Shown here: in pieces, positions 1 through 64,000 of the stretch
Numbering within the stretch: the first letter of the stretch is position 1
How the letters are laid out: the number at the start of each line of letters is the position of its first letter
DNA from: Candidatus Pelethousia gallinarum
GTDB taxonomy: Bacteria > Bacillota > Clostridia > Christensenellales > CAG-138
Reading direction: 5' to 3'
Assembly: GCA_018711995.1 (NCBI GenBank)
Contig: DVHO01000104.1
Location: 18,367 to 82,366 of the forward strand
DNA length: 64,000 nt
The notes under the pieces: generated by a model
The model's database searches: none
Told to the model about the DNA's origin: nothing
Seen by the model: the letters and a program-made list of their open reading frames with translations, nothing else
Made by a program: the position numbers and the translations under genes

Positions 1-1970
1 GGCGTCTGTATATGGTGGCTAGGCTTTGCCTGTTCTCTCGGGGGAAGGGGCGGCCGGTCCTGCTGCAAGAGGGCAGCTGGGACTTCCTCCAAAAAACGAG
101 AAGGCTTATTGAATGCATAGTCTCCAAAAAGCATCCGCTGCTTAGCATGGATCAAATATAACTTCTCTTCCGCCCGGGTCATGCCAACATAGCAAAGGCG
201 CCTTTCTTCTTCCAAAGCAGACTGGTTCAAAGCATTTCTGGCCCGGGCGGTAGGGAAGATATTTTCCTCCATACCGCACAGAAATACCACCGGGAATTCC
301 AACCCCTTGGCGCTATGCAAGGTCATTAAGTTAACGGCATCCGCATTGCCATCCAATCCATCCACATCGGATACCAAGGCCACGTTTTCCAAAAAAGCCG
401 GCAATGCGCTTTCCCCTTCCGGCACATCCCGTTCCACTTCCCGTATATTGCCGATTAGCTCTCGCAAGTTGTCCATCCGGTTTTCCAGGTCTCCCTTTTT
501 GTCTTCCGCGCGAAGGAAGGCTTCATACTCCAGGGCGCCGATCATCTGCTCGGTAAATGCGGAAAGGGGCATGGTCTCGCATAGGGCGATAAAGGCGGCC
601 ATCGTCTCTGAAAATGGTTGCAGCTTTTGGGCTACCCGATCGGAAAGGCCCTGCCCATCCATAGCCACCGCAAGCATATATGTCCCCCGTTGCTCCGCCA
701 CTGCAGACAGCTCGCCGATGGTCGCCTCACCGATGGCCCGTTTTGGCACATTGATGATGCGGCGCAGGGCCATATTATCCGCCGGATTATAGATCAACCG
801 CAGATAGGCCATAATGTCCTTGATTTCCCGCCGTTCATAGAACCGCTGGCCTCCCAGGACTTTATTGGGAATGCCATAATTGATCAGGGTGGATTCCAAC
901 ACCCGGCTTTGGGCGTTCATCCGGTAGAGTACGGCGAAGTCCCGATAATGCCTGCCGGCGCGAACCCCCTCCAGGATTTTTTTACATAGAAATGCGGATT
1001 CGTCTCGCTCGTTGGCGGCTGTGTACAGTTCGATTTGTTCCCCGCCGGTTTTTTCCGTCCAAAGGCGCTTAGATTTCCGCCCGGTATTGTGGCCAATTAC
1101 CGCGTTGGCCGCATCCAAAATGATCGACGTGGAGCGGTAATTCTGCTCCAACCGAATCACCTTAGCGCCTTCAAAGTCCTTTTCAAAATCCAGGATGTTC
1201 CGAATATCCGCCCCCCGCCAGCCATAGATGCTCTGGTCATCGTCGCCTACAACGCAGATGTTCCGGTGCTCCCTGCACAGCAGCTGGATCAGCTTATACT
1301 GGGGCAGGTTGGTATCCTGGTATTCATCCACCAGCACATACTGGAACCGGTTGCGATATTTTTCCAGTACGTCGGGAAATGCCTCAAACAGTTGCAGCGT
1401 CATGCATAATAGGTCGTCAAAGTCCAACGCATTGGCCTCCAGCAGCCCGCGCTGATAGCCTTTAAACACCTTATACACCGCCTGGTCCAATCCAGGATGA
1501 TCCGCGATATATTTTTCCGGCTCCAGGGATCTATTTTTCGCCTCGGAAAACCAGTCCTTTAGATCTCGTTTTGGCAGGTCTTTATCGCTAATGCCCAAAT
1601 TTTTTAATACGCTACCGATCAGGGACATTTGATCATCCGTATCGTATATGACGAAGTTCCGCTCGCGCCCCAAGCGTTGGATATCGCTTCGAAGGATGCG
1701 GACGCAGCAGGCGTGAAAGGTGGTGATCCACATATCCCGCGGGTCCGCATCCACCAATGCGCTGGTGCGCTCCTGCATTTCCTTTGCCGCCTTATTGGTA
1801 AAGGTAAGGGCTAAAATATTCCAAGGTTTGACCCCATGTTCCATCAGGTTGGCGATCCGATAGGTCAACACCCGGGTTTTCCCGCTACCTGCCCCCGCCA
1901 ATACCAGCAAGGGCCCTTCTAAGCATTCCACTGCCTGGCGCTGCTCTTTATTCAAAACGGATAAGTCCAT
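1..1970 (-). CDS. pcrA: ATP-dependent DNA helicase, PcrA/UvrD family (N-terminal ~656 codons; gene continues past the left edge)
   Basis: Absent from the ORF track because the frame is open to nt 1. Reverse-strand translation from ATG 1970-1968 reads MDLSVLNKEQRQAVECLEGPLLVLAGAGSGKTRVLTYRIANLMEHGVKPWNILALTFTNKAAKEMQERT..., which carries UvrD-family motifs (GSGKT Walker A, Ia). I checked by hand that the frame is still open at nt 3-60. The + strand ORFs listed here (307-792, 618-989, 1035-1409 etc.) are antisense artefacts. Confidence 0.85.
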   Translation of the reverse strand, partial: MDLSVLNKEQRQAVECLEGPLLVLAGAGSGKTRVLTYRIANLMEHGVKPWNILALTFTNKAAKEMQERTSALVDADPRDMWITTFHACCVRILRSDIQRLGRERNFVIYDTDDQMSLIGSVLKNLGISDKDLPKRDLKDWFSEAKNRSLEPEKYIADHPGLDQAVYKVFKGYQRGLLEANALDFDDLLCMTLQLFEAFPDVLEKYRNRFQYVLVDEYQDTNLPQYKLIQLLCREHRNICVVGDDDQSIYGWRGADIRNILDFEKDFEGAKVIRLEQNYRSTSIILDAANAVIGHNTGRKSKRLWTEKTGGEQIELYTAANERDESAFLCKKILEGVRAGRHYRDFAVLYRMNAQSRVLESTLINYGIPNKVLGGQRFYERREIKDIMAYLRLIYNPADNMALRRIINVPKRAIGEATIGELSAVAEQRGTYMLAVAMDGQGLSDRVAQKLQPFSETMAAFIALCETMPLSAFTEQMIGALEYEAFLRAEDKKGDLENRMDNLRELIGNIREVERDVPEGESALPAFLENVALVSDVDGLDGNADAVNLMTLHSAKGLEFPVVFLCGMEENIFPTARARNALNQSALEEERRLCYVGMTRAEEKLYLIHAKQRMLFGDYAFNKPSRFLEEVPAALLQQDRPPLPPREQAKPSHHIQT

Positions 1971-2096
1971 ACTTCACCATCCTAATCTTTATTCCAATTT
2001 ATTATAGCATCTTCTGAATGGATTTGTATAGAACTAGGGGCGTGTGGCGTTAGCATTGAATTCATGCGTTCCTTTGCTTTTCATGCTTTATATCCG

Positions 2097-2133
2097 CAAA
2101 ACAACAGCGGCGGTAAAAACGTTTGCCGCCGCG
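2097..2133 (-). terminator. Putative intrinsic terminator after the 2158-3015 gene
   Basis: Minus-strand RNA reads GCGGCGG-caaacguuuuua-CCGCCGC followed by UGUUGUUUUG. This is a 7-bp GC stem plus a U-rich tail. Confidence 0.5.
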
Positions 2134-2157
2134 TCATCACCGTCTTGCGTTTTGCTA

Positions 2158-3015
2158 TCACAAAAGAGTCTCCTTCTGCTGAAGGCGAAGCATTGCCTGC
2201 GCATTGGCCAAGGCGTTTAATAAATGCTCCAGGTCCAATTTCAACGCCGGTTCCTTTGGCAAAGCGGATGGGGCTTCCCCAATGCTATCGGTCAGGCGTA
2301 CGACGATTGCATTTTCCTGTAGGTCTGGCCGCATGGTATAGACATAGCGTTGTCCTTGGGCAGGAAGGTCATAGTAAAGCGTGTGGTCCACTTCCAATAT
2401 GGTGTCGCACGGTAAATAGGAAAGGGTATGCTGCATAGATCGTTCCGTCTTTGTGTTCTCCTGGGAAAGCCCGCTGATATACATGGAAAACGCCTCATCC
2501 CACCAACGACAAGCTATATTGGATGGAAGGCTTTCATCATGGCTAAACCAGCCCTGCACATCCTTTGCGTCAAAGTCGGTCCCATCGCCCCGGGCTTGCA
2601 GCACCAGGGAAAATGCGGCCTGGTCAAAGGGCTGCATATCATAGGTAACGTCAATCTGGACGCTGCCGGTATAGCGTCCGTTTGGATCAACGGTAAGGCC
2701 CTCTTTGGAGAGGTCCATCGTCACATTCCATTCCCGCTGCAAGGTTATGCCCCCCAGCTGCACAGGTTCCTGTCCGGCCCCTTCCACCGTCAGCTTCCAC
2801 CCGCCGGCAGCATCCTCCCGGGCCAAGGTGCCGTAAAAGGGAATCCCGTTTATGGTAAGGCTTGCGTCATATTCTGGGCCATTTAAATGGAGGGTCTGTG
2901 CATTCGCCGCCGTTCCAGTCATTGCGCAGCTGGCAAAGGCCAAAATACAGATTACCCCTTTGGCTATATGTCTCCATCCCACAGCATCGCCTCCCTGCCT
3001 GTTTTTGTTATCCAT
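2158..3015 (-). CDS. Secreted protein of unknown function
   Basis: 285-aa ORF. The N-terminus has a charged n-region and a hydrophobic core (KGVICILAFASCAMTGTAANA/Q), which looks like a signal peptide. No family recognised. No SD before the ATG; see the leaderless finding. Confidence 0.6.
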   Translation of the reverse strand: MDNKNRQGGDAVGWRHIAKGVICILAFASCAMTGTAANAQTLHLNGPEYDASLTINGIPFYGTLAREDAAGGWKLTVEGAGQEPVQLGGITLQREWNVTMDLSKEGLTVDPNGRYTGSVQIDVTYDMQPFDQAAFSLVLQARGDGTDFDAKDVQGWFSHDESLPSNIACRWWDEAFSMYISGLSQENTKTERSMQHTLSYLPCDTILEVDHTLYYDLPAQGQRYVYTMRPDLQENAIVVRLTDSIGEAPSALPKEPALKLDLEHLLNALANAQAMLRLQQKETLL

Positions 3016-3078
3016 ATTAAATTATAGCAGAAGGCCGGCTGCAAAGACAGCCGGCCCCAACGTATGGTTTGTAAACTT

Positions 3079-4260
3079 TTATATTCTCCCCCAGGCTTGT
3101 AAGCCTTGCAGGATGGAGGAAAACGCCTTTTCCACGTTTTCCCGGCTGGTGGCCAGGTTGATCCGGATGTGGCTTTGTCCATCCCCCTCGAACCAGGCGC
3201 CATAATCCACTGCAATGCCGCAGGTTTCCTCAAAGAAGCGTTCCATCTCCTCCGGCTGCAAATAGGCGGCGAAGTCCACCCACATCAGATAGGTCCCTTC
3301 CAAAGGGGTAACGCAGGCCTTTGGCAGGTGGATTGCCAGCTGCTCCCGTAGGTATCCATAATTGTTCCAGATGATCTCCTGCACCTGCTGCAACCACGCC
3401 TTGCCGCCTCGATAGGCTGCTTCCACCGCAATATACCCGAACGGATTCCCTTCCCGTATGTGGATCCGCTTGGTGAAGGCGTCGTATTCCTTCCGGAGCT
3501 TGGCGTCCGGCAGCACCACAAAGGCATTTTGGCAGCCTGCCAGATTAAATGTTTTGCTGGCGGCAGTCAAGGTGATCACCATGTGGCTGTAATCCCCCGC
3601 CGTAGCGCTGGGGATGTGCTTATGCCCGTCAAAGGTAAGATCCTGGTGTATCTCATCGGACAACACCAGCACGCCATGTTTCTTGCAGATATCCAGCATG
3701 GCGGTCAGTTCCTCCCTGCGCCAAACCCGGCTGACAGGGTTATGCGGGGAGGACATGATGAACATGCGCACCTGGTTCTCCGCGATCGCGGCTTCAAAGG
3801 CGGCAAGATCCACCGAATATTGCCCATCCTGGTGGACCAGCTGGCAGGCGACCAGCGTCCGTTCATTGTCCCGTACCGCATGAAGGAAGGGATAATAGAC
3901 AGGGGTCAATACCAGGACTCGGTCCTGGGGCTCGGTAAAGATCTGGATCAGCCAGTTGATGGCAGGCACCACCCCCGGGGAAAACCGCAGCCATTCCCGC
4001 TGCACCGAATAGCCATGACGTTCCTGTTCCCAATCCATAAAGGCTTGATAATAGCCTTCGCTGGGATGGTAGTACCCGAATACGCCGGTATCCAAATAGT
4101 CTTTTTCCGCCTCCAGCACGCACTGGGGCACGCGGAAATCCATATCCGCCACCCACAGGGCCAGCAGATCCTCTCTGCCAAAGCGTTCCCCCAAGCCGTC
4201 CCATTTTTCGCAATGGGTGCCCTTCCGATCCACATAGAGAATGGGTTCGTCCATGGTCAA
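3079..4260 (-). CDS. patB: PLP-dependent C-S lyase / aminotransferase class I-II (PatB/MalY type cystathionine beta-lyase)
   Basis: 393 aa. N-terminus DRKGTHCEKWD...LALWVADMDF and the PLP-lysine motif AASKTFNLAG are typical of MalY/PatB. The start lies 6 nt after the pheT stop. Confidence 0.8.
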   Translation of the reverse strand: MTMDEPILYVDRKGTHCEKWDGLGERFGREDLLALWVADMDFRVPQCVLEAEKDYLDTGVFGYYHPSEGYYQAFMDWEQERHGYSVQREWLRFSPGVVPAINWLIQIFTEPQDRVLVLTPVYYPFLHAVRDNERTLVACQLVHQDGQYSVDLAAFEAAIAENQVRMFIMSSPHNPVSRVWRREELTAMLDICKKHGVLVLSDEIHQDLTFDGHKHIPSATAGDYSHMVITLTAASKTFNLAGCQNAFVVLPDAKLRKEYDAFTKRIHIREGNPFGYIAVEAAYRGGKAWLQQVQEIIWNNYGYLREQLAIHLPKACVTPLEGTYLMWVDFAAYLQPEEMERFFEETCGIAVDYGAWFEGDGQSHIRINLATSRENVEKAFSSILQGLQAWGRI

Positions 4261-4266
4261 ACCTCC

Positions 4267-6669
4267 TTATCCCCGCAATTCCGCACCCAGGCGGGCGCGT
4301 AAGGCCTTGACCAACGCCTCCATGGCCCCGGAGATGTCCTCATCGGTCAGCGTCCGGTCCTCCGCCCGCAGGGTATAGGAATAGGCCATGCTCTTCTTGC
4401 CCTCGGGTATCCCTTTACCGCGATATACGTCGAACAGGGACACGTTCTCTAGGATCACCTTTACAGGCGCCTGTTCCATAACCTGCTGCACCTGGGCAGC
4501 GGTGACGGTTTCATCCACCACCACAGCGATATCCCGAGGCACCACCGGATATTTGGGCAGCGGCTGATAGGTGACCGCGCCAGGCAAGTTGGCGGTCAAG
4601 CCCTGGAAGGATAGCTCCGCCACATACACCTTCTGGGGAATGCCATAAGCCTTTTGGGTATCCGGATGGATGGCGCCCATTTCCCCGATGGGCTGGCCAT
4701 TGAGCAAAAGAATGGCTTTCTGGCCAGGCTGGAAATAGGGGCTGCCGCCAGGCTTTACGGAAAGGGCCCCTATAAGCCCAAGGCGCTCCACACAGGCTTC
4801 CACGCAGCCTTTGAGGGTGAAGAAGTCCTCTTCCTCCCCGGTAAAGGCAAAACCCAGCATCCTGCGTTCTTCTGGAAGATCCGCATTATTGTCCAGATGC
4901 ACGTTTCCCACTTCAAAGAAGCGGCCCTGACCGGTTTTCCGGTTGCAATTGAGGGCGATGGACCGAAGCATCCCCGGCACCAGGGTGGTGCGCATCAGGC
5001 TTTGATCCTCCCCAAAGGGATTGAGCAGCTTGACAGCCAGGCGTTTTTCGTCGTCCTCCGGCAGCCGAAGGGCGTTCAAGTCCGCCGGGCCTATGAAGTT
5101 GTAATTGTACATCTCATAGCAGCCCAACGCCACGCACAAATCCTTGATCCGATCCTCCCGGGCGCATTCCACGCTGGGCCGGCCCTGGAAGGTATCCCCC
5201 CGCATCAAGGTGGGCGGGATGTTGTCATAGCCGTAGATCCGGCCTACTTCCTCTGCGATGTCCCAATCGGTTTCGATGCTGCTCTCAATATCCACCCGGT
5301 AATGGGGGATGGTGACCACCAGCTTGTCTCCCGCTACCCGGCTGCCGATGTTGATGGTAGACAGCATCTTCGCCATTTCTTCCCCGGAGAAACGGGTATT
5401 CAGGATCCGGTTCACATGGGCGATATCCGCTTCCACCACCCGGTCCGCCGTATCCACGCTGCATACGTCGATGGCCTGGCCCACCACCTTGCCGGCTTTG
5501 AGCTCGTCCACCAGCTCAATGGCCCGCTGGGCCGCCAGCATGGCGTTCACCGGCTCCACGCCCTTGATGAACCGCGCCGCCGCATCCGTTACGTGGCGCA
5601 GCTCCCGGGTGGTCCTACGGATGCTGCTGCCCTTGAACACCGCCGCTTCAAACAATACGGCCTTGGTGTTCTCGGTGATCTCGCTGTTTTCGCCGCCCAT
5701 GACGCCGGCGATGCCCACGCCCTTGGTGGGGTCTGCGATCAGCAGCATATCCTCCGTGGTCTCCCGCTCCTTGCTGTCCAGGGTGACTACCTTCTCCCCA
5801 GGATAGGCCTTGCGCACTACGATATGCCCATCCGCCACGCATCGCAGGTCAAAGGCGTGCATGGGATGGCCGTATTCCACCATCACATAGTTGGTGATGT
5901 CCACGATGTTGTTGATGGGCCGAAGGCCCACGGCCCGCAGCTTTTTCTGCATCCAGGCGGGGCTGGGCTCGATCTTGATATCCGTTACCACCCGGGCCAC
6001 ATACCGGGGGCAAAGGTCTGGAGCCAGCACTTCCACGGAGGCATAGTCGCTGGCATTCCCCTCCCCCTGGATCTGGCGGATCACAGGCTCCTGGAATTTC
6101 TGTCCCAGGGCGGCCGCCGCCTCCCGACAAATGCCGATGATGCTGGCGCAATCCGCCCGGTTAGGGGTCAGCTCAATGTCGAACACCACATCGTCCATGC
6201 CCAGGGCTTCCTGGATCCGCTGGCCCAAGGGATGCTCGCCCTGCAAGATCAGGATGCCGTAGACCCCTGCCCCCGGATAGTCCTCCTCGGTGAGGCCCAA
6301 TTCCTGGCCGGAACACAGCATACCATCGCTATGCACCCCCCGCATCTTGGTGGGGTGGATCTCCAGCCCGCCCACCAGCTTGGCCCCATCCAGGGCCACC
6401 GGCACCAGGGCGCCTTCGAATACGTTCGTTGCCCCGGTGACCACAGTGAGCTTCTCCGGCTGCCCCACGTCGATGGAACAGATTTGCAGCTTATCCGCAT
6501 TGGGGTGTTTGGACAGGGCGTCGATGCGGCCCACCACCGTATGGGTGACCGGCATCTCCGGCTCCACGGCGGCGGTCTCAAATCCCCGCCACATCATCAA
6601 TTCCACAAAGCGGTCAACGCTCACGTTGAAATCCACGTATTCCTTGAGCCATTTAAGCGGCAATTTCAT
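4267..6669 (-). CDS. pheT: Phenylalanine--tRNA ligase beta subunit
   Basis: 800 aa. MKLPLKWLKEYVDF... N-terminus, tRNA-binding, B3/4 and B5 regions recognisable. Directly downstream of pheS. Confidence 0.95.
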   Translation of the reverse strand: MKLPLKWLKEYVDFNVSVDRFVELMMWRGFETAAVEPEMPVTHTVVGRIDALSKHPNADKLQICSIDVGQPEKLTVVTGATNVFEGALVPVALDGAKLVGGLEIHPTKMRGVHSDGMLCSGQELGLTEEDYPGAGVYGILILQGEHPLGQRIQEALGMDDVVFDIELTPNRADCASIIGICREAAAALGQKFQEPVIRQIQGEGNASDYASVEVLAPDLCPRYVARVVTDIKIEPSPAWMQKKLRAVGLRPINNIVDITNYVMVEYGHPMHAFDLRCVADGHIVVRKAYPGEKVVTLDSKERETTEDMLLIADPTKGVGIAGVMGGENSEITENTKAVLFEAAVFKGSSIRRTTRELRHVTDAAARFIKGVEPVNAMLAAQRAIELVDELKAGKVVGQAIDVCSVDTADRVVEADIAHVNRILNTRFSGEEMAKMLSTINIGSRVAGDKLVVTIPHYRVDIESSIETDWDIAEEVGRIYGYDNIPPTLMRGDTFQGRPSVECAREDRIKDLCVALGCYEMYNYNFIGPADLNALRLPEDDEKRLAVKLLNPFGEDQSLMRTTLVPGMLRSIALNCNRKTGQGRFFEVGNVHLDNNADLPEERRMLGFAFTGEEEDFFTLKGCVEACVERLGLIGALSVKPGGSPYFQPGQKAILLLNGQPIGEMGAIHPDTQKAYGIPQKVYVAELSFQGLTANLPGAVTYQPLPKYPVVPRDIAVVVDETVTAAQVQQVMEQAPVKVILENVSLFDVYRGKGIPEGKKSMAYSYTLRAEDRTLTDEDISGAMEALVKALRARLGAELRG

Positions 6670-6687
6670 GCTATTTCTCCCCCTTCC

Positions 6688-7710
6688 TTAGAACTGCCGG
6701 AGGAACCGGGCGTCGTTCTCATACTCCAGCCGGATATCCGTAATGCCGTGTTTCAGGTTGGTGATCCGGTCCACGCCTACGCCGAAGGCTACGCCCTTCC
6801 ATTCCTTGGGGTCCAGGCCGCAGTTTTCGATGATATGGGGGTTGGATACGCCGCAGCCCAGGATCTCCAACCAGCCGGTACCCTTGCAGGCCCGGCAGCC
6901 CTTGCCGCCGCACAGGGTGCAGCTGATATCCACCTCGGCGGAAGGCTCCGTAAAGGGGAAATAGCTTGGCCGGAACCGCATACGCACATCGTCTCCGAAT
7001 ACCGCATGGATAAAGGTGAGCAGAATGCCCTTCAGGTCCGCCAGGGTAATCTCCCGGTCCACCACAAAGCCTTCGATCTGCATGAACACAGGGCTGTGGC
7101 TGGCATCCACCTCGTCCACCCGGAACACCCTGCCCGGCATGATCAGCCGGAAGGGGGGCTTCACGTTCAGCAGCGCCCGGGCTTCGCAGGGGCTGGTATG
7201 GGTCCGCAGCACCACCCGGTCGTTTACGTAGAAGGTATCCTGCATATCCCGGGCAGGATGGTCCAAGGGCAGGTTCAGCTTGGTAAAGTTATAATCGTCA
7301 TACTCCACCTCGGGTCCCTCGTAAGTGGTGAACCCCATTCCCACCAATGCGTCCCGGATCTCCCGATAGGTTTGGGTCATGGGATGCAGCCTGCCCAGGG
7401 CCCGGCCAGGTTTTCCAGGCTCCGTCACGTCTAAGGCTTCCTTCTCGAACCGGAGGGCTTGCATCTTTTCCCCGATCACAGCCTTCCGCTTGGCCAATTC
7501 CGCCTCTAACTCCTTTTTGACCGTATTGGCGGCCTGTCCCAACTTTGCCCGCTCGTCCTTGCTCAACTGGCTCATGCCCCTCAAAATACCCGTCAAGGCG
7601 CCGTTGCGCCCCAGGATGGATACGTTGATCTCGTCCAGCTCCGCCCCATCCCTGGCTGCTTGCAGCCGGGCCAGGGTCTCCTGGCGGATCTTTTCCAATG
7701 CCTCTGTCAT
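6688..7710 (-). CDS. pheS: Phenylalanine--tRNA ligase alpha subunit
   Basis: The ORF is open from 7785. I place the start at Met26 (MTEALEKIRQETLARL...), because the upstream 25 codons overlap the T-box terminator. Class II aaRS motifs are present (FRVDEVDASHSPVFMQIEG, GFAFGVGVDR). Confidence 0.9.
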   Translation of the reverse strand: MTEALEKIRQETLARLQAARDGAELDEINVSILGRNGALTGILRGMSQLSKDERAKLGQAANTVKKELEAELAKRKAVIGEKMQALRFEKEALDVTEPGKPGRALGRLHPMTQTYREIRDALVGMGFTTYEGPEVEYDDYNFTKLNLPLDHPARDMQDTFYVNDRVVLRTHTSPCEARALLNVKPPFRLIMPGRVFRVDEVDASHSPVFMQIEGFVVDREITLADLKGILLTFIHAVFGDDVRMRFRPSYFPFTEPSAEVDISCTLCGGKGCRACKGTGWLEILGCGVSNPHIIENCGLDPKEWKGVAFGVGVDRITNLKHGITDIRLEYENDARFLRQF

Positions 7711-7737
7711 AGCCTTCCTCCATATGTCTCCATAAAA

Positions 7738-7962
7738 TTGAAAGCGCGCCCGTCCCAAGGGACGAAGGCGCGCTCGTGGTACCACCCTATTTCACCCCGC
7801 CAACACGGGGCCTTTTCCGCTATATCGGGCTTACCCGGCGCCAACTACGCACCCCTTATGGGGCTTCCCCGGCGCGGCTCGGGAGGGAACTGATGCCGCG
7901 TGCCTGTGGAGGCCATCTCAGCCGCCGGCCCTCTCTTGGCCACAGGATACGCCGCTTTTCTC
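7738..7962 (-). promoter_or_regulatory. T-box leader (tRNA-sensing transcription attenuator) upstream of pheS
   Basis: Minus-strand RNA contains AAAUAGGGUGGUACCACGAGCGCG (T-box sequence, plus coords ~7771-7795). It is immediately followed by the terminator GCGCGCCUUCGUCCCUUGGGACGGGCGCGC + UUUCAAUUUU (7734-7773). Upstream there is a stem I with CCUGUGG...CCACAGG and an AGAGAG (GA/K-turn-like) motif. A UUC triplet lies in the 3' internal-loop region (..GGCAUCAGUUCCCUCC..) and is a plausible Phe specifier, but this is not proven. Confidence 0.8.
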
Positions 7963-7985
7963 CGTCAATGCCGTTATTCTTGGGT

Positions 7986-8014
7986 ATTTTAGCATATTCC
8001 TCTGCTGAAAGCAA
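7986..8014 (-). promoter_or_regulatory. Sigma-A-type promoter candidate for the T-box/pheST transcript
   Basis: Minus strand reads TTGCTT-17 nt-TAAAAT with a TGn extended -10 (aTGcTAAAAT), about 25 nt upstream of the stem I base. Confidence 0.45.
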
Positions 8015-8054
8015 GGCTTCCGAAACAGATTTACCAGCTTTTCCCCAGGGTTTC

Positions 8055-9638
8055 TCAATCCCATTTCTTCAGCAGGGCGTCCAGGTCTGCTCCCAGCTTT
8101 TGTGCCCGTTCCCCCTGGGCGCTGGCGGCTAGCTGCATCAGCTTTGCCATACGGGACAACAAGCTCTCCATAGTGGATACCGAGGCTTCCGCCTGGCGCT
8201 TGAGCTGCACAACCGGCTCCCGATGCACGCTGCCGGTGCCCAGGTCAAAGGCTTCAAACAGCTCCGGCACGGAAACGGTATAGCCCAGGGAGCGCACGGC
8301 GGCGGCAAAGCCGTCGATCACATCCTTTTCGCCGTGTACCAGGAATACTCGAGTGGGCTTTTGGGGGATCTTCTGGAGCCATTGGAGCATCTCATCTCGG
8401 CCTGCATGGCCGGAAAAGCCGGAGATCTGCACGATATTGGCGTTTACGATCACCTGCTCGCCAAACATTTTGACCCGCTTTGCCCCATCCACCAGCAGTC
8501 GGCCCAAGGTGCCCGCTGCCTGATAGCCGGCAAAGACGATGGTGCTATCCGCCCGATAGAGGTTATGCTTCAGGTGGTGCCGAATGCGGCCTGCATCGCA
8601 CATGCCCGAGGAGGAGATGATAATATTACAGCCAGGTTGGGTATTGATCTGTTTGCTCTCTTCAGCGGTCTGGGCGATACGCAGGGTAGGGAACTCAAAG
8701 AGATCCCCTTCCCGGGACATCTCTAGAGCCTCTTGGTCGTAGTTTTCCTTGGTGCAGTTTTCATAGATCCGGGTGGCCTTGATGCCCAACGGGCTATCCA
8801 AATACACCGGCACCCGTTCTAGCCCCGGCACCGTGCCTTCGATAAGCATCCGCTTGATATAATACAGCAGCTCCTGGGTACGGCCCACCGCAAAGGCGGG
8901 GATCACGATATTGCCGCCCCGGGCGATACCCGCCCGCAGCACGGAAGCCAATTCCGCCTCCTTTTCCGCATCGGTGGTCACTTCATGGTTCCGGTCGCCA
9001 TAGGTACTTTCCATCACCAGATAGTCTGCTCCTTCCACGATATCCGGATCGTTGATGATGGGCCGGTCTCCCCGGCCAAGGTCCCCGGAAAAGGCCACGC
9101 GAACGGTTTTATCTTCCTCGGTGATCCACACCTCGATGGCCGCGCTGCCCATCAGATGGCCCACGTTGGTAAAGCGGGCCTTTACGCCCGGGCAAACCTC
9201 CACCACCGTGCCATAGGGGATACTTTTAAAACGCTCGCAAGCGAGCGCCGCGTCCTTGACGCTATACAGGGGCTCCGCCGGCGGCTTGCCAGCCCGCAGG
9301 TTCTTACGGGTCTGCTCCTCCGCATCCTGCTCCTGGATGTGTGCGCTATCCGCCAACATGATCTCACATAGCTTTGCAGTGGCGCTGGTGCTATAGATGG
9401 GGCCTGCAAATCCTCGCTTTGTCAAAAGAGGCACGAGGCCTGTATGGTCGATATGGGCATGGGTCACCAGCAAAGCGGTGATCTCATGGGGGTCAAAGGG
9501 GAACTCTCCGTTGGGCATGGCTTTCTCGTCGGCACCCTGGCGCATACCGCAATCCACCAGGATGTTTCCACCGGCAAACTGGATCAGATGGCAGGAACCC
9601 GTCACCGTCTGGGCCGCGCCGCAAAATTTGATTTTCAT
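8055..9638 (-). CDS. MBL-fold metallo-hydrolase with beta-CASP / RNA-specificity domain (RNase J/CPSF-like)
   Basis: 527 aa. MKIKFCGAAQTVTGSCHLI... and the THAHIDHTG metallo-beta-lactamase motif, followed by beta-CASP-like and C-terminal regions. An extended -10 (TGgTATAAT) lies about 30 nt upstream of the ATG. Confidence 0.8.
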   Translation of the reverse strand: MKIKFCGAAQTVTGSCHLIQFAGGNILVDCGMRQGADEKAMPNGEFPFDPHEITALLVTHAHIDHTGLVPLLTKRGFAGPIYSTSATAKLCEIMLADSAHIQEQDAEEQTRKNLRAGKPPAEPLYSVKDAALACERFKSIPYGTVVEVCPGVKARFTNVGHLMGSAAIEVWITEEDKTVRVAFSGDLGRGDRPIINDPDIVEGADYLVMESTYGDRNHEVTTDAEKEAELASVLRAGIARGGNIVIPAFAVGRTQELLYYIKRMLIEGTVPGLERVPVYLDSPLGIKATRIYENCTKENYDQEALEMSREGDLFEFPTLRIAQTAEESKQINTQPGCNIIISSSGMCDAGRIRHHLKHNLYRADSTIVFAGYQAAGTLGRLLVDGAKRVKMFGEQVIVNANIVQISGFSGHAGRDEMLQWLQKIPQKPTRVFLVHGEKDVIDGFAAAVRSLGYTVSVPELFEAFDLGTGSVHREPVVQLKRQAEASVSTMESLLSRMAKLMQLAASAQGERAQKLGADLDALLKKWD

Positions 9639-10013
9639 GTGATATGCTCCTTAATTCTTATGATGCTGATTTTATTATACCATCTTTTGCAAATAAAAAA
9701 GATGAACTTTTCGGGGCGAACCTGTGGGGAAACCGTCGCTCCAACCAGTCCATCCAAACGCATCTTCCCGGCGTATTCCTCTAAGTTTGCCGCAACCGGA
9801 CGCCTGCCGGCCGATATGGGGGCCGAAATGTATGGGCGGTAGCCCTTTGGGACGCTTACCAGGAAGCCCTTCCCGAAAGATCGCATGGGTTTCCTGACGG
9901 GAAGGGAAACGCCCCGTTCCATACGTATGCCTTTCCCAAGGGGGCACGGCCTCCACCATTTTCTAAAAGACATGGGGAACCATACCTTTATGTTTTGAAT
10001 CCTTGTTGTTTCT

Positions 10014-10043
10014 AAAAAAAGAGCGAACCTTATTTGTTCGCCC
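10014..10043 (-). terminator. Intrinsic terminator after the SEC-C gene
   Basis: Minus RNA reads GGGCGAAC-AAAUAAG-GUUCGCUC followed by U7. The stem is 8 bp including one G-U that exists only in the minus-strand reading. Confidence 0.7.
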
Positions 10044-10057
10044 TTACTAATAAATAT

Positions 10058-10561
10058 TTACTTATCTTTGCCGCAGCACTTTTTATATTTCTTCCCGCTG
10101 CCGCAAGGGCAGGGATCGTTGCGGTTGGGCTCCTGCTGCTTAACGTACATCTTGGAGGAGCGGAACTCCATGGTGATCTCCTTGCGGCGCTCCGGCGTAA
10201 GGATGGGCTCCCACTGGGGCAGGTTATAAAGCCAATCCGCCTTGCAATCCAGCATGTTGAAATACAGCTTTTCGTAATCGATATCCAGCTCGATCTTGCT
10301 GCCGCTCTTGAGGCTGTCCAGTTTCAGCTCCTTCTTCAGGCTGGTGTTGATGCCGTCCAAGAAGCCCAGGAAGGTGACCTCATCCATGTGGAACTCCTCT
10401 GCCAGCTCCGAAACCTTGCCGCTATAGGTATGCTGGTAATTCCCCAGGATGGTTTTATAGTTTTCCGTTTCCAGGGCAAAGTATTCCTTCCAGAACTTTT
10501 TGGCCTCCCCGGGGGTGCGTTCCACATCCGCGATGGCCTGCCATTCACTGTATAAACTCAT
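10058..10561 (-). CDS. SEC-C motif domain protein
   Basis: 167 aa ending in PCPCGSGKKYKKCCG (a SEC-C metal-binding motif). Confidence 0.75.
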   Translation of the reverse strand: MSLYSEWQAIADVERTPGEAKKFWKEYFALETENYKTILGNYQHTYSGKVSELAEEFHMDEVTFLGFLDGINTSLKKELKLDSLKSGSKIELDIDYEKLYFNMLDCKADWLYNLPQWEPILTPERRKEITMEFRSSKMYVKQQEPNRNDPCPCGSGKKYKKCCGKDK

Positions 10562-10582
10562 GTCTGTTCTCCTGTTTCTGGT

Positions 10583-10610
10583 ATTTTAAGGGCGGCTTGA
10601 AGCCGCCCCC
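10583..10610 (-). terminator. Weak terminator-like hairpin after icd
   Basis: Minus RNA reads GGGCGGC-uucaa-GCCGCCC followed by UUAAAAU. The U tail is poor. Confidence 0.35.
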
Positions 10611-10640
10611 GTTGACGTTCCTTTATAGATATACCAAAGA

Positions 10641-11852
10641 TCAGGCAGCCGCGTCAAGAAATTCTTTTACCTTGCGGATAAAATCTTCAGTGTTGAGCAC
10701 CGTGACGTTGTCCATATCTGCCAGGGCCGCAAGGTCCTTGGTCATAAACCCTGCGCTAATGGTATCCAAGGCAGCCTTTTCAAGCCGGTCGGCAAAATCC
10801 ATCAGCTCTGGGATCTGATCCAACTCGCCCCGCTTGCGAAGGGCGCCTGTCCAGGCAAAGAGGGTGGCCATAGAGTTCGTAGAGGTCTCCTCCCCTTTCA
10901 GGTGCCGATAATAATGCTTGGTCACCGTTCCGTGGGCGGCTTCGTATTCATAGTTGCCGTCCGGGGATACCAATACGCTGGTCATCATGGCCAGAGAACC
11001 AAAGGCCGTGGCCACCATATCGCTCATCACGTCGCCGTCGTAATTCTTGCAAGCCCAGATGAAGCCGCCGTTAGAACGGATGACCCGGGCCACCGCGTCG
11101 TCGATGAGGGTATAGAAGTAGGTAATGCCTGCCGCTTTGAACTGCGCCTCGTATTCTGCCTGGTAGATGTCTTCGAAAATATCCTTGAAGGTGTGATCGT
11201 ACTTTTTAGAGATGGTATCCTTAGCGGAGAACCACAGATCCTGCTTGGTGGACAGGGCGTAGTTAAAGCAGGCCCGGGCAAAGCTCTGGATGGAATCATC
11301 CTTATTATACATGCCCATCAGCACGCCGGGGGTCTTGAACTCAAACACGGTTTCGTGGAACAGCTCCTTGCCCGAAGCATCGGTAAAGAGGATCTCCGCT
11401 TTTCCGGGGCCAGGAACCCGGAACTCGCTGCAACGGTAAATGTCCCCATACGCATGACGCGCAATGGTAATGGGCTTGGTCCAGCTGCGCACAGAGGGCT
11501 TTAGGCAGGGCAGCATGATGGGCGCCCGGAATACGGTGCCATCCAGGATGGCACGAATGGTGCCGTTGGGGCTTTTGTACATGCGCTTGAGGTTATATTC
11601 TTCCACCCGCTGGGCGTTGGGGGTGATGGTGGCGCATTTTACGCCTACCCCGTACTTCTTCACGGCTTCCGCCGCTTGTACGGTGATCTGGTCGTCGGTG
11701 GCGTCCCGGGAAGGAAGCCCCAGATCGTAATATTCGGTCTTTAGATCCACATACGGCTCCAGCAAATGCGTTTTGATCATTTGCCAGATGATGCGGGTCA
11801 TTTCATCGCCGTCCATCTCAACAAGGGGGGTCCTCATTTGAATTTTACGCAT
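10641..11852 (-). CDS. icd: NADP-dependent isocitrate dehydrogenase (homodimeric, IDH1-like type)
   Basis: IQMRTPLVEMDGDEMTRIIW...GVGVKCATITPN...ARHAYGD are typical of the eukaryote-like NADP-IDH family. The ORF is open from 11858, but AAGGAG abuts that ATG, so the ATG at 11852 (6 nt spacing) is the likelier start. Confidence 0.85.
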   Translation of the reverse strand: MRKIQMRTPLVEMDGDEMTRIIWQMIKTHLLEPYVDLKTEYYDLGLPSRDATDDQITVQAAEAVKKYGVGVKCATITPNAQRVEEYNLKRMYKSPNGTIRAILDGTVFRAPIMLPCLKPSVRSWTKPITIARHAYGDIYRCSEFRVPGPGKAEILFTDASGKELFHETVFEFKTPGVLMGMYNKDDSIQSFARACFNYALSTKQDLWFSAKDTISKKYDHTFKDIFEDIYQAEYEAQFKAAGITYFYTLIDDAVARVIRSNGGFIWACKNYDGDVMSDMVATAFGSLAMMTSVLVSPDGNYEYEAAHGTVTKHYYRHLKGEETSTNSMATLFAWTGALRKRGELDQIPELMDFADRLEKAALDTISAGFMTKDLAALADMDNVTVLNTEDFIRKVKEFLDAAA

Positions 11853-11862
11853 GGGCATCTCC

Positions 11863-13026
11863 TTATTTTTTTGTTATTTTTGCGCCGGATATGGCCTTAT
11901 TCAGGATATCCGAGCGAAATGCAAAACTAGACGCTTGCTTTTCCTCCAGCCCCTGCTGGGCGTACGCTACCAATTTATCTACCAACGCAGCAAACGAGAT
12001 CCCCATGGGTTCGTATAGATAAAATGCGAAGGAACCCGGGATGGTATTGATTTCATTAATGTAAACCTGTTCCCCTTCCAGGATATAGTCCACCCGCACC
12101 ACGCCTTTGCACTCCAGCATACGGAAAACTTCCACCGTATAGTCCTGGATTTGTTTGGTCAGCTCTGGAGAAATGGGGGCGGGGATCTGGCGGCTCAGGC
12201 TCTTCATGCCCTTGCCGTCCCCACGGATATATTTCTCCTCAAAGGTGAGGAAGGTATCCCAGCAAGCGGGCTGCTCGCAAAGGGAAGGCAGGGCCTCCTG
12301 GCTATTGCCCAGGCAGGCGCAGTTGATCTCCACCGGGTGCTCCACCGCCCGTTCGATGAGGATCCGGCGGTCAAAGCTGGCAGCCACCTCCATTGCCTGG
12401 CGGAATCCGTCCGGGTTCACAGCCTTGCCGATGCCGATGGAGCTACCCAGGTTAGCGGGCTTGATGAACATGGGATAACCGATTTCCCCTTCGGCCTTTG
12501 CTAGCACCGCCTGAGGGTCCTGCTGCCATTCCGCCCGGTTGCAGTATACCGCAGGCAGCACCGGTAGGCCCATGCTCTTGAACACGGCCTTCATCACGAT
12601 CTTATCCATGCCCACGGCGCTGCCCACCAGGCCGCAGCTGGAATAGGGGATATCCGCCAGCTCCATCAAGCCCTGCACCGTGCCGTCCTCCCCATGCATT
12701 CCATGGAGGGCCAGAATGGCGCAATCCAGCCCGCATACCCGCTGGGTCTTGCCGAAAAGCCCGCTGCCAAAGCTATACAGGGCGTTGTGGCCGGGCTCAG
12801 GCGGCAAAAACACCCGGGTCAAGCCCTTTTGCTGGGGATCGAAATCCCGGTAGGTCTTTACGTCCCGCAAAGGCTCCCCCACATACCAGGCCCCCGACCG
12901 GGCAATATAAATGGGGAAGGCATGGTATTTTCCTTTGTCTGCATTTTCCAATATCTGTAACCCGCTGATTATGGATACGTCATGCTCGGAAGCCCGGCTT
13001 CCGAAGATCACCCCTAATTCCATCAT
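11863..13026 (-). CDS. ddl: D-alanine--D-alanine ligase family protein (long form, 387 aa)
   Basis: GVIFGSRASEHDVS, HGMHGEDGTVQG, GYPMFIKPANLGSSIGI and YINEINTIPG are ATP-grasp Ddl motifs. An insertion around EEKYIRGDGKGMKSLSRQ makes it longer than E. coli or B. subtilis Ddl. Confidence 0.85.
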   Translation of the reverse strand: MMELGVIFGSRASEHDVSIISGLQILENADKGKYHAFPIYIARSGAWYVGEPLRDVKTYRDFDPQQKGLTRVFLPPEPGHNALYSFGSGLFGKTQRVCGLDCAILALHGMHGEDGTVQGLMELADIPYSSCGLVGSAVGMDKIVMKAVFKSMGLPVLPAVYCNRAEWQQDPQAVLAKAEGEIGYPMFIKPANLGSSIGIGKAVNPDGFRQAMEVAASFDRRILIERAVEHPVEINCACLGNSQEALPSLCEQPACWDTFLTFEEKYIRGDGKGMKSLSRQIPAPISPELTKQIQDYTVEVFRMLECKGVVRVDYILEGEQVYINEINTIPGSFAFYLYEPMGISFAALVDKLVAYAQQGLEEKQASSFAFRSDILNKAISGAKITKK

Positions 13027-13051
13027 GTCAGGTATTCCTCCCTACCTTGCG

Positions 13052-14722
13052 TCAATTATAATTATCCGTTAAGTCGTTTTCAAACAGTACCGTACACCCT
13101 GGCTGTTGATACAGCGGCAGCTTTTCCGTGGCCTGGGCCAGGGATTCCACCTCCACCAGCCGGTCCTCTGGGAAGCCGCCTTCCAGGAGCCCCGCCTTGA
13201 TGGCCGGGGCGTTGGGTCCCACCAGGATAGCCACGTCCACGCAAGACGCCATGTGCAAGCCAAAGGCCTGGTTCAAGGCCGCCTGCTCCTCCCCCAGTTC
13301 CACCATACCGGGGGTAATGATGATCCGTCGGCCTGGGAAGGACTTCAGTACCTCCAGCGCTTCGCTGGAGCCCACCGGGTTGGCGTTAAAGGCATCGTCT
13401 ATCACGGTAATGGGGCCGGGCAAGAGCTGCAAGCGATGCTCCACCGGCTCCAGCTTGCCGATGCCGGCGGCGATCTGTGCTTCGCTTAAGCCCAGCTTAT
13501 AGGCTAGGGCGGCGGCTCCCGCCACGTTCAGGATGTTGTGCCAGCCCAGGAGCCGGGTGACGCAGGGGATCCGGGTCCCATCCTGGCAAACCAGGGTGAA
13601 CCGGCTGCCCTCCGGGCCTACGGTGATATCCTCCGCCCGCATATACAAGCCTTCTCCCTGGGTGCCAAAAAGGTATTTTTCCTGTAATGGGCTGTTCTCA
13701 TAAAGCTGGCGGCACAGGGGATCGTCCCCGTTGAGAAAGACGCAGCCCTGGCTGCCGACCCCGGCCAACAGTTCCCCTTTGGCGCGCATTACGTTTTCCA
13801 GGGAGCCGAAGGTTTCCAAATGTTGCTTGCCAATGGCGGTAAGGATGCCGTACTGCGGTCTGACCAGACGGCACAGCTGGGCCACATCCCCCTTATAACG
13901 CGCCCCCATCTCCCCGATAAACACTTGGTGTTCCGGCGTGAGTTTTTCTCGTATGGTTCGGGTCACTCCCATGGGGGTGTTGAAGCTGCCAGGAGTATAG
14001 AGGGTCTTATATTTTTCCCCCAGGATGGTGCCCAAAGCGTACTTGGTAGAGGTCTTTCCAAAGCTGCCGGTGATGCCGATGCGGATTAGCGCCGGATTGG
14101 CAAGCAGGCGTTTCCTGGCGTCCCCCATATACCAGCCCTGGACCAGCTTTTCCACCGGCCAGGTGAGCACATGGGCCAGGCATACCACAAGGGGCAGCAG
14201 CAGCCCGGGCAAAAACCGCACAAGCTCTGGCCAGAAGCCATAGTCCCACCAGCCGCCCCAAGGCTGTATGCCATTAAAAAGGAGCCGCACATAGGACGCC
14301 TGCAACAGCAGCCGCGCCACCGGCCCCACCAGGGCGAGCAGGAATACGGGAACCAATAGCCGCTTGACCCTAGCGGTATAGCGCAGGGGTTTTTTGGCCT
14401 TTTTTTGATTTTTTAGGGCCATGATCCCAAAGGCTAGCATCATGCCGGTAAAGATCACGTCCCCGCCCCGCCATAGCAGGGTCCCAAAGCCGCCCGGGAA
14501 AAATTGGCCGGCTATGCGCAAAAGGAAGCCCGCCACACCGGCCAAAAAGGGGCCGGACCATTGGCCCAGGTGCTTACGCACCCACTTAAGATACATGGGA
14601 CCCTGGTAGCTTTCCAGCTGCAACATATGAAGGAAGGGAATGGCTGCCAGGGTAACTGCCACCCCGTCCAGCAGCACATATGCCCAAAAGGCGATTTGGA
14701 TCAGGAGTTCATTGGTTTCCAT
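13052..14722 (-). CDS. Mur ligase family protein (MurF-like central and C-terminal domains) fused to an N-terminal polytopic membrane domain
   Basis: 556 aa. Residues ~1-190 are mostly hydrophobic, with 5-6 predicted TM segments. The P-loop GITGSFGKTSTK is at residues 216-227, followed by MurF-like motifs (FIGEMGARYKGD, DDAFNANP, IITPGMVELG). Confidence 0.8.
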   Translation of the reverse strand: METNELLIQIAFWAYVLLDGVAVTLAAIPFLHMLQLESYQGPMYLKWVRKHLGQWSGPFLAGVAGFLLRIAGQFFPGGFGTLLWRGGDVIFTGMMLAFGIMALKNQKKAKKPLRYTARVKRLLVPVFLLALVGPVARLLLQASYVRLLFNGIQPWGGWWDYGFWPELVRFLPGLLLPLVVCLAHVLTWPVEKLVQGWYMGDARKRLLANPALIRIGITGSFGKTSTKYALGTILGEKYKTLYTPGSFNTPMGVTRTIREKLTPEHQVFIGEMGARYKGDVAQLCRLVRPQYGILTAIGKQHLETFGSLENVMRAKGELLAGVGSQGCVFLNGDDPLCRQLYENSPLQEKYLFGTQGEGLYMRAEDITVGPEGSRFTLVCQDGTRIPCVTRLLGWHNILNVAGAAALAYKLGLSEAQIAAGIGKLEPVEHRLQLLPGPITVIDDAFNANPVGSSEALEVLKSFPGRRIIITPGMVELGEEQAALNQAFGLHMASCVDVAILVGPNAPAIKAGLLEGGFPEDRLVEVESLAQATEKLPLYQQPGCTVLFENDLTDNYN

Positions 14723-14725
14723 ACA

Positions 14726-15490
14726 TCAAGCCTCATTTTGATACAGGATCTGCAGGATGGAACAGAAACGAGGATAGTCCTCCGCATAGGAGAAATGTCC
14801 TACGCCAGGAATAATGGCAAGGCCGGCGTTCTGCATTTCCCGCTCCATTTTCTTCCCCATCCACAGGGGGGTAGCCGTATCTTTTTCCCCCCAGATCAAA
14901 AGGGTTTCATTGGGGATCTTGGAAAGCAGGGATGTCTGATCATAATTGACGGTTTTCACATAGGTGACCCGCATATCCCCCTGCAATTGCTGATATTCTG
15001 TGGAGCCGGCCTTTTTCTGCCGCTCCTGCAAGCGGAAGAGCCGGTTCAAAGCCGGGGACTTGGCCAGGATCTTCCCCAGCTTATAGGTATAGACCCGCCA
15101 ATAATATTTGGGGCCTCGCCTTGGTTTAATGCCGGCCGCGTCCACCAGGATCAGCCGGTGAAATAGTTCCGGCGTTTCGCTGGCCAGCTGAATGGTCACC
15201 CGCCCCCCAAAGGAATGGGCCACCACATCGCACCCGCCAATGCCGATGGCTTCCATAAAGGCCCGGGTGCAAGCGGCATACTCCGGCACCCCCCAAGGTC
15301 CCGGCGGTTCCGGGCTTTCCCCAAAGCCGGGAAAGTCCAGGCTGACCGCTTCCCTGCCCAGCCTGACCAAGCAGTTGGCAATGGGCGCCATGGCCTGAAT
15401 ATTCGCGCCCCAGCCATGGAGCAGCAGCACCGGCTTACCTGAGCCCTGGCGCTGATAATGCAGTTGGGCGCCGTTTATCTCAATCGTCAA
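14726..15490 (-). CDS. Alpha/beta-fold hydrolase
   Basis: 254 aa. HGWG oxyanion region, nucleophile elbow AHSFGG, C-terminal GVGHF. There are 3-nt gaps to both neighbouring genes. Confidence 0.75.
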   Translation of the reverse strand: MTIEINGAQLHYQRQGSGKPVLLLHGWGANIQAMAPIANCLVRLGREAVSLDFPGFGESPEPPGPWGVPEYAACTRAFMEAIGIGGCDVVAHSFGGRVTIQLASETPELFHRLILVDAAGIKPRRGPKYYWRVYTYKLGKILAKSPALNRLFRLQERQKKAGSTEYQQLQGDMRVTYVKTVNYDQTSLLSKIPNETLLIWGEKDTATPLWMGKKMEREMQNAGLAIIPGVGHFSYAEDYPRFCSILQILYQNEA

Positions 15491-15493
15491 TGG

Positions 15494-16759
15494 CTACCTC
15501 TTATCGTCTTTCTTAGGCGCCTGCCAGCCGTCTTTATTTACCTGCCTGGCCCGGGCGATGCCTAGTTGCCCTTCCGGAATATCCGTGGTAATGGTAGATC
15601 CAGCGGCGGTATAGGCATGATCCCCCAGGGTGACCGGCGCCACCAGGGAGGTATTGCAGCCCAGGAATACATCGTTCCCGATCACCGTGCGGAATTTCCG
15701 GGCCCCGTCATAATTGGCAAAAGCCGTGCCGCAACCCACGTTGATCCGCTTGCCGATATCCGCGTCCCCCACATAGGTGAGATGGGCCACCTTGCCACCA
15801 TCTCCCAAAGTGGAGTTTTTGATCTCTACAAAATTGCCCACCTTGCAGCCCTTGCCAAGGTGCGCGTTGGGGCGCAGCCGCACATAGGGCCCGATGCTGG
15901 TGCCGTCCTCCACCGCCGCCTCCTGGGCCACCACGGCCGCCAGGGAACAGCCGTCCCCCACGATGGTATCCAAAAGCCGGCAACCATTATATAAGGTACA
16001 ATCCCGGCCGATCCGGGTATCGCCTTGTAGAAATACCCCGGGATAGATCACCGTATCTTCCCCGATGGTCACCTCTGCGTCGATATAGGCCTGATTGGGG
16101 TCCAGGAAGGTGACGCCGTTTTTCATATGGCGGGTATTGATGGCCTGCTGCCTTAGGTAGGTACAATCCCAAAGGCTCTCCCGGTCATATACCGCAGCGC
16201 ACTCCACTGCGGGAGCATATATATCCACCACCCGCTCCCCTTCCATACGCAAGGCGCGAATAAAATGCTTGGCCTCCACGTCGTGGGGCAGGTCCCGCTC
16301 CAAAAAGCGGCGCAAGTGGTTAATCTCAAAACAGAAGGCTGCGCAGGGCCTTGTCTCTTCGTCTTCTTCGCAATAGACCAGGCGGGATGCCGCTACCCCC
16401 TGGGCCGCGTCGGTCAACATGCGGATGGTCTCTGGCTGCAGCATCGGCAGGTTGCCATGCACCACCAACACATAGCCTTCCGGTTGGGTGATCAGGGGCA
16501 TGGCAAACAAAATGCCCTCTGCCATGGAATCCGCGTGTTCTTGGGTGACATAGCGGGCTTTTTCCCCGATATGGGCGCGCACCCGGTCTCCGTCAAACCC
16601 AACAGATACAATGGGTTTCTCCTGAATATGCTCTTCGCAGGCCGCAAGGACCCATTTTACCATACTCCTGCCGCAGATCTCATGGAGGACCTTTTGCTTC
16701 CTGGAATGCATCCGCTTTCCTTCGCCTGCTGCAAGAATGATTGCCGTGATCGCTTTCAT
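15494..16759 (-). CDS. GlmU-like protein: intact left-handed beta-helix acetyltransferase domain, divergent nucleotidyltransferase-like N-domain
   Basis: 421 aa. The N-terminus keeps LAAGEGKRM. The C-terminal half matches GlmU closely (NFVEIKNSTLG..KVAHLTYVGDADIG..NYDG..IARARQVNK). The central uridyltransferase signatures are not conserved; see the finding. Confidence 0.7.
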   Translation of the reverse strand: MKAITAIILAAGEGKRMHSRKQKVLHEICGRSMVKWVLAACEEHIQEKPIVSVGFDGDRVRAHIGEKARYVTQEHADSMAEGILFAMPLITQPEGYVLVVHGNLPMLQPETIRMLTDAAQGVAASRLVYCEEDEETRPCAAFCFEINHLRRFLERDLPHDVEAKHFIRALRMEGERVVDIYAPAVECAAVYDRESLWDCTYLRQQAINTRHMKNGVTFLDPNQAYIDAEVTIGEDTVIYPGVFLQGDTRIGRDCTLYNGCRLLDTIVGDGCSLAAVVAQEAAVEDGTSIGPYVRLRPNAHLGKGCKVGNFVEIKNSTLGDGGKVAHLTYVGDADIGKRINVGCGTAFANYDGARKFRTVIGNDVFLGCNTSLVAPVTLGDHAYTAAGSTITTDIPEGQLGIARARQVNKDGWQAPKKDDKR

Positions 16760-16886
16760 GCTTATCCCTCAAAATTCTTTGCACATATAAAAGGTCATAA
16801 CCGCTGCTATTATTTTATGAGCGGACAACGGGCTCTGTCAAGAGAAGGGGGGCTTGCATACAAGTATATTTGATCCGCATCCCTCC

Positions 16887-18065
16887 TCACAGTACGCCGC
16901 AATAATCGATGTCCACATCGATAACGCATACGTAAGTCGGATCTATCTCCCTTGCCCGCTCCCGGATTGCGGATTTATATCTGCCGATTTGTCCCGCGTC
17001 CGTGCCGGCTGGCACCACAATATCAAAGATCAAGTTGGTTTGTTTTTCGCCCCGTACCATGCGGAAATCATGGAACCGGAGCCGAGGGTCCGTCTCCTGG
17101 ATGATGGCGTCCAGCTTGGTCCGCACGGCGGCGGTAAGCGCGTCATCGGTCTCTACCGGGTCCAGGTGGATGGTCAAAAGCATACCCAGCTTCTCTCCCA
17201 CCTCGCGCTCTGCCCGGTCAATAGTCTCATGGATGGCTACAATGTCCGAATCCGCCCTTACTTCCGCATGGGCGCTGGCGATGATCCGGCCTGGGCCATA
17301 ATTGTGCACCATGATATCGTGCAACCCGTCGATCCCCTCGTATGCCAAGAGGCTTTCGCTCAAAGAATGGATCAATTCCGGCGTAGGGGCCTCTCCCATC
17401 AATGGGCTTATGGTATCCCGCAGGATGCCCACCCCGCTATATAGCACAAAGCCCGCCACAAGTACGCCCACATAACCATCCAGGTTGATGTTTATAAAAT
17501 ATGAAGCCATCGCGGATAACAGAATCGCGCCGGTGCTGATCACATCGCACATGCTGTCCGCAGTGGCTGCGCTCATGGCAGTGGAGGAAATGGCCTTGCC
17601 AATGCTGGCTGTAAACCGGCCCAGCCAGAGCTTTACCAAAATGGAAAGCAGCAAGATCCCCATGGTGACTAGGTTGAAGGAGACGGGTTCCGGCGCAATG
17701 ATCTTCATCACGGATTCCTTGCCCAGCTCAAAGCCAACCAGCAGGATCAAAAAGGAGATCACCAGGGCCGTAATGTATTCGATCCGGGCATGGCCAAAGG
17801 GATGTTCTTTATCCGCAGGTTTGCCCGCCATTCGGAACCCGATCAAGGTTACCAGGTTGCTGCCCACATCCGACAGGTTGTTTACAGCGTCCGCCTGGAT
17901 GGCAATGGACCCGGACAGCGTGCCGATGAGCAGCTTTGCCCCGCCCAAAAAGATATTACAGCATACCCCAACAATGCCCGCCAGACGGCCATAGGCTTCC
18001 CGCACAAGGTTGTTCTGGGTATTTTGCGAGTCCTTGATAAAAAGCCGGATCAATAATTTTGTCAT
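16887..18065 (-). CDS. Cation diffusion facilitator (CDF) family transporter
   Basis: ADAVNNLSDVGSN...HPFGHARIEY are typical CDF motifs. The track start at 18086 is a TTG. I prefer ATG 18065 (MTKLLIRLF...), preceded by AGGAG at 9 nt. Confidence 0.85.
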   Translation of the reverse strand: MTKLLIRLFIKDSQNTQNNLVREAYGRLAGIVGVCCNIFLGGAKLLIGTLSGSIAIQADAVNNLSDVGSNLVTLIGFRMAGKPADKEHPFGHARIEYITALVISFLILLVGFELGKESVMKIIAPEPVSFNLVTMGILLLSILVKLWLGRFTASIGKAISSTAMSAATADSMCDVISTGAILLSAMASYFININLDGYVGVLVAGFVLYSGVGILRDTISPLMGEAPTPELIHSLSESLLAYEGIDGLHDIMVHNYGPGRIIASAHAEVRADSDIVAIHETIDRAEREVGEKLGMLLTIHLDPVETDDALTAAVRTKLDAIIQETDPRLRFHDFRMVRGEKQTNLIFDIVVPAGTDAGQIGRYKSAIRERAREIDPTYVCVIDVDIDYCGVL

Positions 18066-18142
18066 GTTTCTTTGCTCCTGTGGCAATATAATAAGCCCTT
18101 GGCTTGGCGTTTAATCCTCTTTGCGTTTGTTCCAAGACGCCA

Positions 18143-18200
18143 CAAAAGGCCGTATACAACCTTGCCGCGCTTTTACAAGCCGGCCCAGTTGAATACGGTC
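18143..18200 (-). terminator. Terminator-like long hairpin after bofA
   Basis: Minus RNA reads GACCGUAUUCAAC...GUUGUAUACGGCC (11 of 13 bp) followed by UUUUGUGG. Confidence 0.4.
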
Positions 18201-18282
18201 TTTCCACATTCCTTGGGACGCGCCCAACGACGGAATCCGCGTCCCCTGATTTTACCGCATTTATGCCCTTATCGCAACCTAT

Positions 18283-18546
18283 TTATAAAAGATACTGCAA
18301 CAAGAATAGCACGATCACCCCTGGCACGCCGAACACGCCGGCCACCAGGGAGGAAAAGGGGGTAATGGGCAGAGCCAGCCCAAACAAGCCCCCGAAGAAA
18401 TTCACCACCAGCAGCAGCAACGCTCCCAGGATGGCGTTGAGCAGCAGCCGCCACAAAATTCGGAGGGGGACCGCCAGAAGTTTGCATACCAGCCAAAGAA
18501 GCAGCAGACCCGCCGCAAAAGCTGCCAACAACAGCAATGTTTCCAT
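18283..18546 (-). CDS. bofA: Pro-sigma-K processing inhibitor BofA
   Basis: 87 aa, two TM segments. ...ILGALLLLVVNFFGGLFGLALPITPFSSLVAGVFGVPGVIVLF resembles B. subtilis BofA. It follows a yaaL-like gene, as in Bacillus. Confidence 0.75.
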   Translation of the reverse strand: METLLLLAAFAAGLLLLWLVCKLLAVPLRILWRLLLNAILGALLLLVVNFFGGLFGLALPITPFSSLVAGVFGVPGVIVLFLLQYLL

Positions 18547-18587
18547 CCGATCCCCTCCTGTTCCCGGCTATGGTGTCCTAGCCGGTT

Positions 18588-18800
18588 TTATTCTACGGCA
18601 GCCGCCTCCTGGCTATACCGGCGCAATAGCAGCACGTATTTACGCCGGGCCGCCTCCATTTCGTAGATGGCAAAATCCATCAGATCCGTTTCCTGTACGC
18701 TCTGGAAATAGCGTTCCGCTTCTTTCCATTGGGCCAGGGCCTGCTCGATATCCCGCTTCCGGTCCTCTTGCGCCCCATCCCCATGTTTCCACAATGCCAT
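18588..18800 (-). CDS. yaaL: YaaL family protein (DUF2508)
   Basis: Small acidic helical protein immediately upstream of bofA, matching the Bacillus yaaL-bofA synteny. I place the start at the second Met (GGAGG 8 nt upstream) rather than at 18815. Confidence 0.6.
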   Translation of the reverse strand: MALWKHGDGAQEDRKRDIEQALAQWKEAERYFQSVQETDLMDFAIYEMEAARRKYVLLLRRYSQEAAAVE

Positions 18801-18889
18801 AAGAGCCACCTCCATAAATATGGGATTTCCATCCTATATGGAAGTATCTCCCGGGCCGTTTATTTTTATAACCGGGACCTGAAAACGGC

Positions 18890-19432
18890 TTAAATAAAGC
18901 CGCCCTTTTTCAGCAACTTGACGGTCCCAAACACCGCCGCCGTATATACGGGGATCATAATGGCTTGGTTAAGCAGCCGCACATACACGATTTGATAAGG
19001 CAGGCCGTACAACGCCATCAGCAATAGCGTATTACACAGCACAGAGCAAAATATTTGTCCTGCGGCGATGGATAAAAGCAAGCGTTTCCAGGTGACTGCC
19101 TGGCCTCTTTGGAAAAATAAGCCGGGGATCACCCCAAACAGCGCCCCGATCAAGGTAAACCAAGGGATCCAAGGTCCCTTGGGGAATAGCAGGGCGGGCA
19201 ACAGATCCACCACCATACCCACAATGCCCCCATAGGCTGGGCCATATAGCACAGCAGCCAGGATCACTGGCAGCACGGTTATGCCGATCTTTAAGGAATA
19301 CCCGGCTGCGGAGACCGCAGGCAACGGAATGGACAGGATTCCCAGCACCGTGCCCAACGCCGCCAAAAGGGCGCATATGGTCAGCTGCCGGGTCAATGGA
19401 TGTACGTTGGCTTGTTTTACATTTTGTTCCAT
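18890..19432 (-). CDS. folT: ECF transporter S component, folate family (FolT-like)
   Basis: 180 aa, about 5-6 TM segments, and a THF riboswitch directly upstream. Confidence 0.7.
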   Translation of the reverse strand: MEQNVKQANVHPLTRQLTICALLAALGTVLGILSIPLPAVSAAGYSLKIGITVLPVILAAVLYGPAYGGIVGMVVDLLPALLFPKGPWIPWFTLIGALFGVIPGLFFQRGQAVTWKRLLLSIAAGQIFCSVLCNTLLLMALYGLPYQIVYVRLLNQAIMIPVYTAAVFGTVKLLKKGGFI

Positions 19433-19503
19433 AAAAATAACCTCCTCTTTGCAGTCCTACTACAGTACATGAGGAGGCTTGACACCAGGGCCATCCTTAT
19501 GTA

Positions 19504-19621
19504 GCAGCGGGATGCGGATACCGCACCGCAAGCCGATGGCCGGCTATTCGTCCGCCCGGCAACTCCCCGTCCAGGCGGCACTCGTCATGAGCCCCATGAC
19601 ACGCGCAATATCCTACTCTGC
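19504..19621 (-). ncRNA. THF (tetrahydrofolate) riboswitch aptamer
   Basis: Minus RNA reads GCAGAGUAGGAUAUUGCGCGU...GGACGGGGAGUUGCC...GGACGAAUAG...GCGGUGCGGUAUCCGCAUCCCGCUGC. This matches the remembered THF-I signature AGAGUAG..GCGU..GGGA.GU..ACGAA..GCGGUG..GCAUCCGCU with P1 GCAG/CUGC. Downstream, CCUCCUC can pair with the folT SD GAGGAGG. Confidence 0.75.
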
Positions 19622-19666
19622 TTTTGCGGATTCATTCTATACCAAATCCAGCTCCATGTAAAGCCC

Positions 19667-21625
19667 CTATGCGCCGCTTTGCTCCGGCGTCTGCTGAAAA
19701 TCGATCCAATAGGTCGCCCGCACCTTTTCCCCCATGGTCTCCTCGTCCAGATAGGTATAATATAGCCGGTTGGCCCAGCTGGAAGCAGCGATCCGGGTAC
19801 TGGCCAGGTCGCATACCGGCTGGCTTTCCCCGCTTTCCAGCTGATAGGCCCACAGGGTATAGGGATAGGGGTCCTGAGGCTGGGGCGTTTGGGTGGCAGC
19901 CGCTTCCTCTCCGGCTTCCCCTGCGCTGCCGGAGAGCCGGTTTTCAAAATAATACAGAATGGACCCGTCCTGGCTCCAGACAAAGTCATATACGGCGAAA
20001 TCGTCGGTGATGGTTTGGGTTTGCCCGGTCTGCATATCCCGCAGCAGGAATTCGCCCCCCGCGCCTCCCGCAATGCTGGAAGCGCCGCTAATGGCCATGT
20101 AGGCGTTATTGGGGGAAAGGGCAAATGCGCCGCCTTGGCAAAAGGCTTTGCGCACGCCCCCTTCGGGCTTGATTTCGTAGATGGTATCCCCTTCCATTTC
20201 GCTTTGCACGAAGTATACCTCGCCGCCACAATAGCCGATATAGCCTTCGTTGGCCCCATTTTTATCCACCACCGTATGGCGCTTGGTTTCATCCGGCACG
20301 TTAAAGTCATAAGCATGGACCTGCATTTCCCCGCTGCCGCTCACCGCGAACAACATGCTGCCCATACTATCCCAACATAGGGCGCTCACCGTGTCCCCGA
20401 ACCCTGTCCGCGTCAGCTCGGTAATGATATCGCGGGTACCTACGTCCACCACATACAGGTTGGTGCGCTCCGCCTCCCGCTCTAATACGGCCAGTTTTCT
20501 TCCATCCGGTGAAAAGACAGCCCGCTCTACTGTGGCAAAGGCATAGTCCAGCAATCGTTTTTCCTTATCCTGGCTGTCCAGGATATACAGTTCTTCATAG
20601 CTGATGGCGTCTACACCAATGCCCTCTATGATCCGTTTGGAATACAAGATCCCGCCTCCCAGCCTACGGGGCACAGAGGAAAGGAAAATCCCGTCCGCCA
20701 GGCAAACCTGGGCGCCTGCCACCTGGCCGTTTCGGCGCTGCACCGCTTCTACAAAAGCGGCTTGTTGCCTGGCCGTTTCATCAAAGGCAGGCAAGCCGTC
20801 CGCCCCCAGCTGCACCGCCATCCAATCGCTTTCCAAGGCGCTGGGGTTTTGCTCCAAAATCTGCCGTTTTGCCAATTCCGCCTCAATATCCGAAGCATAT
20901 GCCTGGGAGATAAGCACCACCTGATCCAAACTGGAGGTATACGTGGGGGTCATTTGCTCCGCGCCCAATAGGGTACCTTCGCAATAATCCCGGAACCCAT
21001 TGCCGATCAAATACCAGGGCGCCTCTTCCGCCTCTTGTTCCGGCTGGGCTTCCTGGACCACAGGCAAAAGGGTAACGCTCAACTGTCCCCCCTGCTCCTG
21101 GATCTGAAAGGCAGCGTCCTGCGCCAACTGGAAACATAGATAGACCGATTCCATAGGCTGGGGCTCCTCTTCCGCCGCTTCCGCAGCTTCCCCATCCAAG
21201 GGCGCATCGGTCTGTAAAGGAAGGGGATTGGCCAGCGCATAGCGGAAATAGCCTAAAACCAAACCGGATTTTTCCCAATCCCGGCGCTCAAAATCCCAAT
21301 AGCTCAACCCGTCAAACTGAAGCATCAGCCTGGCAGGGGCGGTTTCTATCCAGGCGCGATACTGGGGCACGCCCTGGGCTTCGCTTTCGTTTACCGTACC
21401 GCTCATGCGGCTGCCGGTTTTAAAGGTGAAGGTCAACTTCGTAGTTTCCCCGCTGGGGGTTACGGCCAGGGCATAGGCATTGGCCTCTGCGACGGCCTCC
21501 CCTCCTTCCAATGGGGTGTCCGCAAGGGTATATCCCTGGTATCGGTTGGTCTCCACCTCCTTTTGGCAGGCGCATAAAAGCACCAAGCAAAGAAGCGGCG
21601 CCAGCATTCTCCAGGCTCGTTTCAT
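19667..21625 (-). CDS. Lipoprotein with C-terminal WD40-like (TolB/PD40-type) beta-propeller
   Basis: 652 aa. Signal/lipobox-like N-terminus MKRAWRMLAPLLCLVLLCAC. C-terminal repeats of the FSPDGRKLA / SQDGSILYY type. Confidence 0.6.
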   Translation of the reverse strand: MKRAWRMLAPLLCLVLLCACQKEVETNRYQGYTLADTPLEGGEAVAEANAYALAVTPSGETTKLTFTFKTGSRMSGTVNESEAQGVPQYRAWIETAPARLMLQFDGLSYWDFERRDWEKSGLVLGYFRYALANPLPLQTDAPLDGEAAEAAEEEPQPMESVYLCFQLAQDAAFQIQEQGGQLSVTLLPVVQEAQPEQEAEEAPWYLIGNGFRDYCEGTLLGAEQMTPTYTSSLDQVVLISQAYASDIEAELAKRQILEQNPSALESDWMAVQLGADGLPAFDETARQQAAFVEAVQRRNGQVAGAQVCLADGIFLSSVPRRLGGGILYSKRIIEGIGVDAISYEELYILDSQDKEKRLLDYAFATVERAVFSPDGRKLAVLEREAERTNLYVVDVGTRDIITELTRTGFGDTVSALCWDSMGSMLFAVSGSGEMQVHAYDFNVPDETKRHTVVDKNGANEGYIGYCGGEVYFVQSEMEGDTIYEIKPEGGVRKAFCQGGAFALSPNNAYMAISGASSIAGGAGGEFLLRDMQTGQTQTITDDFAVYDFVWSQDGSILYYFENRLSGSAGEAGEEAAATQTPQPQDPYPYTLWAYQLESGESQPVCDLASTRIAASSWANRLYYTYLDEETMGEKVRATYWIDFQQTPEQSGA

Positions 21626-21746
21626 AAGCGATCCTCCATAAGGTACAATTCATTCTTTGGGGTCCTACGCTTTTTGATTATACCATAGAAACCCTGCAAA
21701 GGCGTTAAATTTATAGAATGTTTATAATTTGTTGGGTGGAAGGTCT

Positions 21747-21774
21747 TTGCATAGGCTAGTCAATTTGCTATAAT
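21747..21774 (+). promoter_or_regulatory. Sigma-A-type promoter candidate
   Basis: TTGCAT-16 nt-TATAAT, 48 nt upstream of the 21823 ATG, which has an AGGAGGG SD. Confidence 0.5.
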
Positions 21775-21822
21775 AACCAAAGACTATACTGGTCTAAGAC
21801 TATCCGCACAGGAGGGTTTTTT

Positions 21823-23679
21823 ATGAAATGTAAGGTATGCGGCGCAATCAATGAGGATTATCTCGAGTATTGCGAAAACTGCGCCGCGCCCCTCAAGGAA
21901 TCCCAGGCGGCCGCAGGAGAGCCCACCAGCGGCGGCGCCCGCGAGCAGCGAAGCTGGGATTTTGTTGCTTCTCCCGATTGGTCCAAGCCTGAGTTCAGCG
22001 CCAACACGGTAAGCGAAACCGATATTCCCGAGGGTTTTACCCCCCAATCTTTCCGCTCCCGTTTCAGCGCGGAACCTGTCCAGCAGCCCGCCTCCGCCTC
22101 TGCGCCAGAGGCCCCGGCAGCTGCCCAGGCCCCCAATTCCGTCCGGCGCAATAACCCCCAGAGCCAGCAGGCCAAGCGGAATTCCGTACGCCCGGCGTCA
22201 AAGGCAGCCCCTAGTGCCGTTTGTCCGGATTGCGGCGCGCCTCTTGCAGAAGGGCAACGTTTTTGCAACAGCTGCGGCAAAAACCTGGGACAACCTGCCG
22301 CTGTTTCCGCCCCTGTGGCGGCCGCCGGCGCTGCCGGCGCCCAGGCTGGCATCAAGTATGCCGATCCCTTGGACGAGGATATGTTCTCCTTCAACTATGA
22401 AGATGAGGAAGAGGCTACCCCCCGCCGGAAAAAGGGCGGCAATCGGTCCAACGCTTCGGCCCGTAGCGCCGCGCCCAAGCGTAACACCAGCCGTAAACGC
22501 AGCGGCCTTGCCATGGACAAGACCCTGCTCTTCTGGATCGCGGCCGGTGTTCTGATCCTTGCTCTGGTCGTGCTGGGCGTGGTGCTGGTCAGCAAAAACG
22601 GCGGCTTCTCCGGCCTCTTTGGCGGCATTTTCAGCAGCTCCCCCATCACCAAGGAGCCTGTCATCGAAAAAACCACCACAGATAGCGGCGTGCCCGCCTA
22701 CAATATCACCATCTACGCCAAGCGCAACAGCGTAGTGCATTTTGAGGGTGGTTCCATTGTAAAGGATACGCCGGTGACCAAGACCTCCAAGCCTATTACC
22801 CTGTGTGTTCCCGAGGCGGTTTGGGTACCCAGCGAGCCGGTGGAGGGCAACACCCTGGAGATCTATCCGGATATCACGGTTATCGCCAAGGACGGAACGG
22901 AAACGCCTGTGACCTTTGCAGAGCCCATTGTCATCTCCGTACCCACCTTGAACCTTTCCGTGACCGCGCCCAACACCCCGTCCTTTGAGACGGCAACGCC
23001 GGACATCACCTTCTCCGGCGTGGTGGATGATCCCACCAGCGCGGTATACGTAAACGACATGCAATTCACCGTGGACGAAGCCGGTGCCTTTGAGGGCGTC
23101 TACACCCTGGAGACCGAAGGCACCCATACCATCAATGTGGAGGCCCGCAAAAATGGCTATGCCATTGCCCGGCAGACCTTCCAGGTGACCTACAGCACCG
23201 GCGCCGCGACCACTCCTGGTACCACCGGCGGCGGCACCAGCAGTACCTCCACGCCTGGCACCATGCCTAGCGGAGCCACTGCGGTGGGCTATGTCACTTC
23301 TGACGGCCTGCGGGTACGTAGCGAGGCAAGTTCCGGCAGCGATGACACCATTCTGGGCGAGTTGCCTCTAAACCAGAAGGTGTACATCATGGAACAGGAT
23401 GTGGGCAATTCCTGGGCCAAGATCCTGTACAACGGGAGCGAAGCCTATGTCTCCAACCTTTACATCAAGATCGTGGACAATTATACCGTCAAAGATGCCA
23501 CGGTCACCACGGACAGCCTGAATGCCCGGGCCGGTTCTTCCAGTTCCACCGAATCCCTGCTCAAGCTGCCCCTGAATACCAAGGTCAGCTACATCAGCGA
23601 CGCAGGCAATGGCTGGAGCCTGGTGGAGTACAACGACAAGATCTTCTTTGTCGCCACGGATTATCTGGACATTGCCTAA
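21823..23679 (+). CDS. Membrane protein: two N-terminal zinc-ribbons, one TM segment, extracellular region ending in two SH3b-like domains
   Basis: 618 aa. CKVCGAINEDYLEYCENC and CPDCGAPLAEGQRFCNSCG. TM segment LLFWIAAGVLILALVVLGVVLV. C-terminal GYVTSDGLRVRSEAS...WAKILYNGSEAYV and ATVTTDSLNARAGSS...WSLVEYNDKIFFV. Confidence 0.7.
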   Translation: MKCKVCGAINEDYLEYCENCAAPLKESQAAAGEPTSGGAREQRSWDFVASPDWSKPEFSANTVSETDIPEGFTPQSFRSRFSAEPVQQPASASAPEAPAAAQAPNSVRRNNPQSQQAKRNSVRPASKAAPSAVCPDCGAPLAEGQRFCNSCGKNLGQPAAVSAPVAAAGAAGAQAGIKYADPLDEDMFSFNYEDEEEATPRRKKGGNRSNASARSAAPKRNTSRKRSGLAMDKTLLFWIAAGVLILALVVLGVVLVSKNGGFSGLFGGIFSSSPITKEPVIEKTTTDSGVPAYNITIYAKRNSVVHFEGGSIVKDTPVTKTSKPITLCVPEAVWVPSEPVEGNTLEIYPDITVIAKDGTETPVTFAEPIVISVPTLNLSVTAPNTPSFETATPDITFSGVVDDPTSAVYVNDMQFTVDEAGAFEGVYTLETEGTHTINVEARKNGYAIARQTFQVTYSTGAATTPGTTGGGTSSTSTPGTMPSGATAVGYVTSDGLRVRSEASSGSDDTILGELPLNQKVYIMEQDVGNSWAKILYNGSEAYVSNLYIKIVDNYTVKDATVTTDSLNARAGSSSSTESLLKLPLNTKVSYISDAGNGWSLVEYNDKIFFVATDYLDIA

Positions 23680-23690
23680 TAGCGCGGCAA

Positions 23691-23726
23691 CAACAAAAAA
23701 GCCCCCTGCGGGGGCTTTTTTTGTTG
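23691..23726. terminator. Bidirectional intrinsic terminator
   Basis: AAAAAAGCCCCC-tgcg-GGGGGCTTTTTT, with A and T tracts on both sides. It lies between convergent genes. Confidence 0.8.
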
Positions 23727-23838
23727 CCGTTTCCCCTTCCCATGGCGCCGGGTCCTTTCTTTGAAGCCCTCCAAAGGGGCTGAGAAAAAGCGTCGGACCG
23801 GCTGGCTGTTTTGCCCGCTGGCCCGGCGAATCGCCAGG

Positions 23839-24042
23839 TTATTCTTCGTGCTTAATGTGGTCCCGGCGAAACAGCAGCGTAATGCCCCAAAGCCCCGCAA
23901 GGCCCACTACAGTATATAGGATGCGGGAAATGGTGCTGCCCATACCGCCGAAAATGGCTGCGATCAGATCGAACTGGAACAGGCCGATCATGCCCCAATT
24001 CAGGGCACCAACAATTACGAGAATCAATGCAAGCGTATCCAT
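23839..24042 (-). CDS. DUF378 family small membrane protein
   Basis: 67 aa. LILVIVGALNWGMIGLFQFDLIAAIFG is the characteristic DUF378 pattern. Confidence 0.75.
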   Translation of the reverse strand: MDTLALILVIVGALNWGMIGLFQFDLIAAIFGGMGSTISRILYTVVGLAGLWGITLLFRRDHIKHEE

Positions 24043-24130
24043 AGGAAAACTCCTTTTCTAAGATGCTCCTAGCATTTCCCTCCGGAAGCCTATGGATACA
24101 TGGAAATTTTTTCTGTGGGTTTACAGCCCC

Positions 24131-24418
24131 TTATCCCCGGGGTTTGGGGGCTTGGCTGTCCGGGATGGCCTCGATCTCTAGCCGGTCAAAGGCGATGGGC
24201 TCCATAAAATCCGCTGCCTTGAATATCGCCCGTCCAAATCGGTCGATATCCTGCAAATGCTTTCGTAAGATCACAGGCCTGGAAAGATCCAGGGTATGAC
24301 AGGCTTCTCCGATCAGGTCGCCCCAATCCTCCACCTGTTCCCGTTTTTGATATTCCGTCTGTAGGGTAACCTCCCCAATGATCCGATGGCCTTTGCGTAT
24401 GGTAGCCCATATCCTCAT
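24131..24418 (-). CDS. Hypothetical protein (95 aa)
   Basis: This is the in-frame Met76 of the 170-aa track ORF (MRIWATIRKGHRIIGEVTLQ...). The upstream 75 codons are Gly/Arg-rich and overlap the 82-aa gene. Its ATG overlaps the upstream TGA (ATGA). Confidence 0.55.
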   Translation of the reverse strand: MRIWATIRKGHRIIGEVTLQTEYQKREQVEDWGDLIGEACHTLDLSRPVILRKHLQDIDRFGRAIFKAADFMEPIAFDRLEIEAIPDSQAPKPRG

Positions 24419-24663
24419 AGCATCCGCCTCCAATCCCGGGGATATCCTTCCTCGTCCCCAAGCGCCGCCTCCACCCCGGGATCCGGCCCCTCCTGGGGCA
24501 AAACGGAAAACCGGTCCCGCAGGGCGGCTACGTCCAGCGGGCCGGATACGCTGCCCATACAGTCCCGGCATACGTTGCCGCAGGCCGGACAGCAGCACCC
24601 GCTTTCCAGCCCCCGCTCCCGCTGCACCATATAGGTGCCGCACGCTTTACAGCTGCATCGCAT
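24415..24663 (-). CDS. Cys-rich small protein (82 aa, zinc-ribbon-like)
   Basis: MRCSCKACGTYMVQRERGLESGCCCPACGNVCRDCMG.... TAGGAGG lies 7 nt upstream of the ATG, and the gene starts 12 nt after the upstream lipoprotein gene. Confidence 0.55.
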   Translation of the reverse strand: MRCSCKACGTYMVQRERGLESGCCCPACGNVCRDCMGSVSGPLDVAALRDRFSVLPQEGPDPGVEAALGDEEGYPRDWRRML

Positions 24664-24674
24664 AGCCCTGCCTC

Positions 24675-25631
24675 CTACATTTCGCTTTGTTCCATGGCTG
24701 ATTCTTCATCCGCAGCCATCCCATCACCCCCGGCTTGGCTCCCTTCCGCAGTTCCAGCGCCCTCCTCTGTCGGCGCTTCTTCTATCGCCGGCGCCTCTTC
24801 CGCCACCGGCGCTTCTTCCATCGCCGGAGCCTCTTCCCATGAGGCTCCCTCTGAGGTTGCCCCGCTTTCTTCCTGGCTGGCCGCTTGGATGTCCTGCTCC
24901 ACCTTTTTTAATGGGCTATCCGATGGGATAAAGTCCGCCAGCTGGGTAATCGGAATGGCAAACTCCGGCGCGCCGGCGGACCAAGTAGCGATTTCAAATA
25001 GTTCATATGCCAACACCAGTTCATCTTGGGTAATATAAAACTTTTGATCGTCCCCAATGGGCATTACGTCGCTGAGCAAAGTAATGCCCCGGGCTTCCGC
25101 CTGGGCCATAACGATATCCGGCATGATCCCCCGCCAACGGGTATCCGTTGGGTCCAAAAGATCGCCCACGCTACATAGCTGGCCGTTGGACACGTCAAAG
25201 GTAAAAAACAGGGTCTTTAGCAATTCGTTCCCGTCGCCGTAGAGGTCATATAGTTCCATGCGCAGGGAAAACAATCCGTTTCGATTGTATTCGATTCGGT
25301 ATTGGGTAAAAATAGCCGTGCTTACCGATGCAGCCCGTTGCGCCGTAAGTTCGCAAATGGAACGGTTAATCTCCTCTCCATGGGCGCAATAAAGCACCTT
25401 TGGGTAAACAATATAACCATCGCCACAGCTTTCCACCGCCCGAATGATGGTCAAGGGGGCTACCCCATCATCTGGGCCTGGGGTTGGGGTGTTGGGCTGT
25501 AAGTCGCTTAAAAGCAGCTGCTCCTGCTCGATATCATCCAAGGTAATGGATACGGTAGAGGGCGCGCTGCAAGCGCAACAGCAGAATAGCCCCGCCCCAA
25601 CGGCAAGGGCAGCCAATAAGATTTGCCGCAT
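24675..25631 (-). CDS. Exported protein with DUF3298/DUF4163-like (RsiV/PdaC-like) domain and acidic C-terminal repeats
   Basis: I place the start at MRQILLAALAVGAGLFCCCAC (AAGGAGG 7 nt upstream). The core ...YRIEYNRNGLFSLRMELYDLY...DELVLAYELFEIATWSAGAPEFAIP resembles DUF3298. The C-terminus has EEAPxx repeats. Confidence 0.6.
   Translation of the reverse strand: MRQILLAALAVGAGLFCCCACSAPSTVSITLDDIEQEQLLLSDLQPNTPTPGPDDGVAPLTIIRAVESCGDGYIVYPKVLYCAHGEEINRSICELTAQRAASVSTAIFTQYRIEYNRNGLFSLRMELYDLYGDGNELLKTLFFTFDVSNGQLCSVGDLLDPTDTRWRGIMPDIVMAQAEARGITLLSDVMPIGDDQKFYITQDELVLAYELFEIATWSAGAPEFAIPITQLADFIPSDSPLKKVEQDIQAASQEESGATSEGASWEEAPAMEEAPVAEEAPAIEEAPTEEGAGTAEGSQAGGDGMAADEESAMEQSEM
24762..24836 (-). 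repeat. Four tandem 18-nt coding repeats (EEAPAM/EEAPVA/EEAPAI/EEAPTE)
   Basis: Visible in the DNA as repeated ggcgc(c/t)tcttcc...cgcc units, and in the protein as EEAPAMEEAPVAEEAPAIEEAPTEE. Confidence 0.6.
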
Positions 25632-25695
25632 GGCAGGACCTCCTTTCTCACCATAGGCAAAGTATAGCACGACCTGTCCGGGGCTGTGTATGAAT

Positions 25696-26877
25696 TTAGC
25701 GTGAATTCACCAAAATGGTCTCTGTATCCGCCATGGCCTGCTGGATCATCTGCGTCCAATCCACCAAGGCTTCGCTCTCCCGGAGCTTCTCCACCGTAGG
25801 TTTGGTGACCGGGTGCTGGGGCACGAATACAGTACAACAATCCTCATAGGGCAAAATGGAGGTTTCAAAAGTATCGATCTTTTTGGCGATGGCGATGATC
25901 TCCTCCTTATCAAAGCCGATCAAGGGCCGGAATACCGGCATGGCTACCGCGTCGTCGGTAACGCAGAGGCTCTCGATGGTCTGGCTGGCCACCTGTCCCA
26001 AAGCTTCGCCGGTGATCAACGCCCGGCTGCCGTCCTGCTTGGCCCAGGCCTCGGCAATGCGCATCATCAGCCGCCGCATTAAAACCGTGGTTTCCTTGGG
26101 CGGGCATTGCTCGTAGATGGTGAGCTGGATCTGGGTAAAGGGCACCAAATGCAGCTGGATCGGCCCCGCATAGCGGGCGATGATCCGGGTAAGATCCACC
26201 ACCTTATCCCTGGCCCGCTCGCTGGTATAGGGGTAGCTGTAAAAATGCACCGCCGTCAATTCCAGGCCACGTTTTGCCATCATGAAGCCGGCAACCGGGC
26301 TATCGATGCCTCCGGAGATCAACAACGTGGCCCGGCCGGCAGTACCTGTGGGCATACCGTTGGGACCGGGGATCTCCTCGGTATACAGGAAGGCCTTCTC
26401 CCGCACCTCCACCCAGACCTGCATCTGGGGATGATGCACGTCCACGCCCAGCTGAGGATACGCCTCCAGAATGGCATGGCCCAGTTCCCGGTTGACGGTT
26501 TCGCTGTTCATGGGGAACTTTTTATCTGCCCGGCGGCAGAAGCACTTGAAGGTGGAAATCCCAGGCTGGCGTTCCAGGGTCCTGCCCACCAGGGCCAGGG
26601 CCGCCGACTCGATGGCCGGATACGCCTTATCCACGGCCACGGCGGGGCTGATCCCATGGATGCCAAAGACCCGGCTAAGCCTGTCCACCGCCTCATCCCG
26701 CTTTTCTTCGCTTACGCCAAATACATAGATGCGGCCTTGGTCCTGCCGCACCTTGATGGGCAAGGATAGATCCCGCAGGGCGTTCTTGATGCCCTGGATG
26801 AGTTTTTGTTCAAAAAACGGCCGGTTCAACCCCTTTAGATGGATCTCCCCATAGCGTACCAGCAATACCTGTTCCAT
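25696..26877 (-). CDS. thiI: tRNA 4-thiouridine(8) synthase ThiI
   Basis: I place the start at MEQVLLVRYGEIHLKGLNRPFFE (Met22 of the track ORF). The PP-loop LLISGGIDSPVA is present. It lies downstream of a cysteine desulfurase. Confidence 0.9.
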   Translation of the reverse strand: MEQVLLVRYGEIHLKGLNRPFFEQKLIQGIKNALRDLSLPIKVRQDQGRIYVFGVSEEKRDEAVDRLSRVFGIHGISPAVAVDKAYPAIESAALALVGRTLERQPGISTFKCFCRRADKKFPMNSETVNRELGHAILEAYPQLGVDVHHPQMQVWVEVREKAFLYTEEIPGPNGMPTGTAGRATLLISGGIDSPVAGFMMAKRGLELTAVHFYSYPYTSERARDKVVDLTRIIARYAGPIQLHLVPFTQIQLTIYEQCPPKETTVLMRRLMMRIAEAWAKQDGSRALITGEALGQVASQTIESLCVTDDAVAMPVFRPLIGFDKEEIIAIAKKIDTFETSILPYEDCCTVFVPQHPVTKPTVEKLRESEALVDWTQMIQQAMADTETILVNSR

Positions 26878-27036
26878 ACATTCCCCTTTGTTTTTTCGTA
26901 ATGGTTTTATTGTATCCCGCGCCCCTTTCGGCTTGTCCAAAAAGGAGGGGCCTAACTGCGATCGTTGCCCGCCCTTGAAGCGGCCTTCAGGAAAACGGGG
27001 CGGCGGGAACCCCCGCCGCCGGGTCTTTAAGTAGGG

Positions 27037-28176
27037 TTAACGCCTGCGGAAGCGGCGTAGCATAGGCAGCAAGCCGTCGATGGCCTCTGCCACTTGGTCC
27101 ATTTCCGCCAGGGTGTTCTCGTGGCTAAAGCTGAAGCGGATGGCTCCCTCCTGCCGTTCCCCGATGACCCCCATGGCGTTGAGGATCCGGTTCTTGCCCT
27201 TTTTATGGGCGCTGCAAGCAGAGCCTGTGGATACATAGATGCCCTTATCCTCTAAGGCGTGAAGCAGAACTTCGCCCCCTACCCCCAGGAAGGAAAGGTT
27301 CAGGATATGGGGCGCCGCCGCCTCTAGGGCGGGGCCGTTATAGACCACGTCCGGCAAGCGGGTAAGGGCCGCGTACAGCCGCTGCTTGCACTGGAGCATC
27401 TGCTGCCGGTACTGCATGGCGTTTTGCATGTAATCCAGGGCCGCCGTCTCCATGCCCAGGATGCCCGGGGTGTTGGAGGTACCGCTGCGCACGCCCTTTT
27501 CCTGGCCGCCGCCAAGCTGGCCGCCGGCAAACCGAATCCCTTTGCGCACATATAAGGCGCCCACCCCCTTGGGGGCGTGGAATTTATGGCCGCTGATGGA
27601 ATACAAATCGCAGTCCTTGGCGCTAAAGGGTACCTTCAGATACCCTTGCACACCATCCACGTGGAGCAAGGCGCCAGGGGCTTTGGCCCGCATAAGCCGG
27701 CGGATGGATGGGATGTCGTTGATGGCCCCCACCTCGTTGTTTACCTGCATGATGGACACCAACAGGGTATCCGGGGTCAGGAGCTTTTCCAGGCCGTTCA
27801 GGTCAATGCAGCCCTGCCCATCCACCCAGGCGATCTGCATATCATACTGCCGGGCTAGCTTTTGAAAGGGCTCGAATACGGAGGGATGCTCCGTTGCTCC
27901 TACGATGATCCTACCCCGGCCGCGAATGGGCTCCAAGGCGCCGAAGATAGCCATATTGTTGCTTTCCGTACCGCCGCTGGTAAAGTATAGCTCCTCCGCA
28001 CTGGCGCCGATGGCGCTTGCTAAGGTGGTACGGGCCGCATTCATGGCCCGTTCCATGGTAACGGCGGGCGAATAGGCTGCCGCCGGGTTAAAATATGTTT
28101 CTGTCATTGCCTCCATGGCCCGTTGGGCTGCCTGGGGCAGGGTACGGGTGGTGGCGCTATTATCTAAATATATCAT
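27037..28176 (-). CDS. Cysteine desulfurase (NifS/IscS family)
   Basis: 379 aa. MIYLDNSATT, ISGHKFHAPKGVGALY (PLP lysine) and STGSACS (catalytic Cys loop). Confidence 0.9.
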   Translation of the reverse strand: MIYLDNSATTRTLPQAAQRAMEAMTETYFNPAAAYSPAVTMERAMNAARTTLASAIGASAEELYFTSGGTESNNMAIFGALEPIRGRGRIIVGATEHPSVFEPFQKLARQYDMQIAWVDGQGCIDLNGLEKLLTPDTLLVSIMQVNNEVGAINDIPSIRRLMRAKAPGALLHVDGVQGYLKVPFSAKDCDLYSISGHKFHAPKGVGALYVRKGIRFAGGQLGGGQEKGVRSGTSNTPGILGMETAALDYMQNAMQYRQQMLQCKQRLYAALTRLPDVVYNGPALEAAAPHILNLSFLGVGGEVLLHALEDKGIYVSTGSACSAHKKGKNRILNAMGVIGERQEGAIRFSFSHENTLAEMDQVAEAIDGLLPMLRRFRRR

Positions 28177-28262
28177 ACGCTCATCTCCAAGTTTGAATTC
28201 GGGCGGCTAGGCTATCCCAGCACACACCCTATTCATATATATGTTATACCCGCCGACTGCGG

Positions 28263-29003
28263 TTACCCATCTTCCAGAAGCCGCTTAAGCATCCCATCCG
28301 AATCCAAAAGAAACCGCAACGTAAGCTGGTAATGTTCCGTATCCTTGTAAGCCACCTGGCGAATGCCGCTACCGTCCAGCTGGTATATCACGCCCCCGGA
28401 ATAGGACATGAGGATCGGGGAATGGGTGGCCATCAGCACCTGGGAACCCTGTTGTACAAGGTTATGTATGGCGCACAAAAGGACCATTTGCCTGGAAGGG
28501 GAAAGGGCTGCTTCCGGCTCGTCGAACAGATACAGGCCATGCCCCCGCAGCCGGTGCAGCACCAGGGACAAAAAGCTCTCCCCATGGGATTGCTGATGCA
28601 GGGACTTGCCTCCGTAGCTGTAGAGGAGCAGCCGTCCGTCGTCATCTGCCTCGTCGATGGCAGTAGCCATGTTATAGAAGCTCTCCGCCCGGAGAAAATA
28701 GCCATCCTGGGGCCTATAGGGCTCCCGCACCAGGCGAATGTGCCGGAATAGCCCGGAATGGGTATCCCTGGAGGAAAAACGCAGCCCCAAGGACCCGCCT
28801 TCCGGATTGAACCCTGCGGAAATGGCGATGGCCTCCAGCAGGGTGGATTTCCCCATGCCGTTTTCCCCTACGAAAAAGGTCACAGGCGCTTTGGAAAGAT
28901 CCAGGCCGCAGGCAAGCCCCTTTTGGACGGCGGGAATGGCCGCAAGATATTGATCAGGACCGGAAAAATCCCCATCCAGCAACTTCACCTGCCGAAGGAA
29001 CAA
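28263..29003 (-). CDS. Stand-alone AAA/ABC-like ATPase
   Basis: 246 aa. Walker A GENGMGKST, Q-loop/signature-like SHGES, Walker B LYLFDEPEAALS, H-loop ATHSP. TTG start with GGGAGG 8 nt upstream. Confidence 0.7.
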   Translation of the reverse strand: MFLRQVKLLDGDFSGPDQYLAAIPAVQKGLACGLDLSKAPVTFFVGENGMGKSTLLEAIAISAGFNPEGGSLGLRFSSRDTHSGLFRHIRLVREPYRPQDGYFLRAESFYNMATAIDEADDDGRLLLYSYGGKSLHQQSHGESFLSLVLHRLRGHGLYLFDEPEAALSPSRQMVLLCAIHNLVQQGSQVLMATHSPILMSYSGGVIYQLDGSGIRQVAYKDTEHYQLTLRFLLDSDGMLKRLLEDG

Positions 29004-29263
29004 ACGCCGCGCCTCCCTTCTCTACTTCCGATGCCATTTGACAGTATATCACGTTTCCCGCCGGCGGTACAAGGGCGGTTGCACAGCCTATGCAAATCGA
29101 AACCAATCGTTACGCTTTTTTTCACTTTTTTAACATAGAATAGTCTTGACAGGTGTGCTACAATCAACATGAAAGAAGCCATCTTGCGGGAAAGGGTTGC
29201 ATTGGGCGACCGGTTCATACGCCTACCCGCCAGGCTTTCTTTTCAAAAAAGGAGGGGATCCCT

Positions 29264-29731
29264 ATGCTTTGCGATTCATGCAAACAAAACGAAGCGGTGA
29301 TCCACCGCATCGTTGTCATAAATGGTAAAAAATCCGAGCTGCATCTGTGCGCCCAGTGCGCCAAGTCTTCCGGCGGTTTGACCTTTAAGCTGCCCACCTT
29401 CGCGGAATTGATGGACATTGCCGCCACGGAGCCGGCGGATCAGGATGAACCTGCCTGCGCCTGCGGTATGACCCTGTCCAAATTCCGGGAAACCGGGCTG
29501 TTGGGTTGTCCACAATGCTATCAGACCTTTCGCACCGCTTTAGCCCCCATTATTGAGGGCAGCCAGGGCGGACGCAGCCAACACATGGGCACCCGGCCAG
29601 CCTATGATGCGCCTGCCCAAAGCGAACTGGATAAGCTCCGGGAAGCTTTACGGGCGGCCATTGAAACCGAGGATTACGAACAGGCTGCCCAGCTGCGGGA
29701 TCAGATTCGGGATATGGAGGCGAAAGCATGA
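29264..29731 (+). CDS. mcsA: McsA (UvrB/UvrC-motif, zinc-finger activator of McsB)
   Basis: I place the start at MLCDSCKQNEAVIH (AAGGAGGGG SD), not at 29153. There are CxxC pairs and a C-terminal UVR motif (YEQAAQLRDQIRDME). Confidence 0.8.
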   Translation: MLCDSCKQNEAVIHRIVVINGKKSELHLCAQCAKSSGGLTFKLPTFAELMDIAATEPADQDEPACACGMTLSKFRETGLLGCPQCYQTFRTALAPIIEGSQGGRSQHMGTRPAYDAPAQSELDKLREALRAAIETEDYEQAAQLRDQIRDMEAKA

Positions 29732-30714
29732 CCAGCATCCCTCTTACGCATATTATCCTTAGTTGCCGGGTCCGCCTGGCCCGAAATTTCAAAGATCGTC
29801 CCTTTGTCAACAGCCAAAGCGACGAACAGGCCAATGCTGTTTTAGAGCAGGTTCGTCCTCTATTCCCGGTGGAGGAGGGGTATACCTTTTTGCCCATGGC
29901 GGAGCTTGCCCCCCTGGAGCGGGCCTCCCTGGTGGAAAACCACCTTTGTAGCACCGACCTGATCGCCTCCGCCCACGGCGCCCTGATCCTCAATGGAGCC
30001 CATACCTTGGCTGTGATGCTCAATGAGGAAGACCATCTGCGCATCCAAGGCATCCTGCCGGGGCTGGATCTGCCGGGCGCCTATGCTCTGTGCAGGCAAG
30101 CGGAGGAAACCATCGCCGCCTCTCTCCCCTATGCCTTTGACACCCAATACGGCTACCTTACCGCCTGTCCCACCAACCTGGGCACCGGTATGCGGGCTTC
30201 TGCCATGATCCATCTGGCGGGCCTGGCCTTGACCGGCCAGGCGGAACCCCTCCTTTCCCGGATCGGAAAGTTAGGAGTGGCGGTCCGGGGCTTTTACGGG
30301 GAAGGCAGCAGCGCCCCAGGGTATATTTACCAGATCTCCAACCAACATTCCCTGGGAATGCAGGAGCGGGAGCTCATGGAAGCCCTGACGGCGGTGATCA
30401 GTCAGCTGGCTGTCCAGGAAGCCCGGGCCAGGGCCTTGCTGCTAAATAAGCGGCCCTTGGAATTGGAAGACATGGTGGGTAGAGCCCTGGGCATTTGCCG
30501 ATACGCCCGCAAGATGGATCTTGCGGAGGCCATGCAGGAGCTTTCCGCCATCAAGCTGGGGGTCAGCCTGGGCCTGCTGCCCCTGCCCATGGAGGAGATC
30601 GATGGGCTGATCGTGGCGTGTCAAGGGGCCCAGCTTTCCTCCGTCCCCTTATCCGAGGATGAGGAATGCGCCGCCCGGGCGGATCGGCTCCGGGAGACCC
30701 TAAAAAACCTATAA
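29728..30714 (+). CDS. mcsB: Protein arginine kinase McsB (ATP:guanido phosphotransferase)
   Basis: 328 aa. SCRVRLARN, NEEDHLRIQ and CPTNLGTGMRAS are phosphagen-kinase motifs. ATGA overlap with mcsA. Confidence 0.85.
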   Translation: MTSIPLTHIILSCRVRLARNFKDRPFVNSQSDEQANAVLEQVRPLFPVEEGYTFLPMAELAPLERASLVENHLCSTDLIASAHGALILNGAHTLAVMLNEEDHLRIQGILPGLDLPGAYALCRQAEETIAASLPYAFDTQYGYLTACPTNLGTGMRASAMIHLAGLALTGQAEPLLSRIGKLGVAVRGFYGEGSSAPGYIYQISNQHSLGMQERELMEALTAVISQLAVQEARARALLLNKRPLELEDMVGRALGICRYARKMDLAEAMQELSAIKLGVSLGLLPLPMEEIDGLIVACQGAQLSSVPLSEDEECAARADRLRETLKNL

Positions 30715-30750
30715 AATAAATCAACCGACCATCAAATAGGAGTAAACCAT

Positions 30751-33174
30751 ATGGACTTTATCGAACGCTTTACAGAAGGCGCTAGGCGGGCCTTGGCTTT
30801 GGCCCAGGAAAGCGCCAAGGGCATGGGCCACAACTATGTGGGCAGCGAGCATCTGCTTCTCGGCCTGATCCGGGAGGGGGAAAGCGCCGCCGCCCGGGCC
30901 CTAGCCCAGCTTAACATAACGGAAAAAGACGTAGCCGCCCGGGCGGATGCCCTGGTGGGCCATGGGGACTATCATTTTACGGATAGCTTCGGCTATACCC
31001 CCCGTACCAAAAAGATCTTGGAGTTGAGCCTGTATGAGGCCAAGTCCCTGAAAAATAACTACATCGGCACCGAGCACATCCTGCTGGCCATCCTGCGGGA
31101 GCGGGACTGCGTGGCCGTGCGGATCCTAGACGACCTGGGCTGCGATTTCAGCCTGCTTAGGCAGATGCTTTCCGGCACCACCGCCCAGCCCAAGGGCGCG
31201 GGCCACGATGCCGGCGACCCGGACACCCCGGTGCTGAACCAATACGGCAAAGACCTGACCCGCCTGGCCCGGGAAGGGGAGCTGGACCCGGTGATTGGCC
31301 GGGAAAACGAGATCCAGCGGATCATCCAGATCCTGTCCCGCCGCACGAAAAACAACCCGGTGCTCATCGGCGACCCCGGCGTGGGCAAAAGCGCCATTAT
31401 CGAGGGCCTGGCCCAGCGGATCGCCAGCGGCAACATTCCGGAGCTGCTGAAGAACAAGCGGGTGGTCACCTTGGATCTTGGGGGAATGCTGGCGGGTACC
31501 AAATACCGGGGCGAATTTGAGGAGCGGATCAAAAACGCCATTGACGAGCTGAAAAAGAGCGGCCGCACCATCCTGTTCATTGACGAGCTGCACACCATCG
31601 TAGGCGCGGGGGCTTCGGAGGGAAGCATCGACGCCTCCAACATTCTCAAGCCCGCCCTAGCCCGGGGGGAGATCCAGGTGGTGGGGGCCACCACCCTGGA
31701 TGAATACCGGCGCTACATCGAAAAGGACGCGGCCTTGGAGCGCCGCTTCCAGCCGGTGACCGTCGGGGAGCCCAGCCGGGAGGAGGCGGTCCAGATCCTC
31801 TTTGGCCTGCGGGACCGGTATGAAGCCCACCATAAGGCCACCATCACCGACGAGGCTATCCGAGCCGCTGTGGAGCTTTCGGACCGGTATATTTCCGACC
31901 GATATCTGCCGGATAAGGCCATCGACCTGATGGACGAAGCCGCCAGCCGGGTTCGGTTGGCCACCTATATTTCCCCGCCGGATATGAAGGCCCTGGAGGA
32001 TAAGCTTAACGCACTGCTCCAGGAAAAGGAAGAGGCGGTCAACAACCAAAACTTTGAACGGGCAGCCGCCATCCGGGATGCAGAACATACCCTGCGCAAA
32101 CAGATGCAGGATAAAAAGGAAGAATGGGAACGGAGCCGGGAAAACAGCCAATGCACCGTAACGGAAAACGACATTGCGGAAGTGGTCAACGCCTGGACAG
32201 GCATTCCGGTAAAGCAGCTTACAGAGGACGAGAGCGAAAAGCTGCTGCACCTGGAGGAAGCCCTTCATAAGCGGGTAGTGGGCCAGGACGAAGCCATCAG
32301 CGCCGTATCCAGGGCCATCCGCCGGGCGCGGGCTGGTTTGAAGGACCCCAAGCGCCCCATCGGCAGCTATATCTTCCTGGGGCCCACCGGCGTGGGCAAA
32401 ACCGAGCTTTCCAAGGCCCTGGCGGAGGTCATGTTTGCGGATGAGGACGCCATGATCCGCCTGGATATGAGCGAATATATGGAGCCCCACAGCGTCAGCA
32501 AGCTGATGGGTTCCCCGCCGGGGTATGTGGGCTATGACGATGGCGGCCAATTGACCGAACGGGTCCGGCGCAAACCCTATTGCGTTATTTTGCTGGATGA
32601 GATCGAAAAGGCCCATCCGGATGTATTCAACACCTTGTTGCAGGTGCTGGAGGACGGCCGGCTTACGGATTCCAAAGGCCGGACGGTGGATTTTCGCAAT
32701 ACCATCATCATCATGACCTCCAACGTGGGGGCCAACCGGGTAGGCAAGGCCCGGGCCATCGGCTTTGGGGCGGAATCCCCCGCCCTCACCTATGAGCGGA
32801 TGCGGGAAGGAATGCTGGAGGAACTCAAACGCACCTTCCGGCCGGAATTCCTCAACCGGGTGGATGAGATCATCATCTTCCATCAGCTAGAGCAGGATCA
32901 AACCCTGCAAATCGTAAACATGATGCTCCGGGGCGTGGTGGAACGGCTGCGGGAGCGGGGCATCGACCTGACGGTTTCCCCAGAGGCGGCCGCCCACCTT
33001 GCCAGCGATGGCTTTGACCCAGTGTATGGGGCGCGGCCTTTGCGCCGGGCCATTCAACACCAGGTGGAAGATAGCCTAAGCGAAGAGGTACTTTCCGGCC
33101 GGATCCGTCTAGGCGACCGGGTGGAATGCTATTTGGACGACGGAAAATTGGCCTTCCGTAAGGTAAGCGAATAG
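30751..33174 (+). CDS. clpC: ATP-dependent Clp protease ATP-binding subunit ClpC
   Basis: 807 aa. Clp_N repeats, two AAA modules (GDPGVGKS, GPTGVGKT) and a UVR-like middle domain. Confidence 0.95.
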   Translation: MDFIERFTEGARRALALAQESAKGMGHNYVGSEHLLLGLIREGESAAARALAQLNITEKDVAARADALVGHGDYHFTDSFGYTPRTKKILELSLYEAKSLKNNYIGTEHILLAILRERDCVAVRILDDLGCDFSLLRQMLSGTTAQPKGAGHDAGDPDTPVLNQYGKDLTRLAREGELDPVIGRENEIQRIIQILSRRTKNNPVLIGDPGVGKSAIIEGLAQRIASGNIPELLKNKRVVTLDLGGMLAGTKYRGEFEERIKNAIDELKKSGRTILFIDELHTIVGAGASEGSIDASNILKPALARGEIQVVGATTLDEYRRYIEKDAALERRFQPVTVGEPSREEAVQILFGLRDRYEAHHKATITDEAIRAAVELSDRYISDRYLPDKAIDLMDEAASRVRLATYISPPDMKALEDKLNALLQEKEEAVNNQNFERAAAIRDAEHTLRKQMQDKKEEWERSRENSQCTVTENDIAEVVNAWTGIPVKQLTEDESEKLLHLEEALHKRVVGQDEAISAVSRAIRRARAGLKDPKRPIGSYIFLGPTGVGKTELSKALAEVMFADEDAMIRLDMSEYMEPHSVSKLMGSPPGYVGYDDGGQLTERVRRKPYCVILLDEIEKAHPDVFNTLLQVLEDGRLTDSKGRTVDFRNTIIIMTSNVGANRVGKARAIGFGAESPALTYERMREGMLEELKRTFRPEFLNRVDEIIIFHQLEQDQTLQIVNMMLRGVVERLRERGIDLTVSPEAAAHLASDGFDPVYGARPLRRAIQHQVEDSLSEEVLSGRIRLGDRVECYLDDGKLAFRKVSE

Positions 33175-33184
33175 AATATTCCCT

Positions 33185-33222
33185 ATCGGGCGTACCTATC
33201 TTGGTGCGCCCGATTTAATTTC
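33185..33222 (+). terminator. Intrinsic terminator candidate after clpC
   Basis: ATCGGGCG-14 nt loop-CGCCCGAT followed by TTAATTTC. Confidence 0.5.
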
Positions 33223-33314
33223 GCGGGCTTTTTGCCTCCCTGGTTTACCATTATTCACAAATTATTTATACCCATATCCACACAAAAAGGGCGAAACGTG
33301 TTACAATCTATAGC

Positions 33315-34283
33315 ATGGAACGAAGTACGCGAAAATGTATTGGCCTGCTGGCCTTCATATGGATTTTGATCCTGACCCAACCTGCCATGGCCCTGCCCCA
33401 AGGTGTTTTGGAGGTAGGCGATTATGGCAGCCAGGTGGCTGAATTACAGCAGGAGCTCTCCGACCTGGGATTCTACCAGGGGGAGATCAGCGGGACCTTT
33501 TCCACGGATACCCGAGATGCGCTGATCGCACTACAAAAGGTGCTGGGCGTGGAGGTGGATGGCGCCTATGGTCCGGAAACCGCCAGCGCCTATGTCGCCG
33601 CCTTGGCGGATGGCATCCTGGTCAAGCCCGCCGACCAAGAGGCTACCGCCCCCTTGGCTGGCAAAATTATCGGTATCGATCCTGGTCACCAAACCGATGA
33701 GGATACCGGCTTAGAACCTTTGCTGCCGGACAGCGAGCGTACCAAGCCCCGCATGACCAAAGGCGCCGTGGGGGTCAAGACAGGGGCGTCCGAATGCCAG
33801 ATCAACCTTGCCATTGGCCTAAAGCTCAAGTCCATGCTGGAAGCGGGCGGCGCATCCGTCGTCATGACCCGCACCACCAATGACGTAAATATTTCCAATA
33901 TCGAACGGGCTCAGCTCATGAATCAAAATCAAGTGGATTGTTGGGTGCGGCTTCATTGCGATGCTTCCTCCTCGGAACGTACCAGCGGCGCCCATGGGTT
34001 GATCCCCTCCCGGGCTTACAACGCAGATATTTATGCAGATAGCCTACGTCTTGCCAAGCAGGTGATGGCGGGGTTCTGTGACGCGACCGGCGCTACGGAT
34101 GGCGGTATCACCGCCCTAATGGATCAAACTGGGTTCAATTGGTCGGATTTCCCTGTTATCGCCATTGAAATGGGCTATCTATCCAATGCGGAAGACGATG
34201 TTCGCCTAGGGCTGGATTCCTATCAGATTGCTTGCGCTACCGGCATTTATAATGGCATCGTCTCCTACTTCCAGCAAGACTGA
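33315..34283 (+). CDS. N-acetylmuramoyl-L-alanine amidase (Amidase_3) with N-terminal PG_binding_1 domain
   Basis: Signal peptide ...LTQPAMA. VAELQQELSDLGFYQGEISGTF..T..AL..Q is the PG-binding domain. IGIDPGHQ...WVRLHCDA...IEMGYLSN are amidase_3 motifs. Confidence 0.85.
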   Translation: MERSTRKCIGLLAFIWILILTQPAMALPQGVLEVGDYGSQVAELQQELSDLGFYQGEISGTFSTDTRDALIALQKVLGVEVDGAYGPETASAYVAALADGILVKPADQEATAPLAGKIIGIDPGHQTDEDTGLEPLLPDSERTKPRMTKGAVGVKTGASECQINLAIGLKLKSMLEAGGASVVMTRTTNDVNISNIERAQLMNQNQVDCWVRLHCDASSSERTSGAHGLIPSRAYNADIYADSLRLAKQVMAGFCDATGATDGGITALMDQTGFNWSDFPVIAIEMGYLSNAEDDVRLGLDSYQIACATGIYNGIVSYFQQD

Positions 34284-34288
34284 GGTGG

Positions 34289-35092
34289 TTGTTTATGTTT
34301 CATAGCCTGACTCGGCCCCTTCTTTCGGCACTCCTGGCGGCGTGCCTGTTTTTTTGTGGCTGCTCCCTTTTCCAACCCGATCAGGCCCCTACGCCTACCC
34401 CCACAGCCTCCGTCTCGCCTGCGTCTCTCCCTTCGCCCTCTCCTACGCCCAGGATCGGCAACCCAGTATGGATCTTTTATCAAGATCTGTATGACGCCAT
34501 AGACGCCCCTTTGAACCAGCTCCATGAAGCTTTAGCCGCCACCCCTATCCAAGGGGCGGATGCGGCAGGCGATTCTGCCTGCCTAGATGGGGAATTGCTT
34601 CTTTCCGCCTTGGAGTCCCGCCTAACGGAAGGGATGATGACCTTGGGATTATTGCTCCGTTCGGATTCCAGCAGCGATACAGATCCCTATGCCAGCTATT
34701 CCTCTTCTGTGGAAGGGGCGTTCCAAGGGACTGGTTCCATCCAATATTCCGGCAGCACCGCTGCGCTGCGCTTTCAGCACACGGATGGGAAACAACTTTC
34801 CGGTACCCTTACTGCCTACCGGCTGCGTTATGGGGCCACCCTCCCCGATGCGCAAGCCCCCGTATACCAGATCCTAATTTTGCGCGCACCCCAGGGCTGG
34901 GTGATCCGGCTGGAGGAAAGCGATGGCCAAATTCTAACCCTTCGCTGGGATGGCGTTACCTTGGGGCTGTACGACATGACCGGCGCGCCTCTGGAAAGCA
35001 ATGACCAAGGGTTTCTCACCTTTCACAACGCTGTGGACGGCTATGCCCGCTGCTGGGAATGGGGTGATGGCGCCCTCCGCCTAGAGCCATAA
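34289..35092 (+). CDS. Lipoprotein of unknown function
   Basis: 267 aa. LLAACLFFCGC lipobox-like sequence, then a Pro/Thr/Ser-rich linker. No family recognised. Confidence 0.6.
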   Translation: MFMFHSLTRPLLSALLAACLFFCGCSLFQPDQAPTPTPTASVSPASLPSPSPTPRIGNPVWIFYQDLYDAIDAPLNQLHEALAATPIQGADAAGDSACLDGELLLSALESRLTEGMMTLGLLLRSDSSSDTDPYASYSSSVEGAFQGTGSIQYSGSTAALRFQHTDGKQLSGTLTAYRLRYGATLPDAQAPVYQILILRAPQGWVIRLEESDGQILTLRWDGVTLGLYDMTGAPLESNDQGFLTFHNAVDGYARCWEWGDGALRLEP

Positions 35093-35105
35093 ATCAACCG
35101 CTGCT

Positions 35106-35152
35106 AAAAAGGGAATGGGAAAGCTGGATTTGGCTTTCCCATTCCCTTTTTT
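35106..35152. terminator. Bidirectional intrinsic terminator
   Basis: AAAAAGGGAATGGGAAAGC-tggatttg-GCTTTCCCATTCCCTTTTTT between convergent genes. Confidence 0.8.
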
Positions 35153-35171
35153 ACGATGTGTATCGTCTGGT

Positions 35172-35996
35172 TTACAGTGCCAAGATCGCATCCACAGCCG
35201 GCTGAAGCTCCTTCGTGGATACCTGGTGGACGTTTCCCTTGTCGCAAGCGTCCGCAATGGACGGATCGATGGGCAGCCGGCCCAACAAGGGGATCCCATG
35301 CTTGGCCGCGATGTCCGCCACATGGCTTTCTCCGAATACATATAACTCCTTGCCGCAATCCGGGCATTTGGCGTAGCTCATATTCTCTACCACCCCCAGC
35401 ACCGGCACCTGCATCATGGAAGCCATATTCACCGCCTTTTCCACGATCATGGAAACCAGGCTTTGGGGAGTCGTAACCACAACGATGGCATCCACCGGCA
35501 GGCTCTGAAATACGGTCAAAGGCACATCCCCGGTTCCTGGAGGCATATCTACGAACATGTAATCTACTTCGCCCCAGATCACATCCGTCCAAAATTGCTT
35601 CACCACCCCGGCAATCACCGGGCCGCGCCAAATCACCGGCGCCGTATCCTCATCCAACAGCAGATTGATGCTCATAAGCCGCACGCCGCTTTGGCTTTGG
35701 GCGGGGAATAGCAGCCCTTCATCGTTTCCTAAGGCCGGTTCTTGGGCCCCAAACATGCGGGGAATGGATGGGCCTGTGATATCTGCGTCCAATATTGCGG
35801 TTTGCTTACCTGCCTGCTGCACGGCGCAAGCAAGAAGGCTAGTCACCAGGGACTTGCCTACGCCGCCTTTGCCGCTAACAACGCCGATTACCCGGTTTAC
35901 CCGGCTCATAGGATTTACCGGCTCCTTAGGTATAGGCGCCTGGCGAGAGGGGCAATCGCTGCCGCAAGAGCTGCAATCGTGGGTACATTCAGACAT
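35172..35996 (-). CDS. Mrp/NBP35 (ApbC) family Fe-S cluster carrier ATPase
   Basis: 274 aa. Cys-rich N-terminus, deviant Walker A VSGKGGVGKS, and a CPDCG motif. Confidence 0.85.
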   Translation of the reverse strand: MSECTHDCSSCGSDCPSRQAPIPKEPVNPMSRVNRVIGVVSGKGGVGKSLVTSLLACAVQQAGKQTAILDADITGPSIPRMFGAQEPALGNDEGLLFPAQSQSGVRLMSINLLLDEDTAPVIWRGPVIAGVVKQFWTDVIWGEVDYMFVDMPPGTGDVPLTVFQSLPVDAIVVVTTPQSLVSMIVEKAVNMASMMQVPVLGVVENMSYAKCPDCGKELYVFGESHVADIAAKHGIPLLGRLPIDPSIADACDKGNVHQVSTKELQPAVDAILAL

Positions 35997-36192
35997 GGGT
36001 TACTACCTCTCCTGTTGCCGTGATAAAAGGGCCATTGGCCCCTTGCCAATTATTATACCCCTATACTGGTCCCCCGTCAAAGGGCTTGCCACATTTTTTT
36101 CACCTTTCGGCCTAATGATGGCGCAATCCTGATGTTGTGATTTCAAATTTCCGTATTACACTATTCTCATCAAATGAAAGGAGCAATCCATC

Positions 36193-37497
36193 ATGGAATA
36201 CAACCAGAATAATTGGAACACAAATAATTCCAGCGGCAGCTATAGCGCCCAGGATGGTTATAATAACGACCGGCAACCCGATCGTCGGCCTCATAAAGGC
36301 GTTACGCTCACCCAAATGATCGCTTGTCTATTGGTGATGGCCGTGCTTAGCAGCGGCCTTACCGCCCTCCTTCTAAAGGGTGGCAATACGACCAGCCAAG
36401 CAGAGTCCACCACCACTACCCAGGACAACACCATTGTAGTGGATGAATCCAAATCCAACACCGAAGACAGTACCCAGAGCCAGCCGGCGGATACTGCGCG
36501 GCCCTCTGAAAACTTACAGGTATCCTCCGCTACCACGTTGACCCCTGCCATCACCTCCAGCGTGATCCAAAACAGCATGTCCAGTGTGGTAGGTATCTAC
36601 CTGAGCGCAACCACCATTAACTACACCGGCGCCTCTGAGGAAGAGGATCTGGGTAGCGGCAGCGGCGTGATCATCACCTCGGATGGCTATATCGTCACCA
36701 ACAACCATGTGGTAGAAGGTGGCCAGAATATCCGGGTGTGCTTGCAGGATGGTTCCGAATACGAAGCTACGCTCATTGGTACAGACTCCTATTCCGACCT
36801 AGCCGTGATCAAAATCGATGCCACCGGCCTGCCGGCTGCTACCCTCGGCGCTTCTAGTAACATGACTGTGGGCGACCCTGTATTTGCTATCGGCAATCCT
36901 TTGGGCGTGCTATCCAGCAGCGTAAGCCAGGGCATCATCAGCGGCCTAGACCGTACCATCAATGTGGACGGCCACAATATGACTCTTATGCAGACCGATG
37001 CAGCGGTCAATCCCGGTAACTCCGGCGGTGGCCTCTTTAACGCCAATGGCGAGCTGATCGGCATTGTAAACGCCAAGAGCTACGGTTTGGATGTGGAAGG
37101 TATCGGCTTTGCCATCCCCATGGACACGGCCAAATCCATTATCATGGATCTGATCGACCTGGGCTATGTGACCGGCCGGCCTTATCTGGGCATTAGCATG
37201 CAGGATGTAGCCCTTCGCTTTGGCAGCGGCTATTCCTCCAATCCCTTCTTCAGCTTTGGCGGCAACTATGTAACTGGCGTACAGGTTGTTGCGGTTGAGG
37301 AAGGTAGCCCCGCGCAAAATGCTGGCTTGCAGGTAAATGATGTTATCGTTGGTCTTAACGACCAGGAAATTACCGGCACCAGCCAACTTTCCGCCCTGCT
37401 CTATGAATATAAAGTGGGCGATACGGTAACAATATCCGTATTGAGAGGCAACGAGACCCAGCAGCTTAGCGTTACCTTGGGTTCTCGGGAATCCTAA
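36193..37497 (+). CDS. htrA: HtrA/DegP-family serine protease with PDZ domain
   Basis: N-terminal TM anchor, a catalytic triad context (TNNHVV, DLAVIKI, GNSGGGLF) and a C-terminal PDZ domain. Confidence 0.9.
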   Translation: MEYNQNNWNTNNSSGSYSAQDGYNNDRQPDRRPHKGVTLTQMIACLLVMAVLSSGLTALLLKGGNTTSQAESTTTTQDNTIVVDESKSNTEDSTQSQPADTARPSENLQVSSATTLTPAITSSVIQNSMSSVVGIYLSATTINYTGASEEEDLGSGSGVIITSDGYIVTNNHVVEGGQNIRVCLQDGSEYEATLIGTDSYSDLAVIKIDATGLPAATLGASSNMTVGDPVFAIGNPLGVLSSSVSQGIISGLDRTINVDGHNMTLMQTDAAVNPGNSGGGLFNANGELIGIVNAKSYGLDVEGIGFAIPMDTAKSIIMDLIDLGYVTGRPYLGISMQDVALRFGSGYSSNPFFSFGGNYVTGVQVVAVEEGSPAQNAGLQVNDVIVGLNDQEITGTSQLSALLYEYKVGDTVTISVLRGNETQQLSVTLGSRES

Positions 37498-37603
37498 TCA
37501 ACCAAACTCTGGTCATCCCGGCCACATGGGAGCCCCCACTCCCGGCCGATGACAATACCCCCAACCATCTTCCGCCCCTCGCTTTCCCCGGCAGGGGCGG
37601 GCA

Positions 37604-37642
37604 AAAGGTTCCATGGTTTTCCATGGGCCTTTTGTCGTTTTG
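37604..37642 (+). terminator. Intrinsic terminator candidate after htrA
   Basis: AAAAGGT(T)CCATGG-tttt-CCATGGGCCTTTT followed by GTCGTTTT. It is preceded by two further hairpins (37511-37556, 37575-37603). Confidence 0.55.
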
Positions 37643-37836
37643 GGAGAGAGGGCTCTAGCTTATTCTCGGTTTGTGGGCTGTAAGGAAGCGGTTCTCCTCC
37701 CCCGCCGCTTGCCCTGCCGGTTACCTCACCGCAAAGTCCGGCTGGCCTGTTGTTGCTTGCGATACACCGGCCGTGCCCCTTCCTCTATGCCTTCCTGGGC
37801 CGCGCCGGCCCATAGGGGGATGCGGTCGCCCAGGGG

Positions 37837-37974
37837 GCCGGGGGGCGGGGCGGCGGTTTTGCAGCAGCGGGGCCGGCTTTGCCGGCCCCGCTGCCGCAAA
37901 ACGAGACGCCGGCGGCCAAAGGCCGCCGGCGTCACGGCGCGCTGCGCGCGCCCGCCGCCCCCGCCCCCCGGCCG
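37837..37974. repeat. Nested G/C-rich palindrome: ~21-bp outer inverted repeat enclosing two near-perfect hairpins
   Basis: The outer arms are GGCCGGGGGGCGGGGCGGCGG (37837-37857) and CCGCCGCCCCCGCCCCCCGGCC (37953-37974), complementary with one bulge. Inner hairpin 1: GTTTTGCAGCAGCGGGGCCGGC-TTTG-CCGGCCCCGCTGCCGCAAAAC. Inner hairpin 2: GACGCCGGCGGCC-AAA-GGCCGCCGGCGTC. Confidence 0.7.
37898..37934 (-). terminator. Intrinsic terminator of the cdaA-led array
   Basis: Minus RNA forms a perfect 13-bp stem, GACGCCGGCGGCC-uuu-GGCCGCCGGCGUC, followed by UCGUUUUG. A second 22-bp hairpin follows immediately. Confidence 0.7.
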
Positions 37975-38012
37975 TAGCGATTCCCGGGAAGGCAGGCGCG
38001 ATCGTCGTTTCG

Positions 38013-39719
38013 TTAGGAGAACAATCCCTTGATCCAAGCCCAGATCTGCTGGAAAATGTTTGCATTCCCTTGGCCCTCCGCCGCCTCCGCCTGAGGCGTA
38101 GGGGTGGGAATGGGCAGCTCGGGCTCGATCTCCTCGACGGTAAAGATAAACTGTACGCTTCCATTTTCCACTTCTTTGGCGGCGGAAAATTCATTATATC
38201 CATCGGAGAGATCCAGCAGCGCGTCCTTGCGGGAAAGGGATACGTTGATGGAGCTGGTCTCATCCACCAGTTCCTGCATACCATCCCGATGGAATTCCCG
38301 CAGCCCGTCGTATAGCTCGTCTATGCCGTCCGTTAGCTCGGCGGAGCCGTCCGCCAGCTCCACCGCGCCATCCGCCAGTTCATCCGCCCCGCCGGCCAGG
38401 TCGTATAGGCCCCACGCCAGCTCGTATGCCCCGTCATACAGCTCCTTGACCCCGGTGCGCAGGGCGCCGATGCCGCTGAGCAGCTGCTGCATCTTGGCCT
38501 GCATTCCCGCTATCGCTTCCAGGGCAGCCGTAGCCTCTTCCAGGGCGGTCTGCAATGTTTGAATATAGGTTATCAGGGTCATTGCGTTTTGCGCATTAGT
38601 AGGATCAGTTACTTGTGTCTGTAGCCACGCCATGGCATCTTCTATCTGCTCGCTGCCGCTACCCGTATCGCCGCCTTCGCCGCCGGAGCCGCCGCCCATG
38701 CTGCCCATTGCTTCCAGTTCCTTATACAGCTTATCTATGCCGTCATAGGTCTGGCCGATGCCGTCGGTAAGCTGGGCGCCGCCGTCCGCCGCTTCCAGGG
38801 CGCCGTCCGCCAGCTCCCTGGCCCCGTCCGCAAATTCCACCGCGCCGTCGGTATATTCCTGGCTGCCGTCCCGCAGCTCCTTGGCGCCGTCCCGCAGCTT
38901 ACGGGTGGCGTCCTCCATTTCGTCCAAGCCATCCATCAAGTCCTGCACATCGTCGATGCCGGAAAGGTCGCTTTCGTCCACCAGGCCCACCATGCCGATC
39001 AGCGTGGCTTCCGGCAGGGAAAGGTTCCGCACATCCGTCTCAATGGTGAGGGTATCCTGGATGCTTTCGTTGTCCAGATCATCCAGGCTTTCCCTTAGGC
39101 CGGGCATCAGCACCCCCATCACCGTATTAGTACCGGCCTGATTGGTGAGCTTCCCGCTGGTGGTCACGTTGGAAAAGGTCTCGTCAAAGGTGTACATGCA
39201 GATCACCGTAAAGGGCACATACATATCCACCGCTTCCTCATCCACGGTGACCATATGCATTTCCCGATTGGTCACCTGAATGGTAATGCAAAGGTGCCCG
39301 CTCTGCCCCGCCAGTTCCGCCGCCTGTACCCGCTTGCCATCCAGGGTATAGGTGATAGAAATAGAGAAGGGAAGCGCATCCCCTTCCCCATTCCCCTGGT
39401 AGATCACGTCCTCCCCATCCGCCTTGAAGGTGACGGCCTGTCCCTCTACGGTGGGGGAATCCAGGCCCGCAATGTTTTTGATGTTGGTCAGGGTGGTATA
39501 ATCGGTGAGGCTGTCCTCCTTGGAAGGGTTCCCCAGGTATACGCTGGATGCCACGCTGGTAATGTTGCCGTCGGCGTCCATATCCACATATACCGACTCA
39601 TCCCGCCGGGCGGGTTCCGCGGCGTAGGCGACGCGAGCCAGCAGCAGAGAGGCTGCGCTAATGAGGAACAGCGCGGCCAATATCCAACAAATGATCCGTA
39701 CGATACGACGTTTTTGCAT
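38013..39719 (-). CDS. Secreted/anchored protein with xxxLxxG-type heptad repeats (YhgE/Pip N-terminal-domain-like), lacking a polytopic C-terminal domain
   Basis: I place the start at MQKRRIVRIICWILAALFLISAASLLLARVAYA (Met52 of the track ORF, AAAGGAAG SD), 44 nt after the FtsX gene. There are two blocks of 7-residue periodicity (LRDGAKE LRDGSQE YTDGAVE FADGARE LADGALE ...). Confidence 0.7.
   Translation of the reverse strand: MQKRRIVRIICWILAALFLISAASLLLARVAYAAEPARRDESVYVDMDADGNITSVASSVYLGNPSKEDSLTDYTTLTNIKNIAGLDSPTVEGQAVTFKADGEDVIYQGNGEGDALPFSISITYTLDGKRVQAAELAGQSGHLCITIQVTNREMHMVTVDEEAVDMYVPFTVICMYTFDETFSNVTTSGKLTNQAGTNTVMGVLMPGLRESLDDLDNESIQDTLTIETDVRNLSLPEATLIGMVGLVDESDLSGIDDVQDLMDGLDEMEDATRKLRDGAKELRDGSQEYTDGAVEFADGARELADGALEAADGGAQLTDGIGQTYDGIDKLYKELEAMGSMGGGSGGEGGDTGSGSEQIEDAMAWLQTQVTDPTNAQNAMTLITYIQTLQTALEEATAALEAIAGMQAKMQQLLSGIGALRTGVKELYDGAYELAWGLYDLAGGADELADGAVELADGSAELTDGIDELYDGLREFHRDGMQELVDETSSINVSLSRKDALLDLSDGYNEFSAAKEVENGSVQFIFTVEEIEPELPIPTPTPQAEAAEGQGNANIFQQIWAWIKGLFS
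38306..38480 (-). repeat. 21-nt periodic coding repeats (heptad block 2)
   Basis: Encodes ELYDGAYELAWGLYDLAGGADELADGAVELADGSAELTDGIDELYDG. Recurrent gccgtc(c/g)gcc..ctc units are visible in the DNA. Confidence 0.55.
38735..38905 (-). repeat. 21-nt periodic coding repeats (heptad block 1)
   Basis: Encodes KLRDGAKELRDGSQEYTDGAVEFADGARELADGALEAADGGAQLTDGIGQTYDGIDKLY. Confidence 0.55.
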
Positions 39720-39763
39720 AGTAAGCGTTACTTCCTTTCGTCCTTCCAGGGGTAGCAAAATGC

Positions 39764-42271
39764 CTATTCCGCGCTCTTGAGGGATTCCACCATATCGATG
39801 GAACGAACCTTCTTGCGCATCATCAAATTCACCAGCATGGAAAATACCACGGTCAACAGGAAGGAATAGCAATAGCTGGCTGTTCCCGCATCCCGTACAA
39901 ACATCACTAGATCCACCTCGCAGGTGCGTATCACGAAATTGTGCATGACCTTTCCGAAAGCCAGCCCCACCGCTGCGCCAACCACCGCCAAGGTGTTGTT
40001 TTCCCGGAAGATGTATTGATACATCTCCTTATCATAAAAGCCCAGCACCCGCAGGGTAGCCAATTCCCGTTTTCGCTCTCCCAGGTTGATGTTGGTCAGG
40101 TTCAGCATCACCACAAAGGTGAGCAGGGCGGAGCCTACGATCAGCACCAGGGTCACATAGTTGAGCACTCCCAGGGTGTTGTTCATGTCCTCGTAGAGGC
40201 TGATAAGCTCCTGCACGGTATACATGCGGCTCTCCTTGAGCAGGTCCTCCATCACCTGGTTGCGATCCGCCTCGGTAAGCCCTTCCGCCAGGTTCAGCAT
40301 AAAGCCGTTGTATTCTAGAGTTTTATCGAATACTTTCTGGTAATAGGCTTCGGACATGTACACGTAATGATGCACATAGCTTTCCGCAATGGCGCTTATC
40401 GTTACCTCATAGGATTGGCCCCCGGAGATCACGGAGAAGGTGTCTCCAGCCTCCAGGTCGAAAATCTCCGCCAGTTTATAGGTGATAATAGCCCCGTCAT
40501 CCCCTAGGGTGAGGGGGGTGCCGTCCATCTCCCGCAGCTGGATCTTTCCCTGTAGCTCCCCATTATCCCGCACAGCCAGCACGTGGACGTTGCCTGTGCG
40601 CTGTTCTTCGCTTTGGGCGTCGCAGATGGTATCGTTGCAATACATTACCGAGGTGGCCTGGGCATAGGCCGGGTTGCTTTCCAGCAGGTTTTCCATTTCC
40701 TCTCGGGGCAGGGGCTCATAGGTATAGGCCTGGATGTCCATCTGCCAGATATCGTTGAATTGAAGGTCCACGATGCCAAATATGGATTTTTTTACCCCAA
40801 ACCCGGTCACCAGCAGGGAGCAGCTGCCGGCGATGCCCACAATGCTCATGAAAAAGCGTTTTTTATACCGCAGGATGTTCCGTACCGTCACCTTCCAGGT
40901 GAAGTTGAACCGCTTCCACAGGAAGGGAATTCGCTCCAGGATAACCCGCTTGCCGGCCTTGGGGGCTTTGGGGCGCATCAGGGTAGCGGGCACCTCCTTT
41001 AAAGACATGCCGCTGGCAGCCAGGGTGGCAAGGCCCGTACAGGCTAGGATGGACAGGATGCTGGCCCAGGCGATATCCGGCCGGAAGGGCATCTGGATAT
41101 CCGGGATGCGGTACATGATGGAATAAGCGCTCAGGATCACACCGGGGAACAGCTTAAAGCCGATCACGCAGCCGATCATGCCGCCGCTTACACAAGCGAC
41201 CCCTGCATAGAGCATGTACTTACATGCAATGGTAAAGGTATTGTAGCCCAAAGCCTTTAGCGTACCCATCTCGATCCGCTGCTCCTCCACCATGCGGGTC
41301 ATGGTGGTCAGGCTCACCAGCGCCGCCACGATGAAAAAGATCAAAGGGAATACGTCCCCCACGGCAGCGATGCGCTCGGTATTGTCCCGATAGTCGCTGT
41401 AGCCCGCATTGGCGCTGCGATCGTCCACATACCAGCTGCCGTCCACGGTTTCCCCATAGGCTTCAATGGCGTCGGACGCTTCGGCCACCAGGTCGTCATA
41501 TTCCTGGGAAAAGGAGGAAAGCCCTTCCGGTTTTTTGAGCACCACTTCCGCCTGGGTGTAAGTGGTTTGCAGCAGGGCGGCAATGGGCAGCTTGCTGCCC
41601 AGCTTGCCCAGGGCGTTGCCCCCGGCATAGGCAAAGCCGTCGGAGCTGCCGTTGCCGATGGTGCTGTTTCCCCGCTCGAAAATGCCCACGTATTTGGGGC
41701 TGAATACGCCCCCCACCACCCGCAGCTCCACAGATCCGCTATCCGTACGGAAGGTCACATAATCCCCAAGGTCAAGCTGCAAGGTGGATAGCAGCTGATC
41801 ATCCAGCGCGACCTCCTTATCCGTGAGGGGCAAGCGTCCCGAGGTAAGCTCCGGTACGTTTACAAGCGTCTGCGCTTCTGTGTCGATATCATAGCTGGGT
41901 AAATTGAACCCCACCGGCCGCTCTTCCGGCTCCTTGATCGGCAGGGAAATCAGATGTACGTTTTGCTCCTCCCCATTTTGGGTGGTCATCATGGCGTCCA
42001 TGGATAACTCCGGCTGCACCATTTCCACCTGGGGCATAGCCCGCATGGCGTTGATGTCATCCTCCGTCAGGCCCTGGGAGGACATCACCGTAAGGTCCGA
42101 TAGGTTATCCCGTTCAAAAAGCCGGTCTCCCGCTTCGATCATATCCGGGCTGGCTGCCCGAATCCCTGCAAAAAAGGCGCACCCCAACGCCGATATGGCG
42201 AATATCGACAGAAACCGGGGTGTGTTTTTTTTCACCTCGCGTATCAGGTTATAGAGCAGGAATCGATTCAT
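39764..42271 (-). CDS. ABC transporter permease with two FtsX/MacB-type modules (835 aa)
   Basis: N-terminal TM segment, a large extracytoplasmic domain and 3 TM segments, and then the same arrangement repeated. This is typical of the duplicated FtsX-like permease family. 3-nt gap to the ATPase gene. Confidence 0.8.
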   Translation of the reverse strand: MNRFLLYNLIREVKKNTPRFLSIFAISALGCAFFAGIRAASPDMIEAGDRLFERDNLSDLTVMSSQGLTEDDINAMRAMPQVEMVQPELSMDAMMTTQNGEEQNVHLISLPIKEPEERPVGFNLPSYDIDTEAQTLVNVPELTSGRLPLTDKEVALDDQLLSTLQLDLGDYVTFRTDSGSVELRVVGGVFSPKYVGIFERGNSTIGNGSSDGFAYAGGNALGKLGSKLPIAALLQTTYTQAEVVLKKPEGLSSFSQEYDDLVAEASDAIEAYGETVDGSWYVDDRSANAGYSDYRDNTERIAAVGDVFPLIFFIVAALVSLTTMTRMVEEQRIEMGTLKALGYNTFTIACKYMLYAGVACVSGGMIGCVIGFKLFPGVILSAYSIMYRIPDIQMPFRPDIAWASILSILACTGLATLAASGMSLKEVPATLMRPKAPKAGKRVILERIPFLWKRFNFTWKVTVRNILRYKKRFFMSIVGIAGSCSLLVTGFGVKKSIFGIVDLQFNDIWQMDIQAYTYEPLPREEMENLLESNPAYAQATSVMYCNDTICDAQSEEQRTGNVHVLAVRDNGELQGKIQLREMDGTPLTLGDDGAIITYKLAEIFDLEAGDTFSVISGGQSYEVTISAIAESYVHHYVYMSEAYYQKVFDKTLEYNGFMLNLAEGLTEADRNQVMEDLLKESRMYTVQELISLYEDMNNTLGVLNYVTLVLIVGSALLTFVVMLNLTNINLGERKRELATLRVLGFYDKEMYQYIFRENNTLAVVGAAVGLAFGKVMHNFVIRTCEVDLVMFVRDAGTASYCYSFLLTVVFSMLVNLMMRKKVRSIDMVESLKSAE

Positions 42272-42274
42272 TTT

Positions 42275-42976
42275 TCACCATTCAATATCCTGGATCGGGA
42301 TGGGTTTTTCGTTTCTACGGGAGCTGGAAACGCGGCCATTTTTGATCTTCACAACGATGTCCGCCATGGGCGCCAAAGCGGAATTGTGGGTGATGATGAT
42401 CACCGTCATCCCCTCTTTGCGGCAGGTATCCTGTAACAGCTGCAACACCTGTTTGCCGGTCTGGTAATCCAGGGCGCCGGTGGGCTCATCGCATAGCATA
42501 AGCTTGGGGTTCTTGGCCAAGGCCCGAGCAATGGCCACCCGCTGCTGTTCGCCGCCGGAAAGCTGGGCGGGAAAATTGGTAAGCCGTTCCCCTAACCCTA
42601 CCCCGATCAGGGTATCCTTTGCCGGCCGGGGGTCCTTGCAGATTTGGGAGGCAAGCTCCACGTTTTCCAAGGCCGTAAGGTTTTGCACCAGGTTGTAGAA
42701 CTGAAACACAAACCCTACCGTCTCCCGACGGTAGCGGGTCAGCTGCCGGTTGGAGTATTGCTCGATATGCTCCCCATCCACCACGATCTCTCCGCTGGTG
42801 CAGCTATCCATCCCCCCCAGGATATTCAACAGGGTGGTTTTTCCCGCGCCGCTGGGGCCTACCACCACGCAAAGTTCCCCCTTTTCCAGCTGAAAATCCA
42901 CGCCCGATAGGGCATGAATGGTCACTTCCCCCATCACATATTCCTTGGTCACGCCGCTTAACGCAATATATGCCAT
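42275..42976 (-). CDS. ABC transporter ATP-binding protein (MacB/LolD-like)
   Basis: [27 protein letters not shown] and [12 protein letters not shown]. Confidence 0.9.
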
Positions 42977-42977
42977 G

Positions 42978-43541
42978 CTATGCTCCTTCTTTCAGCCGGA
43001 TATGCTTCTGGGCAAAGGCCTGCCCGAAAATTCCCCGATATAGCCGGTCCATGGAGGGCAATAACCTGGCCCCAACCGTTCCGGGGCCTGTCATGATACA
43101 ATAATGTTCCTCCAAGATGCTGGCTTTCAGCTGGGTCATCCGGCAGCCGTTCCGCTGATAAAACGCAATGCGCCGCTCCCGCTTGACCCGGTCCTGTTCA
43201 TCCAGGGAAAAGGCGGGGTCCTCCACCTCCAGCACCAGGCCGGGCACCTGAGCGCAAACCGCCTGGAAAAAGGCGCTACCATAACCCTTGGAGCGGAAGC
43301 TGGGTTCGATGGCGTAGTAATCCAGCAAAGTGTTGCCAGCCTGCCGGCCGGGTTTATAAAACAACATATAGCCCACCCGGGCGCCTTCCTCAAAATAGCC
43401 GTATCCCATATACCGGCCTTGGAGCCACAGGTATAAAATCCGCCAGAGGGGCTTGATCTCCCCTTTATGAAAATCCCGCGCCATAGAGCCGTGGATTCGA
43501 ATCAATTCAAGCAGTGTCAATTTGCGGGTGTTTCCTTGCAT
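42978..43541 (-). CDS. GNAT family N-acetyltransferase
   Basis: 187 aa. AIEPSFRSKGYGSAFF is an acetyl-CoA-binding motif A-like sequence. 1-nt gap to the ABC ATPase gene. Confidence 0.7.
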   Translation of the reverse strand: MQGNTRKLTLLELIRIHGSMARDFHKGEIKPLWRILYLWLQGRYMGYGYFEEGARVGYMLFYKPGRQAGNTLLDYYAIEPSFRSKGYGSAFFQAVCAQVPGLVLEVEDPAFSLDEQDRVKRERRIAFYQRNGCRMTQLKASILEEHYCIMTGPGTVGARLLPSMDRLYRGIFGQAFAQKHIRLKEGA

Positions 43542-43559
43542 TTTTCCTTTCCTTTCACT

Positions 43560-45371
43560 TTATTTGATCATCACCCCGATGATCTTCTGGCCTTCACCAC
43601 GGCCATACTGACCCCGGGTGCCCACCACCAGCATGTTGTTGAATACCGCCGGGGTGGACTCAATGCGAGAGCCTAAATCCACTTCGCAAATCTGTTGGCC
43701 GCTGATCCCGTCATACATGCGCAATAGGCCGTTGCGGTCGCATTGGAGCACATAGCCCTTTTCGTTTTGGTCATAGATCACCACCGGGCTGGCCCAGTAG
43801 CCGGAGATCTGTTCCACCTGCCAAACCACCTCCCCGGTATCCTTGCTCCGGGCCACGAGCAAGCCGCCGTATTGGGCCTGGCCCTCCACCGTCACTGACA
43901 CGTCGGAGCAGGCGAAGATCACCAGATCCTCCAAGTCCCCTTTCCCCACATGGGGGGTGGCCATGGTACCCTCATCCAGGGCTGCCGGGATGGAATAGGA
44001 CCACAGGGTCTCCCCGGTCAACCCGTCGATCTTTCGATGGATGGTCTCTCCCACCCCGTCTGTGGCTCCCCGGCTGGATACCTTGTTGCCGCCATACAGG
44101 TAAATGGTCCCGTCTGCCGGCGCTTCTTCCAGCACCATGGTGGCGTCCTGGTCATCCCCCACATCGGAAACATAGAGCAATTCCAAGGTATTCAGATCTA
44201 CGCATTGGAGATAACCGCCATTGTCGGCAAAGAAGCCGTAATTCCGCCAAATGGTCAGGGAATCTTCCATCCCCCACCAGCGTTTGTTATCGCTCTCCCC
44301 GTAGCCGGTAGCGGTATAGGTATATTTTTCCGGCGGGTCCGGATTCAAGGAAAGGGTGCCTGCCTGGGGATCGTAGCTGGTATGAAGCTTGCAGGTATAC
44401 AGCACCCCGTTTTCCCCTACGGTGAGCAGGGTATCCGTGGCCGCGTCCAATAGGGGGCTGGCGTCAAAGGCCTGCCACAGCCGAGGCGAAAAGGGGTCCC
44501 GCCCGCCTAGGCTCCAGATCTCCTGGTTGTCGATGAGGGAGATGGCCCGAATCCAGGCCCCCATGGTCTGCTTGGGCTCCGTTGGGGTGGGGATGCCCTG
44601 CCCCACGAACAGCAAAGGATATCCCCGGGGATCCAGCATGGCCGTACCCTTGAATACCTGTCCCAGGTCGATGGGCGCCCGGGTCTCCAGGCCGGTGGAA
44701 AGCTCCATAAAGTAGATCTTCCCATCCATGGCCGGATAGATCACCTCGGTAAAGCCTTCTTTTTCCTTAAAGCTATCGTATATGCCCAGGGTCGCCCGTA
44801 CCGAATCCTCCCACTGGACGATCAGGGGCTGTCCCGTCCAACCGGTGCCGGTCCAGGTGCCGTTTTCCGGGGTGGCCAGGGAACCGGTGGATACCTCCCA
44901 GCTGCGGCTCAGCTTGGCCTCGTTGACCACCTGCTCCCCATAGGTAAAGGTATTGCGCCAATGGTTCCCCCCAAAGGTGGTGATCCCCTTCACCCCCGCC
45001 GCATACTCGGTATCCGAACCAAACAAGATGCCTTCCGGCCGCTGGTAGGTTTGCACCTCCTGCTTGTTCGCCATGATCCGGGTGGTAAACCCGGCCGCGG
45101 ATATGGAGGCGGCGTCCTTTTGGATGGTCACCTGTTCCGGCAGGTCCGTGGCAGGCGGCGGGGTGGATAAAGCGGTTTCTGCCGGAGGCGGTGTGTTCTC
45201 TGGCTGCTGCTTCTTCCCGATGGCTGCAATGCCTGCCGCCACCAAACGGTACAATCCATACAGCAAACCCAAGATCAAACAAAGAAAAACCAGCAGCACC
45301 AGGATACGCCGGCGCACATATTTCCGGCTGATTTTTTTGTTGCGCGGGACGCTCCGTTTGCCGCTAGCCAT
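43560..45371 (-). CDS. Membrane-anchored PQQ-like/BamB-like beta-propeller repeat protein
   Basis: 603 aa. Basic N-terminus plus a TM segment (ILVLLVFLCLILGLLYGLY), a Pro-rich linker, then repeated DGxIY-type blades (AMDGKIYFMELSTG, GENGVLYTC, DNGGYLQCVDLNT, DGTIYLYGG, DRNGLLRMYDGISG). Confidence 0.65.
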   Translation of the reverse strand: MASGKRSVPRNKKISRKYVRRRILVLLVFLCLILGLLYGLYRLVAAGIAAIGKKQQPENTPPPAETALSTPPPATDLPEQVTIQKDAASISAAGFTTRIMANKQEVQTYQRPEGILFGSDTEYAAGVKGITTFGGNHWRNTFTYGEQVVNEAKLSRSWEVSTGSLATPENGTWTGTGWTGQPLIVQWEDSVRATLGIYDSFKEKEGFTEVIYPAMDGKIYFMELSTGLETRAPIDLGQVFKGTAMLDPRGYPLLFVGQGIPTPTEPKQTMGAWIRAISLIDNQEIWSLGGRDPFSPRLWQAFDASPLLDAATDTLLTVGENGVLYTCKLHTSYDPQAGTLSLNPDPPEKYTYTATGYGESDNKRWWGMEDSLTIWRNYGFFADNGGYLQCVDLNTLELLYVSDVGDDQDATMVLEEAPADGTIYLYGGNKVSSRGATDGVGETIHRKIDGLTGETLWSYSIPAALDEGTMATPHVGKGDLEDLVIFACSDVSVTVEGQAQYGGLLVARSKDTGEVVWQVEQISGYWASPVVIYDQNEKGYVLQCDRNGLLRMYDGISGQQICEVDLGSRIESTPAVFNNMLVVGTRGQYGRGEGQKIIGVMIK

Positions 45372-45374
45372 GGA

Positions 45375-46349
45375 TTATTCCTCCGTTTTCTGCTGGGTCT
45401 CCTCGGGCGCGGGGGTCTGCGCCGGCTCCTCCTCGTCGGGGAAATCCGCCGGGTCTTCTATAAACGTAATGCTGCCTTTCCCGCTTTCAAACCGGGGCGC
45501 TGGCGTACAATGGCCCAATACCGTAATGGAATCCAGCTGTTCAAACAGGAACAAGCCGCTGGAATTCTCCCCGCCCGTCGCCTCGATGGTCACCATGCCG
45601 GATACAGACAGGGCGCCGATCTCCGCCCCATGGTAATGGCCGCTGTTTTCCACCTTCAAGGAGGCGCCATCCAACATGGTAAGGGTGCTATCACACTTAA
45701 GGGCATTGTAGTTCTCCTGGGTAAAAGCCCCTAAGGAGGCGCCTTCCTTCAGGAGGATCGAACCTGCAATATCGGCGCCGCCCAGGGGGCCTTGGCCGGT
45801 GACGCTAGCCCCTGCCTCCAGGATCAAGTCGGCGGCGATCAAGCCGGTCCCGTTGGTGGCCGTAGCCTGGATGTCGCTATTGGGCAGGATGGTCACCGTG
45901 CCGGCGGCCCGGATCCCGTTTCCCAAGCCTACGATGGAAAGGCCGCTGCCTCCAATGGAAGCATCCCCCAAGCAGCCGATGGCATCGGCGCCGCTATGGA
46001 TCACCACGTCATTCAAAGTCACAGAGCAGCCTTCCTCCAGCCGGATCACGCAATCCCCTGCCCCAGACAGGGTGAATCCATTGCCATTGATCACTAAGCC
46101 ATCCCGCTCCTTGGTGATACGCAACATCTCCTGTTCCAGGCTGATGTCCCCGGAAAGGGTGGCTGTATTGGACTCCCCCCGCTCAAGGAAGGCTAAAAGA
46201 TCCGCCCCGGTCACAATGGAGCTGCCGCCAATGGGATCCGCCAACTCCACCTGCGCTTCCTCTTCCTCGCCTGCGCACCCGGCCAACAGCATGGCGCACA
46301 GCGCAAGGAGCACGATCAGCTTATAGACAAACGGACTTATTTTCTGCAA
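45375..46349 (-). CDS. Lipoprotein with parallel beta-helix-like Gly/Asn-rich repeats
   Basis: 324 aa. Lipobox LLAGC. The body has ~20-25-residue periodicity (INGNGFTLSGAGDCVIRL / VTLNDVVIHSGADAIGCLG / LSIVGLGNGIRAAGTVTIL ...). Acidic Pro-rich tail. Confidence 0.55.
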   Translation of the reverse strand: MQKISPFVYKLIVLLALCAMLLAGCAGEEEEAQVELADPIGGSSIVTGADLLAFLERGESNTATLSGDISLEQEMLRITKERDGLVINGNGFTLSGAGDCVIRLEEGCSVTLNDVVIHSGADAIGCLGDASIGGSGLSIVGLGNGIRAAGTVTILPNSDIQATATNGTGLIAADLILEAGASVTGQGPLGGADIAGSILLKEGASLGAFTQENYNALKCDSTLTMLDGASLKVENSGHYHGAEIGALSVSGMVTIEATGGENSSGLFLFEQLDSITVLGHCTPAPRFESGKGSITFIEDPADFPDEEEPAQTPAPEETQQKTEE

Positions 46350-46359
46350 ATCAAACCTC

Positions 46360-47967
46360 CTACTGTATGGGCTTGTATAATGCCATCAAACGTTCAGCGG
46401 CCCTTAGGCCATCCACCGCCGCGCTAACGATCCCGCCTGCGTAGCCGGCGCCCTCCCCCACGGGATATAAGCCGGCCATGGTAGGCGCTTGGCCGGTCCC
46501 GTCCCGGAGAATGCGCACCGGCGCGCTGGTCCGGCTCTCCACGCCGGTGAGGACCCCATCGGGCAGGTCATACCCTCGAAGTTTTTGTCCAAACTGGCGA
46601 ATGCCTGCCTGGATGCCTGCGGTTACAAAATCCGGCAGGCATTGGGACAGGCTTCGCGCCGCCACTCCAGGCCGGTATGTGGGGATCACGCCGCCAAAGG
46701 GGCCAGGCTGCTCCCCCCTTAAAAAATCGCAGATCCGCTGGGCGGGCGCCGTATAGTCCCCGCCCCCCAAGCGGAAGGCTGCCTCTTCCATTCGCTCCTG
46801 AAAGCGGAGCCCGTCAAGGGGATGATACCCAAAATCCTTGGGTTCTACCTGTACCACAATGGCCGCGTTGGAATTTTGTCCGTCCCGGGCATGGTAGCTC
46901 ATACCGTTTGTGACCACTTGACCAGGGGAGGAGCTGGACGCCACCACCACCCCGCCTGGGCACATGCAAAAGGTATATACCCCTCGACTCTCATGGCGGG
47001 CCGTCAACTGATATTCCGCCGCTCCCAGCCGGGGATGGCCGGCAAAGGCGCCAAACTGGGCCTGATCGATGAGCGCCCGTGGATGCTCCGCCCGCACCCC
47101 TACGGCAAAGGCCTTGGGCTGCATTTCCAAGCCGGCTGCATACAGCATCCGATAGGTATCCCGGGCGCCCTGGCCGATGGCCAGGATGCAGGCGGATACC
47201 GGCTGGATATGCTTCCCGGCCGGCGTTTCCAATTCTAACGCAGTCAACTGCCCTCCCTTGGAAACCAACCCTGTCAATTTCGTTTGGAAGCATACCTGGC
47301 CGCCTTTGGACTGGATATCCTCCCGCAGGGCCTGCACCACTTGTACCAGGCGATCCGTCCCAAGATGGGGCTTTGCCTGCACCAGGATCTCCTCGGGCGC
47401 CCCGTGGGCCGCCAACAGCTCCAGCACCCAATGGGCCCAAGGGTCTTTGATGCGGGTGGTAAGTTTCCCATCGGAAAAGGCGCCCGCGCCCCCTTCCCCG
47501 AACATCACGTTGCTGTCTGGGTCCAAAGGACCGCCGGCGAAAAATCGCGCCACCCGGCTGCTTCGTTCCGTTACCGGCTGCCCTCGCTCAATCACCAAGG
47601 GAGCGTAACCTTGGCTGGCCAAGGCATGGGCTGCAAATAACCCTCCTGGTCCCAGCCCCACCACTGCGATGGGAGCATCCAGGCTTTTTTCGCCTATTGG
47701 CCAACAAACGGGTTCCCGGGGCTGGGCCGCCTCTACGCCAGGCAGCGCCTTGCCGAGAATCCGTTTCTCTAATGGGGTATGAAGCTGTACCTCTACCGTA
47801 CAAGCATAATAGATGTCTTGTTTCTTGCGTGCATCCAGAGAGGTACGCACAAGCCGTAACCCCACAATATCATCTGTCCGTATTCTAAGAGCCCTCGCTG
47901 CTCGTTCCGGCAGCGAGGACTCATCCGCAGTAAGCGGGAGTTTTAATCCGGTTATCTTAAGCGCCAT
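46360..47967 (-). CDS. FAD-dependent protein (COG2509-type NAD(P)/FAD-dependent oxidoreductase)
   Basis: 535 aa. A ferredoxin-like N-domain (GLRLVRTSLDARKK), then the dinucleotide-binding motif VVGLGPGGLFAA. 1-nt gap after cdaR. Confidence 0.7.
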   Translation of the reverse strand: MALKITGLKLPLTADESSLPERAARALRIRTDDIVGLRLVRTSLDARKKQDIYYACTVEVQLHTPLEKRILGKALPGVEAAQPREPVCWPIGEKSLDAPIAVVGLGPGGLFAAHALASQGYAPLVIERGQPVTERSSRVARFFAGGPLDPDSNVMFGEGGAGAFSDGKLTTRIKDPWAHWVLELLAAHGAPEEILVQAKPHLGTDRLVQVVQALREDIQSKGGQVCFQTKLTGLVSKGGQLTALELETPAGKHIQPVSACILAIGQGARDTYRMLYAAGLEMQPKAFAVGVRAEHPRALIDQAQFGAFAGHPRLGAAEYQLTARHESRGVYTFCMCPGGVVVASSSSPGQVVTNGMSYHARDGQNSNAAIVVQVEPKDFGYHPLDGLRFQERMEEAAFRLGGGDYTAPAQRICDFLRGEQPGPFGGVIPTYRPGVAARSLSQCLPDFVTAGIQAGIRQFGQKLRGYDLPDGVLTGVESRTSAPVRILRDGTGQAPTMAGLYPVGEGAGYAGGIVSAAVDGLRAAERLMALYKPIQ

Positions 47968-47968
47968 G

Positions 47969-49249
47969 TCATCTAATTGTGATCGTCACCGTTTGCGGTA
48001 AGATCACATATTCCAATTCATTCTCTGTATCTCCTGGTATAGCCACCTGTACAGGCACCACATGCTGGCCTGCCTGTAATCCTTCCGCATCCACATATGC
48101 GGTCACATCGCCCCGTTCCAGCTGCCGCATCAGGCTCAACCGGCCAGAAACGGTGATGCTGCAGGTGGAGGCGGATAAGGTGGCTTCCAGCCCCCGATCC
48201 AGGTTCCGTATATCAATTGCCATATCCGCCAGGATCCGTTCCTCTGTCTTTTCCCGGATATCCACGAATAGGTTCACCTCCTGATCATCCAGCAGGATCA
48301 CCCCCTCCGGCACCTCCAGCAAAACGGTCTCCAGCACGCTGGCACTCATGCCTGATACATCGATCTGTTCCAGGGAAATGCTGCTAAGCTTCTCCAAGTC
48401 TTCTGGATCGCCCGCCACTCGCACTTCCGCTGGCGTAGCCACAATATCCACTACCTCGTAATTGGTTGGCAATGCGTCTTGCCCCAAGACCGCTGAATCC
48501 ACATCGATGGGCAATGTGACGGTCTTAAGCACATCCATCTTTACCACCACCGATGGCAATACATCGATGAACAACCCGCTATCCACCGTATCTCCATTCT
48601 CGTCCAAAAGGATCAAGGAAACGGATTCATTATAGCTGGTGGTTCGGTCTGTAAGCATGATGGGGCATTTGGCTTTGACTACCTTGGCCACGTCTTCCGC
48701 CGCCCCTCGCACGATCAGGCTTTCAGAGCTCAGGGTCGGCGTACCCCGCCAATAGGAGTCTGGCAGCGTGCCCACAAAATCCACATTGATGGGTACGGTC
48801 TTGGCTGCCAGGTCATCCACTTCTATGATCACTTCCCGGGGGGATACGGACACCACATTCCCATTCTGGGCGGTGGCATAGATCCGAAGCTGATAGGTGC
48901 CCGGTTTGCTGATGGAACGCAAGCTGACGGTTGCATTGATGCTGGAAGCGTCCAGGTTCTTGTAATCGGTAATCTTTGCCTTTACCTCCACCGTGACATC
49001 TGGCAACAACTGGCTGCGGTTGCCTTGCACCGTCAGGTTTTTACTTTGTAGCTCGTCCTCTCCATCGAAGCTCACCGTCACATCGGATATGATCTTGGTT
49101 CGCTCCGGGTCCGTCTCCATCATCACATAACCCCATAGCAGTACGGCAAAGGCTAAGGATATGATCTTCAGGGCGATATTTTTACTGAAAAAGGTTTTAA
49201 GCCCAGCTAAAATACGTTTGCCTAAATCCTTACGCTTATTTTCGTTCAT
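47969..49249 (-). CDS. cdaR: CdaR (YbbR-domain regulator of diadenylate cyclase)
   Basis: I place the start at MNENKRKDLGKR... (Met26). It has an N-terminal TM segment and then repeated YbbR-like beta-domains. It overlaps the cdaA 3' end by 14 nt. Confidence 0.8.
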   Translation of the reverse strand: MNENKRKDLGKRILAGLKTFFSKNIALKIISLAFAVLLWGYVMMETDPERTKIISDVTVSFDGEDELQSKNLTVQGNRSQLLPDVTVEVKAKITDYKNLDASSINATVSLRSISKPGTYQLRIYATAQNGNVVSVSPREVIIEVDDLAAKTVPINVDFVGTLPDSYWRGTPTLSSESLIVRGAAEDVAKVVKAKCPIMLTDRTTSYNESVSLILLDENGDTVDSGLFIDVLPSVVVKMDVLKTVTLPIDVDSAVLGQDALPTNYEVVDIVATPAEVRVAGDPEDLEKLSSISLEQIDVSGMSASVLETVLLEVPEGVILLDDQEVNLFVDIREKTEERILADMAIDIRNLDRGLEATLSASTCSITVSGRLSLMRQLERGDVTAYVDAEGLQAGQHVVPVQVAIPGDTENELEYVILPQTVTITIR

Positions 49250-50081
49250 CCTTCGCCCTCCTTTTGAAAAGGGTAAACGTGTTCCCTTCCCGCTCCGTAA
49301 CGAAAATGGATTCCAGAAGGTCACGCAGGGCCTTGCTGTCGATATAGCGGATCAGCTTGCCGTCTCGGGCAATGGAGATCACGCCAGTTTCCTCGGATAC
49401 GACAATGGTAATGCTATCGGAAACGCTGGAGATCCCCAGGGCCGCCCTGTGCCGGGTCCCCAACTCCCTGGCCACGGCAATATCCTCCGCCAGGGGCAGG
49501 AAGCAGGCGGCGGCAACAATGGAGCCTTCCCGGATGATCATGGCCCCGTCATGGAGAGGGGTGTTGGGCTCAAAGATGTTTTCCACCAAGGGTGCGGAAA
49601 TGCGGCCGTCGATCCGTGTCCCGGTATTGATGATGTCTCCCAGGCCCGTTCGTCGTTCAATGACGATCAGCGCGCCCACCCGACGCTTTGCCAGGCTGAT
49701 AACAGCCTGTTGCAGTTCATCTACGATCACCTTCGGCTCGCTCATCAGGCTGCCGATAAAATCCTTTGAGAAGATATTGCCACGGCCGATGTGCTCCAGC
49801 GCCCGGCGGATTTCCGGCTGGAACAGCACCACTGCCAGGATCATGCCTACGGATAATAGGGAGCTGAGCAGCCAGCTCAACGTGGGAAATTGGAAAAAAT
49901 CGCTGACAATGGCAGCAATAAACAGCACACCAATTCCCTTGAGCACCTGATAGGCGCGGGTCTCCTTGGTGAGCAAAATAAGCTGATATAATAGGATCGC
50001 TATGATCAGAATATCCAGCACATCTGCCAGCAAAAACTGATGCAAGTCTCCTGAAATGGTCCTTGCCAGAACGTCCAGCAA
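49236..50081 (-). CDS. cdaA: Diadenylate cyclase CdaA (DisA_N/DAC domain, three N-terminal TM segments)
   Basis: 281 aa, TTG start with AAAGGTGG SD. DAC motifs GALIVIER, TPLHDGAMII and LGTRHRAALG. Confidence 0.9.
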   Translation of the reverse strand: MLDVLARTISGDLHQFLLADVLDILIIAILLYQLILLTKETRAYQVLKGIGVLFIAAIVSDFFQFPTLSWLLSSLLSVGMILAVVLFQPEIRRALEHIGRGNIFSKDFIGSLMSEPKVIVDELQQAVISLAKRRVGALIVIERRTGLGDIINTGTRIDGRISAPLVENIFEPNTPLHDGAMIIREGSIVAAACFLPLAEDIAVARELGTRHRAALGISSVSDSITIVVSEETGVISIARDGKLIRYIDSKALRDLLESIFVTEREGNTFTLFKRRAKDERK

Positions 50082-50184
50082 ATCCGATTTACCACCTTTC
50101 AGCGATTGATAGCCTTAGCCTCTCAAAAAACTATTGTACAACTTTCGTTGCGTCCCTGCACAGGGAAATGGGACTGTTTACAAA

Positions 50185-50439
50185 TTATTCTTGTTTTAGC
50201 TCCGTTTCATCCTGGGCATCCGGGGCCAATGCCATCAGTCTTTTTTCCATATCCATAATCGAATAAAGGAAATTTTCCAGCTCCGTGCTTTCTGCGCACA
50301 GCGCCTCATCCCCTAGGGAACCGGTTTCCCGAAGGGTTCTAGAACATTTCTGGGTAAAGGATTCCTGCCAGGTCTCCGCTTGCGCTTTCATACGTCCCAA
50401 AGCGTCCCAGGACAACGCGATATCTTTTTCTTCCTGCAT
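50185..50439 (-). CDS. Hypothetical small acidic protein (84 aa)
   Basis: Good AAGGAG SD 8 nt upstream of the ATG. No family recognised. Confidence 0.5.
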   Translation of the reverse strand: MQEEKDIALSWDALGRMKAQAETWQESFTQKCSRTLRETGSLGDEALCAESTELENFLYSIMDMEKRLMALAPDAQDETELKQE

Positions 50440-50651
50440 AGGACAACTCCTTTTTCTGCTGGCATTTCAGGGAAATATCCTGGCTAGCCTACATGGCAGC
50501 GGCCATCGCTAGGGCAAAAAGGCCGTTTTTCCGTATCATAGCCATTACGCTAGTTTGATTGTATCATATAAATAAGATAATTCCTAGATATACTTTGTGG
50601 CGATATGGTGATAGAATCAAAGAAATATTGCCAGGAAAGGAACCATTTTTC

Positions 50652-50864
50652 ATGCCGATTATCGATCGTTTTGAAGGGGACATAGCAATTTGGGAAGGGG
50701 GCAGCGCGCCTAGGACGCAACTACCGATGGCGGCCCGGGAAGGAGACGTGCTGGCCTTGGATGAAGACGGCCAATATTATATCGATCTGGAAGCCACCCA
50801 AGCCCGGCGCCAGGAGATGGCCAGCCGGCTCCACAGCCTATTCCAGCGGACGGCAAAAAACTAG
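50652..50864 (+). CDS. DUF3006 family protein
   Basis: I place the start at MPIIDRFEGDIAIWEGG... (Met32 of the track ORF). The pattern IDRFEGD.A..E and the ~70-aa size fit DUF3006. Confidence 0.65.
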   Translation: MPIIDRFEGDIAIWEGGSAPRTQLPMAAREGDVLALDEDGQYYIDLEATQARRQEMASRLHSLFQRTAKN

Positions 50865-51043
50865 CCGGGGATCACATATGCTAAGAGTAGCCCCAACGCA
50901 GCCGCGCACAGCAAGGTCAAGGTCATTGCGCAAAGAAACGCACCCTTTTTCCTATGGTGGGCGCAATACGCCCCGTATGCCCCGCAATATAGCACCCCTA
51001 TCCCCAGCCCTATAAAATACAGGAGGGCAAAATCCTTGATCAT
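50861..51043 (-). CDS. Small two-TM membrane protein (60 aa) co-oriented with the ger operon
   Basis: GGAG lies 9 nt upstream of the ATG, and the gene starts 5 nt after the gerAC-like stop. Two hydrophobic segments are separated by HHRKKG. Confidence 0.5.
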   Translation of the reverse strand: MIKDFALLYFIGLGIGVLYCGAYGAYCAHHRKKGAFLCAMTLTLLCAAALGLLLAYVIPG

Positions 51044-51048
51044 CCCTG

Positions 51049-52326
51049 TTACTCCAATCCAGCGTTGATATTATCGTCCAAGGGCACCAGCTTTACGTGA
51101 AAGGTAAGCTCCAGCTGGGGATACTTGGCTTTCCAATCGTAAGCCTCCCAGTCTGCCGCCCGGGTAAAATTCCGGCTAGCCGCACGGCCCATACCCATGG
51201 CGTCACAGTTGAGGGACTGGCACAAGTGAAATACCCGCTCCAACTCCGCCTCGATATGGGCTTGGGCACCTTGCCTAAGCCCATTTTCCCATCCCTGCTT
51301 GCTGACCCGTTGATCGTCCTGTAACACCTCGCAGGTTAGCAGCAAGGACACTTCCCCACTGGGCGGGTCGCCTGTATCCACCTTTGCTTGATAGGCCCCT
51401 GTATCTGCCAGCAAAATGGTCAGGCGGCTGTCCTCATAGGGGATCGAGATGCTCCCCCTTACAAAATCCCCCCGCCCCATCAGCAAGAACCGGGTATCAT
51501 AGCTATCCAATACCCCTACCATATTCCATCCGTCAAATAAGGCGACCCCCGCCGCATAGATCGCCATGCCGCCTAAGCGGGGGATGCCTTCCGTAGTGGT
51601 CTCCCCCTCCTGGGGGCCGGTAGCGCCTCCCCCCTCTTTTTCCTGCTCCTGCTCCTTCGCTTGGCCGCCGTCCTGGGATGGGTCTTGGCTTTCCTGGGCC
51701 TGCGTCTGCTCTTTTCCCTTTTCCGCTGCGCTTTCGTCCAAGCCCCCCAGGGTGATCACCGGATCTAGCCGGCCCCCCTCTACTGCTTCATGCACCAAGG
51801 AATAGTTGATCAGCGGCGAGGTGCCTTCCTCATTATAATTCCGAAACAGGCTGTATTGCAGCTTGGTCATGTTTTGCATGCCGGCCCCGGCCATTCCCTC
51901 TAAAAATTCCTGCGCCGTGCATAACGCTACCAACAGTTTTACCGATTGGCGGATGTTTAGCGCATTGAGGGAAACCCGGCTCATGCTGGAGAGCGCCCCC
52001 TCCTGTGCCACATCCTTTGCAAAAACAATGGAATTGAGCCGTTCAAAATTCAGCTGATAGGGGACCCCCATATGGACCGTGGTAATGGCGTGGAATATAT
52101 CCTCCCCCTCCGCTCCTACCAAAATTGCTTTGCCTGCAGCGCTTTGGCTGCTGCTATCGCTGGCTTCGCTTTGCAACAAAAAGGTAAATGCATAGGTCTC
52201 CGTCTGGCCCTTGTCCACACCGATGGAGGACACGTATTTATATTCATCCAAAGATACTGGCCCCAAACATCCGCCTAATAGGCAGACAAGCAGGCTTATC
52301 GCCAACAGCGCGCTACAAGTTCGCAT
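51049..52326 (-). CDS. Ger(x)C family spore germination lipoprotein
   Basis: I place the start at MRTCSALLAISLLVCLLGGC (lipobox), followed by YVSSIGVDKG, which is typical of the GerAC N-terminus. There is an internal acidic insertion. Confidence 0.8.
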   Translation of the reverse strand: MRTCSALLAISLLVCLLGGCLGPVSLDEYKYVSSIGVDKGQTETYAFTFLLQSEASDSSSQSAAGKAILVGAEGEDIFHAITTVHMGVPYQLNFERLNSIVFAKDVAQEGALSSMSRVSLNALNIRQSVKLLVALCTAQEFLEGMAGAGMQNMTKLQYSLFRNYNEEGTSPLINYSLVHEAVEGGRLDPVITLGGLDESAAEKGKEQTQAQESQDPSQDGGQAKEQEQEKEGGGATGPQEGETTTEGIPRLGGMAIYAAGVALFDGWNMVGVLDSYDTRFLLMGRGDFVRGSISIPYEDSRLTILLADTGAYQAKVDTGDPPSGEVSLLLTCEVLQDDQRVSKQGWENGLRQGAQAHIEAELERVFHLCQSLNCDAMGMGRAASRNFTRAADWEAYDWKAKYPQLELTFHVKLVPLDDNINAGLE

Positions 52327-53434
52327 GATCCTTCTCCTTTTTCGCCTTGGTCCCCAGCAATCCCCCCAGGGTCCCTGCAAGCAGGCAGGGTAGCAAAAGC
52401 AGCCAGCCGTTGCGCACCAACCAACTGCGCACCTGTTCCACCAGGGCGTATCCGCCGCTATGTTCGAAAAACAACGCGCAACCCATCAGCACGGAAAAGG
52501 CGGCCACCGCAGGTTTGGCATTGCCCAACCCCAATTCCCGGCTGGCGATCCGGCTGGCGGTAAACAGGAAAAACGCCGCGCCGATCAGTTCACCCATGAG
52601 CCATAGGAACAAAGAGACCTTGTCCATGCGAAACAGATAGCCTTCCCGGAGCATACCCATGTCCAGCCGGTATAAGGGCGCGTAAATGGTTGTCAGATCC
52701 TGATAGCCATAGGTCATGGAAATGGCGAGCTGGGTCAAAAAGGCCAAGATTGCCGCCCCAAGCCCACCTATGCATCCAGCGGATCTAATAAATTTCGGCC
52801 CATGGACAGACCGGCTCAAAGAAAGGCCGCCCAGCAACGCCGGCAGCAGGAAAAAGGTATGCCGCAAGCTGTAGCCAGCTACCTGGCCCCAGGTATTTCC
52901 CGGAATAGGATAGAGCCGGTATAGCTGATAGCTCTCCAAGGGCAGCAGCAAATTGAGCAACATCAACGTTAGCAGTAGCCCGCCTAACAACTTGCTCAAC
53001 CGCCCCAAGGTCTCTATGCCCCAAAATGCCAATAGGAACACCGCGCCCATGATCCATAGGCTGATGGAGGAGTAGACCGATTGGGTAAACACATAGCTGT
53101 ATAGCATGGAAATGAACCGCATCATCCCCGCTAGGCCGCCAAGCAAAAGCAGCAAGGCCAATAGCGCCATGCAGCCCCGCCCCAGCGCCTTCCCCAATCC
53201 GGCCTCAAACAGTTCCCCTAAATCCCTTGCGCCAGCCCGTTCCATGGCAAGGAGCAGGAGCAAAAATATCCCCAAGCTAAGCACAATGGACAAAGGCACC
53301 CAAATATATGTGGAGTTTCCCCCTTGATATGCATATTGGGATTCCAATGTAAACACGCCGTTTAGGTACAAGGGGATCCCCAGCAGGTATGCGGTCTCCT
53401 GCCTGCCAATATAGCCGCCTTCCATATGTTTCAA
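52313..53434 (-). CDS. Spore germination protein, GerAB-type (APC-superfamily permease-like)
   Basis: 373 aa, about 10 TM segments. The TTG start overlaps the gerAA-like stop (TTGA). Confidence 0.8.
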   Translation of the reverse strand: MKHMEGGYIGRQETAYLLGIPLYLNGVFTLESQYAYQGGNSTYIWVPLSIVLSLGIFLLLLLAMERAGARDLGELFEAGLGKALGRGCMALLALLLLLGGLAGMMRFISMLYSYVFTQSVYSSISLWIMGAVFLLAFWGIETLGRLSKLLGGLLLTLMLLNLLLPLESYQLYRLYPIPGNTWGQVAGYSLRHTFFLLPALLGGLSLSRSVHGPKFIRSAGCIGGLGAAILAFLTQLAISMTYGYQDLTTIYAPLYRLDMGMLREGYLFRMDKVSLFLWLMGELIGAAFFLFTASRIASRELGLGNAKPAVAAFSVLMGCALFFEHSGGYALVEQVRSWLVRNGWLLLLPCLLAGTLGGLLGTKAKKEKDHANL

Positions 53435-55125
53435 TTGCCGCCTCCCCAGGTATGGGTATTTGTAATATCGGTTGCCCGCTTATGCGGGCGCAACGCCCCT
53501 CGGAGGATCGCGGGTCTTTTCGCATAGGTTTTGGGAGCCATGGGCGCCAAAAATGGGACCCCATAGCTTTTTAACCTGGCCATGGCCCCCAGGGCCACCG
53601 TCACCAGGCAAGCCATGCCCAATAGGCCCCCCAACCATGCGGCGATCACCAGCGCCATGCGGATATAGGCGGCGGAAAGCTGGGTGGCATAATCCGGTAT
53701 GCAGAAGTTTCCCAGCCCAGACAGGGCCACGATGATCAGGATCACGGAGCTGGCCAAGTTGGCGCTGACCGCTGCCTGGCCCAGGATAAGGCCGCCGATG
53801 ATCCCGATGGCCTGCCCGATGCTGCCAGGCACCCGCAGCCCCGCCTCCCGGATCAGCTGAAACACCGCCAATAGGAACACCAGCTCCATGCCGATGGGGG
53901 CAAACACCATCTCCCGAGAGGAGATCACGGTGCTGACCACCTCCGTTGATAGCATGCCTTGATGGTACAAGGCTAGGGATAAGAAATACCCAGGCAGCAA
54001 GATGGACAAAATCGCACCCAAATACCGAATGACCCGTACCACGTTTCCTTGCGGCTGCCTAGAATAGACGTCCTCTGGCGTAGACATCAGCGCCCATAGA
54101 GTCGTGGGCATGATGTTGGCATACGGGGAACCTTCCAGCAGCACCGCCACATAGCCCTGCATCAAATAGCTAGCGGTACGGTCTGGCCGCTCGGTGGCAA
54201 GCACCTGGGGGAAAGGGGAAAGCCGGTGGGTCTCGGTAAGCTGTTCCAGCATACCGATGGCCGTAATATCCCTGGTTTGGATCTGGCCTATGCGGCCTTT
54301 GATCTCCTCCACCAGGGATGCATTGGCCGTGCCTTCCAGGTACAGAATGGCGGTTTGCAGCTGGTTGCCGCTGCCTACCGGTCGCATCTCGCATACCAGA
54401 TCCTCCCGGCGGATGATCCGCCGCAACAAGGTAATATTGGTACGCATGTTCTCCGTATAGCCCTCCTGGGGGCCCCGAACCGCCTTTTCGTTTTCCGCTT
54501 GGCCCACGCTTCTATGCTCGTATCCCCGGGTATCCGCCAGGATGGCTTTTCCCTCTCCGTCTATGAGCACCGCGGTCTTTCCATCCAAGATCCCCGCTTT
54601 TATGCGCTGTATGCTCTCTTCTCCGCATAGTTCGTGAAATGCAAACACGTTCTCCATTAAATAATCGGCATAGGGCGGCGTCGTATCCTCCAGGCAACCG
54701 GGACGCATGCCTTGACGCAGGATAAAATCGTTTACTACCGTGCCATCCGCCATGCCGTTAATGAACAACGCTGCGCTGTCCACCTTTTTTCCCAGCCGGA
54801 ACCGGCGTATCACCAGATCCCGGTTGATGTCCCCCCGAAAATCCTGCCGGAATCTGGCCAGCGCCTCCTCCAAGGTGCTTGGCAGGATATCCCCTTGCTC
54901 CGGCCGGCCGTCCGGCCGGTAAACCCTACCGGCCGGGCCCTTGCCATACGCCGTCGGCTGCGGCGCCTTCCCCGGCCCGCCGGGGGCTGGGTCCATCCCA
55001 TCCGTCTCCCGGCGGGATGGGCCCGACCAAAAGCTTGGCGTCCCCGCTTCGGTTTCAAGCAGCTCAAATTCGTTCTGCTCCTGGGCAAAGCCCAATTTAT
55101 ATGCCAAACTGTCCCATACGCCCAT
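53431..55125 (-). CDS. Spore germination protein, GerAA-type
   Basis: I place the start at MGVWDSLAYKL (Met177 of the 740-aa track ORF, TAGGAGG SD). The conserved core is ...FINGMADG...RGPQEGYTEN...LSPFPQVLATERPD...EAGLRVPG.... The first ~75 aa form a Pro/Gly-rich extension. Confidence 0.85.
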   Translation of the reverse strand: MGVWDSLAYKLGFAQEQNEFELLETEAGTPSFWSGPSRRETDGMDPAPGGPGKAPQPTAYGKGPAGRVYRPDGRPEQGDILPSTLEEALARFRQDFRGDINRDLVIRRFRLGKKVDSAALFINGMADGTVVNDFILRQGMRPGCLEDTTPPYADYLMENVFAFHELCGEESIQRIKAGILDGKTAVLIDGEGKAILADTRGYEHRSVGQAENEKAVRGPQEGYTENMRTNITLLRRIIRREDLVCEMRPVGSGNQLQTAILYLEGTANASLVEEIKGRIGQIQTRDITAIGMLEQLTETHRLSPFPQVLATERPDRTASYLMQGYVAVLLEGSPYANIMPTTLWALMSTPEDVYSRQPQGNVVRVIRYLGAILSILLPGYFLSLALYHQGMLSTEVVSTVISSREMVFAPIGMELVFLLAVFQLIREAGLRVPGSIGQAIGIIGGLILGQAAVSANLASSVILIIVALSGLGNFCIPDYATQLSAAYIRMALVIAAWLGGLLGMACLVTVALGAMARLKSYGVPFLAPMAPKTYAKRPAILRGALRPHKRATDITNTHTWGGGN

Positions 55126-55154
55126 GGCGTCCTCGCCTCCTACCCTTTTTTTGG

Positions 55155-55183
55155 TAGTATGGCTCCTGCGCCCATATCTATGC
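55155..55183 (-). promoter_or_regulatory. Forespore sigma-G/F-type promoter candidate for the ger operon
   Basis: Minus strand reads GCATA-17 nt-CATACTA, compared with the sigma-G consensus GHATR-N17/18-CATNNTA. It lies ~30 nt upstream of the gerAA-type ATG. Confidence 0.45.
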
Positions 55184-55363
55184 GTGCTGGCCGACCTATC
55201 CTGATCCAGGGCGATATCGCTGACGATCCCCCCTAGCCAACTGCCGGCAGGGGGGATCGAAAATGGGAAGCTCAACCTATTTAATTTGATGGGGACCGCC
55301 ACTGGAAAACGCTGCGGCTGCCCAACCTGGCCTTTTGCGAAAAGTTTCGAGACGCGTCGCCAT

Positions 55364-55398
55364 AAAAACAGGCAGCGGCACTTGCTGTCCGCTGCCTG
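55364..55398 (-). terminator. Intrinsic terminator after the 55424-56557 gene
   Basis: Minus RNA reads CAGGCAGCGG-acagcaagug-CCGCUGCCUG followed by UUUUUA. Confidence 0.75.
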
Positions 55399-55423
55399 AA
55401 ACAGATCTCCGCAACCGGGGTCC

Positions 55424-56557
55424 CTAGCGGCCGGCCCGATAGGCTTCTGTAACGCAAGCCTGGTGCCGGGGGCATTCCTTGCTGTTTTCATGGACCTTGG
55501 AGCCCTTGAGATGGATGCAGAAATGGCCGTCAAAATTGTTGCTACGGGTGGGATTTGCCATATGGGGCATGCAGTGCATGCTGGCGGCCACGGTTTTCCC
55601 GTTATAGGTGACCCAGATGGGCCGCCGGTCCCAACTCCAGGTACCGCCTGCAACGCGCTTCATAATGGCGGTATCGCTAGCCGTAATGGGTTCCACATCC
55701 GCATGATACCAGCCGCCAAACCGCCTGGCCCGGAAACTAAGCCCGGTGCGTACGTCCGTAACGGTGAACTTAGCGCCTTTATGGAGCCATTCTTCCCCGC
55801 CTTCAAACCAATCCAACAGGATCACGCTGCCTTTAAGCTGTGTAAAGGTGGCGGTCTCCTTTTTCAGGTCGTTGCTGCTATCATAAATGGAGTTGAGGGT
55901 TTCTGCCCCGGCCACGCCGTCCGCGCTCCCCAAGCCCGCCGCCTGCTGATATTCCAATACAGCTTTGCGGGTGGCGCTGGAATAGGTGCCTGTGAGGCCG
56001 TCTTTGCCAAGGAAGCCGCGGCGGTATAGCTCTTGCTGTAGCTTTTCTACTTCCTGGCCCTCCATCCCTTGCTTAAGCATGCTGGCGGAAGCCATAGAGG
56101 CAGTGGTCATGGTAAGGTGCTGGCGATGGACATAGCCTGCTTTTTCGTTGGCGCTGACAAAATACCATTCGCCTACCACCCGTTTTACCCGCACCCCCTG
56201 GCCGGCTGCCAGACGCTCTACCACATACGTATGCTCGTCTGGGCCGCCCCGCAGCGCCGTATCGTCATCCAATACATAGGCGCCCCGGCTGCCGCCGTCT
56301 TGCACGAAAATGTAGTCCTGGCGAATATAGCCCACGGTCTCATCCGGCAGCAATACCCGGTACCACCCCCCTTCCTGGGCCAGCACCTGCACCTGGCTGC
56401 CTAGCGCTAGGGTACGCAAGGCGTTGGATTCCGTGTCTGCCTGCTGACGCAGATTGACCCCCTCCGCCGTAATGGTGGCGGTCTCCGCAGCTGCCACAGC
56501 CGCCGGCACCAGGGTCATAACTGCCAGAAGTAGCGCCCACAATCGCTTGCACAACAT
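55424..56557 (-). CDS. Exported protein: 2x SH3b + PG_binding_1 + C-terminal domain of unknown function
   Basis: 377 aa. Signal peptide ...PAAVAAAE. SH3-like ITAEGVNLRQQAD...WYRVLL and AYVLDDDTALRGGPD...WYFVSA. PG-binding VEKLQQELYRRGFLG..GTYSSATRKAVLEYQ. The C-terminal ~140 aa is shared with 60475-61338. Confidence 0.7.
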   Translation of the reverse strand: MLCKRLWALLLAVMTLVPAAVAAAETATITAEGVNLRQQADTESNALRTLALGSQVQVLAQEGGWYRVLLPDETVGYIRQDYIFVQDGGSRGAYVLDDDTALRGGPDEHTYVVERLAAGQGVRVKRVVGEWYFVSANEKAGYVHRQHLTMTTASMASASMLKQGMEGQEVEKLQQELYRRGFLGKDGLTGTYSSATRKAVLEYQQAAGLGSADGVAGAETLNSIYDSSNDLKKETATFTQLKGSVILLDWFEGGEEWLHKGAKFTVTDVRTGLSFRARRFGGWYHADVEPITASDTAIMKRVAGGTWSWDRRPIWVTYNGKTVAASMHCMPHMANPTRSNNFDGHFCIHLKGSKVHENSKECPRHQACVTEAYRAGR

Positions 56558-56569
56558 TCGGATGCCTCC

Positions 56570-59566
56570 TTAATATGCGCCTACCGGAGGATATGCTTCC
56601 CGAAGGGCATTATAGGTATATTGCAATTCCTCCACCGTCCGCAAAATATTGGACGCCGTGCCATAGGAAATCTGGCTTTGGAGGGTATTGATCTGCTGGA
56701 GCAAGGTATTGCGGTCGGAATCCGGCAGCATCTGCACCTGGCTTAAATATTGGTTCACCTGGGTGATCAGGGTTTGGGCGTTCTGCCTAGCATTGGTCAG
56801 GTTGGAATCCCAACTATTCTGTTGCATCCAGGTAGGGGTATGCAGCGAACAGGTCCCCCCTGTCGTAGCTGCGGCAGCGTTATAGCTATCCGTATCCGCT
56901 TGAACGTAAACGGCATTGGGGATATACTGGCGCAGGATCTGCAATCCTTCGGAATTGCCATAGGCGTCCACCTCGCCAACCACGTCCGCATACATGGAGT
57001 CCTGGAAAATCAGCACCACGCTGGACGTGTTGGATACCCGGGGACAGTAAGCGGAAGCAGGTTGCCCGGTATCCAGACAGATGCCGGACATCACATGCAT
57101 ATCGCAATAGGCCACAGGCGCCGTCCCCTCTGCAAACCAATCGGTAATGGGCACGTGGCCCGCGCTATCCGCATAGCAGGCTTCGGTGGCCAGCAGGCCG
57201 CTGACGGAACAAACCGTACATTTTTCCAATCCAAGCTCGGTGGGGGATTCATCGATGATGGGCCGATCGGTAAGGCCCTCATGGATCTTGGACATAAATT
57301 CCTGCCACAGGGGCGCCGCATAGCTGCCGCCGGTGGCCTTGCCCTTGAGTTTATACTGGCTATAATAATCGTGGCCGATCCAGACGGTGGCGCTATAGTA
57401 AGGGGTGATACCGGAGAAGCACACGCTGGAATAATCGGAGTTGGTACCGGTCTTTCCGGCCACGGTCATGCCGCTGATCTTGGCCTTGGTGCCGGTGCCC
57501 CGCTGCACCGCGTCGGTCAGGATATCCACCAGCATATAGGCGGTGGATTTCTTGAAGACCTGATGCCGCTCCCGCACGCTTTCCGCGTCCAGAATCACCT
57601 TCCCGTTATCGTCCACCACCCGCACAAAGGACAAGGGCTCAATATATTCGCCGCCGTTGCCAATGGCGCCAAAGGCTGCTGCCATTTCCACCGTGGTGAT
57701 ATCTGTGGTACCCAGCGCCAGGCCGCTGCCTGTGGCGCTGATCCGGCTTTGATCCACCCCAAGATTGGCCAAATATTCCGCCCCCTTGGGGATGGTTACA
57801 TACTCCAACAGGGTCCGGGCCGCCGCCACGTTCAGGGACTGGACCACGCCGGTCCGCAAAGGCAGGGGGCCTAAATATTTCTCGCTGCCCACGGCCGGAT
57901 AGCCCTTTTCGCTATCCCAGCCTTCGATGGGGGTGGGGAAGTTCTTCAGGATGGTGGCGGGAGACGCCCCCAGATCCAATGCCGGCCCATATACAGCCAA
58001 GGGCTTGATGGAAGATCCCACTTGCACCGGGCTGGTAGCACGATTAAGGCCTTTTTGGATCACCGGCTCCTCCCGGCCGCCTACGATGGCCCTTAACTCT
58101 CCCGTGTGGTAATCAAAGATCACCGCAGCCACCTGGGGCTGGGGCGTCTCCACGGTATCCCCGTTGTCCAGGGTTTCTACCCGCACCGCTGCCGACGGGT
58201 CTGTAAGCTCGGGATACTCGTCCCAGTTGGTGACCGTATCCTGAAGGGTATGCTGCATCTCGGTATCTACGGTAAGATAAATGTGGTAACCACCTGTGCG
58301 CAGTTCGTTTTCTATGGTCGCCCGGTTGGCTTTGGTGTCCAACATCCCCCGCTGTTCCAGCAGATGGGTCACCACGTCCTTGATGGCATATTCCACAAAG
58401 TAGGGCATATCATACAGCTGGTTATTGGAGGATTCTTCCAGCACCGTAACCGTATCCTGTAGCGCGGCTTCATATTGATCCTTGGTGATAAAGCCCCCTT
58501 CATACATGGCCAATAACACCACATTGGTACGCCGGTCGGTCACATACATCTGGTTGTTGTTATCCAGGGAGTAGCGGTACTGTGCTTCGGTAATGGCGCC
58601 GGAAGCATAGAGCTCTTCCAATTCCTCCCGTTTGGCGTCCGTCAAAGTGCGCTGATAGATATTCAGCCGGGGGTTGGTATTGTAGGGCTTCTGCACCATA
58701 CCGGCCAGCATGGCGCACTCCCGGATGGTAAGCTGGTCCATCTCCTTGCCAAAATAGTCCATGGCCGCAGTCTTGAACCCATAATTGGAGCCTCCCAGGC
58801 TCACGTCGTTCATATAGGCTTCCAAGATCTGGTCCTTGGTGAATTCGTTTTCCAATTCAATGGCCAAATAGGCTTCTTTGATCTTACGCTTGTAGCTCTG
58901 CTCGCTGGAGAGCACCTTGTTTTTAATCAACTGCTGGGTCAGGGTGCTGCCCCCGTGGGTATCGGCATTGCGCAGGGTATTGATCACAGCGGAAAACAGC
59001 CGCTTGTAGTCCACCCCGTCATGCTTGTAAAAACGCACGTCCTCAATGGCGATCAAAGCGTTTTTCAGCATATCCGGGATCTCGTCTATATCCGCCCAGT
59101 CCCGGTATTCCATGCCGGCAAAGGTGGTGATCAGGTTTCCGTCCTTATCGTAAATATAGGAAGTCTTGTCGCTTTTGGTAATCTGCGCAGTATCCAGCTC
59201 TGGGGTGGTATCAATGTAAGCTTTGGCGATCCCCATCACCAGGCCCATGCCGACGCACCCCAATAAAATCACCATGACCCCAAACACCTTAAGGGTGGTA
59301 AACAGTACGGAAAGCAGGAACGACCGGCTGCCCCGGCGCTCCACAAACAGCTCCTGTTCCACATCCTGCTCTGGGTGGCGGCGTCGCCGCAGCTTCATCC
59401 ACCAAGCCTGGAGCCGGTACCAGCTTTCCGTCAGCCAGGCCCTGCAGGTTTCCCAGGGGTCCTTCTTCGGCGCATCCTCCTGCTGGTCATATTGCCCGCC
59501 GTCCATCGGGTCCGGCATGGGCTGCAATCCCGTTTCTTCGGGACCTTGTCCGTCAAAATGTTCCAT
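56570..59566 (-). CDS. PBP1A-family bifunctional penicillin-binding protein (glycosyltransferase + transpeptidase) with long N- and C-terminal extensions
   Basis: 998 aa. GT51 motifs (AIEDVRFYKHDGVDY, GGSTLTQQL, RKIKE) and transpeptidase motifs (GSSIKP, SLN, KTGT). There is a ~85-aa cytoplasmic N-extension and a ~250-aa Cys-containing C-extension. Confidence 0.9.
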   Translation of the reverse strand: MEHFDGQGPEETGLQPMPDPMDGGQYDQQEDAPKKDPWETCRAWLTESWYRLQAWWMKLRRRRHPEQDVEQELFVERRGSRSFLLSVLFTTLKVFGVMVILLGCVGMGLVMGIAKAYIDTTPELDTAQITKSDKTSYIYDKDGNLITTFAGMEYRDWADIDEIPDMLKNALIAIEDVRFYKHDGVDYKRLFSAVINTLRNADTHGGSTLTQQLIKNKVLSSEQSYKRKIKEAYLAIELENEFTKDQILEAYMNDVSLGGSNYGFKTAAMDYFGKEMDQLTIRECAMLAGMVQKPYNTNPRLNIYQRTLTDAKREELEELYASGAITEAQYRYSLDNNNQMYVTDRRTNVVLLAMYEGGFITKDQYEAALQDTVTVLEESSNNQLYDMPYFVEYAIKDVVTHLLEQRGMLDTKANRATIENELRTGGYHIYLTVDTEMQHTLQDTVTNWDEYPELTDPSAAVRVETLDNGDTVETPQPQVAAVIFDYHTGELRAIVGGREEPVIQKGLNRATSPVQVGSSIKPLAVYGPALDLGASPATILKNFPTPIEGWDSEKGYPAVGSEKYLGPLPLRTGVVQSLNVAAARTLLEYVTIPKGAEYLANLGVDQSRISATGSGLALGTTDITTVEMAAAFGAIGNGGEYIEPLSFVRVVDDNGKVILDAESVRERHQVFKKSTAYMLVDILTDAVQRGTGTKAKISGMTVAGKTGTNSDYSSVCFSGITPYYSATVWIGHDYYSQYKLKGKATGGSYAAPLWQEFMSKIHEGLTDRPIIDESPTELGLEKCTVCSVSGLLATEACYADSAGHVPITDWFAEGTAPVAYCDMHVMSGICLDTGQPASAYCPRVSNTSSVVLIFQDSMYADVVGEVDAYGNSEGLQILRQYIPNAVYVQADTDSYNAAAATTGGTCSLHTPTWMQQNSWDSNLTNARQNAQTLITQVNQYLSQVQMLPDSDRNTLLQQINTLQSQISYGTASNILRTVEELQYTYNALREAYPPVGAY

Positions 59567-59728
59567 ATGCGGGTTCCTTTCACAAATTTCCCCAGTACAT
59601 TATAGCACATTCCATGGGCCAGGCTCAATATTCCACCCGCCTGCATAGAATAAGTTAACAACTTGTTGATGTTTGCCCTGGGTGCGCCCTTTCGCGCACC
59701 CCATTCCCCTATTGGATCGGAGGTAAGG

Positions 59729-60421
59729 ATGTCTCATATACCCGGCGATGCCAAGGCTCGCAAGTCCCGCCGGTTCCGCCGCCAGGCAGGAATCATCATC
59801 GGCGGATTCTGTATCCTGGCCATGCTAGGCGCAGGGCTTTTAAGCCGCAACATGCGGCCTGCCCTGCAAGCGCTGGCGGAAGCCAGAATCCGGTCCATCG
59901 CCGCCAGGGCCATGAACGACGCCATCTTAGAATCCATGGGGAATGCGGAAACCTATGCGCAGCTTATTTCCGTGCGGGAAAACGGGGATAAGGTATATCT
60001 GCTCCAGGCAAACACCCGCAATATGAATATCCTGGCGGCGGATTGTGCGGAAGCGGCCCAGGACCGGATCGCCCAAATTGGAGAGCAAGGCATTTCGGTC
60101 CCCCTTGGCACGGTAACAGGGGTCTCCTTCCTCTCCGGCAAGGGGCCTGGGATCCATGTGAGCTTTACCCCGGTGGGCAGCGTACAGAGCGAATTTTCCT
60201 CGGAATTGCGGGCCAGCGGCATCAATCAATCCCTTTACCGGGTGAATTTGAAGCTGACCGCTTCCCTGCGGCTGATCCTGCCGGGGGTCACGGATACCAT
60301 CCAGGTGTCCGCCGAGGCGGCCATCGCGGAGAGCATCATCGTCGGAGACGTGCCGGAGGTCTATACCAACGTGGCCAATGAGGAAGATATGCTCAACTTG
60401 ATCCCCTCGGAAAAGCCCTAG
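59729..60421 (+). CDS. yunB: Sporulation protein YunB
   Basis: I place the start at MSHIPGDAKARKSRRF (GGAGGTAAGG SD). It has a TM anchor, then ...VPLGTVTG...GPGIHVSFTPVGSV...SGINQSLYRV, which matches the YunB pattern. Confidence 0.75.
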   Translation: MSHIPGDAKARKSRRFRRQAGIIIGGFCILAMLGAGLLSRNMRPALQALAEARIRSIAARAMNDAILESMGNAETYAQLISVRENGDKVYLLQANTRNMNILAADCAEAAQDRIAQIGEQGISVPLGTVTGVSFLSGKGPGIHVSFTPVGSVQSEFSSELRASGINQSLYRVNLKLTASLRLILPGVTDTIQVSAEAAIAESIIVGDVPEVYTNVANEEDMLNLIPSEKP

Positions 60422-60474
60422 GGAATCGAACCGGCAGATTGCGCCTACCCGTAGGAATGTGCTATACTGGAACC

Positions 60475-61338
60475 ATGAAACGGGTGATTGAAATTTGTCT
60501 ATGTTTGTTGCTTCTCCTCCCTTGTTCCTCTGCCATTGCCGTGGAGCAAGCGGAGGAAACCGTGCTGCCCACGGCTACCCCCGGGCGTACGCCCGCCCCT
60601 ACCGTTACCCCCGCTTCTCCCCAGGTCACGCCTTTTACCGGGCTGATCGCCATCAGCGCCTCGGAAAACGCCACCAGCGAAGACGTGGTGCGGGTACAGA
60701 TCCGGCTGCGGGACCTGGATTACTTTACCTTTAAGCCCACGGGCATCTATCAGTCCATGACGGCCAATGCGGCCAAAAAATTCCAGCAGAAGCACACCAT
60801 GGACGACGGCACCCCCATGATCGCCGATGGCACCATCGGCGCCCAGTCCATGGAGATCCTGTTCCGCCACGATGTGGCCCGGGCGGATATTGCAGCCAGC
60901 ATTCCCATCGGCAGCGCCCGGGAAGGAGAACCTGTGCCTGCCGGCGAATTGCTGGGTTGGGAGCAGGTAAAATCCCTGTTGGAGTTAAACGCTTCCTATA
61001 CCATTACGGACTATAACACCGGCGAGACCTTTTCTATGGTCTATGTTGGCGGCGAGCACCACGCGGAAATGGAATGCGCCGATTCCTTTAACGCTGGGAT
61101 CTTCCGGGAGGTATTCGGCGGGGAATACAACTATTCCAAGCGGCCTGCCATCATATCCATCAACGGCCGTTCCATTGCCGCCTCCTTATATGGCTGGCCC
61201 CACGGGGAGGATCATTATAGCGGCAATGAAATGGACGGGCATACCTGCCTGTTCTTTGACGGGAGCCTGTCCCATGTGGGCGGCCTGCCGGATGCGGAGC
61301 ACACGGAGATGATCTACCAGGCTGCCGGCCGCTCCTAG
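60475..61338 (+). CDS. Exported protein: PG_binding_1 + the same C-terminal unknown domain as 55424-56557
   Basis: I place the start at MKRVIEICLCLLLLLPCSSAIA (Met13). PG-binding VVRVQIRLRDLDYFTFKPTGIY..MTANAAKKFQ. The C-terminal domain aligns with its paralog (TITDYNTGETF / TVTDVRTGLSF; RPAIISINGRSIAASLYGWPH / RPIWVTYNGKTVAASMHCMPH; DGHTCLFFDGS / DGHFCIHLKGS). Confidence 0.7.
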   Translation: MKRVIEICLCLLLLLPCSSAIAVEQAEETVLPTATPGRTPAPTVTPASPQVTPFTGLIAISASENATSEDVVRVQIRLRDLDYFTFKPTGIYQSMTANAAKKFQQKHTMDDGTPMIADGTIGAQSMEILFRHDVARADIAASIPIGSAREGEPVPAGELLGWEQVKSLLELNASYTITDYNTGETFSMVYVGGEHHAEMECADSFNAGIFREVFGGEYNYSKRPAIISINGRSIAASLYGWPHGEDHYSGNEMDGHTCLFFDGSLSHVGGLPDAEHTEMIYQAAGRS

Positions 61339-61362
61339 AAAAGAGACGATATGAACGCATAT

Positions 61363-61400
61363 ACAGAAAACGTGACGATGGGTCACGTTTTCTGTATTTT
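61363..61400 (+). terminator. Intrinsic terminator
   Basis: ACAGAAAACGTGAC-gatg-GGTCACGTTTTCTGT followed by ATTTT. It lies between convergent genes. Confidence 0.65.
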
Positions 61401-61411
61401 GGGGATGCCCA

Positions 61412-62149
61412 TCACTGGGCTTTTTCCCGCAGCTTTTGTAGGATGCGGCTCTCCAGCCGGGAAACCTGCACCTGGGATACCCCCAGTAGGGCCGCGATCT
61501 CGCTCTGGGTCTTATCGGAAAAATACCGCAACATGATGATCCGCCGTTCCCGGGCGTCCAGGACGCCCAATAGCTCCTTGAGCAGCACCCGGTTCAAGGC
61601 CTGTTCTTCCCCATCGGTCCCGGCGCTTACCCGGTCGATCACCTGGGGGTCCGAATCCTCCCCAAAGGCCGGCTCGTAAATGGAGATATGGGGCCGCACC
61701 GCTTCTAAGGCCATGGCGATATCCTCAGGCGCAGCCCCCATGGCCTCCGCCACCTGGTTGATCCCTGGTTCCTTTCCGGTTTTTGCCAAGAGCTCCGCCT
61801 GCACAGCCGTGGCCTTGGCTGCCAACTCCTTGAGGGAGCGGCTGACCTTGATCATGCCGTCGTCCCGCAAAAAGCGTTTGATCTCCCCGGCGATCATGGG
61901 TACGGCGTAGGTGGAAAACCGCACGTTGTAGCCCGTGTCAAAATTGCGGATGGCTTTGACCAGACCCAAGCAGCCGATCTGATAGAGATCCTCATATTCG
62001 GCGCCCCGACCGGCGAATTTGCGCACGATGGAGCGCACCAGGGGCGCGTTGCATACCACCAGCCGCTCCTGGGCCTCCTCATCCCCCGCCTGCGCCCGGA
62101 CGATGAGATCCAGCGTCTCCGCGTGGGGGAGGGCGCTGCTTTCACCCAT
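61412..62149 (-). CDS. sigF: Sporulation sigma factor SigF
   Basis: 245 aa sigma-70 family protein (regions 2-4: YEDLYQIGCLGLVKAIRNFD, FSTYAVPMIAGEI, TQSEIAALLGVSQVQVSRLE), immediately after spoIIAA-spoIIAB. Confidence 0.9.
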   Translation of the reverse strand: MGESSALPHAETLDLIVRAQAGDEEAQERLVVCNAPLVRSIVRKFAGRGAEYEDLYQIGCLGLVKAIRNFDTGYNVRFSTYAVPMIAGEIKRFLRDDGMIKVSRSLKELAAKATAVQAELLAKTGKEPGINQVAEAMGAAPEDIAMALEAVRPHISIYEPAFGEDSDPQVIDRVSAGTDGEEQALNRVLLKELLGVLDARERRIIMLRYFSDKTQSEIAALLGVSQVQVSRLESRILQKLREKAQ

Positions 62150-62582
62150 CGCATTCCACCTGCCGCAATTCCTTTTCCAAACGGATCCGGGTGCCTTTCC
62201 CCAATGCGGATTCCACCTTTACCCGGTCCATAAACGCTTCCATTACGGAAAACCCCATGCCGCTGCGTTCCATATCTGGCTGGGTGGTGAAAAAAGGTTG
62301 CCTGGCCATTTCCACGTCCTCGATCCCCTTGCCCTGGTCCTCAATGATAAACACCAGCCGCTCCCCTTCTATTTCCCCTTTCAGGGTCACGGTCTCATCC
62401 CGCCGGTTTTCATAGCCGTGGATAATGGCGTTGGTCACCGCTTCGCTTACCGCTGTACGGATATCCGTAAGCTCTTCGATGGTAGGATTCAGCTGGGTAG
62501 CAAAAGCCGCCGCCACCGTCCGCGCCAAGGCTTCATTTTGTGAAATGCTGGCAAAACGCAGTTCCATTCGATTCTCAAGCAT
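62142..62582 (-). CDS. spoIIAB: Anti-sigma-F factor SpoIIAB (serine kinase)
   Basis: I place the start at MLENRMELRF.... HATPase_c motifs EAVTNAIIHGY, EDQGKGIEDV and GMGFSVM. It overlaps both neighbours. Confidence 0.9.
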   Translation of the reverse strand: MLENRMELRFASISQNEALARTVAAAFATQLNPTIEELTDIRTAVSEAVTNAIIHGYENRRDETVTLKGEIEGERLVFIIEDQGKGIEDVEMARQPFFTTQPDMERSGMGFSVMEAFMDRVKVESALGKGTRIRLEKELRQVECDG

Positions 62583-62916
62583 GTTTCGTCCCCCTTTTTC
62601 CATCCCGTTGCCCCTCCTGCTGGCCGATCAACGGCAGGATCCCTGCCATTTTTAAAATGCGCGCCGCATAGCTACTCATGGCGCTGACCCGCAGCGTGCC
62701 GCCTCGCTCCCGCATGATGCGATACCGTCCCAGGATCACCCCAATGCCGGAACTATCCATAAACGTAATGCCGCTTAGATCCAGGCTCAGCGCCCGGATA
62801 TCCAGGGTAAGCGCTCCATCCAGGATCTCCCGCACCTGGGCTGCGCTGTGATGGTCCAGTTCCCCGGATAGGGACGCCGTCAGCTGGCTGCCCGTTCGTT
62901 TTGTGGTTATCTGCAT
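62575..62916 (-). CDS. spoIIAA: Anti-sigma-F factor antagonist SpoIIAA (STAS domain)
   Basis: I place the start at MQITTKRTGSQLTASLSGELDHHSA (GGAGGA SD). The phosphorylatable-Ser motif FMDSSGIGV is present. Confidence 0.9.
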   Translation of the reverse strand: MQITTKRTGSQLTASLSGELDHHSAAQVREILDGALTLDIRALSLDLSGITFMDSSGIGVILGRYRIMRERGGTLRVSAMSSYAARILKMAGILPLIGQQEGQRDGKRGTKHA

Positions 62917-63005
62917 AGCTTGTCCTCCAAAGAGAAATGTGCCGTCCATGGGCTAACCTTCCAAGCATCCTTGCCTGGACTGCCTTACATTTTGGGCCGT
63001 ATATA

Positions 63006-63081
63006 TCTATTCAACGCAGAAATTTCGCATCCTTCCAAGGATTCCCATTTCTTTTGCCAAATATACGGCCCTTTTGTCGAA
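63006..63081 (-). promoter_or_regulatory. Sigma-H-type promoter candidate plus Spo0A box upstream of spoIIAA
   Basis: Minus strand reads gaAGGAtgc-11 nt-gttGAATAg, compared with the sigma-H consensus RNAGGAWWW-N11/12-RNNGAATWW. A perfect 0A box, TGTCGAA, is at 63075-63081 (plus strand). In B. subtilis, spoIIA is sigma-H and Spo0A dependent. Confidence 0.45.
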
Positions 63082-63096
63082 GGGAACTTTTTCCCA

Positions 63097-63139
63097 ATAA
63101 AAAAGCGGCATACGCCGTATTCCTTCGGGCGTATCCGCC
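63097..63139 (-). terminator. Intrinsic terminator after rpoD
   Basis: Minus RNA reads GCGGAUACGCC-cgaaggaauac-GGCGUAU(G)CCGC followed by UUUUUUAUU. Confidence 0.65.
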
Positions 63140-63210
63140 AAGCCATCCTTTGCTATATAAGCAACGGCGCCGGCATAGAGCCAGCGCCGTTTCCCAACGG
63201 GTGATGGATC

Positions 63211-64000
63211 TTATTCCAAAAAATCCTTGAGTTTCTTGCTCCGGGAGGGGTGGCGCAGCTTCCTGAGGGCCTTGGCCTCGATCTGCCGGATGCGCTCCCG
63301 GGTCACGTTGAACTCCCGGCCCACTTCCTCCAGGGTGCGGGCCTTGCCGTCGTCCAGGCCAAAGCGGAGCCGCAGTACTTTTTCCTCCCGGGGGGTCAGG
63401 GTGTCCAGCACCTCCATCAGCTGCTCCTTAAGCAGGGTAAACGCCGCCTGCTCCGCCGGGGCGGGGGCGTCGTCATCCGGGATGAAATCCCCCAGATGGC
63501 TATCCTCCTCCTCGCCGATGGGGGTCTCTAAGGAAACGGGCTCCTGGGCTACCTTGATGATCTCCCGAACCTTCTCCTCGGAGATGCCCATCTCCCGGGC
63601 GATCTCATCGGGGCGAGGGTCCCGGCCATAATCCTGTAAAAGCTGCCGGTTGACCCGGATGAGCTTATTGATGGTTTCCACCATGTGGACGGGGATGCGG
63701 ATGGTACGGGCTTGGTCAGCGATGGCCCGGGTAATGGCCTGCCGGATCCACCAGGTGGCATAGGTGGAAAATTTGTAACCCTTCCGGTAATCAAATTTCT
63801 CCACTGCCTTGATCAGGCCCAAATTCCCTTCCTGGATCAGATCCAAAAAGAGCATGCCCCGGCCCACATAACGCTTGGCCACGGACACCACCAACCGAAG
63901 GTTGGCTTCCGCCAGCTTCTGTTTGGCCTCCTGGTCCCCTTCCGCCATGCGTTTGGCCAAATCGATCTCCTCCTGGGCGGACAAAAGCTGGACCTTGCCG
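63211..64000 (-). CDS. rpoD: Primary RNA polymerase sigma factor RpoD/SigA (C-terminal ~263 codons; 5' end beyond the right edge)
   Basis: [75 protein letters not shown]...[30 protein letters not shown] is a near-consensus group-1 sigma sequence. The frame remains open at nt 64000. Confidence 0.95.

Follow-up and report, generated by a model that had tools for sequence, protein, structure and literature searches.

A predicted membrane-anchored form of the peptidoglycan ligase MurF and its alpha/beta hydrolase partner

We identified, in DNA from Candidatus Pelethousia gallinarum (contig DVHO01000104.1; the whole stretch analysed, 64,000 nucleotides, is referred to as the window), a gene for a MurF-type ligase in which domain 1 of the canonical enzyme is replaced by a predicted polytopic membrane domain. 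As judged from sequence comparison and structure prediction, this protein is probably a membrane-anchored MurF subtype that adds D-Ala-D-Ala to the peptidoglycan precursor, often as a housekeeping enzyme, and works with a partner hydrolase. MurF is essential, soluble according to textbooks and a long-standing antibiotic target, and, to our knowledge, the canonical three-domain form is the source of all its structures and inhibitors. The anchored form was found in dominant gut Clostridia, Bacteroidales-like contigs and spirochaetes, and it raises the questions of how the sugar-nucleotide or lipid end of the substrate is held without domain 1, whether anchoring channels the product to MraY, and what role the hydrolase plays. 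The finding bears on how the organisation of precursor synthesis at the membrane is modelled, on how the H. pylori cell-shape complex, of which MurF is a component, is interpreted, and on whether inhibitors of MurF domain 1 or its UDP pocket can work in organisms with the anchored form.

Gene and local operon

The ligase is encoded by one 556-aa frame with an ATG start and zero internal stops, and a GAGG lies ~10 nt 5' of the ATG. The gene lies 3 nt downstream of an alpha/beta hydrolase gene and 25 nt upstream of ddl, and the hydrolase gene starts 3 nt past the GlmU gene, so that the intergenic spacings given in the first-pass annotation (3 nt, 3 nt and 25 nt) are exact. The neighbours in the window are a CDF transporter, GlmU, the hydrolase, Ddl and isocitrate dehydrogenase. 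The window derives from a spore former. The main features of the locus are:

11863..13026, minus strand, D-alanine--D-alanine ligase (Ddl), 387 aa (NF002528, 293.9 vs 262; TIGR01205, 266.1 vs 245.65)
13052..14722, minus strand, predicted membrane-anchored MurF-type ligase, 556 aa (ORF, Pfam/NCBIfam, AF2 and PDB matches)
14726..15490, minus strand, partner alpha/beta-fold hydrolase, 254 aa, with Ser93 (HSFGG), Asp204 and His232 (Pfam Abhydrolase_1)
15494..16759, minus strand, GlmU, 421 aa, probably the first operon gene (TIGR01173, 376.2 vs 366.85)
16812..16841, minus strand, promoter-like site TTGACA-18-TAAAAT upstream of glmU (weak; consensus match only, 11/12 positions)

The promoter-like site is weak evidence, because such sites are no more numerous in the region than expected from shuffling. 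No dcw cluster is present in the window, and a phmmer search with the ligase part and the N-terminal domain against all six-frame fragments of the window recovered only the query itself and no second Mur ligase.

A MurF-type catalytic core

The catalytic core, composed of the central and C-terminal Mur ligase domains, is specifically MurF-like. Its features are:

13502..14074, minus strand, Mur ligase central domain, residues 217-407 (Pfam PF08245, Mur_ligase_M, E 1.4e-38)
13082..13438, minus strand, Mur ligase C-terminal domain, residues 429-547 (Pfam PF02875, Mur_ligase_C, E 8e-12)
14042..14077, minus strand, ATP-binding P-loop GITGSFGKTSTK, residues 216-227 (motif location, invariant columns)
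13058..13081, minus strand, subfamily-specific C-terminal tail ENDLTDNY (family comparison)

The P-loop (GITGSFGKTSTK) lies at residues 216-227, where the first-pass annotation had placed it, and its residues T218, G219, S220, G222, K223 and T224 do not vary among 58 homologues; in the C-terminal ligase domain, DDAFNANP and PGMVELG likewise fall in invariant columns among homologues. The NCBIfam murF model (TIGR01143) scored 229.7 bits against a cut-off of 288.6, whereas the models of all other Mur ligase families compared (MurC, MurD, MurE, Mpl, MurT and cyanophycin synthetase) reached at most 68 bits, so that the protein is indeed a genuine MurF-type ligase, as first proposed. The TIGR01143 match starts only at profile position 73 of 418, indicating that MurF domain 1 is missing, and this absence accounts for the score below the cut-off; relatives of the anchored ligase, at 210-273 bits, also fall under it. 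Furthermore, the top matches in a PDB sequence search were all MurF (1gg4, E 1e-41), with the match to E. coli MurF beginning at its residue 103, and those in a PDB fold search were again all MurF (4qf5, E 8e-26, rmsd 2.4 A over ~360 columns).

Compared with canonical MurF (E. coli 1GG4 and A. baumannii 4QF5; EC 6.3.2.10), the anchored form has the same central and C-terminal domains and P-loop, shares the HLExFGS, DDxxNANP and GxMxELG motifs, and is likewise encoded beside ddl or between murE and mraY. However, where the canonical enzyme has domain 1 (~80-100 aa, which binds UDP), the anchored form has a membrane domain of 150-207 aa, and, unlike canonical MurF, it has an ENDLxDxY tail and is almost always paired with a hydrolase. 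An ENDLxDxY-type tail was found in 145 of 159 family members, and the sole canonical MurF among the fetched loci (locus L081) has a different end.

The membrane domain and its conserved motifs

The N-terminal part of the protein is predicted to form membrane helices:

14102..14722, minus strand, N-terminal membrane domain, residues 1-207, five TM helices and two short cytoplasmic helices (hydropathy, AF2)

The full-length AF2 model (mean pLDDT 90.8, pTM 0.83) contains membrane-length helices at residues 3-26, 52-74, 77-108, 117-149 and 158-207 and short helices at 28-36 and 41-50. Thus, the TM helices number five, where the first-pass annotation had counted five to six hydrophobic segments. 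The topology predicted from hydropathy and the positive-inside rule is N-out/C-in, with 9 Lys/Arg in loop 104-122, in agreement with the earlier suggestion that the ligase sits in the cytoplasm against the membrane. Helix 176-207 is separated by 5 residues from the first strand of the central domain, and, given the pTM of 0.83, the membrane and ligase parts are predicted as one rigid body. Short forms of the family (~494-511 aa) have three helices and lack TM2-TM3. For residues 1-210, zero Pfam or NCBIfam matches were obtained, and a PDB fold search with the membrane domain returned no match (best E 0.45). The Pfam, NCBIfam and AF2 results together bear out the proposal that a polytopic membrane domain stands in place of the N-terminal domain of MurF.

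Conservation within this domain is concentrated in three predicted cytoplasm-facing motifs, with the consensus HxxQLxxY, KKPLxxTxRxxR and PxE...A, and not in the membrane helices:

14582..14629, minus strand, motif 1 HMLQLESYQGPMYLKW, residues 32-47, predicted cytoplasmic face past TM1 (cross-phylum conservation)
14360..14395, minus strand, motif 2 KKPLRYTARVKR, residues 110-121, basic cytoplasmic loop ahead of TM4 (cross-phylum conservation)
14117..14158, minus strand, motif 3 PVEKLVQGWYMGDA, residues 189-202, helix exiting the membrane into the ligase core (cross-phylum conservation)

H32, Q35 and Y39 of motif 1 and K111, L113, T116, R118 and R121 of motif 2 are invariant across phyla, and P189, E191 and A202 of motif 3 are likewise invariant. 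The three-helix short forms, which lack TM2-TM3, nevertheless retain invariant residues, motif 2 included. The mean frequency of the top residue is 0.67-0.76 in the cytoplasmic segments and 0.73 in the ligase core, compared with 0.34-0.56 in the membrane helices and the outer loop; segment 27-51 scores 0.76 and TM1 0.37. The alternative outcome envisaged at first, an N-terminal domain with no functional role, is contradicted by these data, the cytoplasmic parts being conserved to the same degree as the catalytic core. Where the motifs lie with respect to the active site is deduced from chain connectivity alone.

The partner hydrolase and Ddl

The alpha/beta hydrolase is a near-obligate partner of the anchored ligase. 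Among loci fetched with 10 kb on each side of the ligase gene, it lies directly upstream in 129 of the 136 testable cases, and its catalytic triad shows no variation across 72 orthologues. For all of these hydrolases (72/72), EstV lipase was the best NCBIfam family, with a best E of 2.6e-48, under the equivalog cut-off; we take EstV to be HP0739, which adjoins HP0740, the MurF of H. pylori. A search of the PDB with the hydrolase found no close characterised relative, the best match being a generic esterase/meta-cleavage-product hydrolase (E 6e-14).

The link to ddl drawn in the first-pass annotation is real and conserved: Ddl is encoded directly downstream of the anchored ligase in 109 of 136 testable loci, and the hydrolase upstream and Ddl downstream occur together in 95 of 119. 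The link to GlmU is limited to close relatives: only about 8 of the 66 loci have GlmU at position -2. The Ddl of the window scores far below the cut-offs of all Van-type models (VanA, B, C, D, E, G and L), the best being VanG (219.8 vs a cut-off of 495), and the six ORFs annotated around the ligase gene include no VanH/VanX-like gene. A van-type resistance cluster was considered for the window and rejected on these model scores and on the neighbouring genes.

The trio in dcw clusters and coexistence with canonical murF

In four dcw clusters from two lineages, the hydrolase-ligase-ddl trio is inserted between murE and mraY, and canonical murF is absent there. The gene order in the first lineage (L063) is rsmH-ftsI-murE-[hydrolase-ligase-ddl]-mraY-dac-murD-ftsW, and the Ddl of this locus also passes the D-Ala-D-Ala ligase cut-offs; three loci of the second lineage (L107, L116 and L102) have the same murE-[trio]-mraY arrangement. 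A further locus (L113) has the order ligase-ddl-mraY-murD. Thus, the possibility raised in the first-pass annotation that the fusion is the only MurF is partly borne out by these four clusters, at the scale of loci, and the anchored form appears to be the only MurF in some genomes, as seen at their dcw loci. Two Peptococcaceae loci (L077 and L059) were considered as dcw-embedded and rejected, their neighbours being a Mg-chelatase-like ATPase, DprA and topoisomerase I.

In one locus (L081), a canonical murF (TIGR01143, 388 bits, above the cut-off) is found directly upstream of the pair formed by the hydrolase and the anchored ligase. This locus carries both forms; the two can therefore occur together, and the anchored one could serve a different function. 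Directly upstream of its hydrolase-ligase pair, another locus (L061) carries two-component genes, a second, short gene of Ddl type and a gene for a protein with VanX-like motifs, and it is the only one among the loci with such a protein and two-component genes nearby.

Proposed function and alternatives

In the scheme that we favour, Ddl would make D-Ala-D-Ala, and the anchored ligase would add it to the MurNAc-tripeptide precursor at the inner membrane face, next to MraY. The conserved cytoplasmic platform would take over the role of domain 1, that is, holding the sugar-diphosphate end of the substrate, and the hydrolase would be a functional partner of the ligase, possibly a subunit, or an editing or processing enzyme. 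In the organism of the window, the anchored ligase would serve as the housekeeping MurF, its gene being expressed within a glmU-hydrolase-murF-ddl operon.

What the anchored form lacks is exactly the UDP-binding domain, and this architecture also fits a substrate that is not UDP-linked. The membrane domain might also regulate the ligase, as the first-pass annotation suggested. The acceptor could be lipid-linked, namely undecaprenyl-diphospho-MurNAc-tripeptide (lipid I or lipid II bearing a tripeptide stem), which we consider unlikely. The membrane domain would then replace the UDP binder because MurNAc would have a membrane-embedded undecaprenyl diphosphate as its 'handle'; this diphosphate would be bound by the basic KKPLxxTxRxxR loop at the membrane surface, and stem completion or repair would take place at the membrane, be it as the main route or as salvage beside canonical MurF. 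This possibility draws on the precise absence of domain 1, on the Lys/Arg-rich conserved residues at the predicted membrane-cytoplasm interface and on the coexistence of both forms in L081, which would be expected if their substrates differ. There are also parallels in MurT, a Mur-ligase-like subunit that lacks the N-terminal domain and amidates lipid II, and in the Fem transferases, which act on lipid II. However, the four dcw clusters have no canonical murF between murE and mraY, so that MraY, which prefers the pentapeptide, would routinely have to transfer the tripeptide precursor. Moreover, the MurT model gives the anchored ligase just 18 bits against a cut-off of 800, and, the hydrolase aside, the module contains nothing that resembles a lipid-handling protein.

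In a broader formulation, the ligase and the hydrolase would constitute an unrecognised membrane-bound machine for the final 'cytoplasmic' step in making the peptidoglycan precursor which, in the strongest version, adds D-Ala-D-Ala to undecaprenyl-diphosphate-linked rather than UDP-linked MurNAc-tripeptide; we regard this as unlikely too. If true, the textbook order of MurF followed by MraY would change in Clostridia, spirochaetes, Bacteroidales and probably Helicobacter and Campylobacter, and the pathway would gain a new and possibly essential enzyme in the hydrolase.

Less probable again is an accessory role, in which this MurF paralogue would be specialised for a different dipeptide or a depsipeptide (D-Ala-D-Ser or D-Ala-D-Lac) or for wall synthesis during stress or sporulation, with a canonical MurF encoded elsewhere for routine synthesis. 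MurF paralogues occur in some van-type clusters, and the two-component genes, second short Ddl-like gene and VanX-like-motif protein of L061, the canonical murF beside the anchored form in L081 and the origin of the window in a spore former would all suit such a role. Nevertheless, the Ddl proteins of both the window and L063 pass the D-Ala-D-Ala cut-offs, and the scores lie far below those required by the Van models; VanH/VanX-like genes are missing from the six annotated ORFs around the gene in the window; the trio between murE and mraY, with no canonical murF there, favours a routine function; and the module also occurs in non-sporulating spirochaetes and Bacteroidales-like contigs.

Finally, the hydrophobic region might be artefactual, with an independent upstream gene for a membrane protein fused to murF through a frameshift, misassembly or an incorrect start codon. 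The long form does come from the first ATG, and the murF model match begins only at residue 211, but this explanation is refuted by the unbroken frame preceded by GAGG, by the confident AF2 model with its 5 residues between the last membrane helix and the first ligase strand, and by the recurrence of the fusion in 159 of 160 independent loci and hundreds of cluster representatives, with no stand-alone N-terminal domain seen and the shorter matches resembling contig-end fragments.

Comparison with described systems

A similar case is described in Campylobacterota. H. pylori MurF is reported to be an essential inner-membrane protein with four transmembrane domains at its N terminus (PMC9507126; PMC9448923, citing Blair et al. 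2018), and its gene measures 1485 bp, for ~494 aa (PMC6501431). In C. jejuni, a probably essential alpha/beta hydrolase, Cj0796c, which could not be deleted, is encoded between ddl and murF (Cj0795c) (PMC5530802). Likened by description only, H. pylori MurF (HP0740), with ~494 aa, is of the size of the short forms found here, and adjacency of an EstV-like hydrolase and ddl is common to the C. jejuni/H. pylori comparison and the anchored family. The differences are that the literature gives four predicted helices for H. pylori MurF, whereas the anchored family has five, or three in the short forms, and that the order in C. jejuni is ddl-hydrolase-murF, compared with hydrolase-murF-ddl here. In the published H. 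pylori work, the anchor appears as a one-species feature within a cell-shape complex, with neither a family nor the replacement of domain 1 described. Judged from these literature descriptions, H. pylori and C. jejuni probably also have the anchored form. Helicobacter and Campylobacter were absent among the best 120 matches of a five-sequence full-length profile built from short and long forms, and the matches listed for a short-form N-domain profile were only fragments of at most 272 aa, with no Campylobacterota names.

MurT, which together with GatD forms lipid II isoglutamine synthase, resembles the anchored form in having a Mur-ligase fold but no UDP-binding domain at the N terminus, and its place in precursor synthesis is the membrane step. 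However, MurT is soluble and has a DUF1727 C-terminal domain and a glutaminase partner, whereas the core of the anchored ligase is of the MurF type; the MurT model NF045635 remained at 18 bits against its cut-off of 800, and a Pfam scan found no DUF1727 domain in the anchored ligase.

Natural Mur fusions include MurE-MurF, MurC-Ddl as well as MurD-FtsW; in the MurE-MurF chimera, MurF has a remodelled start that lacks the usual 'cap', and MurE covers a hydrophobic patch (PMC10214165). These fusions and the anchored form have in common that a Mur ligase is joined to another module. However, the fusions join enzymes of the pathway, whereas the anchored form carries a membrane domain without a recognisable relative, which replaces domain 1 and is not added to it. 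The survey of Mur fusions (PMC10214165) lists no such form, and the word 'transmembrane' is absent from its text.

Spread of the family

The results point to the anchored MurF as a second, ancient form of MurF. In our literature search, the family, its motifs and its pairing with the hydrolase were not found described, the only related statement being the remark on a membrane MurF in H. pylori. Databases label the anchored form simply 'MurF'. A protein 99% identical to that of the window represents 312 database sequences, and the same architecture is found in >100 full-length homologues with 48-74% identity. Among the fetched loci, the N-domain HMM matches the ligase ORF in 159 of 160, and the uninterrupted frame and the same fusion in these loci and in many cluster representatives speak against the miscalled or frameshifted ORF that the first-pass annotation had allowed for.

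The N-domain profile matched 1379 cluster representatives, in every case at the N terminus, and all apparently full-length representatives (~500-580 aa) are long enough to contain the ligase. The relatives come from Clostridia, Bacilli, spirochaetes, Bacteroidales-like contigs, Rhodothermales and one Nitrospirota-labelled MAG, and the five-sequence full-length profile matched Treponema, Spirochaetaceae, a gammaproteobacterial MAG and Muribaculaceae/Bacteroides-labelled MAGs. The ligase parts of family members from different phyla share ~45% identity, and the family member and the canonical MurF on the same contig in L081 share only ~35%. The trio is also present in the complete genome of Treponema primitia ZAS-2.

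The anchored MurF of the window

The 556-aa window protein has the ligase core (central and C-terminal domains) of a MurF and lacks domain 1, the part of MurF that binds UDP. In this protein, which together with its relatives we call anchored MurF, Pfam assigns residues 217-407 to the Mur ligase central domain and 429-547 to the C-terminal one, with zero matches to residues 1-210. The alignment to the NCBIfam murF model begins only at profile position 73 of 418, which accounts for a score (229.7 bits) under the cut-off (288.6); none of the models of other Mur ligase families reaches 68 bits. The best-matching solved structures are all MurF: the closest in sequence is E. coli MurF (E 1e-41, with an alignment that starts at residue 103), the closest in fold A. 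baumannii MurF (rmsd 2.4 Å). Pfam, NCBIfam and AlphaFold2 bear out the first-pass annotation, which had described a MurF-like ligase with a membrane domain instead of the N-terminal domain, and the gene spacings that it gave (3, 3 and 25 nt) agree with the recomputed coordinates.

Genes and features of the anchored MurF locus
11863-13026, minus strand: D-Ala-D-Ala ligase gene (ddl), 25 nt past the anchored MurF end
13052-14722, minus strand: anchored MurF, a single 556-aa frame
13058-13081, minus strand: ENDLxDxY-type tail of the anchored MurF
14726-15490, minus strand: alpha/beta hydrolase gene, 3 nt between its stop and the anchored MurF start
15494-16759, minus strand: GlmU gene, 3 nt before the hydrolase gene start

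The arrangement glmU-hydrolase-murF-ddl is a probable operon behind a promoter-like site, and no second Mur ligase is present within the 64-kb window.

A membrane domain with conserved cytoplasmic motifs

For the N-domain (residues 1-207), hydropathy and charge distribution predict an N-out/C-in topology that puts a loop rich in basic residues (104-122) in the cytoplasm. The AlphaFold2 model of the whole protein, built with 58 homologues, is confident (pLDDT 90.8, pTM 0.83) and likewise supports the polytopic membrane domain proposed at first pass: membrane-length helices are predicted at 3-26, 52-74, 77-108, 117-149 and 158-207 and two shorter ones at 28-36 and 41-50, and five residues separate the last membrane helix from the first ligase-core strand. 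Modelled on its own, the N-domain is equally confident (pLDDT 92.4); its best fold match in the PDB was not significant (E 0.45).

N-domain residues invariant across phyla are confined to three motifs, all on the predicted cytoplasmic side:

Motif 1, H32-x-x-Q35-L-x-x-Y39, directly after TM1
Motif 2, K111-P-L113-x-x-T116-x-R118-x-x-R121, ahead of TM4
Motif 3, P189-x-E191...A202, on the helix exiting the membrane

Among the 58 homologues, the mean top-residue frequency is 0.67-0.76 in the motif segments versus 0.73 in the catalytic core, and 0.34-0.56 in the membrane helices and outer loop. This conservation argues that the membrane domain is more than an anchor; in the model, it shows a conserved, predicted cytoplasmic surface where domain 1 would attach. 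All three motifs are retained in short forms of about 494-511 aa (loci L061, L063, L080 and L081; database proteins P0220 and P0264), in which the TM2-TM3 hairpin is missing and the membrane domain comprises about 150 aa and three helices. At the other end of the protein, an ENDLxDxY tail is found in 145 of 159 anchored MurF members and is absent from the one canonical (soluble, three-domain) MurF compared, that of locus L081.

Distribution

A 99%-identical protein represents 312 database sequences; full-length homologues with the same architecture number more than 100, at 48-74% identity. A profile of the N-domain only matched 1379 proteins among 1.84 billion cluster representatives, 523 of them at E 1e-10 or better. 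In the best 150 of the 1379, the match is always at the N-terminus; the apparently full-length proteins among these 150 have about 500-580 aa, room enough for the ligase, and the shorter ones look like fragments of short contigs. The N-domain HMM also matches the ligase ORF in 159 of 160 loci from reference genomes and metagenomes.

By source label, the fusion occurs mainly in Clostridia (Christensenellales, Oscillospiraceae, Lachnospiraceae, Ruminococcus, Peptococcaceae), together with Bacilli-type names (Alicyclobacillus cellulosilyticus, Lactimicrobium massiliense), Treponema (for T. primitia ZAS-2 from a complete genome), Rhodothermales, and MAGs with Nitrospirota, Scalindua and gammaproteobacterial labels. 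The breadth of this distribution is clear, though MAG labels may be imperfect. Contigs with Bacteroidales-type neighbours carry anchored MurF as well; in L161/L162 (9207-11599), a hydrolase-anchored ligase pair without an adjoining ddl lies among such neighbours (DUF3332, DUF1599, agmatine deiminase-like), and some database members of the family are labelled Muribaculaceae or Bacteroides.

Gene neighbourhood and placement in the dcw cluster

Neighbourhoods were counted by ORF calling and profile labelling. The alpha/beta hydrolase lies directly upstream of the anchored ligase in 129 of the 136 loci with sufficient flanking sequence on that side, and Ddl directly downstream in 109 of 136; both occur together in 95 of 119 loci. 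Ser93, Asp204 and His232 of the hydrolase family are invariant in 72 sequences, and no close characterised relative was found in the PDB. For 72 of 72 hydrolases the best NCBIfam match is the H. pylori EstV lipase family, well under its cut-off. In H. pylori, EstV is HP0739, adjoining murF HP0740.

The glmU linkage is limited to close relatives. The window GlmU is short (421 aa) and its models match two separate stretches, TIGR01173 barely above the cut-off (376.2 vs 366.85) and NF010934 failing (415 vs 450); its nucleotidyltransferase half may be divergent. Isocitrate dehydrogenase (10641-11858, minus strand) begins 4 nt past ddl and is followed by a 167-aa protein (10058-10561, minus strand) with a Cys-rich tail, ...CPCGSGKKYKKCCG; these positions downstream of ddl are kept in 10 and 7 of 66 loci, respectively. 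In the Scalindua-labelled MAG locus L061 (4303-13165), the stretch upstream of the hydrolase-anchored ligase pair holds two-component genes, a gene for a short Ddl-like protein of 336 aa and one for a protein of 266 aa whose dipeptidase motifs resemble those of VanX, and a second, long Ddl follows the pair, which may represent a cell-wall remodelling or resistance context.

The anchored form stands alone within the dcw cluster in at least two lineages, where it may serve as the housekeeping MurF. The cluster of L063 (Nitrospirota-labelled MAG) runs rsmH-ftsI-murE-[hydrolase-anchored ligase-ddl]-mraY-dac-murD-ftsW; here the trio fills the murF slot, and this cluster contains no canonical murF. 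A second lineage (67-84% identity among members, 46-49% to L063) has the order murE-trio-mraY in L107, L116 and L102, and ligase-ddl-mraY-murD in L113. Both MurF forms are present in one metagenomic dcw cluster, L081. Its anchored ligase shares 80% identity with the one in the close relative L063, which has just the anchored form. The L081 order is ftsI-murE-canonical murF-hydrolase-anchored ligase; the canonical murF (3314-4648; 444 aa; TIGR01143 388 bits, above cut-off) and the hydrolase and anchored murF (5269-7534) are separated by a 620-nt gap. This arrangement counts against simple replacement of canonical MurF. Identity between the two ligase cores on L081 is only 35%, against about 45% among anchored forms of different phyla, which points to an old, separate MurF lineage able to coexist with canonical MurF.

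Proposed function

We consider it probable that anchored MurF joins D-Ala-D-Ala to MurNAc-tripeptide at the membrane. The adjacent Ddl would supply D-Ala-D-Ala, and the ligase would attach it to the precursor on the membrane's inner face beside MraY, to which the product might be channelled. The job of domain 1 would fall to the conserved cytoplasmic platform, and the alpha/beta hydrolase would be a functional partner. The analysis establishes the identity of the core, the architecture, the pattern of conservation, the conserved module and the dcw placement; the substrate, the channelling and the roles of motifs and hydrolase are inferred.

A lipid-linked tripeptide precursor as substrate has its attraction, since it is the UDP-binding domain that has been lost and a conserved basic loop is predicted at the membrane surface. 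MraY would then have to use tripeptide precursors, and we regard this reading as unlikely. An accessory or Van-like MurF paralogue is more doubtful still, being weakened by the dcw placement and by the Ddl model scores, as the window's Ddl scores above the curated D-Ala-D-Ala ligase cut-offs and below those of all Van-type models. That the hydrophobic region is an artefact is refuted by the single frame, the 159 of 160 loci and the 1379 representatives.

Relation to known enzymes

A survey of Mur fusion proteins (PMC10214165) makes no mention of the anchored form, and our literature search found no paper on the family, its motifs, domain 1 loss or the hydrolase pairing. Anchored MurF represents a variant form of an established enzyme, labelled MurF in databases already, and its membrane anchor has previously been remarked on in one species, H. 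pylori. Our results identify it as a widespread, ancient MurF subtype; we found no description of its conserved cytoplasmic motifs or of its near-obligate pairing with the hydrolase.

H. pylori MurF is reported to carry four transmembrane domains at its N-terminus (PMC9448923); it is described as essential and as a member of the Csd5-CcmA cell-shape complex (PMC9507126), and the murF gene is 1485 bp long (PMC6501431). In C. jejuni, murF (Cj0795c) is grouped with ddl (Cj0798c) and with Cj0796c, an alpha/beta hydrolase gene that resisted deletion (PMC5530802). Given this literature and the EstV best matches of the hydrolases, the epsilonproteobacterial enzymes are likely to be members of the same module.

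Other features of the window

A McsB-like kinase and ClpC (29728-33174, plus strand), a GerA/GerB/GerC-type germinant receptor operon (51049-55653, minus strand) and a class A penicillin-binding protein of 998 aa (56570-59566, minus strand) mark the window as DNA of a spore-forming Firmicute. A 652-aa protein (19667-21625, minus strand) has a lipoprotein-like N-terminus (...LLCLVLLCAC) and only a faint beta-propeller match. A tetrahydrofolate (THF) riboswitch (19503-19622, minus strand; Rfam RF01831, 72.8 bits vs gathering score 36) directly precedes a 180-aa polytopic membrane ORF (18890-19432, minus strand) that may be a folate transporter component.

Follow-up and report, generated by a model that had tools for sequence, protein, structure and literature searches.

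In Bacillus, Listeria and Staphylococcus, cdaA-cdaR-glmM forms a conserved operon. Among the type VII ABC systems (MacAB-TolC, LolCDE, FtsEX, YtrEF, YbbA/YbbP), MacA has a hairpin and the FtsEX partners EnvC, PcsB and CwlO have coiled coils, recalling the hairpin of the needle protein described here. In C. difficile a seven-gene operon separates glmM from cdaA-cdaR (bioRxiv 10.1101/2021.08.23.457418), so that a missing adjacent glmM is already known. The FtsEX-EnvC system has been described (PMC7668044). In PIP_EF, a YhgE/Pip phage infection protein of Enterococcus faecalis, a variable region of ~160 aa determines phage tropism (PMC4999554).

The locus compared here with these systems lies in a 64-kb stretch of DNA (the window) from an uncultured human-gut Clostridia species. 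Nine minus-strand genes stand in a tightly packed row at 38013-50081 (Table 1), each preceded by a Shine-Dalgarno sequence. The junctions, recomputed along the array, are -14, 1, 10, 3, 18, 1, 3 and 44 nt. An earlier reading of the letters, hereafter the sequence-only reading, had described the same nine genes; the ORF list and recomputed gaps agreed with it exactly, and profile or structure matches agreed with its family assignments for cdaA, cdaR, the FAD protein, propeller, GNAT, ATPase, permease and heptad protein.

Table 1. Features of the cdaA array and its borders (positions in the window)
Feature	Position	Strand	Basis or remark
Conserved 84-aa ORF, 5' of cdaA	50185..50439	-	ORF list, tblastn
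TGTACAAT extended -10-like motif, 103-nt gap before cdaA	50133..50140	-	sequence reading; candidate promoter
cdaA, membrane-anchored diadenylate cyclase	49236..50081	-	TIGR00159, PF19293, PF02457
cdaR, YbbR-domain regulator	47969..49249	-	14-nt overlap with cdaA
COG2509-type FAD-dependent protein (DUF8436 + FAD-depend_C)	46360..47967	-	PF21688; PDB 3NLC
Lipoprotein, 324 aa	45375..46349	-	lipobox, ~23-residue repeats
Membrane-anchored 8-blade PQQ/BamB-like beta-propeller	43560..45371	-	AlphaFold model, Foldseek
GNAT acetyltransferase	42978..43541	-	Acetyltransf_1, Acetyltransf_7
ABC ATPase, LolD/FtsE/MacB type	42275..42976	-	PF00005
Fused double-FtsX permease, 835 aa, two MacB-type extracytoplasmic domains	39764..42271	-	FtsX, MacB_PCD
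Heptad "needle" protein, membrane-anchored	38013..39719	-	TIGR03057, AlphaFold model
Needle-protein hypervariable apex (aa 341-410)	38490..38699	-	column entropy, dN/dS
Intrinsic terminator, perfect 13-bp GC-rich stem, then TCGTTTTG	37905..37933	-	hairpin scan, folding
Second hairpin, 22-bp stem, TTTT and AAAA on its sides	37857..37901	-	minimum-free-energy structure

Gene assignments

CdaA matched TIGR00159 (251.6 bits; cutoff 188.8), CdaA_N and DAC, and has three hydrophobic segments at its N-terminus. CdaR matched PF07949 (74.5 bits) in three YbbR stretches and has one N-terminal TM segment. The first two genes and their order are thus like those of the cdaA-cdaR-glmM operon, with a CdaA carrying an N-terminal membrane domain and DAC, followed by an overlapping gene for a YbbR-domain CdaR. 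The third gene, however, encodes a COG2509 FAD protein (FAD-depend_C, E 4e-76; PDB 3NLC, the uncharacterised VP0956, E 1.6e-133) rather than GlmM, and the array has no phosphoglucosamine mutase within 64 kb. The absence of glmM from the array, as first read, holds for the whole window, in which no glmM or glmS homologue, PGM active-site motif or second DAC (cyclase) gene was found. The FAD gene adjoins cdaA-cdaR in a Bacillota MAG (L002, cdaA-cdaR-FAD), in a relative from the Syntrophomonadaceae (L004, cdaA-cdaR-FAD-glmM-glmS, with the FAD gene inserted ahead of glmM-glmS) and in every locus of classes A and C. As third gene it is a conserved element of the Clostridia-type cdaA operon, and the module cdaA-cdaR-FAD (M1) is widespread in Clostridia. 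With the small ORF ahead of cdaA, M1 is the form that the c-di-AMP synthase operon takes in Clostridia; glmM there comes after the FAD gene, lies several genes off or is placed elsewhere in the genome.

The lipoprotein and propeller make up the second module (M2). In the lipoprotein, a lipobox (LLAGC, Cys25) is accompanied by a hydrophobic periodicity of 23 residues; the protein had no match in Pfam, NCBIfam or PDB, and a beta-helix fold is possible. Its orthologues are 39-66% identical and always stand directly upstream of the propeller gene in classes A and B. Profile matches of the propeller to PQQ_2 and other propeller families were weak. Its AlphaFold model (m71d41d9e41d3; pLDDT 85, pTM 0.83) matched PQQ dehydrogenases, tetrathionate hydrolase and BamB in Foldseek (E ~1e-12 to 1e-14). 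The 8-blade fold is shared with BamB and the PQQ-dependent dehydrogenases, but identity to them is only 11-14%, the array protein belongs to a monoderm cell and has an N-terminal TM helix as its anchor, and its strongly conserved motifs GTGWTGQP, DPRGYPLL and GSRIESTPAV are particular to its own family. This family has >1000 members, and ~90 residues are invariant across 25 homologues. The GNAT gene that follows occurs only in lineages whose propeller is ≥71% identical, and is a lineage-specific, recently inserted gene.

The last three genes (M3) encode a MacB-type (type VII) ABC system of ATPase, fused double-FtsX permease and needle protein. The ATPase (ABC_tran, 120.6 bits) gave its best NCBIfam matches to LolD, DevA, FtsE and MacB, all under their cutoffs; its class A and class B orthologues share 80-88% identity. 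For the permease, identity between these classes is 57-78%. The permease carries two FtsX and two MacB_PCD stretches and 8 TM segments, and its extracytoplasmic part comprises two domains, of ~260 and ~210 aa; it weakly matches YtrF (PDB 9o9x). In common with the type VII systems, M3 has an ATPase resembling LolD/FtsE/MacB, four-helix membrane domains of the FtsX kind, MacB-type extracytoplasmic core domains and, as accessory, a protein that forms a long alpha-helical hairpin. It differs from them in that the two FtsX units are fused, the permease falling well short of the YbbP, LolCE and ADOP model cutoffs, and in that the needle protein lacks HlyD/lipoyl/barrel, hydrolase and LytM domains. 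The cell here has neither outer membrane nor TolC, and the lipoprotein and propeller, conserved partners of the array, have no counterpart in the known systems.

The needle protein contains the xxxLxxG repeat of TIGR03057 (79.5 bits). Its AlphaFold model (m366b76f7524d), only moderately confident at pLDDT 67, shows a TM segment at the N-terminus, a base folded as a beta-sandwich and an xxxLxxG helical hairpin of ~90 residues per arm; its fold search gave generic matches. The C-terminus forms a conserved amphipathic helix, and W562 and F567 are invariant (alignment A2). The apex (~65 aa) is hypervariable and recombining, with at least 14 types; its column entropy among 121 same-species variants is 1.0-1.24 bits (≤0.1 elsewhere) and its dN/dS 0.8-2.2 (~0.1 in the remainder of the gene), in keeping with a surface-exposed tip. 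Both the needle protein and the YhgE/Pip proteins have xxxLxxG heptad repeats and a large extracytoplasmic helical region with a strain-variable segment. The needle protein nevertheless matched neither the N- nor the C-terminal YhgE/Pip domain model, crosses the membrane once, at its N-terminus, where they have six TM segments, and is built on a distinct N-terminal beta-sandwich, the hallmark of a large family of its own (3846 cluster representatives for the N-domain). At a single locus, a distant member of this family is translationally coupled to an MMPL/RND exporter, a pairing in line with the needle as an exporter accessory.

Related loci

Approximately 100 related loci were compared. The propeller and the FAD gene served as sampling anchors, so that frequencies in the set are not unbiased. 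By source naming the relatives are Ca. Pelethousia, Christensenellaceae/Christensenellales and Feifaniaceae, names not clearly of the Oscillospirales, which had been proposed, with other Clostridia, for comparison.

Across these loci the array resolves into three separable modules. M1 and M2 are contiguous and co-directional in the source species and in L001/L016, L010, L012, L014, L024/26/27, L028, L030, L062, L095 and L102, with propellers 52-99% identical; in L102, thyX is inserted between the FAD and lipoprotein genes. The two modules are kept together across a family-level clade, and the cdaA-cdaR-FAD-lipoprotein-propeller neighbourhood recurs in many lineages with propellers just 52-75% identical. 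A sister clade has the variant cdaA-cdaR-FAD-propeller-propeller. M3 is contiguous with M2 in the window, L010 and L014. In at least five lineages (L024/26/27, L030, L062, L095) opposite-strand genes, for a 119-120-aa ORF and an MFS-like protein, cut the ABC gene from the propeller gene, and in three class A lineages (L012, L020, L102) M3 is absent. M2 and M3 occur together in class B (L031-L042, L061, L072, L098, L099) behind a gene for a 75-aa XRE HTH protein, with no cdaA within 10 kb. Synteny downstream of cdaR was found for the FAD-lipoprotein-propeller order, but not for the ABC-FtsX-heptad part, whose consistent coupling to cdaA does not hold. The M1-M2 link alone is conserved across the clade, and the M3 link is particular to some lineages. 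Because the flanks of class A loci (GerA operon, DUF3006, PBP, HtrA, ParA, amidase, ClpB) are syntenic with those of the array too, part of this conservation is simply inherited gene order, and the M1-M2 adjacency could be inherited without functional meaning.

We hold with moderate confidence that the gene cluster is real, is probably one unit in the source species, and was assembled by evolution from three separable modules. A rival reading is true functional coupling. The lipoprotein and propeller, with the ABC-needle machine where present, would be extracytoplasmic sensors or effectors that tune CdaA via the YbbR domains of CdaR, filling in these Clostridia the regulatory role that GlmM adjacency signals in Bacilli; wall or turgor state would then set c-di-AMP output. 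The products concerned, CdaR included, are all extracytoplasmic or membrane-anchored, and cdaA-cdaR-FAD stands beside a propeller gene across deep divergence in three arrangements: one has the lipoprotein (class A), one has a second propeller paralogue in its stead (L041, L048/51/53, L101) and one has the thyX insertion (L102). The two propeller genes of L101 are followed by one for an MscS-type mechanosensitive channel, and L048/L051 carry a needle-type gene 2.4 kb upstream of cdaA. This reading is nonetheless rather unlikely: the propeller also occurs alone in unrelated contexts (L096, L097, L100, many class D loci) and in the class B operon without cdaA, L002 and L004 have cdaA-cdaR-FAD without any propeller, and no known c-di-AMP-binding domain (RCK_C, CBS, USP) was found in any downstream gene. 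No c-di-AMP riboswitch was found in the window, and the literature search returned no paper on a cdaA-COG2509-propeller linkage or on the five-gene machine.

Transcription signals

The 13-bp perfect hairpin and 22-bp hairpin reported after the last gene are both real (folding z = -8). The sequence-only reading had also seen no hairpin plus U-tract inside the array. This stands for strong terminators, the scan giving just 5-8 bp hairpins within coding sequence, but weak hairpin-plus-T sites do occur inside genes (30 found, 15 ± 4 expected; both strands, 16.5 kb scanned).

Upstream, the TGTACAAT candidate has a weak -35 element and is absent from the consensus scan listing; the Shine-Dalgarno AAAGGTGG lies downstream of it, ahead of cdaA. 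A second extended -10-like motif, TGATACAAT (50558-50566), lies upstream of the 84-aa ORF. cdaA, said to head the array, is indeed first of the nine genes, but this conserved same-strand ORF precedes it by ~100 nt and may, rather than cdaA, be the first gene of the unit. The ORF has no Pfam match or TM segment; tblastn placed it at the equivalent site in class A loci (41-99% identity), where called genes of 84-97 aa hold its place. A single promoter region for the array is plausible.

Mere juxtaposition of two or three independent transcription units packed head to tail, with promoters for lipoprotein-propeller and ABC-FtsX-needle inside the preceding coding sequences, appears improbable. In its favour, the five-gene module of class B comes with an upstream region and a regulator gene of its own, the ABC unit of several class A lineages lies behind opposite-strand genes and so needs a separate promoter, and long-range flank synteny shows that gene order here is generally inert. 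Against it, the gaps of 10 nt (FAD-lipoprotein), 18 and 1 nt (either side of GNAT) and 44 nt (FtsX-needle) are too short to house promoters or terminators between genes, sigma-70-like sites show no excess (9, against 10.4 ± 3.4 in shuffled sequence), and the sole strong terminator is at the array end. Judged from these signals, the whole array is probably one transcript in the source species, with internal promoters possible within coding sequence.

Proposed role

Because M2 and M3 form an operon of their own in other gut Clostridia, they make up a self-contained extracytoplasmic machine. ATP hydrolysis by the ATPase would move the two MacB-type outer domains of the permease, and by analogy with the family this movement would act on or through the needle protein (mechanotransmission), whose hairpin of ~13 nm could span the wall; the lipoprotein and propeller would be its extracytoplasmic partners. 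Gene content, junctions, modular distribution and the hypervariable apex are established by the analysis; a single transcript, mechanotransmission and any signalling link between this machine and c-di-AMP are inferred.

The coupling of c-di-AMP synthesis to a surface machine, as first proposed, thus keeps a real, tightly packed array and a recurring M1-M2 link, but not a consistent link of M3 to cdaA. In the source lineage the machine genes come straight after cdaA-cdaR-FAD, so that promoters ahead of cdaA most likely drive machine and cyclase together. Co-transcription with cdaA is likely in the source species, yet, given the modular distribution across relatives, it is no conserved requirement. 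A functional link of c-di-AMP synthesis to the envelope machine is plausible from the gene arrangement.

Comparative loci

About 100 related loci from other genomes (L-numbers) were collected, with the FAD protein, a propeller alignment in metagenomes, and single propeller or needle homologues as anchors. The needle is the heptad-repeat protein encoded by the last array gene. For the loci anchored on single homologues precomputed Pfam context was used, and scoring was done by tblastn and de novo ORF clustering. The contig scan anchored on the FAD protein returned 9 loci only, too few for statistics. The first needle homologue search yielded same-species variants only, and 121 of these made up the sample for the apex, the tip of the needle's helical hairpin. 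The closest public genome was UMGS474 (L001/L016), an uncultured 'Clostridiales' from human gut. Propeller homologues carried the source labels Ca. Pelethousia, Christensenellaceae/Christensenellales and Feifaniaceae.

Organization of the array

The ORF list gave nine consecutive same-strand genes, as the sequence-only reading had them, and the junctions claimed there (-14, 1, 10, 3, 18, 1, 3 and 44 nt) were reproduced exactly. Its gene identities were upheld by profile searches, except that the lipoprotein matched no family. A plausible Shine-Dalgarno sequence precedes each gene. The perfect 13-bp hairpin with its T-tract is the sole strong intrinsic terminator and stands at the array end, directly followed by the 22-bp hairpin already described from the sequence; within the array, where no hairpin plus U-tract had been seen, the scan gave only short hairpins inside coding sequence. 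Because the gaps are tiny, no promoter or terminator lies between the genes, and a terminator closes the row, the nine genes are most likely co-transcribed in the window species.

The position of cdaA as head of the array was retained in part. It is the first of the nine genes, but a conserved ORF lies upstream and occupies the same position in the relatives with the same arrangement (class A, below). A TGnTACAAT motif was located ahead of this ORF and another ahead of cdaA; therefore, the transcription unit may start one gene earlier than in the sequence-only reading.

Features of the array and its surroundings in the window
Feature	Position	Strand	Basis or remark
Nine-gene array	38013-50081	-	ORF list
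CdaA	array gene 1	-	TIGR00159 251.6 bits vs cutoff 188.8; PF19293 (CdaA_N) and PF02457 (DAC)
CdaR	array gene 2	-	PF07949 (YbbR) 74.5 bits, three stretches; 14-nt overlap with cdaA
COG2509-type FAD protein	array gene 3	-	FAD-depend_C, E 4e-76
Lipoprotein, 324 aa	array gene 4	-	no family match
Membrane-anchored propeller, 603 aa	array gene 5	-	model pLDDT 85
GNAT acetyltransferase	array gene 6	-	profile search
ABC ATPase, LolD/FtsE/MacB type	array gene 7	-	profile search
Permease, 835 aa	array gene 8	-	two FtsX and two MacB-type outer domains; 8 TM segments
xxxLxxG heptad-repeat (needle) protein, 568 aa	array gene 9	-	TIGR03057 79.5 bits, four stretches
Hypervariable apex of needle hairpin	38490-38699 (aa 341-410)	-	121 same-species variants
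Conserved 84-aa ORF	50185-50439	-	~100 nt upstream of cdaA; no known domain
Divergent DUF3006-like ORF	~50652-50864	+	upstream of the array
13-bp terminator hairpin and T-tract	37905-37933		array end
GC-rich stretch, ~500 nt	37498-38012		no credible ORF
THF riboswitch, RF01831	19503-19622	-	72.8 bits

Beyond the DUF3006-like ORF, the upstream side carries a GerA/GerB/GerC germinant-receptor operon and genes for an SH3/PG-binding protein and a class A PBP. On the downstream side are a convergent HtrA protease gene and genes for a ParA/Mrp ATPase, an amidase and ClpB. The GerA operon and the neighbouring sporulation and germination genes point to a spore-forming member of the Clostridia. The host was taken as monoderm. 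The GC-rich stretch separates the needle gene from the convergent HtrA gene; in L010 a MerR/RDD-domain gene stands at the equivalent position.

The cdaA operon

CdaA has the N-terminal three-helix membrane domain, with three hydrophobic segments, and a DAC domain. Genes 1 and 2 of the array fit the definition of the cdaA-cdaR-glmM operon, whereas gene 3 encodes the COG2509 FAD protein instead of GlmM. The sequence-only reading had noted the lack of glmM in the array, and a glmM anywhere in the window was rejected: there was no [ST]ASHNP motif, and tblastn across the whole window with GlmM and GlmS of L004, a Syntrophomonadaceae MAG, gave no match. The window holds no second DAC gene, and an Rfam search of it for a c-di-AMP riboswitch or another RNA element found the THF riboswitch only. 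This riboswitch lies upstream of minus-strand genes at ~19.5 kb.

That glmM need not adjoin cdaA-cdaR is known from C. difficile, where a seven-gene operon lies between cdaR and glmM (bioRxiv 10.1101/2021.08.23.457418). L004 (967-7950) has the order cdaA-cdaR-COG2509 FAD-glmM-glmS; therefore, the FAD gene is inserted there within the classical order. Elsewhere in the Clostridia, 2-oxoacid:ferredoxin oxidoreductase genes follow cdaA-cdaR(-FAD) (L002, 7746-15053; L003; L063, 167-5703). In L002 and L063 these encode alpha, beta and gamma subunits and are accompanied by the gene for an unknown protein of 265 aa, and the set may correspond to the C. difficile seven-gene operon.

The FAD protein is closely related to PDB entry 3NLC, itself uncharacterised. 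Its family, COG2509, turned up in the literature only in unrelated contexts, and no paper was found tying cdaA to COG2509, to a propeller or to an FtsX-type system.

The MacB-type transporter, the propeller and the lipoprotein

The permease matched PF02687 (FtsX) at 89.7 bits and PF12704 (MacB_PCD) at 40.9 bits, each in two stretches; with two extracytoplasmic domains besides its TM segments, it has the FtsX and core-domain composition of the MacB-type (type VII) transporters. The best NCBIfam matches of the ATPase were LolD (211 bits), DevA, FtsE and MacB, all under the equivalog cutoffs, so the protein falls in the LolD/FtsE/MacB clade but is of no named equivalog; the same can be said of the array transporter within the MacB-type superfamily.

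Three known systems were compared. An anti-phage defence system was rejected: PADLOC returned generic ABC/AAA (P-loop) matches for the ATPase, one weak LolE_TM match for the permease and nothing else. FtsEX-hydrolase activators have a coiled-coil partner that carries or activates a peptidoglycan hydrolase domain (LytM, CHAP, NlpC/P60); the needle carries no such domain. In contrast to a MacAB-type tripartite pump, the array has neither an HlyD/MFP adaptor nor an outer-membrane exit duct, and HlyD and Biotin_lipoyl had no Pfam match in the nine array proteins. The needle itself was rejected as a MacA/HlyD-type adaptor on domain content, its base being a different beta-sandwich.

The propeller was modelled as an 8-blade PQQ/BamB-type fold with 11-14% identity to any solved structure, and its family has ~90 invariant residues. 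The lipoprotein is a putative beta-helix protein, the one feature pointing to this being a 23-residue periodicity.

The needle protein

In the needle model (pLDDT 67) a TM helix is followed by a beta-sandwich (aa 38-244), an 87-residue ascending helix, a Gly/Ser loop, and descending helices to about residue 479. From there a strand returns to the sandwich and leads through a Pro-rich linker into an amphipathic C-terminal helix, which is conserved, with W562 and F567 invariant. A fold search with the model gave generic beta-sandwich (mu-homology domains) and coiled-coil matches only. The beta-sandwich alone retrieved 3846 cluster representatives; the sampled members were without Pfam domains and all had TIGR03057 repeats.

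The xxxLxxG heptad repeats are shared with the YhgE/Pip family. Membership in that family was rejected because the flanking domains are absent: the needle has only one TM segment, and the N- and C-terminal (multi-TM) YhgE/Pip domains had no NCBIfam match at E <= 0.01 in it, nor any in seven needle-family members.

At L103 (5914-10553) the gene of a distant family member of 850 aa overlaps the final 4 nt of an MMPL/RND transporter gene, and there is a divergent TetR regulator gene. The overlapping pair is translationally coupled, and this single locus suggests, by analogy with diderm adaptors, that needle-type proteins are accessories of exporters of different energy classes.

Variability of the needle apex

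Among the 121 variants, differences are concentrated at the apex, in residues ~341-405. Entropy was 1.0-1.24 bits there and <=0.1 elsewhere, and median pairwise identity was 52%, while the remaining protein sequence reached 97%. The dN/dS ratio was 0.8-2.2 at the apex vs ~0.1 for the remainder of the gene. The variants fell into at least 14 apex types, independent of strain relatedness. A diversity-generating retroelement was set aside as their source: no reverse transcriptase appeared in the Pfam scans, which covered the array genes plus the ten genes nearest to them, and the alleles look like recombining classes. The small class-B sample showed no apex hypervariability, so it is claimed for the window species group and was rejected as a general family trait.

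Synonymous divergence along the array is mosaic as well. Between the window and UMGS474, dS was 0.5-0.9 for cdaA, cdaR and the FAD, lipoprotein and ABC genes, whereas the propeller, GNAT, FtsX and needle genes had values of only 0.10-0.31. This suggests that parts of the array have recently recombined between related species.

In this pattern the apex resembles the variable region of PIP_EF, an enterococcal phage entry protein in which that region determines tropism (PMC4999554). The pattern argues for a surface-exposed apex, and a hypervariable, recombining tip bears indirectly on the needle as a putative phage receptor or entry factor.

Modules and linkage

The related loci fell into four arrangement types. 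Class A, cdaA-cdaR-FAD-lipoprotein-propeller, was found in all lineages with a propeller >=52% identical and a long enough contig (the window species, L001/L016, L010, L012, L014, L024/26/27, L028, L030, L062, L095 and L102). The ABC ATPase-FtsX permease-needle trio stands directly behind this block in the window, L001/L016, L010 and L014. In L024/26/27, L030, L062 and L095, genes on the other strand (for a 119-120-aa ORF and an MFS-like protein) come between block and trio, and L012, L020 and L102 lack the trio. After the propeller L012 has a polysaccharide deacetylase gene and gyrB; L102 has thyX between the FAD and lipoprotein genes. The GNAT gene is limited to the closest lineages.

In class B the lipoprotein, propeller, ABC, FtsX and needle genes form a separate operon with no cdaA within 10 kb. 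Ahead of this operon stand a small XRE HTH gene, two CNNM/CBS genes and a methionine ABC system. Class C (L041, L048/51/53, L101) has the order cdaA-cdaR-FAD-propeller-propeller, and L048/51 carry a needle-type gene 2.4 kb upstream of cdaA. In L101 (4194-12680) an MscS-type mechanosensitive channel gene follows the two propeller paralogues on the same strand. Class D comprises single or tandem propellers in unrelated contexts. In a rough neighbour-joining tree of the propellers, classes A and B formed one clade and class C its sister; the ATPase was 80-88% identical across classes.

The array is a composite of three modules: cdaA-cdaR-FAD, lipoprotein-propeller, and the ABC-FtsX-needle trio. 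The second and third stand as a separate operon in class B, which marks them as a functional unit of their own. Comparison downstream of cdaR across the ~100 loci supports the proposed coupling of c-di-AMP synthesis to a surface machine in part. The link of the cyclase genes to lipoprotein and propeller is kept throughout class A and is old and persistent, whereas that to the trio, separated or absent in several lineages, is labile. Since synteny extends to the flanks, some of this conservation is gene order passed on by descent, which limits what adjacency alone can prove. The propeller nevertheless follows cdaA-cdaR-FAD in three different arrangements, more than a single frozen accident.

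What the array presents is a cdaA operon of the Clostridia type to which a MacB-type envelope module, so far unstudied, has been fused. A fuller reading, rather improbable, is that lipoprotein, propeller, MacB-type ABC transporter and variable-tip needle would build an undescribed wall-spanning machine of gut Clostridia, which one clade would have wired to its c-di-AMP synthase genes. In that clade the parts outside the cytoplasm would either inform CdaR/CdaA of the state of wall or turgor or be made under expression linked to c-di-AMP, and the COG2509 flavoprotein would be a third conserved cyclase partner in Clostridia.

Significance

Control of CdaA by the state of the envelope has been studied almost wholly in Bacilli, with GlmM and CdaR as the known partners. 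In Clostridia, as the array and its relatives show, the conserved third gene behind cdaA-cdaR is another one, that of the COG2509 flavoprotein. The two extracytoplasmic proteins that travel with the cyclase operon in one gut clade are concrete candidates for envelope-side inputs. The five-gene module from lipoprotein to needle is a MacB-type system that monoderm bacteria conserve and that is unstudied, and its needle comes from a family with thousands of unannotated members. In the window species the tip of the needle is hypervariable as in phage receptors, which bears on how abundant uncultured gut Clostridia interact with phages and with the immune system of their host.
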